In this document: one piece after another, positions 1-32,000 of the stretch
Layout of the letters: each line of letters begins with the position of its first letter
Position numbering within the stretch: the stretch's first letter is position 1
From: Candidatus Saccharimonadota bacterium
GTDB lineage: Bacteria > Patescibacteriota > Saccharimonadia > Saccharimonadales > Saccharimonadaceae
Reading direction: 5' to 3'
DNA: 32,000 bases
Assembly (NCBI GenBank): GCA_023898645.1
Contig: CP060232.1
Span: 720,001 to 752,000 of the forward strand
Position numbers and translations under genes: made by a program
Notes under the pieces: generated by a model
Seen by the model: the letters and a program-made list of their open reading frames with translations, nothing else
The model's database searches: none
What the model was told of the DNA's origin: nothing

Positions 1-762
1 GTTTTTCCTGCAACGCTTGGCCAAGATTTCGCCGGCACCATCGTTGAAGTAGGTGCTAATGTTAGTAACTTCGCAATAGGAGATCGTGTATACGGTACAG
101 CCAACGCCATGTTCGGAGGAAGCGGTGCATTCGCCGAATTTACCCTAGCCGACGTGTCAAATATCGCTCACACACCCGACGAACTTAGCGATGTCGAAGC
201 AGCGTCACTTCCGACGGCAGGAATCAGCGCGCTACAAGCAATCGACACGATGAATGTGCAAAACGGCAACAATGTATTTATAAATGGCGGTTCAGGTGGC
301 GTCGGATCAATCGCAATAGAAATTGCAAAATCCCGTGGAGCCCACGTAGCAACGACAGTCTCAGGTGTTAATATTGATTACACAAAGTCACTTGGCGCCG
401 ATGAAGTAATAGATTATAAAACTGTGCTGTATTCAGATGTTATCCATGATTACGACTCACTTTTAAATAACGTGCGCAGCAACGATAATGACAAGCTTTT
501 GAGAACATTGAAAAAAGGCGGAGTCGCCGTTTCACTCGTCGGACCATTTGACGAGGACTTGGCAAAAAAACTCGGCGTAGCTACATCAGCTCAAATGACA
601 CACATAAACAACGAGTCATTGACTAAGCTGGCGCAGCTGATAGATCAAGGCGTTGTCCATGCAACAATCGACAGAACTTTGTCGCTCAATCAAATCAAAG
701 ATGCCTACGACGCACTCGCAAACGAATCGATCAGAGGAAAAATCGTTATTTCCATACGATAA
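1..762 (+). CDS. NADPH:quinone oxidoreductase / zinc-type alcohol dehydrogenase-like protein (MDR superfamily); 5' end lies outside the window
   Basis: Frame 1 is open from nt 1 (VFPATLGQDFAGTIVEVG...GDRVYG) into the listed ORF 109..762. It has a dinucleotide-binding loop INGGSGGVGSIAIEIAK and a C-terminal ...SIRGKIVI typical of quinone-oxidoreductase-like MDRs. Confidence 0.8.
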   Translation, partial: VFPATLGQDFAGTIVEVGANVSNFAIGDRVYGTANAMFGGSGAFAEFTLADVSNIAHTPDELSDVEAASLPTAGISALQAIDTMNVQNGNNVFINGGSGGVGSIAIEIAKSRGAHVATTVSGVNIDYTKSLGADEVIDYKTVLYSDVIHDYDSLLNNVRSNDNDKLLRTLKKGGVAVSLVGPFDEDLAKKLGVATSAQMTHINNESLTKLAQLIDQGVVHATIDRTLSLNQIKDAYDALANESIRGKIVISIR

Positions 763-913
763 TTTCGTATGTTGAATATTTCACCGTAATACCTCCTTAG
801 AATTGCTACGCTACAAAGTAGAGGTGTACCTTTGATGTGTCATAAAAATCATCAGGGTACATAGTACTTTTCCAAACTACAGCACGACAACACGCAATCA
901 GAAAGGTATCTTG

Positions 914-3244
914 ATGCGCTTCCGGAAAAACACGGAAACGACCATATCGGGACCAGTATTCTACGATGCCAAAGGCAAACGCTGGCATCGTGTCATGGAA
1001 AGCTTGCTTATCATGACCATTGTCATAGCAGCAGCGACATACTGGGCTGCGCCCCAGGCATTAGCGCCCCTTTGGAAGGAGTCGCTACATCAGGGCAACG
1101 GATTTCCGCGACAGCTCGCACATTCGTCAGAGCTAAAAAATATTCCCATACTCGGAACAGGCGACGGTGAAGTCTTGACTCGTATCGTTCGAGTCGAAAA
1201 GGATGGCGATACAGTCAACCTCATCGACCCCTTTACTGGCAACGTTTTGCGAACGGCACAACCTGGAGAAGATGAAGAAATCGGCAATAGTAAATACGCC
1301 CTTGACCACTTCGGGCAACCCGCAGACCATCAACTAATGCTGACGTTCGACGACGGACCCAGCGCCCGTTACACACCGGAAATACTGGATGTACTCGCCA
1401 AAGAGCACGTGCCAGCAACATTCTTTATGGTTGGAGCCAACATTGCAAAGAATCTGGACGTATTCAAGCGTGTCATCCGAGAAGGTCATATGGCGGGCAA
1501 CCACACACTGTTTCATATTGATTTCGACAAGCACTCGGATATCCGAAATCGTGAGGAGCTAATTGCTACCGATCGCATAATGCGAGCGGGCGCAAACTAC
1601 TCGTCACGGCTATTTCGTATGCCTTATGGAGATCCGGATAAAAATGCATTAGCAATGCTCCAGTCTCAACAACTAGGCTACATTCATGTCGACTTCGATC
1701 TTGATACGAAGGACTGGTCATATCCGCCTGGAGCAGACATTCCTGTTCCGCCGCTAGACGGCAAAGGGCATGTCGTTCTAATGCATGATGGCGGCGGAGA
1801 CCGATCGTCGACTGCCATTTTGCTTGAAAAATTCATCCAGGAAGCGAAGCGACAAGGTTACACCTTTAGCACGATTGCGCCGCTATTGCCCGAGGGATAT
1901 GTCCCTACTCACGGAGTAGCGCCGACTACTGCCGACCAAACAACACTACGAACGGTTCAGGTGTTTTGGGTCATTCCTAACAAAATGCTCGGATGGCTAT
2001 TTTGGTTCGGAGTAGGGTCGCTGTCTATCATGTCAGTGCTTTATCTGACACTAGCGCTCGCCAACAACCGTCGTCAGCACAAACGTAATTGGGTTAAAAC
2101 ACTCGACCATCATATGCCACATGTTAGTGTCGTCATGGCAGCATACAACGAAGAGAAGGTGATACGAAAAACCCTTAATACGCTACGCGCTAGCAACTAC
2201 CCGCAGTCCAAGCTTGAGGTAGTTGTCGTCAATGACGGCTCAAAGGACGGCACTCAAAAAGTGCTCGATGATTATGCGAGAAAATGGCCACAGCTTAAAG
2301 TGGTTCATCAGCCAAACGCTGGCAAGTCGTTTGCCATAAATAATGGCATATCACATGCGAGGCCAGAGTCGAAAATCATCGTGACTCTCGATGCAGATAC
2401 GTTGTTTGAACCGCAAACAATCCGTCTGTTGGTGCGACACTTCGTCAAGAAAAGTCACCGTCAGGATTCTAAGCCAGTTGGCGCGGTCGCAGGCCACGTG
2501 AAAGTCGGTAATCGTCGTAATATCATTACAGCATGGCAAAGCCTGGAATACATTTCAGGAATTTGCGTGACACGATTAGCGGAAGGAGCTATGGGTGCAA
2601 TTGCTATAGTCCCCGGCGCATGTTCCGCCTGGAGCCGTCGCGCGTTAGAGCAAATCGGTGGGTTGTCAGAAGATACGTTAGCCGAAGATGCTGATGCAAC
2701 TCTTCAACTACATCAGCTTGGGTACAGCGTGCTCCAAGAAAACACTGCCGTTGCTTACACTGAAGCGCCGGAATCAATCCGCACTCTGGCGAAGCAACGG
2801 TTGCGTTGGACTTACGGCAACGTCCAAGTACTTTGGAAGCATCGTTCGATGTTGATGCGACCAAAGTATGGGATGCTCGGGATGATTGCGCTACCATATG
2901 CGCTATTGTCTTTGATCGTTCCACTAATCTTCCTACCGTCGACGGTCATCGCAGCTGTCATCGGCTTGGCAAACGGTAACTGGCATAGCGTCGTGCTGTT
3001 CGCGGTATTTGTAATGACACTCCATATGGTCATATCGATTGTTGCGATAGTAGTAGCTCGAGAGCGAGCATGGCATCTACTAATCGTACCGATCTATCGA
3101 CTTATCTATGAGCCACTAAGAGCATACCTTTTGTACGCATCCTTATTACGGATACTACGAGGTACAGCTGCCAAGTGGAACAAGCTGGAGCGTCTTAACA
3201 GTGCCGCACTACAATCCCGCAGTAAGCTACCAGTAGCATCATAA
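914..3244 (+). CDS. Bifunctional polysaccharide deacetylase (CE4/NodB) / family 2 glycosyltransferase, membrane-embedded exopolysaccharide synthase
   Basis: ATG at 914; the ORF track starts at the in-frame TTG at 911. An N-terminal TM helix is followed by CE4 motifs LTFDDGP, GNHTLFH and RMPYG. The second half has GT2 motifs VVNDGSKDGT, LDADT (DxD) and QRLRW (QxxRW), flanked by several TM helices. Confidence 0.85.
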   Translation: MRFRKNTETTISGPVFYDAKGKRWHRVMESLLIMTIVIAAATYWAAPQALAPLWKESLHQGNGFPRQLAHSSELKNIPILGTGDGEVLTRIVRVEKDGDTVNLIDPFTGNVLRTAQPGEDEEIGNSKYALDHFGQPADHQLMLTFDDGPSARYTPEILDVLAKEHVPATFFMVGANIAKNLDVFKRVIREGHMAGNHTLFHIDFDKHSDIRNREELIATDRIMRAGANYSSRLFRMPYGDPDKNALAMLQSQQLGYIHVDFDLDTKDWSYPPGADIPVPPLDGKGHVVLMHDGGGDRSSTAILLEKFIQEAKRQGYTFSTIAPLLPEGYVPTHGVAPTTADQTTLRTVQVFWVIPNKMLGWLFWFGVGSLSIMSVLYLTLALANNRRQHKRNWVKTLDHHMPHVSVVMAAYNEEKVIRKTLNTLRASNYPQSKLEVVVVNDGSKDGTQKVLDDYARKWPQLKVVHQPNAGKSFAINNGISHARPESKIIVTLDADTLFEPQTIRLLVRHFVKKSHRQDSKPVGAVAGHVKVGNRRNIITAWQSLEYISGICVTRLAEGAMGAIAIVPGACSAWSRRALEQIGGLSEDTLAEDADATLQLHQLGYSVLQENTAVAYTEAPESIRTLAKQRLRWTYGNVQVLWKHRSMLMRPKYGMLGMIALPYALLSLIVPLIFLPSTVIAAVIGLANGNWHSVVLFAVFVMTLHMVISIVAIVVARERAWHLLIVPIYRLIYEPLRAYLLYASLLRILRGTAAKWNKLERLNSAALQSRSKLPVAS

Positions 3245-3253
3245 CCTGCGGGC

Positions 3254-3290
3254 GGGGCTTGCATGGCTAAAACCATGTAAGCCCCTTTTT
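3254..3290 (+). terminator. Rho-independent terminator of the CE4-GT2 gene
   Basis: 13-bp stem (GGGGCTTGCATGG / CCATGTAAGCCCC, one G-U pair), 6-nt loop, then TTTTT at 3286-3290. Confidence 0.85.
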
Positions 3291-3328
3291 CTATGCAAAT
3301 AAAACGACAAGGGTGTATTATAGCCTCA

Positions 3329-4261
3329 ATGACCGAGGCGTTATCAATTTCCGTAGACATAGACTCTAAAGAAAACAACAGGTCATTCGATGTGCTCGAG
3401 ACTTTATGTAATCCTGAGTTTGTTCAAGCATGGATTGACGCTGAAAAACATCTCAACGCCTTGTCGGCAAACAAGTCGGAACGACTAGATCAGCACCTTG
3501 ACGAATACAAATTAAAACTAAATCAGCTGCTCGAAGCCGATGAACTTATCTACCATCCGGCCGTCGCAACAGGTGCAGCGTATGCCATCGGCAAGAGCGG
3601 CTTAGACAAGTTTTATTTACACGACAAGATTACCCTCGACAACGTAGCATTACGGTACGGCGGTATCGATTTTGCCCCCATCCAGAACAGAAATGAAATT
3701 AAATATTGTGCCGCTTTTCAATTACTGCCGCTCAGTCAGTCAAATGATACGCACCATTATTGCGCGCCAATCGAAGACATTACCAAGCTTGAATTGCCAG
3801 ACCATCAAGTCCCAGATTTCAACCCGAATCAAATACAGAATGTTCTCAGAAATATATTGAATGACAGCAAACATTTTCGAGAAGATGAATCATTCAAGGC
3901 GAAAACACGAATGGAAAGAATGGTAGAAATCGAGGAAATGGCAATGAGATATACTGATGAACTGTCCTCCTTTATAAATCAGTACGTGCCTCTCTTGATA
4001 GATACAGACCGCTACGCCACATACAGCCCGGCTCTATCAAAAAAAGCCGACAATCGTACGCAACAAAATAAAGACCCACGAAGTCGTCATATTATTTCAG
4101 GGTGTTTAGTAGAAGTTACCTTCAGAACGCTTCAAGCGCTCAACCCGAATGTAGCACCTCTACTCGTCATCAATAACACTGAAAATGGAACCACGTACGA
4201 AATGCCGCTCGATGCAACACTCGAGCATTTCATACCGCTGCATACTACTGTTTACCGTTAA
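3329..4261 (+). CDS. Hypothetical protein, no recognisable motifs
   Basis: Long ORF (track start 3293). ATG 3329 (MTEALS...) is preferred because 3293 sits 3 nt after the upstream terminator T-tract and TATTAT (3316-3321) lies 7 nt before 3329. No signal peptide or TM helix seen. The 3' end overlaps the convergent gnd-like gene by 17 nt. Confidence 0.6.
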   Translation: MTEALSISVDIDSKENNRSFDVLETLCNPEFVQAWIDAEKHLNALSANKSERLDQHLDEYKLKLNQLLEADELIYHPAVATGAAYAIGKSGLDKFYLHDKITLDNVALRYGGIDFAPIQNRNEIKYCAAFQLLPLSQSNDTHHYCAPIEDITKLELPDHQVPDFNPNQIQNVLRNILNDSKHFREDESFKAKTRMERMVEIEEMAMRYTDELSSFINQYVPLLIDTDRYATYSPALSKKADNRTQQNKDPRSRHIISGCLVEVTFRTLQALNPNVAPLLVINNTENGTTYEMPLDATLEHFIPLHTTVYR

Positions 4262-5153
4262 TGTCGTGGCCGCCGAATTTGGCACGCATGGCAGCAAGAA
4301 GCTTTGTCGCAAAGTTAATCTCACCGTTTTGCGATTCTAGGCGAACGTCAAATGACGCTTGAATTGCCGGCATTGGAATGTCCAGCTCCTTAGCCGTTTC
4401 TAGTGTCCAGCGAGCTTCGCCAGACTCGGCAACAACGCCGCTAATTCCATCTAATTCGGGGTTTTCATGTAAGGCCTGACGTGTCAGGTCATTGAGCCAA
4501 CTAGTAACAACGCTCGACTGCTGCCAGACATCTCCAGCTGCTGCCAAATCTAAGTTAGGGTAGGGACCTTCGCGAAGTACACGATAGCCCTCTGCCAGAG
4601 ACTGCATCATACCATATTCAATTGCGTTATGGACCATTTTGACAAAGTGACCAGTACCGTTTTCGCCAAAATGCGCATGACCGCCACGTGGCTTGGCAAG
4701 TGTATCGAGCGCAGGTACGACAGTTTCGTAGGCATCCTGGTCGCCGCCAACCATCATCGAGAAACCATTTTCAAGGCCCCACACGCCGCCACTGGTGCCG
4801 ATGTCGAGTAGTTGACTGCCCGCAGCCGAAACTCGCTCAGCACGTGCCTTGTCGCCACGATAATCGCTATTGCCGCCGTCGATGATGACGCTGCCTTTGG
4901 GCAAAATTTGCAGCCATTCATCAATCTTGCTATCGATAACGTCTGCCGGAAGCATAATCCAAAGTACTACTGGCTCGCCGTCGAACGCATCGATGACGTC
5001 TTGATCCGCGTAGGCTGGCAACGCGCCGTACTCTTTCGCTTCATCAACTTTTTCAGCGCTTCTATTGTGCGCCACGACGGTGTGTCCGTCATCATATAGT
5101 TTTCGAGCGATTTGACCGCCCATTCGTCCGAGTCCCGAGATTGCAATTTTCAT
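4245..5153 (-). CDS. gnd: 6-phosphogluconate dehydrogenase (decarboxylating), short ~300-aa form
   Basis: N-terminal Rossmann loop ISGLGRMGGQIARKL, plus GGNSDYRGD and HFVKMVHNAIEYGMMQ motifs characteristic of 6PGDH. Length fits the GntZ/YqeC-like short form. Confidence 0.85.
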   Translation of the reverse strand: MKIAISGLGRMGGQIARKLYDDGHTVVAHNRSAEKVDEAKEYGALPAYADQDVIDAFDGEPVVLWIMLPADVIDSKIDEWLQILPKGSVIIDGGNSDYRGDKARAERVSAAGSQLLDIGTSGGVWGLENGFSMMVGGDQDAYETVVPALDTLAKPRGGHAHFGENGTGHFVKMVHNAIEYGMMQSLAEGYRVLREGPYPNLDLAAAGDVWQQSSVVTSWLNDLTRQALHENPELDGISGVVAESGEARWTLETAKELDIPMPAIQASFDVRLESQNGEINFATKLLAAMRAKFGGHDINGKQ

Positions 5154-5166
5154 ATAAACTATTGTA

Positions 5167-7140
5167 TCACTTGCGACGTAATATTAACGCGGTACGCGTA
5201 GGAAGGTACAGCTTTATTCGATCGTCGGCAACATATGTCATCAAGACATCTAATCTATCAAAACCTCCAAACGCCGGATTATCAGTTGAGAGTACGACTT
5301 CATACTCGCCGCTAGGCACCCTTATGCCGTAATCAGTGAATGATTTTGTTGGGTGGAAATTATAGACGAATAATAAATCACCACGCATAAATGCAAGAAC
5401 GTGATCGCCGTCATTTGTCAGCACATACTCCGCATCGCCTTGCACTTCCTGAATAACCCGGAGCATAGATTTGTCAAAATCAGCGAGATAATGATATTTC
5501 AATTTTTGATCGTCTGCCAAGCTCCATTGTCGTCGCGCGTATTTATACGACCAGTCGTTGCCCTCGCGCGGGAAATCAATCCATTCAGGATGGCCGAACT
5601 CATTCCCCATAAAATTCAAATACCCGCCATGATGCATACTTGCAGTTAATAGCCGAATCATTTTGTGGAGCGCCAAAGCTCGATCGATGTTTATATTTTC
5701 ATCATCAACCATCATATGGTCATATATATCTTTATCAGCTAAGCGAAACACCAGCGTCTTGTCGCCAACAAGTGCCTGATCGTGACTTTCCGTATAATTA
5801 ATCGTTTTCTCCTCGGGTCGGTGCTGATTGAGTTCATGAAACAATTCAGACACATGCCACTGCTCGTCCTTTTTTTCTTTGACATATTTGATCCACAAAT
5901 CCGGAACACCCATGCTCAAGCGATAATCGAAGCCAAAGCCTCCATCCTTAATTGGCGCAGCGAGACCCGGCATGCCACTCATGTCTTCGGCAATCGTCAA
6001 CGCGCCAGGTTTCACTTTATGAATCAGTTCGTTTGCCAGTGTTAGATACGCCGCGGCATCCGCATCGGTATCCTGAAAATACATATCATAACTATCAAAC
6101 GCCCGCTCTAAGCCATGATGCGTATACAACATACTCGTCACACCGTCAAAGCGATAGCCATCAACATGAAATTCGTCCAACCAATACCGACAGTTGCTCA
6201 ACAGAAAATGCACCACTTCAGACTTGCCATAATCAAACACGCGAGAATCCCATTGACTATGATGGCCTCGATCGCCCTCATGAAAGAACTGTGTCAACGT
6301 TCCATCATAGCGGCTAATGCCTTCATTTTCGTTCTTAACGGCATGCGAGTGAACGATATCCATGATGACGCGAAGCCCGGCCCGATGAGCCGCATCAACC
6401 AATGCTCGAAAATCATCTGGCGTACCGAAACGTGAACTTGGCGCAAAAAAGCTCGAGACATGATAACCGAAACTACCATAGTAGGGATGTTCGGCAACCG
6501 CCATTAACTGAATGGTGTCGTAACCAGCGGCTTTAATTCGCGGGATGATTGTTTTTGTAAATTCCTTATAGGTGCTGACGGTTTCTTTTTCGCTACTCAT
6601 ACCCACATGCGCTTCATATATACGCGGTAAGCCAACTGACGGCACGAAGTTTACATCATGCCATTGATACGGTTTTGTCGGCTCCCATACTACTGCGTCA
6701 AATAATTTCGTAGCAGGATCTTGCACGACATACGTCGCCCACGCCGGTATACGATACCCATTTCCGCCATTCCAATGCATATGTAGTTTGTAATGGTCGA
6801 GATGGTTCAGGGCAATCGCGGGCAATCGCAGCTCCCACTCTCCGTGCTCTTTTTTCTCAAACGCATAAGCAGGGTCGTCTCTCCATTTTGAAAAATCACC
6901 ATGTAAATATAGTTGCGTTGCGGCAGGAGCCCATTCTCGCAGCACCCAGCCATTGTTTGTACGATGCAGTCCGAAGTACTGATACCCAAAAGCAAAACCG
7001 CTGACGGATCTCCCATCAAGAATCCGCTTGGCGTAGCTAGCGGCGTACTTCAATCGGGCCTGCAATTTGCTACGGTACGGAGCAAGCCATGGGTCGACCG
7101 TCGAAAGACGCTCGTCGGCAGGAAAATAAGGTGAAGTCAT
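5167..7140 (-). CDS. glgB: 1,4-alpha-glucan branching enzyme, GH13 eukaryote-type (GH13_8-like)
   Basis: GH13 conserved regions are present: DIVHSH (I), GYRFDGVTSM (II), IAEDMSGMP (III), YTESHDQ (IV). ATG 7140 (MTSPYF...) is preferred over the track start 7191, which is a GTG lying inside the neighbouring gene's terminator hairpin. Confidence 0.9.
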   Translation of the reverse strand: MTSPYFPADERLSTVDPWLAPYRSKLQARLKYAASYAKRILDGRSVSGFAFGYQYFGLHRTNNGWVLREWAPAATQLYLHGDFSKWRDDPAYAFEKKEHGEWELRLPAIALNHLDHYKLHMHWNGGNGYRIPAWATYVVQDPATKLFDAVVWEPTKPYQWHDVNFVPSVGLPRIYEAHVGMSSEKETVSTYKEFTKTIIPRIKAAGYDTIQLMAVAEHPYYGSFGYHVSSFFAPSSRFGTPDDFRALVDAAHRAGLRVIMDIVHSHAVKNENEGISRYDGTLTQFFHEGDRGHHSQWDSRVFDYGKSEVVHFLLSNCRYWLDEFHVDGYRFDGVTSMLYTHHGLERAFDSYDMYFQDTDADAAAYLTLANELIHKVKPGALTIAEDMSGMPGLAAPIKDGGFGFDYRLSMGVPDLWIKYVKEKKDEQWHVSELFHELNQHRPEEKTINYTESHDQALVGDKTLVFRLADKDIYDHMMVDDENINIDRALALHKMIRLLTASMHHGGYLNFMGNEFGHPEWIDFPREGNDWSYKYARRQWSLADDQKLKYHYLADFDKSMLRVIQEVQGDAEYVLTNDGDHVLAFMRGDLLFVYNFHPTKSFTDYGIRVPSGEYEVVLSTDNPAFGGFDRLDVLMTYVADDRIKLYLPTRTALILRRK

Positions 7141-7180
7141 TAGCTTTATGATACCACGCAAGACGCTCGACAAAAGCAAT

Positions 7181-7203
7181 GCCCGTGGCACGCGGCCACG
7201 GGC
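7181..7203 (-). terminator. Putative terminator hairpin downstream of hydrolase paralog 1
   Basis: GCCCGTGGC / GCCACGGGC 9-bp stem with a 5-nt loop. On the minus strand it is followed by ATTGCTTTTG, a weak U-tract. Confidence 0.5.
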
Positions 7204-7222
7204 AAATACTCTATCCGCTTAT

Positions 7223-8047
7223 TTAGCGATACTCTGGTGGAATTGGTACCAGTGTTGCACCCTGAGGTACTGGAATTGTACCGTCATACACTAGGTAGGT
7301 GACACCGTTCTCTGTAAATGCCTCGTCTGGCACTTCGCTAGGACTGATGACGCGGTGATTTTGGATGTTAAGACCATCGTTGATGATCTTGCCGATATCA
7401 CCGGCAGCGTTAGATGCCCATACATCATTCGCATCAAGCTTTTCAACCGTACCAGGGACCGGTGGAGTCTCTTGTATACCAAGAGAATCTGTGATGGGTT
7501 TAAACGATTGCGCTATAGGGCTTGCCAAAATTCCTGCAGAGCCGTTACCGTCACCAGAATTCATGACGTTGACGTAAATACCTTGGTTAGCCAAGTCAGC
7601 CGCTGCTCCGTTGGTTACAAAGGCGCCTTCAGAAAAGCCGTAAAGTGTGATGTCGGCACCTGAATGTGCATAGACACTAGCCTCAACCGCACTGATTCCC
7701 ATAGCAACAGACTGATTCGTTGGAACATTACCGACAATTGGACCCATCTGCGCAGGGTAGTTCACGTCAATAACCTCTTCACCCTGATACAATGTTCCGT
7801 TGTTCCATAGTTCATGCTCAAGTCCCTGACTAGTACCGTCTCCAGCACCGCCGACGATAATTGCAACATCGTAACCACTAGCTTGTGCAACACCTTCACT
7901 CATGAACAGACCTGCGCCAACTGCGGTAAGACCAACAGCGAGAGCTCCCACGCACTTCTTTAATGTGAGCCTCTTTTCGTTATCACTCTTCTCAGCAAAA
8001 TTGCTAAGATTATTCGTTTCGCCAGCTGATATGATCTGCCTTGGCAT
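7223..8047 (-). CDS. Secreted GxSxG alpha/beta-hydrolase-like protein, PE-PPE/cutinase-like family, paralog 1 (274 aa)
   Basis: Signal-peptide-like N-terminus ending AQA|SG. It carries the shared motif series VGGAGDG, VNYPAQMGP, YGFSEGA, PVPGT, DANDVWA and QNHR, in the same order as the three genes that follow. Confidence 0.7.
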   Translation of the reverse strand: MPRQIISAGETNNLSNFAEKSDNEKRLTLKKCVGALAVGLTAVGAGLFMSEGVAQASGYDVAIIVGGAGDGTSQGLEHELWNNGTLYQGEEVIDVNYPAQMGPIVGNVPTNQSVAMGISAVEASVYAHSGADITLYGFSEGAFVTNGAAADLANQGIYVNVMNSGDGNGSAGILASPIAQSFKPITDSLGIQETPPVPGTVEKLDANDVWASNAAGDIGKIINDGLNIQNHRVISPSEVPDEAFTENGVTYLVYDGTIPVPQGATLVPIPPEYR

Positions 8048-8332
8048 AATACAAACCCCTATTCCGCCCCCCCAGTTATTCGTTGTGAAGTGAGCATATT
8101 ATACTATTGCATCAATGTCAATATTATAATTATTACATTTTCTCAAAGGGGCAAATTATGGTAGTTACGGTGTTAAATTTATGCGACAATATCACATTTT
8201 CGATACAGCTAATACTGCTTTTAACGGATTGATATTGGGAGGATGCACTTTTGACAACAGTCTATATTAATGTAATTAGTATAAGCTTTATAAACCACCA
8301 CTTCACCGTTACTTGCTCAATACAAATAAAAA

Positions 8333-8369
8333 ACAATAACCCATCACATAGCCGGCAATGGGTTATTGT
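8333..8369 (-). terminator. Rho-independent terminator of paralog 2
   Basis: 12-bp perfect stem ACAATAACCCAT / ATGGGTTATTGT with a 13-nt loop. On the minus strand it is followed by TTTTTATTTG. Confidence 0.75.
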
Positions 8370-8408
8370 CACGATACGACGCTAAGTTACAGATCAACTT
8401 GCGATGGA

Positions 8409-9518
8409 TCAGTGGTGCGCAAACGTCGTAGGCTTTGCCACGAGCTGCACATTCGGAGTCACTGTTCCATGACCCGTATTAATCACATGCTTAGTTATTG
8501 TTGAGGCCGCAGATGAAACTTGGCTTGTGGCGTTCTGGACTGCTTGACCAGACGAAGCAACGCTATTCGTAACGGCGGTCGTCACGTCATTTACGACTGA
8601 TTTCACTGCCGACTCTACATTACTCTTAGACTCGTGGCGACTCTTGATTACGTTTAGCTTCTTCGTAGGATCTGGCTGCGGAGCAATGGTATTAAAGAAT
8701 GCATCACCAATAAATGTCGGATCAGCACCTGCCTCACGAATTGCACGGCTAATACCGTTAGTGTCGCTACCAAAGACATTGTAGGTTACGCCATCAACCA
8801 CGACAGTCTGATGCGGCTCGCCAGGAAATGGCATGCGATGGTCCTGAGGAATTCTGGCCATCTTGGTAATTTGGTCGCCAAGATTAAACGGATCAACGTT
8901 ACCAGTTGCATACCAGTCACCCTTGTCAAGATTCACAACAGTACCAGGAACTGGGTGAATCTGATTCGGACCAGGAATACCGATTAAGCCGGTAATAGGG
9001 CTGATAACACCTGCGAGTGGATGGTCTAGTAGACCAATTGGCGTCGTTGCATCGCCGGCAGTTTCAGGGTGGAAGTTAGCTGGTAGTTGACCGCCGTTTT
9101 CGGCAGCAAGACGCATACTAGCTTGATCAACACCAACAGCACCCTCAGAGAATCCATACGCACGAACACTCGGGTCTCCTTGATGTCGATGGTAGAAATC
9201 AACGATCTGGTTTGCTTGATCGTTGACCGAGTCAATCATTCGCTCGTTACCACAAACAGGAGCCAGAGCGCCAGACCACTGAACCTGGTAATTGTCAGCG
9301 CCATAGTCATACGTACCAGCTTGCTTAGCATGATCAACTGGGAACTGACTAGCACCGTCACATGCACCACCAACATACACGGTAGGGTCGGCGTTCGCTA
9401 CGGCGGTGCTATTAAAAATAAACCCTACAAGCGCAGCGCTAGCCAAACCGACTTTTACTGAACGTTTCAAGACGTCACTGTTCATATTTTTTTCTAAAGC
9501 GGGCCTATACTCGGCCAT
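8409..9518 (-). CDS. Secreted GxSxG alpha/beta-hydrolase-like protein, PE-PPE/cutinase-like family, paralog 2 (369 aa)
   Basis: N-terminus MAEYRPALEK..., hydrophobic core, then ANA|DP cleavage-like site. Motifs VGGACDG, WSGALAPVCG, YGFSEGA, HPVPGT, DKGDWYA and QDHR are present. The C-terminal tail is Ser/Thr/Val-rich. Confidence 0.7.
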   Translation of the reverse strand: MAEYRPALEKNMNSDVLKRSVKVGLASAALVGFIFNSTAVANADPTVYVGGACDGASQFPVDHAKQAGTYDYGADNYQVQWSGALAPVCGNERMIDSVNDQANQIVDFYHRHQGDPSVRAYGFSEGAVGVDQASMRLAAENGGQLPANFHPETAGDATTPIGLLDHPLAGVISPITGLIGIPGPNQIHPVPGTVVNLDKGDWYATGNVDPFNLGDQITKMARIPQDHRMPFPGEPHQTVVVDGVTYNVFGSDTNGISRAIREAGADPTFIGDAFFNTIAPQPDPTKKLNVIKSRHESKSNVESAVKSVVNDVTTAVTNSVASSGQAVQNATSQVSSAASTITKHVINTGHGTVTPNVQLVAKPTTFAHH

Positions 9519-9592
9519 AAAATACCCCCATTCTGCCCACCAGTGCTACATAATTGTTGCGCCAGAATATAGTATTTCGCATGGCATGTCAA
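9519..9592 (-). promoter_or_regulatory. Sigma70-like promoter plus conserved ~50-nt leader of paralog 2
   Basis: Minus-strand TTGACA (9592-9587), 15-nt spacer, TATATT (9571-9566). The leader is GGCGCAACAATTATGTAGCACTGGTGGGCAGAATGGGGGTATTTT, then ATG. It is nearly identical to the region upstream of paralog 3. Confidence 0.6.
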
Positions 9593-9839
9593 AATTAAAA
9601 ATCTCATATAAATCATGGCGGATTAGGTGTGAAACAGATTAAAATATGCGATATGTTTTTTAAACAACAATACTATAAACTAGCTGTCAAACATGCGAAA
9701 TATAACAGGTGCGCCAGAATTCTTTGTAGAGGAAAGACATGGTCGATACCCCAAAGAATAAATAGTAAATTACAGACACGAACCAAGCAGTTGTATTGCG
9801 CACAACCGCCTATAGAATCTATGTGACCTACGACACAAA

Positions 9840-9878
9840 ATGGCAACACCCGCAACAAGTAGTCGCGGGTGTTGCCAT
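9840..9878 (-). terminator. Rho-independent terminator of paralog 3
   Basis: 14-bp perfect stem ATGGCAACACCCGC / GCGGGTGTTGCCAT with an 11-nt loop. On the minus strand it is followed by TTTGTGTCG. Confidence 0.75.
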
Positions 9879-10010
9879 GGTTAGCAGCAGCTTAATGCTG
9901 CAAACTAGGAATTTGGTTCCGACTGACTGCAGAATCTACAGCCCCTCTAGTCGGCTGGCGCTTGTGTCATATCCGGAGACAACGTTATCCGTGGTATTGT
10001 CGTCAACGAA

Positions 10011-11090
10011 TTAACAAGGAGCGGTACCAGGTGTCCAGTACTGTGAGCCGTCCTCTGCGAAACATGGCTGCTCACCGAAGAATTCCGGAGCTGAAAGATG
10101 AACTGGAGCCGCAGCAGGAGCTGGTGGGTTCAGCACATCACGAGGAGCAGGACCGACAATGTTCAAATCAGGAACAACTGGACCACTTTGAGGAAGTGGA
10201 GCAGGTGGGTTCAATACGTTCGCCGGGTCGTCCTGTGGAGCAATCGTGTTAAAGAATGGAGTTCCGATAGGACCTGGATTTGAACCGACTTCTTGAATAG
10301 CCTGATTGATTGCGCTATTGCGATCGTCGCCGTAAATCTGGTAGTTAACACCGTCACGCTGAACATTTACGCTTGGTTCGTTACCGATGTTTGGAATTCG
10401 ATGGTCTTGACCGACACGCGCAAACTTAGTGATGTCTTCACCTAAGTTAAGCGGAGCAACGTTCATGGTCGCATATGGGTCACCCGCATCCATAACCTCT
10501 GTCATGCCAGCTACTGGATGTAGTTCATCAGTAGTTGGGATACCAAGCATACCGTTGGTAATTGGCTGAATAGCCTTAGCAATTGGATGATTCTGGATTC
10601 CTACAGGGTTCCAACCATCACCAATGGCAGTTACGTGAACGTTACCAGGCAATTGTCCACCATGGTCTGCCGCAAGCTTCATAGCGGCCCAGTCGACGAC
10701 ACCCGCACCAAGTGAAAATCCTTCAACGTTCACTTGATCCCAGCTGTTTTGATAATATGCGTCAACAACTTTTTGACCACCGTCTGCGATTGATGCGCCG
10801 GTCTGAGTACCAAAGCCGTCGTCGCAAATTGGCGCCATTGAGGCAGGGTAGTTAATTTGAATATTATTTGCGCCAAAGTTGTAACGGCCGTCCTGAATAG
10901 CACGATCAACTGGAAGTTGGCTAGTTTTGTCGCATGCTCCGCCTACGTAAATGTTCGTATCGGCGTTTGCAGAACCAATACCGTTAAGGATGGCTCCTGT
11001 CATAGCCGCACCAGCTAAACCAAGTACAACAACTCGGTTAAGCGTGTTCTTGTTAGTAATTTTTTCTAAAGCAGGCCCGTATTTGGCCAT
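10011..11090 (-). CDS. Secreted GxSxG alpha/beta-hydrolase-like protein, PE-PPE/cutinase-like family, paralog 3 (359 aa)
   Basis: N-terminus MAKYGPALEK... with ANA|DT cleavage-like site. Motifs VGGACDK, INYPASMAPICD, EGFSLGA, HPVAGM, DAGDPYA and QDHR are present. The C-terminus has VLNPPAP repeats and a terminal Cys pair. Confidence 0.7.
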   Translation of the reverse strand: MAKYGPALEKITNKNTLNRVVVLGLAGAAMTGAILNGIGSANADTNIYVGGACDKTSQLPVDRAIQDGRYNFGANNIQINYPASMAPICDDGFGTQTGASIADGGQKVVDAYYQNSWDQVNVEGFSLGAGVVDWAAMKLAADHGGQLPGNVHVTAIGDGWNPVGIQNHPIAKAIQPITNGMLGIPTTDELHPVAGMTEVMDAGDPYATMNVAPLNLGEDITKFARVGQDHRIPNIGNEPSVNVQRDGVNYQIYGDDRNSAINQAIQEVGSNPGPIGTPFFNTIAPQDDPANVLNPPAPLPQSGPVVPDLNIVGPAPRDVLNPPAPAAAPVHLSAPEFFGEQPCFAEDGSQYWTPGTAPC

Positions 11091-11164
11091 AAAATACCCC
11101 TATTCTGCCCACCAGTACTACATAATTGTTGCGCCAGAATATAGTAATTTGCAAAATATGTCAA
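11091..11164 (-). promoter_or_regulatory. Sigma70-like promoter plus conserved ~50-nt leader of paralog 3
   Basis: Minus-strand TTGACA (11164-11159), 15-nt spacer, TATATT (11143-11138). The leader is GGCGCAACAATTATGTAGTACTGGTGGGCAGAATAGGGGTATTTT, then ATG. Confidence 0.6.
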
Positions 11165-11372
11165 AATGAAAAATCTAACATTGCTATTGAGGTGCACCAC
11201 CTTACAAACTAAGTAGCGCCTGAAAATAAACCGCAGCTTTCATCAATCACTTTGCTAGATGTGACCGATGTAAAAAATGCAAAGTGTTATTTATACAACA
11301 CTTATATAACATACGTGCGGACAGCGCAAAATATAGTTCTAATGTTTCACTTTTGATTGCAGATATAAAAAA

Positions 11373-11391
11373 TCCGCGCCATATGCGCGGA
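11373..11391 (-). terminator. Rho-independent terminator of paralog 4
   Basis: TCCGCGC / GCGCGGA 7-bp GC-rich stem with a 5-nt loop. On the minus strand it is followed by TTTTTTATATC. Confidence 0.75.
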
Positions 11392-11411
11392 CATCTTATT
11401 CAGGTAGACTA

Positions 11412-13370
11412 TCACCCCTGACGAAGATTGCCAAGGAATTGCCGAACAGCTTGTCGAATAGGTCCGTTACCATTGCCAAAATTCGGCAATAGCGGAGCTA
11501 CTGGAGCTGGCGCGGGAACAGGTGCGGGTGCGGGAGCTGGAGCAGGATTGCTAATATTGTTGATAAAATTATTCACGATATTACGCAAAGGCGCTGGCGC
11601 TGGAGCGGGAACAGGAGCGGGTGCGGGAGCTGGCGCAGGAGTAGCTGGGGGCGTATAAGTATTCACTGGGGCGGGAGCTGGCGCAGGAGGTACATATGGA
11701 TGCACCGGCGGCGTATACGTATGATGTACTGGCGGCTGAAGATTGAGATTGATACCGTTATTCCTCGCGGCGCCATTGATAAAATCAACAACCGGATGAT
11801 TGGTTTCGCTCGGTAACGCCCTAGAAATATCATTAAACATCTTGTTAACATCATTAGTTACTGCATGAACAGCAGCAGGAATCTTAGTCGGATCTTGCAT
11901 AGCCTGCGCAATCAATGTTCCATCAGTATTCCCAAGATTCAGGCCATCCTGAATAACATCCGTCACCGGCTGCGGTACTGCAGCCATAATTCGCTCAGGT
12001 ACAGGGCTACCGCCTAGCGACTGACTAATTCCATGCGCCAAATCAGCCTGAGCTTTGGCTGCATTTGGCGGTGGAGGTAGCGGGCCGCTGCCTGGCGTAT
12101 TGCTGTTGATCGGTATTACGTCATTAAAGAAGTCATTGTAACCACTCATCACTGGAACACCCGCACCTTGCTGGATGAGCTGCGTAAACGGATGAACACC
12201 ATAATCCCACTCATTATGAATGACGCCATTTGAATCAGTCCATGTGACATGCGGCGCATTCGGATCCTCGACGACATGCCCGTAACCAAGGTCTATCGCC
12301 TGCGCGAAATTACCAAGCGGAGTCTGATTGCCACCGTTGCCCCATACGTCGTTTTGTGACGTATTGACAATTGTTCCGGGAGGAAGTGGCACCTCATCTG
12401 GCGAAATACCATCCAACTTCAGAAATGGCCTCACCGCTTGAGCAGAATCACTATTCCAAAAACCTTGACTGGAAACGGGAGAGCCATTCAGTACGAGGTG
12501 GACATTTGCCGGCATAGCTCCGCCGTTATTTGCCGCTACCATTTGTGCCGTCTTAGCGGCGGCGATGGTTCCTTCAGAAAAGCCTTCTATAGTAATTTGT
12601 GCATTTGAATCATAAGACAATTGCTGTTCGATTTGCGAATATGCAGATTGAGCGCCGATGTCTGTCGAGACATCCAGTGTCGGACCAGGACTGACTGGTG
12701 CGATCGATGCGGGGTATTGAATACCGACATAGTTTGGGTCACCCGCATGCCCACCGAGTACGCCGGCCGCGGTCGGGTCACCGAAACCACCAAAGACATA
12801 GTTGGTCGTATTAACAGTCAGTCTAACATCGTAATGACGATAAGGTCTCATCGGATCGGTGTGCCATACATCGATACCGCGCATACGCATGTACATCAAA
12901 CCAGCGTCAACAGCGAGAAGACCGCCAATAACAGAGGCGCCCATAACTCGATCCTGATTGCGACGAGCCTTTTTATATAATCGCTCAAAACGGCTGTCAT
13001 CATCGCTTGCAGCGTATTTTTCTTGTCGCGCATCACGCTTTGCTATACGTCGCCTCTGGCGCCTAGATGTTTTTTCTTGGACACCCCAAAAAGCGAGAGC
13101 TGCCGTCTGACCCATTGCAGCACGTAAGCGACCCATGCGAGATGTCGGCTGTTCTTCATCCGATTCTTCGTCAACAACTAATTCGATCTCTGTAAACGCA
13201 TAATTCCGGTCACCCTCAAACACCGGTGCCGCAAAGCTCTCTTCAAGCCCAGCTATCTCTAACGAACGCTCATCATTAATCAAAGTTTCGTAGGTTGCGA
13301 AATCAAAGTCCAAATTAAGCTCATTTGGATTACAGTTATCAGTAGTGGAGCTCGTTTCTATGCTCAACAT
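11412..13370 (-). CDS. Membrane-anchored GxSxG alpha/beta-hydrolase-like protein, PE-PPE/cutinase-like family, paralog 4 (652 aa) with a Pro/Ala-repeat C-terminus
   Basis: Domain order is: acidic N-terminal ~80 aa, an Arg-rich stretch ([16 protein letters not shown]), a single TM helix ([20 protein letters not shown]), then the family motifs. Those motifs are [36 protein letters not shown] and YGHV. A long C-terminal region follows, ending in duplicated [17 protein letters not shown] blocks. Confidence 0.7.
11495..11700 (-). repeat. In-frame (GCN-CCN)n Pro-Ala repeat blocks within paralog 4
   Basis: There are two ~45-bp near-identical blocks at about 11501-11546 and 11591-11639, plus a partial third at about 11668-11690. 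They encode [17 protein letters not shown], a spacer ([13 protein letters not shown]), then [18 protein letters not shown]. Confidence 0.8.
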
Positions 13371-13382
13371 AATATTTATGTT

Positions 13383-13411
13383 AATTTACCACACTTTTTC
13401 AAAAATGTCAA
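13383..13411 (-). promoter_or_regulatory. Putative promoter of paralog 4
   Basis: Minus-strand TTGACA (13411-13406), 17-nt spacer, TAAATT (13388-13383). Only 12 nt separate it from the ATG at 13370, and there is no Shine-Dalgarno. Confidence 0.5.
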
Positions 13412-13455
13412 TTATGTTATAGGCCGACAACGTGCTACTAGGGTATAATGACCTA

Positions 13456-14769
13456 ATGGCAAAAAAATCACTACCAGAGGTGACAGTAACTCTTGATCGT
13501 ATAATCGGTGGCGGTCAGACTATTGGCACGCTTTCAGATGGCAAAAAATGCCTTGTGTGGGGCGGATTGCCCGACGAAGAAGTAACCGTACAACTAACTA
13601 AGAAAAAATCTAGTTATGTCGAAGGGTATGTAACCAATGTCATTACTCCTTCGCATGAACGAACTGAACCGCGTGACCCCGGTAGCTTCCTGAGCACAAG
13701 TCCATGGCAAATTATGAATTTTAGCGCAGAAAAACATTACAAAGCCGCGCTCATAGAAGAAGCATTTGAACTGCACGACATCGTACTGCCAGTGCCTATA
13801 GACGTATGGAGCGACGGCCGAGAATACGAATATCGTAACAAAGTGGAATTTAGTTTTTGGTATGATACTGAAAAAGAAGAATTAGATCTGGCATTTTTCC
13901 GCCGTGGTACTCATGGCAAAATCACAGTACAGGGAACCAGCCTAGCAACTTCGGACATAAACAACGCGGCAAACTATGCACTACAGGCGCTTCGTGACTT
14001 AAAAGTCGACGGCCGCTCACTTAAAACACTCCTCATACGCTGCAACAGGGCAGGAAAAGTGGCTTGGCAACTCTACGTCAAAGACGAAGAATTTGACGCC
14101 AATGCAGTCCTGGAAAAAGCAATCGCCCCAGAGGTAATTTGCGCGGAGGTCATCTTTTCAAATCCTAAAAGTCCGGCCAGCGTCATCACTAAACGCCTTG
14201 CGTCCAGCAGTAACGACACTTTGACAGACACCATATTAGATGTGCCGTTTCGCTATGCCACGGAAGGCTTTTTCCAGATCAATTTACCCGTATACGAACA
14301 AGCCCTGAGCGACATGAAAGAATGGGTAGTAGCTGACAAACCGGTCGTCGACTTATATAGCGGCGTCGGCACAATTGGCCTGACGATTGGAGGCAGCGAC
14401 GTGACTCTCGTAGAACTAAACGAACACGCCGTTCGAGAGATGGAACGAAACGTCGCAGAACTACATAGAGTAACGGAGGTAAAGCCGATACTCGCCGCTA
14501 GCGAAAACGCCCTTGATTATATAACTGGAGATGCCACGATCATCGTCGACCCGCCACGTGCCGGCCTACACGAAAAAGTGGTCGAGAAGTTACTTGTAGC
14601 CGCTCCAGAGCGCATAATTTACCTCAGCTGCAATCCCGTTACCCAGGCGCGTGATGTAGCGCTGCTATCAGAAAAATACGGCATTCGCCATCATCGTGGT
14701 TATAACTTCTTCCCGCGCACACCCCATATCGAACACCTTGTCGTTTTAGACGTCATACAAAAAATGTAA
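13456..14769 (+). CDS. TRAM-domain class I SAM-dependent RNA (uracil-5-)-methyltransferase, RumA/TrmA family
   Basis: Motifs FFQIN, DLYSGVGTIGL (SAM motif I), DPPRAGL (motif IV) and YLSCNP (catalytic Cys). ATG 13456 (MAKKSLPEV) is preferred over the track's GTG at 13432, because TATAAT at 13444-13449 sits 6 nt upstream of 13456. Confidence 0.85.
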   Translation: MAKKSLPEVTVTLDRIIGGGQTIGTLSDGKKCLVWGGLPDEEVTVQLTKKKSSYVEGYVTNVITPSHERTEPRDPGSFLSTSPWQIMNFSAEKHYKAALIEEAFELHDIVLPVPIDVWSDGREYEYRNKVEFSFWYDTEKEELDLAFFRRGTHGKITVQGTSLATSDINNAANYALQALRDLKVDGRSLKTLLIRCNRAGKVAWQLYVKDEEFDANAVLEKAIAPEVICAEVIFSNPKSPASVITKRLASSSNDTLTDTILDVPFRYATEGFFQINLPVYEQALSDMKEWVVADKPVVDLYSGVGTIGLTIGGSDVTLVELNEHAVREMERNVAELHRVTEVKPILAASENALDYITGDATIIVDPPRAGLHEKVVEKLLVAAPERIIYLSCNPVTQARDVALLSEKYGIRHHRGYNFFPRTPHIEHLVVLDVIQKM

Positions 14770-14857
14770 CTCTTATTCGATTTTTACAGTCGACTAATTG
14801 CATATACAGCAGTAGCGGGGTATTGTAATAGTACACATAGCATAAGGATTATTACGT

Positions 14858-15562
14858 ATGAAACAAGCTATAAAAAGATTTTTCATTGTCGGAGCCGCAA
14901 CAACTATTATGATGGCGCCAGCTATCGCAAGTGCCGACGACAACATAACGACAAGTGACGACAGCACGACAACAAGTAGCGAAAGCGAACCGACATCGAG
15001 CCCTACAAGCGAACCGCAAAGTCGCGCGGAAAGACAGTATAGAGAGAAAATCGATGCTCGGCTTGAACAGCTCAGACAGAACCGAAAAGCAAAATCAACC
15101 GAATCGGAGTCGGACCTTCATTCCAAACTAGATACCGCAAAGAAAAAGATTTGTGAAAATCGAGCAAGTAAGATCGACGAACTTATGTCTACCATGAAGA
15201 CGCGTCGCCAAAACGTCTACGACCGCATAAATAAGATAGTAACTGCCGTCGAGAACTTCTATGTATCAAAAGGCCTTTCCGTTAGTTCTTACAGCGATCT
15301 AGTTGCAGCCGTCAACGCAGCTCAATCAGCAACTCAGACAGCAATGGCAGCGGAACAAGCCGTACCAAACCTCGACTGTAGCGGAGATCACCCTCGCGCA
15401 GACGTAGCCAGCTTCAAAGAAAAACGCCAAGAAAGCATCGACGCCATGAAAGCCTATCGTGACGCCGTTAAGGACCTAATCAAGGCTGTCAAATCAGCTG
15501 CAGAAGCGGCAAATCCAACACCGACAGCAACACCTCAGGAGGGCTCAAGCAATGCACAATAA
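14858..15562 (+). CDS. Secreted hypothetical protein: Ser/Thr-rich N-terminal region followed by a helical region
   Basis: AAGGA Shine-Dalgarno upstream. Signal peptide MKQAIKRFFIVGAATTIMMAPAIASA|DD. A DDSTTTSSESEPTSSPTSEP tract is followed by a Lys/Glu/Ala-rich helical sequence with two Cys residues. Confidence 0.65.
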   Translation: MKQAIKRFFIVGAATTIMMAPAIASADDNITTSDDSTTTSSESEPTSSPTSEPQSRAERQYREKIDARLEQLRQNRKAKSTESESDLHSKLDTAKKKICENRASKIDELMSTMKTRRQNVYDRINKIVTAVENFYVSKGLSVSSYSDLVAAVNAAQSATQTAMAAEQAVPNLDCSGDHPRADVASFKEKRQESIDAMKAYRDAVKDLIKAVKSAAEAANPTPTATPQEGSSNAQ

Positions 15563-15833
15563 AAACGGATTCTCCATCATTGAAGCAGTTGTTCTAATGG
15601 CAGTTGTCGTTATAGTCGGGACACTTGGTTACATGGCCTACAACAACTTTGTCGCCAATAAAGACAGCGGGGCTGCGTCGACCACGGACACCGCCTCAAA
15701 AAGCATATCCACATCACCTGTTGTGATCAAGTCAAATTCAGATCTCAACAGTATAGCGAACGAACTTGATTCGATGTCACTCGAAGACAGCAGTAGCAGT
15801 AGTCAATTCGATACGGCTGCTAGCTCGTTTTAA
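15552..15833 (+). CDS. Prepilin-type N-terminal cleavage/methylation domain protein (type IV pilin / pseudopilin-like, 93 aa)
   Basis: MHNKNG|FSIIEAVVLMAVVVIVGTLGYMAY matches the class III signal (G|F, Glu at +5, hydrophobic helix). A strong AGGAGGG Shine-Dalgarno lies 9 nt upstream. It overlaps the preceding gene by 11 nt. Confidence 0.8.
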   Translation: MHNKNGFSIIEAVVLMAVVVIVGTLGYMAYNNFVANKDSGAASTTDTASKSISTSPVVIKSNSDLNSIANELDSMSLEDSSSSSQFDTAASSF

Positions 15834-16305
15834 TCCGCCGATAAGCAAACTTGGCACTAACACGCCAATTACCGTGAGCGTCAGTATCGAATTGGCGAAT
15901 TTCACCAGTAGGTATTTCGCTAATTTGCACTAATGCTGGATTATATGGAGCCAAAGTACGATAGTACGTCAAATCACTTGTGGAGATGTTCGCACGTCCT
16001 GGAAAAACGGCCTTGAAATGAGCACGGCCAATGTCGTCGAAGTAATGCGGACGACCTTTAGGTGGCACGAAAAGTTCTGGTTTAAGACCCATGCGATTGA
16101 TAAGCTTCTTGACGTCACCAAGCGTCAAGCTTGATTGTGCAGATATATATACATAGAGCTGCTTTTTCCTAGTTAGGTAAACCGAAGCAACGGCAGTGTG
16201 ACTAACGGGCACCTGACGAACTATAGTAGAGTCGATATCTACATTGAGTCCAAATAGTTTTTTGGTGTTTTCTTCAAGCGCCAAATCGTCGTAAATCGCT
16301 TCCAT
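15820..16305 (-). CDS. Hypothetical protein, no recognisable motifs
   Basis: Long ORF. The track start 16335 is a GTG. ATG 16305 (MEAIYDD...) has TATACT (16320-16315) 9 nt upstream. The 3' end overlaps the convergent pilin-like gene by 14 nt. Confidence 0.55.
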   Translation of the reverse strand: MEAIYDDLALEENTKKLFGLNVDIDSTIVRQVPVSHTAVASVYLTRKKQLYVYISAQSSLTLGDVKKLINRMGLKPELFVPPKGRPHYFDDIGRAHFKAVFPGRANISTSDLTYYRTLAPYNPALVQISEIPTGEIRQFDTDAHGNWRVSAKFAYRRIKTS

Positions 16306-16445
16306 ACGTAGGCTAGTATACCATATAGAGGTCACGCATGTAGACTTTTTTTATTATTTGTGGTATAGTATTTATTAAAGATATATTCTTTACAATTATA
16401 AGCAGTAGCATTATACTCCAAGCACACTTTATAGGAGGCAACGAA

Positions 16446-17489
16446 ATGGCAAATCCTTTAGAAAATTACGCAGCGCATACTAACAGTAATGAGCTAGCGT
16501 TATCTAGCCGTTTCGAGAACTACGCTTTAGATAATCCAAAATCAATAAAGCAAGACACTTACCAGGATAATACTTACCGGACCGAGCGTTATACAATGCA
16601 CGACGGTACAAATTATCTCGTCACTCACTCAGAACTAGGACGGCGCGCGGTACGAGACAGTAGCGATATAATGTCGCTTGAAACATCAGCCTGGTTTACA
16701 AAATTCGGTGGTTTCAATGAACGACGCCAACGTGCGCTCGCCGAACATTTCGGAATACCTTCGGTGTTTATAGGCGTTCAACAAAACGCTGAAAAAATAG
16801 GTGACATAAAACAACACGCTCGCAACATGCTAGCCATCCATGCGCATGTCGCCATTCGTTTGGGTAACGACCCTGAAAACGTCATCTTAAATGGCGTGTC
16901 GCGCGGGGCGATGAGTGCCGACACGGCCCAAGCTATAGCTCATGAGCACGACACGAAAGTTATATTCAACGACAGTCTTGTTCCATGTATGCCGCACGGG
17001 GTGTCGATTCCAAAATTCCTTGGCGGAATAAAAGACACGATGCCAAGTGAATTTACTGCCGTACGTTCCCTCAGACTCCCTGCTTCTATACTTTTGCACT
17101 ATCGAAATACGGTTGACGCGTCTTTGTTTGGCTTGTTTCAGCAACTAAAAGAGACGCCGACTCTCATGGCAGGGCAGTTAGGGCGTGCCGTTCGTTCAAA
17201 CCCAGACAAGGAATCATTCTTCGGCTATCAAACAGTCTACGAGGGCGATACCCTCAGCCAAGGTGAACGCTTCATGAAGCTATACAAAGATCATCCTTAC
17301 ACAAAAGTTGACCTTATCCCCAAGGGTGGACATCTTAGCTGCATTTCCAGCGAAGCTTATTTTGCCTGGAAGGACCGCATGGAAACAATTACGAATATCT
17401 TACACGAGGATCCTTCACGTCGATTGCTTGCCGCCAGGTCGCTATACGAACTAGCCGTCGCCGAAAATCCAGTCTTTGAAAAAGAATAA
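16446..17489 (+). CDS. Putative alpha/beta-hydrolase-fold protein, function unknown
   Basis: Strong AGGAGG Shine-Dalgarno 6 nt upstream. A nucleophile-elbow-like LNGVSRGAMSA (GxSxG) and a late KGGHLSC His are present. No signal peptide. Confidence 0.5.
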   Translation: MANPLENYAAHTNSNELALSSRFENYALDNPKSIKQDTYQDNTYRTERYTMHDGTNYLVTHSELGRRAVRDSSDIMSLETSAWFTKFGGFNERRQRALAEHFGIPSVFIGVQQNAEKIGDIKQHARNMLAIHAHVAIRLGNDPENVILNGVSRGAMSADTAQAIAHEHDTKVIFNDSLVPCMPHGVSIPKFLGGIKDTMPSEFTAVRSLRLPASILLHYRNTVDASLFGLFQQLKETPTLMAGQLGRAVRSNPDKESFFGYQTVYEGDTLSQGERFMKLYKDHPYTKVDLIPKGGHLSCISSEAYFAWKDRMETITNILHEDPSRRLLAARSLYELAVAENPVFEKE

Positions 17490-17613
17490 AGTCTTCATTA
17501 CATAGTTGCCCGAACACTCGCACGTTATTTATTACTACAGTTAAAATCCGACATTAGTCTAAAATTCGTGTAAGCTCACGTTTATACTGCTTCGTTGGGT
17601 TATAATTGCTGTA

Positions 17614-20600
17614 ATGGATTTTGCTGGGCGCTACAAACAGTTAAACGAAGAGCAACGCCGAGCCGTTGACACGATTGACGGACCGGTCATGGTGATAGCA
17701 GGACCGGGCACGGGTAAAACCGAATTGCTCGCTATGCGCGCAGCCAACATACTCAAACAAACCGACGAGCTGCCTGAAAATATACTATGCCTGACATTCA
17801 CTGACGCCGGCGTCATCGCCATGAAAAAACGCCTCCGTGAAATCATCGGGCGCGATGCTTACAAGGTGCCGGTCATGACCTTTCACTCCTTTGGCACCGA
17901 CATCATGAACCAATACCCTGAGTATTTCTATAGCGGCGCATCATTTCGACCGGCCGACGAATTAACTCAGCTACAAATAATCACTGACATCCTCGACAAG
18001 CTGCCTTATGACAACCCTCTGAAGGCCAAAATGAACGGTGAGTATACTTCGATAAAAAGTATCATTTCAGCCATTGGCGACATCAAAGGCGCCGGTCTGA
18101 CAGATGAACAATTCCGTCTATTACTCAATGCGACGGAATCAACTGTCGACAAAGTTGAGCCGCTACTCGTCGACGCCATCGGCGACGGTATGCGCAGCAA
18201 AACAGCGATAACAAGATTTGAAACGTTACTAGAAAAGCTTCGAGGTATCGACGAGCCAAAGCCATTAGAAAACTTTTCGACACTCATAAAATTGTTAACG
18301 AACACCCTTGAAGATGCTCTCGGTGAAGCTAAGACACTAAACAAAACCAAGCCTCTGACCGGCTGGAAAGACCAGCTCGTTGAAAAAGATGCTGCAAAAA
18401 ACATCGTTATGAAAGCTCGCAAACAACTACGAAAATTGCGCGCCCTCAACGTCGTGTATTTCGAATACTTAGACCAAATGCAGACCGCCGAATTCTATGA
18501 TTTCAACGATATGATTTTGCAGGTCGTCAAAGCAATCGAGACTCAAAATGATTTACGCTATGACTTGCAGGAAAAATACCAATACATCATGGTTGATGAG
18601 TTTCAAGACACCAACATGGCACAAATGCGTATACTGCATAACCTCACCAACAATCCTGTCGTAGAGGATTCGCCTAATATACTTGTTGTTGGTGATGACG
18701 ACCAAGCGATCTATGGCTTCCAAGGCGCCGAAGTGAGCAACATCCTCAATTTTCGTCATACATATCCACAAACGATCAATATCACGCTGACCAACAACTA
18801 TCGCTCTGTCCAACCCGTGCTCGACAGCGCCCGAGACGTTATTACGCAGGGCAGTAACCGCCTTGAAACTCACTTGCCCGAGCTCGACAAAACACTAACA
18901 GCGCAAACAAAAACCACAAAGCCGAATCTCGAACTTGTTTCGTTTTCGACACCTCACCACGAACGTCAATGGGTTGCGTTGTCCATAAAGTCGCTTATAG
19001 ATAATGGAGTGCAACCTAGTGAAATTGCTGTCATTGCTCGCAAGCACGCCGACCTTGTATCGCTCATAGGATACTTTACCGAACACGACGTACCGCTCAG
19101 TTATGACCGCAAAGACAACGTACTCGACGATGAAGCCGTCACGATACTAGAACGCATAGGGGAGACAGTGCATGCCATCGGCAATGGCAACTACGGCAAA
19201 GCAAATGCACTCTTGCCTGAGCTTATTAGCCATCCATTATGGGACGTTAATCCGACTGCCGTTTGGGAAATCAGCTTAGCGGCACATCGCGAGCGCAAAC
19301 ATTGGCTTGAAGTCATGCAACAACATGACGCGACTCGGCAGCTTGCTGCTTGGCTTATAGCGTGTTCGGCGCAAGCACAGCATCAACCATTAGAACGTAT
19401 GCTCGACATCCTCATTGGCAACACGTCGATTGACGGTTCATACACATCGCCGTTCAAAGACTACTTTTTTGGCAGTGGTGCGCGCGAAGGCGACATGTCT
19501 ACATACAGTGCTCATCTCAAGAATCTCTCGGCAATTCGCAAAGCATTGCACGATCATGCATTTGAGGTTGTATCTCCGCAGCTCGATAACTTTTTGGACT
19601 TCATGGACGCATGCCGCAACAGCGAAACACGGATTACAAGCACCCGCCATATTGGTGAGGACGGCGCCAGCGTGCAGCTACTCAGCGCTCATGGATCAAA
19701 AGGACTTGAGTTTAACCATGTATTTATCATAAATGCGACCGACGCAGTATGGGGCGAGAAGGCAAGCGGTAAATCGTCAGTAATCGCTTTTCCTCCGCAT
19801 CTGCGGCTGCGCCGCAACAATAATGATTACGACGAACGTCTGCGACTCTTTTATGTTGCCATGACGAGGGCTCGACACGGTTTGCATATTGCGTATGCCA
19901 ACGAAAACGATGCAACCAAAGCGATGCTCCCGGCGGCATTCTTACTCGGAAGCCCAATCCCAGCACGAGAAGAGTCGGCAGACACATCAGAACAAGCCGA
20001 ACTCGATACAGCCGAACACTCATGGTATGCGCCAATTGTTAATATGCCGCAAATAACCATGCACGATTATTTGGCGCCGATCTTAAAAGATTACAAACTG
20101 AGCGCCACCCATGTGAACCGATTTATCGATGTTACGACTGGCGGCCCGCAACGATTCCTTATAGACACGCTTTTGCATTTTCCATCTGCATCGAGCCCCT
20201 TGGCAAGCTATGGCACTGCTATTCACGACACACTTCAGCGCGCACATGATCATATGCGTTCAACCGGCTCGCTACAACCAGAAGAAGATATTTTGCATGA
20301 ATTCGAAAAGAATCTTGATAAACAAGAACTCACAGATAACGAACGGCGCGACTTTTTGCAAAGGGGCAGTGACGCACTGAGCGCCTTTCTTAAAACGCAT
20401 CACGATAATTTTACGAAAGATCAGTTCGCGGAGCTGAACTTTGCTCATCAGGATGTAATGGTCGGTGATGCCCGCCTCACTGGAAAACTCGATGTCGTTA
20501 CATTCAATAAAGACACGCTCACAGCCAGTGTCACCGATTACAAAACCGGAGGCACACTAACGTCGTGGGAAAAAGGACTTGATTATCAAAAAATTAAAGC

Positions 20601-20901
20601 TCACAAATACCGCCAACAACTTTTGTTTTACAAACTACTCATTGAAAACTCACGAGATTGGCGCAACTACACGATGCACGAAGGTATATTGCAATTCGTT
20701 GAGCCAAACTCTGCAGGGCAAATTGTCGACTTACAGCTTCAAGATATCGACAAAGAAGAGGTAGAGCGTTTTTCGCGTCTTATAAGCATAATCTGGAATC
20801 ATATCCAAGAGTTGTCATTCCCCGACACAACGCAATACGACCAAACAATAGCAGGTATCCGCAAATTCGAAGACGATTTGCTTGCTCAAAACAAAAATTA
20901 A
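17614..20901 (+). CDS. UvrD/PcrA-like SF1 helicase fused to a C-terminal PD-(D/E)XK (RecB/AddB-type) nuclease
   Basis: Helicase motifs: Walker A AGPGTGKT, motif II VDEFQDTN, VGDDDQAIYGFQGA and NNYRS. C-terminal nuclease motifs: GKLDVV, VTDYKTG and YRQQLLFY. Confidence 0.85.
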   Translation: MDFAGRYKQLNEEQRRAVDTIDGPVMVIAGPGTGKTELLAMRAANILKQTDELPENILCLTFTDAGVIAMKKRLREIIGRDAYKVPVMTFHSFGTDIMNQYPEYFYSGASFRPADELTQLQIITDILDKLPYDNPLKAKMNGEYTSIKSIISAIGDIKGAGLTDEQFRLLLNATESTVDKVEPLLVDAIGDGMRSKTAITRFETLLEKLRGIDEPKPLENFSTLIKLLTNTLEDALGEAKTLNKTKPLTGWKDQLVEKDAAKNIVMKARKQLRKLRALNVVYFEYLDQMQTAEFYDFNDMILQVVKAIETQNDLRYDLQEKYQYIMVDEFQDTNMAQMRILHNLTNNPVVEDSPNILVVGDDDQAIYGFQGAEVSNILNFRHTYPQTINITLTNNYRSVQPVLDSARDVITQGSNRLETHLPELDKTLTAQTKTTKPNLELVSFSTPHHERQWVALSIKSLIDNGVQPSEIAVIARKHADLVSLIGYFTEHDVPLSYDRKDNVLDDEAVTILERIGETVHAIGNGNYGKANALLPELISHPLWDVNPTAVWEISLAAHRERKHWLEVMQQHDATRQLAAWLIACSAQAQHQPLERMLDILIGNTSIDGSYTSPFKDYFFGSGAREGDMSTYSAHLKNLSAIRKALHDHAFEVVSPQLDNFLDFMDACRNSETRITSTRHIGEDGASVQLLSAHGSKGLEFNHVFIINATDAVWGEKASGKSSVIAFPPHLRLRRNNNDYDERLRLFYVAMTRARHGLHIAYANENDATKAMLPAAFLLGSPIPAREESADTSEQAELDTAEHSWYAPIVNMPQITMHDYLAPILKDYKLSATHVNRFIDVTTGGPQRFLIDTLLHFPSASSPLASYGTAIHDTLQRAHDHMRSTGSLQPEEDILHEFEKNLDKQELTDNERRDFLQRGSDALSAFLKTHHDNFTKDQFAELNFAHQDVMVGDARLTGKLDVVTFNKDTLTASVTDYKTGGTLTSWEKGLDYQKIKAHKYRQQLLFYKLLIENSRDWRNYTMHEGILQFVEPNSAGQIVDLQLQDIDKEEVERFSRLISIIWNHIQELSFPDTTQYDQTIAGIRKFEDDLLAQNKN

Positions 20902-20912
20902 GAAAAACGCCA

Positions 20913-23900
20913 CTACCATGTAGTCAGCGATGCGCGGACCCATGTGTTTGTTGCAACGCAGATATATACGTATGATGAATCCCACGCGACGGTACCCGTA
21001 GTACCTGCACTTGATGCAGACGCAGGCGCACCACCAGAACCAATCACGGGCGCTGTCAGTGTTGGACTTGTAAGGGTTTTATTCGTCAGTGTTTGAGTGC
21101 CAGTAGTAGTTACAACTGGCGCCCCACCAGCCGTCACGCTAGAAGTCTGTGCATTGACAGAAGCTCCAGTAGGAACAGTTCCTTGGAAAGCGACTCCAGG
21201 CGTATACGCCAAAGTACCTACATGGGTGTATCTAGATATTTCCGAAACAACAATTGCTGAACCATTATTATATGCTTTTATCCAGAGCTCGAAAGCCGCA
21301 CCAGAACCATCTGAAATAATCTTGAAACTGTCCGCCCCCAAAGCCGTTCCGGCAGCCTTGGAAAGCAACTCAATAGAAGCTGAACTCGTGTTGGAAGTAA
21401 TCCCAGCCTCAAGCGCTACAATCGCTGAAGTGTTGTGGGCAAAAGAAACAAAACTAAGACAAAGACTTATCCGATCCAAAGTGGTGTTGCCGGGGGTATA
21501 CGTAAGAACTTTCGTCCATTGCCCCGAAACTGTAGACAGAGAAGTCCAAACCTTTCTTGCCGCATCTGGTGTTGCACTGGCAGGAATGTCGGTAATAGTG
21601 TTGTTTGCACCAGACAACGTCTTATTAGTAAGGGCTTGTGTACCGGAAACAGTGGCGACTTCAACACCATTTGCCTGCACAACCCCCGTACCCTTGGTTT
21701 TTATATTGAATCCTATATGAGTGTCAGACCCGTACGACTCCAAATAGGGCGCAACGCCCGTTGCGCTATTGTAAATAGTAGTAGCATTTACGGCGCCACT
21801 GTTTGCAGTAACATCGAGAACTCCTGTACCATTAGTCGCAAGAATTCTATTCACCTTCGGACTTGTTAATGTCTTGTTCGTAAGCGTCTGAGCTGACGAA
21901 ACATCTACCGCATCGACGCCATTTATCTGAACAGTACCCGAACCTTGCGATGCCAAACTCAAATTTACATTCGTATCACTGCCGATAGCCCTTAGGGTCA
22001 CTGGCGCACCGCCGGTGGCGCGGTTTGATATCTGCAAATAATTAACGGCACTAGCGACTGCGTTAAAAGCCATCATCACATTGGCATTGGCATCACGAAT
22101 GTACCCGTCGGATATGATAGGTCCCGATATGCTCGGACTTGTCAGCGTCTTGTTCGTAAGCGTCTGAGCACCGGTGGTTGTAGCTACCGGAACGCCATTT
22201 TGATTAAGTGTACCGGTACCCTTGGGAACCATATTGATACTGATGTTGCTATCACCTCCAGTTGCAGTAAACGCAACCGGCGCAGAATTTGAACCGTATA
22301 CAGCACCACCGCCACGAGGAAGATATCCGTCGGCACGACCCGGACTATTATATGCATATGAGAACAGTGAGCTAATCCGAACCTGAGCATCCCATGGTCG
22401 CCCAAGTGTATAACGAATCTTCGTGTAGGTCGTGCCGTCACCAGTGTAATAATATCTATGAACCGGATCAGAATTGTTCGTAACCGAATAAACTGTTGAC
22501 CAGCCGCCCTTGTATATTTCAATCTGTACATCCTTAGTGCCCCAACCATGCGGGAACACGATACCAACATTACAACCATAGCGCTGCAAGATAGACGGGG
22601 CTATATCAACAGTGATGATGTAAGTGTCTGTTGACACTGCTGGATTGTCCAGACAAAATGAAGTATCCGCTCTGAACCAGTTGTCCGCCACTGTACCACC
22701 ACCGACATTGTAAAAGCCCGTGCCGCTACCATAAGTATTGAATGGCAAGCCGTTCTTTTGTACATCTATCGCACCACCGCGCAAAAGATTGTAGGTAAGA
22801 TCAGAGCTATAGTTTGGTTCAAATGTATACCAACCGTTTTCGGGATTAGTGTTAAGCGATACGCTTTTTAGAACATTTGCGGAATTGTATACGGTAACCT
22901 CAGCACGATTTGCAAGGTCTGTAGTCAGGCTCGTAACCGATGATTGAGCGATATTAGATAGAGTGTTTGATGAACCACTGATTGTCTTATTCGTCAGCGT
23001 CTGCGTGCCTGTAGTAGTAACGACGGGTACATAATTGACCCTGACCTCACCCGTACCCTTTGAGTTGAGCTCCAGATGAATATTTGCATCGTTGCCCAGT
23101 GCCTGAATTAGTGGCCCGCCACCAGCCACCTGCCCAAGAATCCTGACATAGTTAACTGAAGACGCATAAGCTGAAACCTGAAGGGAAGGCCTGTTGAAGG
23201 GGCTAAGATATACACTCTCCCACTGATCAGAAAAAGAAACGTGTTTATTTCCGGCAGGGTCATAAATCGCGTCTATCTTCGGGTTTGTCAGGGTCTTGTT
23301 GGTGAGGGATTGCGTACCGGTCGTAGTGACAACATCAACACCGTTAGCCTGAACTGTGCCGGTACCTTTGGTTGTGAGGTTGAGGTTGATATTAGTGTCG
23401 GTGCCGCTAGCCATCAGATATGGTGCGTTACCGGTGGTGTGAGCTACTGCATAAAGATAATTGACAGTGCTATCCGCTTGGAATCCGGCCCTGAACGCCA
23501 CCGAAGTGGGGCTACGCAACTGGAAACCTCCGACTCCCTTAGAGTTAAGGTTAATACCGATATCAGTGTCGCTACCGCTGGCCCACACCCCAATGGACTG
23601 ACCGGCAACGCTATTTGCCACAGTAAAGTAGTTGGCCGCGCTAGCAAGAGAACCAATTTCTATCGCATTATTGCCAAAAGCATCTTTGACCATGTTGATC
23701 TTCGGATTTGTCAGGGTCTTGTTGGTGAGCGTCTGCGTACCAGAAGTAGTTACGACTTCTACGCCGCCAGTATAGAGCTTCCCTGTACCCTTGGGGTTGA
23801 GGCTGATACCGATATTCGTGTCAGTACCCTGTGCGTATAGACCAACATTCGTACCAGTAATACTAGCGACGGCCTGCACATAGTTCACCGCAGACGCAGG

Positions 23901-25181
23901 TGCGTAAAGGGCCAGCGTGCTTAGTCCTTGAGTCGCGTCTTTGATGATATCGACTTTCGGAGTGGTGAGAGTTTTATTTGTCAGGGTCTGCGTGCCGGTA
24001 GTGGTGACTACTGATGCTCCGCCCACTGTCACATCAGTGGGCGTAATAGCAAAACGCTCAGTACCGGCTACATAAAATTTGTGACTATTACCACCAGCGG
24101 GAACCTGATATTCTTGCACGCCAGCAGAAATACCAATACCATATCCCGTATAAAACTTAAGTTTAAGGTTTCCCGAGGTGCCGACCGTGTTTGACCCAAC
24201 GCTCCCACCAAGATCAAGGTAAACAGGGGTCGTACTACCTGTGAGTGCGGTACTGCCGAGGGATACATTCCCGGCGTTATCCACCACGAACTTGGATGCG
24301 CCGCCCACCTGAGCGTCGATTAGCCTTTTGGTTCCGGAGCCAGTTGCTGTTTCAGTTGGGTTAATGAGGAGTGCTGTATAGCCGGCGGTAGACGATTGAT
24401 TAATTGTCGGAGATAAACTTAACGAATTCTGTGTCGATGACGACCCCATCAAAGAGCCGTTTACTAAAAGTTGATTTGCACCTGCTATACCAGATGGCGC
24501 CGCTAAGGTTGCTTTGTTTCCAGTGGCAGCAGACAGTGCGAACGTCACGCCAGAAGATGATGCAAGCACTATGTCTCGACCGGCTCCCGTACCACCTTGA
24601 TCTGTTTCAAGCCAGAACGCATTACCACCCCAGCGCGCTCTTGCTCGTTCGTAGTTCGTTGTTTGGTCGGCGGTGTTATAAAAGACAAGCGTGCCAGACT
24701 GCTGTATTTCATTTGTGCCGGTGATTTGTGCTGAGGCTAGCGTCTTATTCGTCAGCGTCGCCGTCGCAGCGTTCTTCGTGGCATCACTGGTGTTGTCGAC
24801 CTGATCAAGACCGACATCGGTCTTAGTGAGGGAGACAGCACCTGTTTTGGAAGCAACGGATGTGACAGGAGCAACTTCATTGAGTTTGGTTTGGACTGCA
24901 GTGGCAAGTTTGGTTTCTTCGATGGTGCCATCGGCAATGAGCGCATTGGTGATAGAACCGTCGGCTATGACAGTATCGTCAATGGTATTTGGAGCAAGGG
25001 TTTCAACAGTGATTGCCGCAGGAGCAATAGCAGCAGTTGTAACGGCATTAGGAGCAATGGCGTCGCTGGTGACACTGTCGGTTTTCAGTGTGCCGTCAGA
25101 GGCGTGAACCTGAGAGAGAAAGGTGTTGAGTATTGTTCCCCAATTACCACTGTCTCCTCCAGGAGTTGGAAGACGTGCCAT
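20913..25181 (-). CDS. Giant (1422 aa) repeat-rich surface/fibre-like protein with phage tail-fibre-like N- and C-termini
   Basis: Uninterrupted ORF with an ATG start and no signal peptide. The N-terminus is MARLPTPGGDSGNWGTILNTFL, followed by I-x-x-x-A-I/DG-x-I repeats. There are nine copies of a (V)TT(T)GTQTLTNKTL core with ...NY...G.D.NI.L.L..KGTG.. modules. The C-terminus is GTVAWDSSYVYICVATNTWVRASLTTW. Confidence 0.85.
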   Translation of the reverse strand: MARLPTPGGDSGNWGTILNTFLSQVHASDGTLKTDSVTSDAIAPNAVTTAAIAPAAITVETLAPNTIDDTVIADGSITNALIADGTIEETKLATAVQTKLNEVAPVTSVASKTGAVSLTKTDVGLDQVDNTSDATKNAATATLTNKTLASAQITGTNEIQQSGTLVFYNTADQTTNYERARARWGGNAFWLETDQGGTGAGRDIVLASSSGVTFALSAATGNKATLAAPSGIAGANQLLVNGSLMGSSSTQNSLSLSPTINQSSTAGYTALLINPTETATGSGTKRLIDAQVGGASKFVVDNAGNVSLGSTALTGSTTPVYLDLGGSVGSNTVGTSGNLKLKFYTGYGIGISAGVQEYQVPAGGNSHKFYVAGTERFAITPTDVTVGGASVVTTTGTQTLTNKTLTTPKVDIIKDATQGLSTLALYAPASAVNYVQAVASITGTNVGLYAQGTDTNIGISLNPKGTGKLYTGGVEVVTTSGTQTLTNKTLTNPKINMVKDAFGNNAIEIGSLASAANYFTVANSVAGQSIGVWASGSDTDIGINLNSKGVGGFQLRSPTSVAFRAGFQADSTVNYLYAVAHTTGNAPYLMASGTDTNINLNLTTKGTGTVQANGVDVVTTTGTQSLTNKTLTNPKIDAIYDPAGNKHVSFSDQWESVYLSPFNRPSLQVSAYASSVNYVRILGQVAGGGPLIQALGNDANIHLELNSKGTGEVRVNYVPVVTTTGTQTLTNKTISGSSNTLSNIAQSSVTSLTTDLANRAEVTVYNSANVLKSVSLNTNPENGWYTFEPNYSSDLTYNLLRGGAIDVQKNGLPFNTYGSGTGFYNVGGGTVADNWFRADTSFCLDNPAVSTDTYIITVDIAPSILQRYGCNVGIVFPHGWGTKDVQIEIYKGGWSTVYSVTNNSDPVHRYYYTGDGTTYTKIRYTLGRPWDAQVRISSLFSYAYNSPGRADGYLPRGGGAVYGSNSAPVAFTATGGDSNISINMVPKGTGTLNQNGVPVATTTGAQTLTNKTLTSPSISGPIISDGYIRDANANVMMAFNAVASAVNYLQISNRATGGAPVTLRAIGSDTNVNLSLASQGSGTVQINGVDAVDVSSAQTLTNKTLTSPKVNRILATNGTGVLDVTANSGAVNATTIYNSATGVAPYLESYGSDTHIGFNIKTKGTGVVQANGVEVATVSGTQALTNKTLSGANNTITDIPASATPDAARKVWTSLSTVSGQWTKVLTYTPGNTTLDRISLCLSFVSFAHNTSAIVALEAGITSNTSSASIELLSKAAGTALGADSFKIISDGSGAAFELWIKAYNNGSAIVVSEISRYTHVGTLAYTPGVAFQGTVPTGASVNAQTSSVTAGGAPVVTTTGTQTLTNKTLTSPTLTAPVIGSGGAPASASSAGTTGTVAWDSSYVYICVATNTWVRASLTTW
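21060..24775 (-). repeat. Nine dispersed in-frame copies of a ~45-bp core encoding VVTTTGTQTLTNKTLT(S/N)P, defining ~85-140-aa protein modules
   Basis: Core copies, read on the + strand as (g/a)gtcttgtt/gtcttatt...ctg(a/c)g..., lie near 21070, 21612, 21868, 22143, 22980, 23288, 23712, 23968 and 24738. Confidence 0.8.
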
Positions 25182-25235
25182 AGTTTGTTTAGCCTATACT
25201 ACCCTCGCTGAATATGCTTATTGTTTATGGGGTTA

Positions 25236-25264
25236 AGTATAGATAAGAAATAGGGAAGTGTCAA
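25236..25264 (-). promoter_or_regulatory. Putative sigma70-like promoter of the giant gene
   Basis: Minus-strand TTGACA (25264-25259), 17-nt spacer, TATACT (25241-25236), about 55 nt upstream of the ATG at 25181. Confidence 0.55.
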
Positions 25265-25277
25265 GGCGCAGCCACCA

Positions 25278-25306
25278 TTGACAAGACTCCTATAATCGAA
25301 TAAAAT
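25278..25306 (+). promoter_or_regulatory. Putative divergent promoter for the tRNA-like gene
   Basis: TTGACA (25278-25283), 17-nt spacer, TAAAAT (25301-25306), about 100 nt upstream of the tRNA-like gene. Confidence 0.4.
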
Positions 25307-25406
25307 ATTTATTCGTATACAGGGTTGACGAAAGTTCTATACTGAGTCAACTTTTTGTTTTGTACCTTCCAAGTAATAGATACGGATTGTACTTAACTCG
25401 GTCAAC

Positions 25407-25479
25407 CGGGGTGTAGTTTAATGTAGGTAAAACCTTTCGCACCACGAAAGAGTTGCAGGTTCGAATCCTGTCACCCCGA
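25407..25479 (+). tRNA. tRNA-like gene with canonical acceptor, D and T arms but an anomalous anticodon arm; isotype undetermined
   Basis: Hand fold. The acceptor CGGGGTG / CACCCCG has 7 perfect pairs, with A as discriminator. The D arm is GTTT-AATGTAGGTA-AAAC. The T arm is GCAGG-TTCGAAT-CCTGT. The anticodon region CTTTCG-CACCA-CGAAAG folds as a 6-bp stem with a 5-nt loop. Read instead as a 7-nt loop it is GCACCAC, with C33 and anticodon ACC. No CCA is encoded. Confidence 0.6.
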
Positions 25480-25536
25480 CTAATCGCCGTTCATTCGTTC
25501 GGCGAATCGTTTACGATTACCGAATCGAGAACGGGC

Positions 25537-25692
25537 ATGCAATGTCAAACCTGTAAAGGCTCTGGCGTTTGCCAAGGCTGTCGCGGCAAAGGCTGCAACA
25601 ACTGTTATTCAAAACGAAACGTCATGGGTGGCTGGGGAGGCACCTATGGCAATGGCGATTGTGCCGTATGTCGAGGCAAAGGCCATAAATAA
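25537..25692 (+). CDS. 51-aa DnaJ-type (CxxCxGxG) zinc-finger microprotein
   Basis: Sequence MQCQTCKGSGVCQGCRGKGCNNCYSKRNVMGGWGGTYGNGDCAVCRGKGHK. It has four CxxC pairs, three of them in full CxxCxGxG form. The internal ATG is used because the track ORF start (25453) runs through the tRNA-like gene. Confidence 0.5.
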   Translation: MQCQTCKGSGVCQGCRGKGCNNCYSKRNVMGGWGGTYGNGDCAVCRGKGHK

Positions 25693-25814
25693 CTTGCGGC
25701 GCACACTACAATGCCGCATGGGGTAGTGGACAACCACAAATAACAACAAACTCATTGTTGGGATGATAAAGACCGTCCGTGGGAAAAACTCGCTGCAGCA
25801 CAGCACGTCCACGC

Positions 25815-32000: not shown

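Follow-up and report, generated by a model that had tools for sequence, protein, structure and literature searches.

Background

The closest described systems to the locus considered here come from mycobacteria and their phages. The mycobacteriophage lysin B (LysB) proteins, such as D29 gp12 (PDB 3hc7) and prophi91-3 gp61, are cutinase-like alpha/beta hydrolases with a G-[FY]-S-x-G nucleophile motif preceded by YPAxxxP. In mycobacteria, the surface is built or remodelled by Chp1 and Chp2, which are cutinase-like, and by certain proteins with a PE-PPE domain. Rv3802c (Culp6), which furnishes the closest solved structure to the proteins considered below, is described as a phospholipase A/thioesterase and not a mycolyl esterase. 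Among the Saccharimonadia, Ca. Mycosynbacter amalyticus is a parasite that depends on the mycolic acid of its host (PMC11880426), and its GH172 D-arabinofuranosidase GII36_05205 belongs to an enzyme family otherwise typical of Mycobacteriales and is aimed at the mycolata wall (PMC10115798; PMC11880426). Also abundant in this organism is QHN43198.1, a 61.5-kDa protein named as an 'alpha/beta hydrolase domain protein', which we mention as a lead only.

Results and discussion

Four paralogous genes with a candidate catalytic triad

The window, by which we mean the whole 32-kb stretch of DNA analysed, lies on a contig of 1,134,346 bp, in keeping with the small genome supposed in the first-pass annotation. 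The array is chromosomal, in a streamlined member of the CPR/Patescibacteria that is probably Saccharimonadia-like. The four consecutive minus-strand genes described there are present as ORFs: D652 (11412..13370), coding for a predicted membrane-anchored paralog of 652 aa; C359 (10011..11090) and B369 (8409..9518), for predicted secreted paralogs of 359 and 369 aa; and A274 (7223..8047), for a minimal predicted secreted paralog of 274 aa. The exact sequence of D652 is absent from the protein collection searched, and hence its annotated start may differ. The proposed paralogy holds in all six pairwise BLASTP comparisons (E 1e-10 to 2e-90): B369 and C359 are the closest pair (E 2e-90, 49% identity), followed by A274-C359 (E 2e-21), A274-B369 (E 1e-19), B369-D652 (E 3e-14), A274-D652 (E 1e-11) and C359-D652 (E 4e-10). 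The ordered motif series attributed to the array is present in all four proteins, but two of its elements are less uniform than claimed, with QWSGALAP replacing (N/Q)YPA..P in B369 and AGM replacing PG(T/M) in C359.

The candidate Ser-Asp-His triad is invariant in the alignment of the four, falling on S139/D208/H231 in A274, S124/D201/H227 in B369, S126/D204/H230 in C359 and S265/D341/H365 in D652, and in the models these residues occupy canonical positions in the predicted secondary structure. Among 142 relatives the Ser is retained in every one, the Asp in 140 and the His in 134; this near-invariance would favour active enzymes. Together with the alignment onto known catalytic residues and the positions in the secondary structure, it lends indirect support to a putative triad that converges in three dimensions.

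Predicted export and domain architecture

Judged by inspection and hydropathy only, three of the proteins have predicted signal peptides with AXA sites and the fourth a predicted N-terminal membrane anchor, as had been proposed; a predicted signal peptide or TM anchor is likewise seen in nearly all relatives. In A274 the h-region is followed by AQA|S, and the protein consists of the signal peptide and catalytic domain with nothing more, its mature form lacking Cys. B369 and C359 share the predicted site ANA|D, with the catalytic domain succeeded in B369 by a Ser/Thr/Val-rich tail, and in C359 by a linker with two VLNPPAP repeats and a Cys-pair tail. D652 begins with an Arg/Lys-rich, predicted cytoplasmic region (residues 1 to ~141) and one TM helix (~142-160), which are followed by the catalytic domain (~188-430), a helical domain (437-537), a disordered Pro/Ala-rich tail and a short C-terminal helix; its ectodomain lacks Cys. 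The (PA)n blocks of this long tail are coded by GGAGCG/GGAGCGGGAGCA tandem repeats, recognizable at the DNA level (11503..11689, minus strand). The C-terminal tails are as the first reading of the sequence had them: none in A274, and a different type in each of the other three.

A divergent branch of the PE-PPE/LysB/Culp hydrolases

Profile searches recovered the Pfam PE-PPE domain (PF08237) in A274 (33.3 bits, over the gathering cutoff) and C359 (27.2 bits, cutoff 21), with the alignment confined to positions 3-110 of the model's 228, its N-terminal half. B369 alone gave no Pfam match, and D652 gave a weak Cutinase match without reaching the PE-PPE cutoff; among 26 diverse family members, 17 matched PE-PPE and six Cutinase. 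NCBI already names A274 and C359 'PE-PPE domain-containing protein' and B369 hypothetical. C359 additionally matches the PHROG lysis family phrog_102 (E 1.2e-7).

The AlphaFold (AF2) model of A274 has a mean pLDDT of 81, exceeding 90 over residues ~60-270, and its top Foldseek match in the PDB is Rv3802c/Culp6 (5w95, E 1e-5), followed by MSMEG_6394 and then cutinases, with lipases and type II thioesterases also among the matches. Against a viral library, its best matches are hydrolase, PE-PPE and LysB proteins of Mycobacterium and Gordonia phages (E 1e-8 to 1e-3). For D652, whose catalytic domain was modelled at pLDDT 80-96 and whose helical domain at 65-85, the top PDB match is D29 LysB (3hc7), then 3aja and 5w95. 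Identity in these A274 and D652 fold alignments is only 13-19%. A family profile searched against PDB sequences retrieved 5w95 (E 2e-6), placing GFSEG on the catalytic GFSQG, and in the alignment with D29 LysB the family Asp falls on GDMYAS. By hhalign, the family aligns with an annotated M. abscessus prophage LysB over 183 columns (94% probability, E 1.2e-7), and CE5 cutinases, acetyl xylan esterases and feruloyl esterases appear among both sequence and fold matches. Pairwise BLAST of the family against LysB gave no significant match, and tblastn of A274 and a phage family member against 50,697 GenBank phages found nothing, which places the family far from characterised LysB proteins.

The earlier guess of a PE-PPE or cutinase-like family is thereby borne out, as both the profile and fold matches to alpha/beta hydrolases and the similarity among the four proteins are significant. 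Taken together, sequence and modelled structure identify the four genes as coding for predicted exported serine esterases, which constitute a small, divergent branch of the PE-PPE/LysB/Culp alpha/beta hydrolases, with 191 cluster representatives among 1.84 billion.

A portable Cys-pair tail and relatives in phage lysis loci

The Cys-pair tail that ends C359, FFGEQPCFAEDGSQYWTPGTAPC (10014..10082, minus strand), has its sole copy in the window there, and appears to be a portable C-terminal element, as it forms the C-terminal end of 17 of the 166 proteins in the set examined. It also ends small secreted proteins assigned by NCBI to Mycobacterium/Mycolicibacterium: against an HMM built from the CPR tails, these mycobacterial proteins score 27-45 bits, whereas 30,000 shuffles gave a maximum of 10.4 bits. 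Furthermore, in two phage contigs, family members with this tail lie directly 3' of endolysin genes, i.e. in the lysin-B slot. One of these endolysins shares 57% identity with the lysin A encoded by an M. abscessus prophage, in which the slot after lysin A is occupied by lysin B. Of the 102 phage matches to this endolysin, 101 belong to phages of Gordonia, Rhodococcus, Nocardia or Mycobacterium. These lysin-B-slot relatives, along with the tail common to mycobacterial proteins, strengthen the case for an attack on the envelope.

Predicted separate transcription units and a shared leader motif

The prediction that each gene has its own hairpin terminator, and at least three their own promoter, holds for all four on both counts: a sigma-70-like site (10/12) lies upstream, and a hairpin with a T-run downstream, of every gene, suggesting that the array comprises separate transcription units; these calls are consensus matches, not mapped transcripts. 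All four promoter-like sites, on the minus strand, have a perfect TTGACA and a 17-nt spacer. The distance from the end of the -10 element to the ATG is 46 nt in A274 (TATGCT; 8093..8121), B369 (TATTCT; 9564..9592) and C359 (TATTCT; 11136..11164), and 13 nt in D652 (TAAATT with a TG extension; 13383..13411), whose mRNA would hence be nearly leaderless. Of the seven strict TTGAC[AT]-N16-18-TAnnnT sites in the whole window, four are these promoter-like sites of the array; the total of promoter-like sites across the array region shows no excess over shuffle expectation. The terminator-like elements, also on the minus strand, lie 20 nt past the stop of D652 (11372..11392), 133 nt past that of C359 (17-bp hairpin; 9840..9878), 39 nt past that of B369 (16-bp; 8332..8370) and 19 nt past that of A274 (10-bp, GC-rich; 7180..7204). 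The last overlaps GTG 7191, the start that would give GlgB its greatest length; in the gene calls of relatives, GlgB begins 17 codons further on.

A motif search revealed a leader motif, ACAAY..TAAC..G(G/T)GGG.(A/G)GAAT(A/G)GGG, at only three places in the window, namely upstream of A274 (8057..8086, minus strand), B369 (9526-9557) and C359 (11098-11129), and it is kept upstream of A- and C-type orthologs in other genomes. No conserved RNA fold was found in the motif region. Given a strong promoter-like site and terminator for each gene, and the leader motif shared by A274, B369 and C359, expression could be both high and individually tuned.

Synteny and uneven rates of evolution

The array is set among conserved housekeeping genes in the window, with no lysis cassette, and neither phage genes near it nor a GC anomaly at it was found. 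A GT2-deacetylase fusion is encoded nearby, and the type IV pilin-like gene noted earlier is indeed present (15552-15833), with a 'GFSIIE' prepilin-type N-terminus. Syntenic relatives carry two to four paralog copies between the same conserved flanks, and the D type is present in every one. Ortholog identity is 31-46% for D and 49% for A, as against 68-90% for the flanking genes; the rate of evolution of these two types is about 2.6 times that of their flanks. C359 orthologs are 72-84% identical, and the C type keeps pace with the flanking housekeeping genes, its rate being no higher than that of GlgB. Hence, the description of the set as diversifying is supported in part, by the A and D types and not by the C type; dS is saturated between the orthologs compared, which precludes a dN/dS estimate. 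The variation between two and four copies and the fast divergence of A and D might be counted as evolution of the kind seen in host interaction. The known relatives of this MAG were recovered from soil, rivers and wastewater, and none of these samples has a demonstrated tie to mycolata.

A proposed role at the host envelope, and its alternatives

We posit, with somewhat better than even confidence, that these proteins are esterases acting on ester-linked lipids in the outer envelope of an actinobacterial host that contains mycolic acids. The substrates could be mycolyl-arabinogalactan, trehalose mycolates or related glycolipids, as with phage LysB and the mycobacterial Culp enzymes; their cleavage might weaken the mycomembrane, or break through it, where the two cells touch, and perhaps free lipids that the parasite cannot make. 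The N-terminal TM helix of D652 would keep this protein in the parasite's membrane, with the catalytic domain facing outward and, after it, the helical domain and Pro/Ala stalk, whereas A274, B369 and C359 would be released once the signal peptide is cleaved. The C359 tail would be a disulfide-type C-terminal module, also used by mycobacteria and mycolata phages, that plausibly targets the enzyme to, or retains it on, the mycolata envelope. Host and substrate, the function given to the tail and a part in parasitism are all inferred from these comparisons; the modelled fold would not by itself fix the substrate, because its match Rv3802c is described as a phospholipase/thioesterase and not a mycolyl esterase. 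Also weighing against this reading are the half-length Pfam match, missed by B369 and D652, the distance of the family from characterised LysB proteins, the housekeeping setting of the array, the slow evolution of the C type and the provenance of the known relatives.

Lipid scavenging is an alternative that merits weighing: fatty acids and phospholipids are as a rule beyond the biosynthetic capacity of CPR bacteria, and the enzymes could be lipases or phospholipases stripping acyl chains or lysolipids, for uptake, from the wall or membrane lipids of any host, with no particular link to mycolic acids. The small genome, the predicted export, the strong promoter-like sites and the presence of Rv3802c (described as a phospholipase A/thioesterase), lipases and type II thioesterases among the nearest solved structures all agree with it. 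We nonetheless regard it as unlikely, for it leaves unexplained the tail shared specifically with Mycobacterium proteins and the lysis genes of mycolata phages, as well as the rarity of a family that should answer a need common to all CPR bacteria; given this rarity (191 representatives), the family is suggested to be absent from most lipid-auxotrophic CPR genomes. Less probable again, in our estimate, is a role at the bacterium's own surface, which the proteins would construct or modify as acyltransferases or esterases, perhaps with host-derived lipids, in the manner of Chp1/Chp2. The predicted anchoring of the D type in the cell's own membrane and its presence in every syntenic relative, the housekeeping-like constraint on the C type, and the setting among housekeeping genes near the GT2-deacetylase fusion would suit such a role, but the phage relatives in lysis cassettes point to a destructive rather than a biosynthetic function, and both the A/D divergence at ~2.6 times that of the flanks, unusual for core envelope biosynthesis, and the varying copy number (2 to 4) speak against it.

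We give little credence to generic carbohydrate or polyester esterases of the cutinase, acetyl-xylan or feruloyl type, which would degrade environmental polymers for food. Although CE5 cutinases and the xylan and feruloyl esterases are matched in sequence and fold, and soil and water are where the relatives were found, it is mycobacterial and phage enzymes, not fungal ones, that consistently match best, the cutinase disulfides are missing (mature A274 and the D652 ectodomain being devoid of Cys), and CPR episymbionts are not known to degrade polymers as free-living cells. That the genes are domesticated or decaying phage LysB remnants without a current role is most improbable: the family does have phage members, but the triad is near-invariant, the ORFs are intact and each furnished with a promoter-like site and a terminator, synteny between housekeeping genes is kept across genomes, and the surroundings show neither phage genes nor a GC anomaly. 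Returning to the envelope-directed esterases that we favour, the four genes are good candidates for how CPR parasites attack hosts with mycolic-acid envelopes.

Comparison with known systems

Mycobacteriophage lysin B resembles the array family in its cutinase-like alpha/beta-hydrolase fold, in the nucleophile and YPAxxxP motifs, in the aligned Ser and Asp, in 3hc7 being the best PDB fold match of D652, and in the family members that fill the lysin-B slot in two phage contigs. The array genes differ in that they belong to the chromosome of a CPR bacterium, number four, lie outside any lysis cassette and code for proteins with a predicted Sec signal peptide or TM anchor; moreover, the Cys-pair tail, helical domain and Pro/Ala stalk were not seen in the one LysB compared. 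Rv3802c and MSMEG_6394 are the best matches among solved structures by fold and sequence profile (E 2e-6), with the GFSQGA elbow aligning, and Rv3802c has an N-terminal membrane anchor, as D652 is predicted to have. However, none of the four array proteins passes the Pfam Cutinase cutoff, A274 and D652 are without cutinase-type disulfides, and the organisms are of different phyla, with fold-alignment identity of 13-19%. The PE-PPE domain, for which A274 and C359 exceed the curated cutoff, has the same Ser-Asp-His order, but only the first half of its Pfam model aligns and the array lies outside Actinomycetota; unlike mycobacterial PE/PPE proteins, those of the array have no PE or PPE N-terminal domain, and bear Sec signals with no sign of ESX/type VII export. 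Finally, GII36_05205 is a glycosidase whereas the array proteins are predicted esterases; nevertheless, it provides a precedent for a mycolata-wall enzyme in a Saccharimonadia parasite.

An array of four exported hydrolase paralogs

The four hydrolase genes, designated by product length in residues, were found on the minus strand where the first-pass annotation had placed them, as ORFs at 7223-8047 (A274), 8409-9518 (B369), 10011-11090 (C359) and 11412-13370 (D652). They are real paralogs, as had been claimed, since all six pairwise BLASTP comparisons among their products are significant: B and C are the closest pair (E 2e-90, 49% identity), followed by A-C (E 2e-21), A-B (E 1e-19), B-D (E 3e-14), A-D (E 1e-11) and C-D (E 4e-10). 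The ordered motif series attributed to them is present, except that B has QWSGALAP in place of (N/Q)YPAxxxP and C has AGM in place of PGM. The candidate Ser-Asp-His triad (S139, D208 and H231 in A; S124, D201 and H227 in B; S126, D204 and H230 in C; S265, D341 and H365 in D) shows no variation across the four. Inspection and hydropathy agree with the proposed export signals, which are Sec-type signal peptides ending AQA|S or ANA|D on A, B and C, and on D an Arg/Lys-rich N-terminus followed by a single transmembrane (TM) helix at about residues 142-160. The start of D652 is uncertain (13136-13411), in that its 652-residue sequence is absent from the protein collection in which the other genes of this MAG are present; its residues 1-78 are acidic and modeled with very low confidence.

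Each gene had been suggested to form its own transcription unit, and sequence-consensus matches to a promoter and a hairpin terminator were indeed recovered at all four. Each is preceded by a sigma-70-like site that matches 10 of 12 consensus positions, its TTGACA being perfect and its spacer 17 nt long; each stop codon is followed on its 3' side by a hairpin and T-run. The number of promoter-like sites in the region does not exceed chance expectation, yet these four account for four of the seven strict sites retrieved from the whole window by a regex scan. The site at D652 would yield a nearly leaderless mRNA. The -10 element stops exactly 46 nt upstream of the ATG in A, B and C alike, and the intervening leader contains a shared motif (8057-8086, 9526-9557 and 11098-11129, respectively, all on the minus strand) that is also retained upstream of orthologs in other genomes; the leader regions of B and C are nearly identical, while their proteins share only 49% of their residues. 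This motif may represent a ribosome-binding-site context or an operator. A conserved RNA structure in the leader was considered and rejected (-1 kcal/mol, no covariation), and an Rfam scan of the window found nothing within the array, its sole match being a tRNA at 25407-25479. The A274 terminator hairpin (region 7140-7204) overlaps the start of the longest GlgB ORF (GTG at 7191); gene calls on near-identical contigs place the GlgB start 17 codons later (657 versus 674 residues), and the terminator would then be intergenic.

Family size, synteny and divergence

An exhaustive HMMER search of 1.84 billion cluster representatives recovered only 191 family members at E<=1e-3, of which 113 reach E<=1e-10. 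Word-indexed protein searches retrieved close relatives only, with a 26-sequence profile adding almost nothing, and a search of genome contigs with a B/C-type alignment found only two loci. Two architectures dominate the family, namely short exported forms of about 230-410 residues and long forms of 500-880 residues with a cytoplasmic N-terminus of 100-260 residues, one TM helix, the hydrolase domain and a long tail.

The array is flanked by a gene for a tRNA-U5-methyltransferase-like protein on one side and by glgB and a 6PGD gene on the other. This flanking synteny is conserved across genomes, while the number of paralogs varies: the syntenic loci L001 and L002 have D and C types, L007/L008 has D and A types, and the window has all four. 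Between the window and these relatives the flanking genes share 68-90% amino acid identity and the C type 79-82%, as against 49% for the A type and 31-46% for the D type. As dS was saturated at all available distances, dN alone was compared: within one genome pair it reaches 0.49 for A and 0.51 for D versus 0.19 for GlgB, with that of C (0.16-0.17) matching GlgB. Recent horizontal transfer was also considered, and no GC anomaly was seen in the array genes or in the C-terminal tail of C359.

The MAG itself, a 1,134,346-bp contig (proteins USN96161-USN96180), carries the GenBank label 'Candidatus Nomurabacteria bacterium'. Its class-level label is probably unreliable; its phylum is clear, because its closest relatives are labeled 'Candidatus Saccharibacteria bacterium' or 'Patescibacteria group bacterium'. 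A helicase of the MAG falls in one cluster, at >=90% identity, with a protein labeled 'Candidatus Saccharibacteria bacterium'.

Affinities with PE-PPE, cutinase-like and lysin B enzymes

The resemblance to PE-PPE, cutinase-like and phage lysin B (LysB) enzymes, originally noted from motif order alone, is upheld by profiles and structures. A and C match the Pfam PE-PPE domain (PF08237) at 33.3 and 27.2 bits, both above the gathering cutoff of 21, albeit over model positions 3-110 of 228 only; the same scan gave no match for B or D. Cutinase (PF01083) is matched by D alone, at 14.1 bits (E 0.045), below its cutoff of 25.9. At E<=0.01, 17 of 26 diverse relatives match PE-PPE and six match Cutinase. 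An NCBIfam scan of the four returned nothing meaningful, and in PHROGs only C359 has a clear match, to a lysis family (E 1e-7), those of A and B being near noise. Against PDB sequences the 26-sequence family profile detected Mycobacterium tuberculosis Rv3802c (5w95, E 2e-6), aligning the family GFSEG with its catalytic GFSQG, and the family Asp falls on that of GDMYAS in D29 LysB. Compared by hhalign with the lysin B annotated in prophi91-3, an M. abscessus prophage, a family profile alignment gave 94.2% probability (E 1.2e-7, 183 columns); pairwise BLAST against LysB was not significant, and tblastn of A274 against GenBank phages gave zero matches.

An AlphaFold model of A274, built from a 16-sequence alignment, has pLDDT >90 over residues of about 60-270. 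Foldseek ranks Rv3802c (5w95, E 1e-5) and MSMEG_6394 as its best PDB matches, followed by cutinases, acetyl-xylan esterases and type II thioesterases; in BFVD the leading matches comprise a hydrolase and an esterase from Mycobacterium phages, a PE-PPE protein from a Gordonia phage and several lysin B proteins. In the D652 model the catalytic domain (188-430) is confident, a helical domain (437-537) moderately so, and the Pro/Ala tail is disordered; in the PDB this model comes closest to D29 lysin B (3hc7, E 7.7e-4), MSMEG_6394 and Rv3802c. In both model searches 5w95 and 3aja rank first or close to it, with fungal cutinases next, and on these predicted structures A274 and D652 are alpha/beta hydrolases. 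S139 of the A274 model sits at a strand-helix junction (strand 132-138, helix 140-154), a modeled position that is as expected of a nucleophile elbow. Among 142 relatives aligned to the domain, the Ser is kept in all, the Asp in 140 and the His in 134. The four paralogs are exported serine hydrolases belonging to the LysB/PE-PPE/Culp group; their triad residues are conserved, and they are encoded in a CPR genome.

Phage members in the lysin-B slot

A scan of viral contigs for the tail recovered a 43-kb contig (L035) coding for a 285-residue protein with a signal peptide, GFSIG, the aligned Asp and His, and a terminal tail PSFFGEQPCEGGYFTPGDSPC. It scores 46.8 bits against an HMM of the four window paralogs, and BLASTP aligns it with C359 (E 4e-15), A274 (E 5e-7) and a short family representative (E 3e-27); by sequence it is a family member. 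Its gene lies directly downstream of an endolysin gene and upstream of genes for small TM proteins. The endolysin matches the Rv2525c-like domain in Pfam (E 7e-22) and lysis in PHROGs (E 6e-35), and 101 of its 102 phage matches come from phages that infect Gordonia, Rhodococcus, Nocardia or Mycobacterium. It shares 57% identity with lysin A of the M. abscessus prophage, where lysin A is followed by lysin B, then a hypothetical gene, then holin. A second viral contig, L038, again places a copy, 74% identical, just after an endolysin (PHROG E 3e-64). Both cassettes (L035, 872-4196; L038, 1733-3852) are on IMG/VR contigs from one metagenome (3300036829), and in both the post-endolysin gene codes for a family member and not a recognizable LysB. 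Neither protein has a PHROG match or, by tblastn, a GenBank phage match. These phage members look like an undescribed type of lysin B.

A C-terminal Cys-pair module shared with mycobacterial proteins

The C-terminus of C359 (tail at 10014-10082, minus strand) reads FFGEQPCFAEDGSQYWTPGTAPC. It is a portable module, since homologs of B-like and D-like type from other genomes also carry it at their C-terminus; in all, it closes 17 of 166 collected proteins. Its consensus of about 25 residues is P-x-F-[FPW]-G-E-x-P-C ... Y-[FYW]-T-P-G-x-A-P-C, followed by the stop. A scan of metagenome contigs identified 25 tail-coding loci (L010-L034), every one 0-4 residues from a stop codon. The hydrolase domain is present at only three of these (GC 0.49-0.54); the remaining 22 lie in DNA of 62-71% GC, and most code for small secreted proteins comprising a signal peptide, a ICGDVGGRHVSVGGC loop, an Ala/Gly linker and the tail. 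Exact look-ups in NCBI placed such small proteins in Mycobacterium sp., Mycolicibacterium sp. and M. gordonae. The tail is common to CPR hydrolases, small secreted Mycobacterium/Mycolicibacterium proteins and the two phage lysin-B-slot proteins (L035, 2227-3084; L038, 3001-3852).

An HMM built from the CPR hydrolase tails alone scores the mycobacterial proteins at 27-45 bits, as against at most 10.4 bits for 30,000 composition-matched shuffles; scaled to a database of 5.8 billion proteins, the best scores still correspond to E values between about 1e-5 and 1e-6. Neither the tail nor its mycobacterial carriers are covered by a model in Pfam or NCBIfam, and tblastn of a mycobacterial tail protein against plasmids gave zero matches. 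One mycobacterial tail protein carries an 'Excalibur' label in UniRef, which Pfam did not reproduce. Relatives of the four paralogs and the tail module recur in mycolata phages and mycobacteria.

Other genes in the window

Near the array, 911-3244 (+) codes for a 777-residue fusion of a polysaccharide deacetylase domain and a family-2 glycosyltransferase that is chitin/PNAG-synthase-like. The product of 14858-15562 (+) is a 234-residue secreted protein rich in Ser and Thr, whose signal peptide ends in ASA|DD and which shares 46-49% identity with its orthologs; its gene overlaps the start of a gene for a 93-residue type IV pilin-like protein (15552-15833, +), the N-terminus of which is of prepilin type ('GFSIIE'). 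A 347-residue protein (16446-17489, +) has a nucleophile-elbow-like GVSRG motif and no signal peptide or Pfam match; it evolves fast, sharing just 31% identity with the syntenic protein of L001, and may be another divergent hydrolase. A 1422-residue ORF (20913-25181, -), rich in Thr, Ala, Gly and Ser, with N-terminus MARLPTPGGDSGNWGTILNTFL and C-terminus ...YVYICVATNTWVRASLTTW, has neither a Pfam match nor a TM helix; we take it to resemble phage tail-fibre-like or large surface proteins, and it may be an adhesin. The single tRNA gene (25407-25479, +) is flanked by promoter-like sites at 25236-25264 (-) and 25278-25306 (+), both of which count among the seven strict sites of TTGACA type.

Functional implications

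To our knowledge, the means by which CPR/Patescibacteria epibionts recognize and open their hosts are largely unknown. As the most likely mechanism, we envisage that A, B, C and D would cleave ester-linked envelope lipids of a mycolic-acid host, with D remaining anchored on the parasite surface and A, B and C being set free, and that the tail might target C to the host envelope or hold it there. More broadly, we tentatively posit, as a possibility rather than a probability, that an unrecognized LysB-like esterase family and a Cys-pair module of about 25 residues are common to CPR/Saccharimonadia-like parasites, mycolata phages, where the esterase replaces the canonical lysin B, and mycobacteria, where the module occurs on small secreted proteins. 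All of these would meet at the mycobacterial outer envelope, the module directing proteins to the mycomembrane or arabinogalactan layer or holding them there, and the array being the parasite's breaching tool. A precedent for such a host is offered by Ca. Mycosynbacter amalyticus, a Saccharimonadia parasite of Gordonia that requires host mycolic acid (PMC11880426) and possesses an arabinogalactan-degrading GH172 (PMC10115798); the lysis mechanism of this parasite, the only one of mycolic-acid bacteria in culture, is explicitly described as unknown (PMC11880426). Its abundant 61.5-kDa 'alpha/beta hydrolase domain protein', QHN43198.1, is a possible lead.

Among rival explanations, the enzymes might scavenge lipids from any host, mycolata or otherwise, or might carry out acyl transfer on the cell's own envelope. 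The recurrence of the family and its tail in mycolata phages and mycobacteria is what directs us to a mycolic-acid envelope. A role as generic polymer esterases could draw on the acetyl-xylan esterases retrieved with the A274 model, which rank behind the mycobacterial enzymes, and fits poorly. So does the notion that the array consists of decaying phage genes: the family does have phage members, and at the array itself no phage genes were found nearby, the flanking synteny is conserved and the triad residues are retained.

If the array is indeed a tool for breaching the mycolata envelope, its presence would predict a mycolata host in uncultured CPR lineages, making the family a genomic marker for the hosts of Saccharimonadia-like bacteria; it would also define a new lysin B type and supply enzymes for use on the mycobacterial envelope or on the foam-forming Gordonia of wastewater plants. 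If this link is false, the family is still a well-defined, rare PE-PPE-like hydrolase branch outside Actinomycetota. Either way, the array provides concrete, expressible candidate effectors, exported esterases related to phage wall enzymes that cleave mycolic acids, and a short C-terminal module common to mycobacterial and phage proteins that is directly testable for envelope binding.

Comparison with known systems

The family call itself is not new, since A and C are annotated at NCBI as proteins with a PE-PPE domain. In the searchable literature, we found no link of PE-PPE or cutinase-like enzymes with Patescibacteria or Saccharibacteria, no CPR-specific expanded and variable array of such hydrolases, no membrane-anchored long architecture, no tail common to hydrolases and mycobacterial proteins, and no phage lysin-B-slot members of the family.

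The window paralogs also depart from each of the three enzyme groups that they resemble. The PE-PPE domain is preceded by a PE or PPE domain, in proteins that leave the cell through the ESX/type VII system, whereas Pfam detects neither of these domains in the window paralogs, which have Sec-type signals or a TM anchor instead. Cutinases have conserved disulfide bonds; in contrast, mature A274 and the D652 ectodomain are devoid of Cys, and B and C have one domain Cys pair each, C53 and C89. Unlike phage lysin B, a mycolylarabinogalactan esterase that cleaves the ester bond between mycolate and arabinogalactan, the window genes are not part of a lysis cassette with lysin A and holin, a setting that is shared only by the phage branch of the family, represented by L035 and L038.

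Follow-up and report, generated by a model that had tools for sequence, protein, structure and literature searches.

The 1422-aa open reading frame analyzed here lies in the chromosome and belongs to a large, mosaic family of phage tail fibre-type proteins that has expanded in the Saccharibacteria (class Saccharimonadia, CPR/Patescibacteria), and according to sequence comparison its building blocks also occur in tail proteins of phages of Actinobacteria. The protein is composed of a 35-residue anchor, a VDNTSD-type motif, a β shaft joined by TNKT junctions, two β-sandwich domains and a C-terminal tip (Table 1). The best explanation, in line with the domesticated fibre used as an adhesin that the initial annotation had named among several possibilities, would be a chromosomal mosaic fibre for host recognition, analogous to the mosaic adhesive trimer (MAT) fibres of Bdellovibrio; we give this reading an even chance.

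The gene starts with ATG, lies on the minus strand, which had not been given before, and is the largest open reading frame of the window, i.e., of the whole analyzed stretch of 32 kb. The neighbors described initially were verified, namely a convergent helicase gene after a gap of 11 nt (UvrD/AddA-type helicase-nuclease, 17614-20901) and an adjoining tRNA gene (25407-25480 with ARAGORN, 25407-25479 with Rfam). The proposed promoter is present as a consensus match only, and promoter-like sites were fewer in the whole region than in shuffled sequence. In searches with Pfam and PHROGs, the remaining window turned out to hold housekeeping genes, with ATP synthase genes some 4.5 kb away from the fibre gene, and to contain no capsid, portal, terminase, integrase or lysis gene, as had been noted.

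Table 1. Features of the fibre gene and its upstream region, with positions in the window
Feature	Position	Strand	Identification or support
Whole CDS, 1422 aa + stop	20913..25181	-	NCBI MAG protein H6797_03785, annotated 'hypothetical protein'
Promoter-like site TTGACA-17-TATACT	25236..25264	-	~55 nt 5' of the start codon; matches 11/12 consensus positions
aa 1-35, conserved anchor module MARLPxPGxDxGxWGxILNxxLxQ...DGxLK	25077..25181	-	12 invariant positions, 29 homologs
aa 36-150, five IAxxAV/IADGxI segments, then ...VDNTSDATKNAATATLTNKTL motif (first TNKT junction)	24732..25076	-	phrog_892
aa 151-320, domain A (YNTADQTTNYER...TAGYTALLINPTETATGSGTKRLIDAQVGG.SKF.VDN.GNV), β-rich	24222..24731	-	56/120 homologs
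aa 321-392, low-confidence linker and short β segment	24006..24221	-	pLDDT 42-60
aa 393-745, shaft, TNKT junctions 2-5, four (A/S)xVNY...GxDTNI...KGTG units	22947..24005	-	phrog_38058
aa 746-975, inserted globular β-sandwich domain	22257..22946	-	phrog_33513, E 3.7e-26
aa 976-1200, second shaft, TNKT junctions 6-8, three GxD(T/S)N...(K/Q)GxG units	21582..22256	-	pLDDT 57-82
aa 1201-1352, second confident β-sandwich (...W.K..T...DSFK.IS.G.G...ELW.K...YE.SR...W...P.G)	21126..21581	-	pLDDT 85-95
aa 1353-1422, last TNKT junction and C-terminal tip PASASSAGTTGTVAWDSSYVYICVATNTWVRASLTTW	20916..21125	-	phrog_21017, E 6e-7

The adjoining tRNA gene and the resemblance of parts of the protein to phage proteins are what a functionless, decaying remnant of a prophage once integrated at that tRNA gene would leave behind, a possibility raised in the initial annotation. 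This reading is very improbable and has already been largely refuted. The 4.3-kb reading frame is intact and has a strong promoter-like site, its GC, GC3 and codon use are native, and the 32 kb are devoid of an integrase or any other phage gene. A search for a duplicate of the tRNA 3' end (att-like copy) found none. Furthermore, the family, with its conserved N-terminus, is maintained at hundreds of loci, many of them among housekeeping genes.

The description of the gene as an orphan had to be abandoned. At least 235 homologs were counted at E<=1e-3; the closest (P0001), a Patescibacteria MAG protein encoded on a contig of 1,134,346 bp, is 100% identical, and two others are paralogs on the same contig, i.e., in the same 1.13-Mb genome. 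The domains are distributed among the homologs as a mosaic, and a genome often carries many copies of the fibre genes, some of them arranged in tandem. Their neighbors include LepA, TatC and TruB, confirmed by Pfam, as well as HrcA, GrpE, DnaK, MurJ, FtsH, TilS, S15, PNPase, Fpg, HolA and RNase J, recognized from sequence. The neighbor sets at the fibre loci include LepA, TatC, HrcA-GrpE-DnaK and TruB-S15-PNPase (at one locus, L102, LepA, HrcA, GrpE and TatC carry Pfam labels), and these sites are not prophages. Fibres at shared loci diverge and swap modules faster than the flanking genes: in syntenic hot spots, identity is 70-83% for the housekeeping proteins and 44-64% for the fibres, the latter often over only 9-30% of their length. 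Among the fetched loci, only one (L064) is syntenic with the fibre locus of the window.

The anchor module always begins at residue 1 in the homologs. It was found at 531 places in species-representative genomes, and the best 75 of these are nearly all in Saccharibacteria, where a single genome can have 8 or more such loci. The module also opens tailspike, collagen-repeat or β-helix proteins in 25 viral contigs and is present in Streptomyces phages; in one phage contig (L084), a tailspike gene with this module comes immediately after the tape-measure gene, as part of a head-neck-tail module. Residues 1-110 were matched by 5,724 cluster representatives. The reiterated N-terminal segments noted initially were confirmed as five I/L-A-x-x-x-V/I segments at aa 42-87, and in giant proteins the IAxxAI repeat reaches 10-37 copies. 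Residues 29-157 match the tail fiber protein family phrog_892 (E 3.3e-8), and a tblastn search with aa 1-155 yielded matches at aa ~68-133 in 'minor tail protein' genes of 457 phage records, chiefly from phages of Mycobacterium (205), Gordonia (101) and Arthrobacter (81).

Nine copies of the motif L(T/S)NKT(L/I) are present (aa 143, 400, 485, 626, 729, 1008, 1100, 1184 and 1365), whereas only 0.005 occurrences of LTNKT are expected from composition alone. The spacing between junctions varies from 58 to 279 aa; two of the intervals contain inserted globular domains and one a separate N-terminal domain. The proposal of nine modules holds for the openers, but the second motif is not contained in each, as there are only seven G-x-D-T-N-I...K-G-x-G units in the protein. 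Five stretches of the first shaft match the tail fiber protein family phrog_38058, and AlphaFold predicts paired β strands in each of its units (pLDDT 60-81). This shaft is the segment most widely present among the homologs, while the preceding linker is common to fewer of them. The DNA cores of the repeats had been called near-identical, which was an overstatement: their identity is 60-92% over 23-67 nt, and no exact repeat within the gene is longer than 23 nt. Shuffling of modules is real across the family, but the internal DNA repeats are too short and too diverged to be an obvious substrate for recombination.

The position of domain A is variable, as it was found N-terminally, centrally or C-terminally in the homologs that contain it. 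β strands were predicted throughout this domain (pLDDT 62-76), and a PDB structure search gave no significant match. The N-terminal half as a whole was poorly modelled (mean pLDDT 60), and it had no significant structural match either. In the central domain, the phage likeness was borne out by Foldseek: residues ~780-970 resemble minor tail proteins of Gordonia phages in BFVD (E 1e-13 to 1e-14). For the same region, tblastn retrieved about 40 Gordonia phages as well as gp112 of Mycobacterium phage Myrna (E 3e-19). The gene that matches in Gordonia phage Dardanus is gp29, one of the minor tail genes 3' of the tape measure. Among PDB structures, the best matches were CBM32/F5-8-C sugar-binding modules, with an E of 1e-4, a TM to target of 0.6-0.7 and alignments of about 150 columns. 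Judging from the sequence pattern, these matches would belong to aa 746-975 and not to aa 1201-1352. The central domain, modelled with a pLDDT of 83-95 at aa ~843-945, is thus probably a lectin-like (CBM32/discoidin-like) domain; the likeness is at the level of the fold only, as searches with Pfam (PF00754) and against PDB sequences gave nothing.

The second β-sandwich is common to about 40 homologs, and W28, K93, W106, E120, Y132, P143 and G145 are invariant in one alignment (A4); a PDB sequence search with it gave no match. The tip was modelled with a pLDDT of about 80, and the motif G..GQ.A.D..Y.Y.CTATNTW.RAAL.TW ends at least 11 homologs, whereas two alternative tip types end others. The family matched by the tip, phrog_21017, is of unknown function. 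The likeness to tail fibre or minor tail proteins, which had been proposed initially for the two termini, is thus substantiated independently at several sites, namely by PHROG tail-fibre families, the anchor module, aa ~68-133, aa ~780-970 and the C-terminal motif.

We propose that the protein may form an elongated and, as in its phage relatives, probably trimeric fibre, and that its conserved N-terminus would dock on a conserved structure of the Saccharibacterium. The lectin-like domain or domains could bind envelope glycans of the actinobacterial host that carries the epibionts, and if they do, the fibre repertoire would help to set the host range, as MAT fibres do for the predator Bdellovibrio. 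The protein probably helps the tiny, parasitic Saccharibacteria to recognize the sugars that coat the cells of their actinobacterial hosts. In culture, Saccharibacteria grow on Actinobacteria (PMC10633639), and Ca. Mycosynbacter amalyticus preys on Gordonia amarae (PMC11880426). The functional precedent is provided by the MAT fibres, all of which have a signal peptide (PMC10769870).

As initially annotated, the protein has no signal peptide, and it also has neither a lipobox nor a membrane anchor. Of 120 inspected homologs, 119 lack a Sec-type N-terminus, unlike the MAT fibres of Bdellovibrio, which all carry it, and this speaks against a fibre of the cell. So does the nature of the anchor, which is the mount of phages for binding proteins, so that assembly onto a phage-like particle would fit at least as well as assembly onto a cell.

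The main rival of host recognition by a cell-borne fibre, which stays in play because signal peptides are lacking in all but one of the inspected homologs, is a fibre for receptor binding on a phage-like particle that the Saccharibacterium makes or is infected by, for example of a prophage elsewhere in the genome, a tailocin or a gene transfer agent-like particle. We regard this as unlikely, and equally unlikely is the route that it implies, assembly in the cytoplasm and release by lysis, with the fibre genes scattered over the chromosome. The location of the anchor on tailspikes directly after a tape-measure gene would fit, and some homologs lie on phage-like contigs (e.g., P0010) or viral contigs. 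A parallel exists in the Rhodobacter gene transfer agent, the fibre and spike genes of which lie apart from the main structural cluster. However, 8 or more dispersed copies in one genome of about 1 Mb, in addition to tandem arrays, all lie among core housekeeping genes, and the composition is native. Phage structural families were found neither in the window nor among the 25 most frequent families of 97 other immediate neighbors; these families are cellular, with no capsid, portal, terminase or tape-measure family. Genome and viral loci have no gene clusters in common except for the fibre family and one lectin/PKD family, and searches of the literature yielded no description of a tailocin or gene transfer agent from Saccharibacteria.

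The absence of an anchor in the membrane and of a signal peptide would also be compatible with a free fibre or lectin that is released by lysis, vesicles or another route and coats or modifies the host surface without tethering the epibiont, e.g., by occupying receptors also used by phages of the host. The receptor-binding-type domains in common with phages of Actinobacteria would fit, and TM7x is reported to alter the phage susceptibility of its host (Zhong et al. 2024, cited in PMC11665869). Nevertheless, this idea is purely speculative, and the strong conservation of the N-terminal docking module points to a partner structure to which the protein is attached; we consider the idea, including the occupation of receptors, quite improbable.

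Among the closest known systems are tailspikes, tail fibres and minor tail proteins of actinobacteriophages (for example Dardanus gp29, Myrna gp112 and the collagen-repeat protein of Streptomyces phage BRock), which contain counterparts of the N-terminal module, the VDNTSD-type motif, the central β-sandwich and the C-terminal motif. Both have a modular build of anchor, shaft and binding domains, and neither has a signal peptide. In contrast to the phage genes, the 1422-aa gene lies among chromosomal housekeeping genes and not in a tail-gene module, partner tail genes are absent from the window and the 25 most frequent neighbor families, the Saccharibacteria family is multi-copy within one small genome, and the protein is much longer than most phage relatives. 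With regard to CBM32/F5-8 type C (discoidin) modules, one of the two confident β-sandwich domains superposes on them, but it has no sequence match to PF00754 or PDB sequences and is embedded in a fibre instead of being joined to a glycoside hydrolase.

[quoted passage not shown] 2026 preprint, doi 10.64898/2026.03.03.709456). The organism group, the kind of annotation and the nearby ATP synthase genes are alike; that protein is a candidate member of the family only, as the preprint describes it without a sequence, an accession or an analysis. In contrast, no Pam-like pilin was recognized beside the fibre locus in the window, and most fetched family members do not adjoin ATP synthase genes.

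The MAT fibres of Bdellovibrio bacteriovorus (Caulton et al. 2024, PMC10769870) differ in having a signal peptide and their own β-rich N-domain of about 130 aa, whereas the Saccharibacteria family has a phage-type 35-aa anchor, and their structures gave no significant sequence or fold match (Bd2133 only at E ~6). Sugar binding has been shown for one MAT, whereas in the Saccharibacteria fibre it is suggested by the fold. Saccharibacteria are monoderm CPR epibionts and Bdellovibrio is a Gram-negative predator, but in both cases a bacterium living off bacteria has a multi-gene family of phage fibre-like proteins with a conserved N-terminal region and variable, swappable C-terminal binding domains.

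The open reading frame proposed in the initial annotation is real. It starts with ATG, encodes 1422 residues on the minus strand and is the longest in the window, and the N- and C-terminal sequences quoted for it were correct. The protein is identical to H6797_03785, a 'hypothetical protein' of a MAG labelled Candidatus Nomurabacteria (contig of 1,134,346 bp), and the labels of its relatives are overwhelmingly Saccharibacteria or Saccharimonadales. It is not an orphan, as had been stated, because 235 homologs were found at E<=1e-3, two of which are paralogs encoded in the same genome. The nine modules with two motifs each that had been described were recovered only in part. The motif L(T/S)NKT(L/I), termed TNKT motif in the following, is indeed present nine times (expectation for LTNKT from the composition alone: 0.005 occurrences), but the second motif, GxD(T/S/A)(N/D/H)(I/V)...(K/Q)GxG, only seven times. 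The spacing from one TNKT motif to the next varies from 58 to 279 aa and is uneven because three intervals contain other domains. Two flavours could be distinguished, i.e., TNKTLTxP ahead of a shaft unit and TNKTxSGxxNTxx(N/D)I ahead of an inserted globular domain (aa 729 and aa 1184), and the motif behaves as a junction between modules. The DNA cores of the repeats are 60–92% identical across 23–67 nt, and the longest exact repeat has 23 nt; therefore, calling them near-identical was an overstatement.

The window is ordinary chromosome. It contains genes for ATP synthase beta and epsilon, dihydrouridine synthase, a TrmA-like methyltransferase, a glycogen-branching-type enzyme, 6-phosphogluconate dehydrogenase, and a glycosyltransferase-deacetylase fusion. 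The GC content of the fibre gene (0.491), its GC3 (0.446), and its codon use are inside the range of the neighbouring genes. The convergent gene for a UvrD/AddA-type helicase-nuclease at a distance of 11 nt, the adjoining tRNA gene, and the TTGACA-17-TATACT site were all present as described, and capsid, portal, terminase, integrase or lysis genes were also not found by us within the 32-kb window. The same is true for tape measure, baseplate or minor tail genes near the fibre gene. The position beside a tRNA gene had led to the suggestion of a prophage remnant, yet the locus has neither an integrase nor a tRNA-derived repeat nor a foreign composition, and a second copy of the tRNA 3′ end was not found in the window. 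Given the native composition and the unique tRNA 3′ end, there is no support for a recent insertion or for a prophage scar at the tRNA.

Several other genes of the window were inspected. The tRNA has the anticodon loop GCACCAC, in which position 33 is a C although U is near-universal there, and an ACC anticodon for glycine is uncommon among bacteria. The small Cys-rich ORF directly past the tRNA contains repeated CxxCxGxG motifs and is DnaJ zinc-finger-like. The 381-aa neighbour had no match among solved structures; its weak PHROG endolysin and tape-measure matches were confined to the coiled-coil, low-complexity part and were not counted as evidence for phage genes. The 777-aa fusion may make a surface polysaccharide. 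The four paralogous secreted proteins all have a serine-hydrolase-type GFSEGA/GFSLGA motif, the two largest end in Pro- or Pro/Ala-rich tails, and two of the four matched the PE-PPE domain. Because the PE-PPE fold is typical for mycobacteria, these paralogs could be enzymes against the lipid-rich envelope of a mycolic-acid-bearing host.

Features of the window (nt) and segments of the fibre protein (aa)
Feature	Position	Strand	Description
Fusion protein	nt 911-3244	+	777 aa; polysaccharide deacetylase and family-2 glycosyltransferase (chitin/PNAG-synthase-like)
Secreted paralog 1	nt 7223-8047	-	PE-PPE match, E 4e-8
Secreted paralog 2	nt 8409-9518	-	
Secreted paralog 3	nt 10011-11090	-	PE-PPE match, E 3e-6
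Secreted paralog 4	nt 11412-13370	-	
Type IV pilin-like protein	nt 15552-15833	+	93 aa; MHNKNGFSIIEAVVLMAVVV...; weak PHROG 'pilin' match
Fibre gene	nt 25181 to 20913	-	1422 aa
TTGACA-17-TATACT site	nt 25264-25236		
tRNA gene	nt 25407-25480	+	Gly, anticodon ACC (ARAGORN); Rfam 50.7 bits
Cys-rich ORF	nt 25537-25692	+	MQCQTCKGSGVCQGCRGKGCNNCYSK...GDCAVCRGKGHK
381-aa protein	nt 26891-28036	-	Signal-like N-terminus, long coiled-coil middle, Gly/Ser/Leu-rich tail
ATP synthase epsilon and beta	nt 29672-31878		
N-terminal module	aa 1-35		MARLPxPGxDxGxWGxILNxxLxQ...DGxLK
IAxxAV region	aa 36-150		Five IAxxAV-type segments and VDNTSD motif; phrog_892 'tail fiber protein'
Minor tail match	aa ~68-133		tblastn, query aa 1-155
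Domain A	aa 151-320		
TNKT motifs	aa 143, 400, 485, 626, 729, 1008, 1100, 1184, 1365		
Shaft units	aa 393-745, 976-1200		phrog_38058 'tail fiber protein'
Central domain	aa 746-975		phrog_33513, E 3.7e-26
Second domain	aa 1201-1352		Common to about 40 homologs
Beta-sandwich domains	aa ~843-945, ~1205-1350		pLDDT 83-95
C-terminal tip	aa 1376-1422		phrog_21017

The mosaic pattern of the protein was read from local alignments to 120 homologs. The N-terminal module has 12 invariant positions in 29 sequences and is always located at residue 1 of the homologs. A pattern search of species-representative genomes retrieved it at 531 places, and the best 75 of the 531 were nearly all from Saccharibacteria. 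Among these 75 loci, at least eight belonged to one genome, and many had two to four family genes in tandem. In 25 viral contigs, the module opens tailspike-like proteins and is followed by a pectate-lyase-type beta-helix, collagen-like or other domains. One viral contig (L084) has the order major head, neck, major tail, tape measure (phrog_991, E 1e-52), and motif-bearing protein, the latter with a tail spike score of E 3e-13, and the module is also present in the cultured Streptomyces phages BRock, LuckySocke, and Alone3. Therefore, the module is a true N-terminal part of the binding proteins that phages mount on their tails. It was additionally found in a 230-aa protein from an actinobacterial genome record, Sinomonas cellulolyticus (region L021:9998-13361 of contig NZ_BNCM01000003.1), next to lipase, pilin-like and transposase genes. 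This region, with 61% GC, had seemed a possible prophage, but it also contains helicases and has no prophage tail module; it may be a mobile element or foreign DNA.

Part of the adjacent IAxxAV region matched genes annotated 'minor tail protein' in 457 phage records, with Mycobacterium (205), Gordonia (101), and Arthrobacter (81) as phage hosts. Of the 120 homologs, 56 contain domain A, and its place in the protein varies among them. The IAxxAV-type segment (aa ~30-100) is also found 10 to 37 times in giant metagenome proteins of 1,200–4,700 aa (P0121, P0124, P0139, P0173), in which the repeats are a separate repeat family. AlphaFold2 monomer models were generated with alignments of 40 homologs per half. 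The model of the N-terminal half was poor (mean pLDDT 60), and the Foldseek comparison of this low-confidence model with the PDB yielded nothing significant (E>2). T4 gp34, a tailspike, and Bd2133 were among its matches and were given no weight at this E value.

The C-terminal half led to a clearer picture. By tblastn, 47 phage records were retrieved, and the central domain has its counterparts in gp112 of Mycobacterium phage Myrna (E 3e-19) and in about 40 Gordonia phages. The matching Gordonia and Myrna genes are mostly annotated as minor tail protein, and gp29 of Gordonia phage Dardanus is found downstream of the tape measure, in a group of minor tail genes. The same C-terminal tip ends at least 11 homologs, and two other recurrent tip types are found in other homologs. 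A 158-aa ORF between two tandem fibre genes (L050:9508-9984; also in the loci L010, L036, L060, and L074) resembles an alternative tip type (...TLTASTACTFTMPTATAGKSF.L.LKQ...), as if the tip were a separate gene.

The mean pLDDT of the C-terminal half model was 72, with about 80 for the tip, and two beta-sandwich domains were predicted with confidence. The best PDB matches in Foldseek were CBM32 / F5/8 type C carbohydrate-binding modules (11 matches at E<=1e-3, all with a probability of 1.00), and single-module CBM32 chains had a TM to target of 0.56–0.70. Among the predicted viral structures (BFVD), Gordonia phage minor tail proteins and Myrna gp112 were best, with E values of 1e-13 to 1e-14. 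The likeness to tail-fibre and minor tail proteins, which had been proposed in the initial annotation, was thus confirmed by PHROG families, by the 47 and 457 phage records, and by the BFVD folds. The modelling shows for at least one domain of the fibre protein a predicted sugar-binding fold. Scans of the whole protein with Pfam and NCBIfam gave nothing useful, the sole match being a sub-threshold 'BAT', and a search of the whole protein against PDB sequences gave no match. Profiles of both beta-sandwich domains retrieved nothing significant from the PDB, and a Pfam scan of 14 central-domain homologs led only to scattered matches at E>0.04, and therefore, the CBM32-like domain is not assignable from sequence. 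The beta-sandwich is superposable with CBM32, whereas a PF00754 match or sequence similarity to solved CBM32 modules was not found. We think that the central domain is the CBM32-like one of the two, because of its conserved pattern ...VITVD...VTIExYxxGxWxTxY...TKIRYTL...RIxSLFA, which we take to be discoidin-like.

Next to the protein itself, the neighbourhoods of the family were analyzed by calling and clustering the ORFs across all 100 fetched loci. The Saccharibacteria copies have cellular neighbourhoods with housekeeping genes on the flanks. Two hot spots were found, TilS-FtsH-MurJ-LepA-TatC-[fibres]-HrcA-GrpE-DnaK and Fpg-HolA-TruB-[fibres]-S15-PNPase-UDG-RNase J. LepA, TatC, and TruB have Pfam support, and LepA, HrcA, GrpE, and TatC are also Pfam-labelled in locus L102; the remaining names are putative and are our own reading of representative sequences. 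For 97 non-redundant immediate neighbours outside of the hot-spot clusters, the top PHROG/Pfam families (25 most frequent listed) were cellular, e.g., ribonucleotide reductase, SecA, RNA polymerase, tRNA synthetases, Mur ligases, amylases, GDSL lipases, and MMPL. Apart from the fibres and a single PKD/lectin family, no gene cluster was common to genome and viral loci. A 2426-aa homolog is encoded in the LepA/HrcA/GrpE/TatC hot spot and a 2110-aa homolog on a phage-like contig; therefore, the wider family spans cells and phages.

Divergence at the hot spots was not uniform. In genome pairs, the housekeeping proteins were 70–83% identical, whereas the fibres were only 44–64% identical, and the fibre matches often covered only 9–30% of the length, that is, the anchor or one module only. 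This pattern is expected under diversifying pressure with module exchange. The fibre locus of the window showed synteny only with locus L064, and only for the genes to the left of the fibre gene, and thus, it is not a conserved operon. Type IV pilin-like genes (Pfam N_methyl) were present near fibre genes in 14 of about 72 loci; by a rough estimate this is no more than expected for pilin-rich genomes, and pilin enrichment was dismissed as evidence. Fibre neighbours in the loci L001-L075 include LGFP repeats, MMPL, GDSL lipases, a cellulase, CBM_4_9, and a strong F5/8 type C domain, some of which are families characteristic of actinobacterial envelopes or of glycan binding.

Taken together, the fibre genes are a chromosomal, multi-copy, fast-evolving family from phage tail-fibre parts, and binding-type domains are in common with phages of Actinobacteria. 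The Saccharibacteria in cultivation live as epibionts or parasites on Actinobacteria (PMC10633639), and Ca. Mycosynbacter amalyticus attacks Gordonia amarae in dependence on the mycolic-acid envelope (PMC11880426). We hypothesize that the protein would form a fibre, that its conserved N-terminus would dock on a conserved structure of the epibiont, that the lectin-like domains would bind host envelope glycans, and that the repertoire of fibres would help to set the host range. From our analysis, the chances that the gene encodes such an adhesin, i.e., a chromosomal fibre for host recognition, appear to be about even.

The weak point of the adhesin reading is export. A hydrophobic Sec-type N-terminus is absent from the fibre protein and from 119 of the 120 homologs, and the homologs carry a handful of recurrent phage-fibre-type N-termini. 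At one hot spot, TatC is the neighbour of fibre genes, but Tat export was rejected because a twin-arginine motif is missing from the N-terminus. Because a Sec-type N-terminus is missing and the N-terminal module is the one used by phages, the fibres may instead belong to a phage-like particle with its other genes elsewhere. Capsid, portal, terminase or tape-measure families were not among the 25 most frequent families listed for the 97 neighbours, and we regard a phage-like particle as unlikely. Adhesion would also be the core of a wider scenario, which is tentative and, as a whole, somewhat doubtful. Saccharibacteria may have captured receptor-binding modules from phages of their actinobacterial hosts and may display them on a phage-type anchor that docks, after signal-peptide-independent export, on an epibiont structure, perhaps a pilus. 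Which host can be attached to would then depend mainly on this fast-turning repertoire, with epibiont and phage as competitors for shared receptors.

The wider question is what decides to which host a Saccharibacterium, or any CPR epibiont, can attach. So far, epibiont attachment has been linked to type IV pili, to the new Pam pili, and to a small number of generic adhesins, and we know of no description, for CPR epibionts, of a specificity determinant on a par with the receptor-binding proteins of phages. An expanded, rapidly diversifying fibre family with binding domains in common with Gordonia and Mycobacterium phages offers concrete host-range candidates. In cultivable pairs (Mycosynbacter with Gordonia, Southlakia with Actinomyces), these can be knocked out, exchanged or employed as probes. 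If true, this would be a second independent case, after Bdellovibrio, of phage fibre architecture re-used by a bacterium-exploiting bacterium, and it raises the mechanistic puzzle of how signal-peptide-less fibres are exported and mounted.

A full-text literature search found no paper characterising such a family in Saccharibacteria/Patescibacteria. The nearest counterpart is one sentence, without sequence or analysis, in a preprint from 2026 about Pam pili in Ca. M. amalyticus (doi 10.64898/2026.03.03.709456), which names a 'tail fibre-like protein' and ATP synthase genes as conserved neighbours of the CPR pam pilus operon. The fibre gene and the ATP synthase genes are about 4.5 kb apart in the window, the end of which falls within the ATP synthase operon. 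No Pam pilin was recognised between the fibre and ATP synthase genes, and the genes in this interval had no match among solved structures, which covers PamA and PamB only if they are present there. Most fetched family members are not near ATP synthase genes.

The N-terminal module is homologous to that of tail-mounted phage proteins, and the shaft or binding domains have homologs among proteins annotated as tail fibre or minor tail protein. In contrast to phage tail fibres, which sit in tail modules, the Saccharibacteria copies are located among housekeeping genes. A functional precedent is the family of mosaic adhesive trimer (MAT) fibres of Bdellovibrio (PMC10769870). The match of Bd2133 (8ond) to the low-confidence fibre model had an E value of only 5.8–6.9, and the PDB sequence search was without a match. 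MAT fibres have a Sec signal peptide and a conserved N-domain of about 130 aa, whereas the fibre family has the phage-type 35-aa motif. Nevertheless, both are multi-copy and combine a conserved N-terminus with mosaic, variable C-terminal binding domains. In summary, the fibre family comprises putative phage-fibre-derived recognition proteins of bacteria-exploiting bacteria, in this case CPR epibionts, and combines a phage-type anchor with an architecture without a signal peptide.
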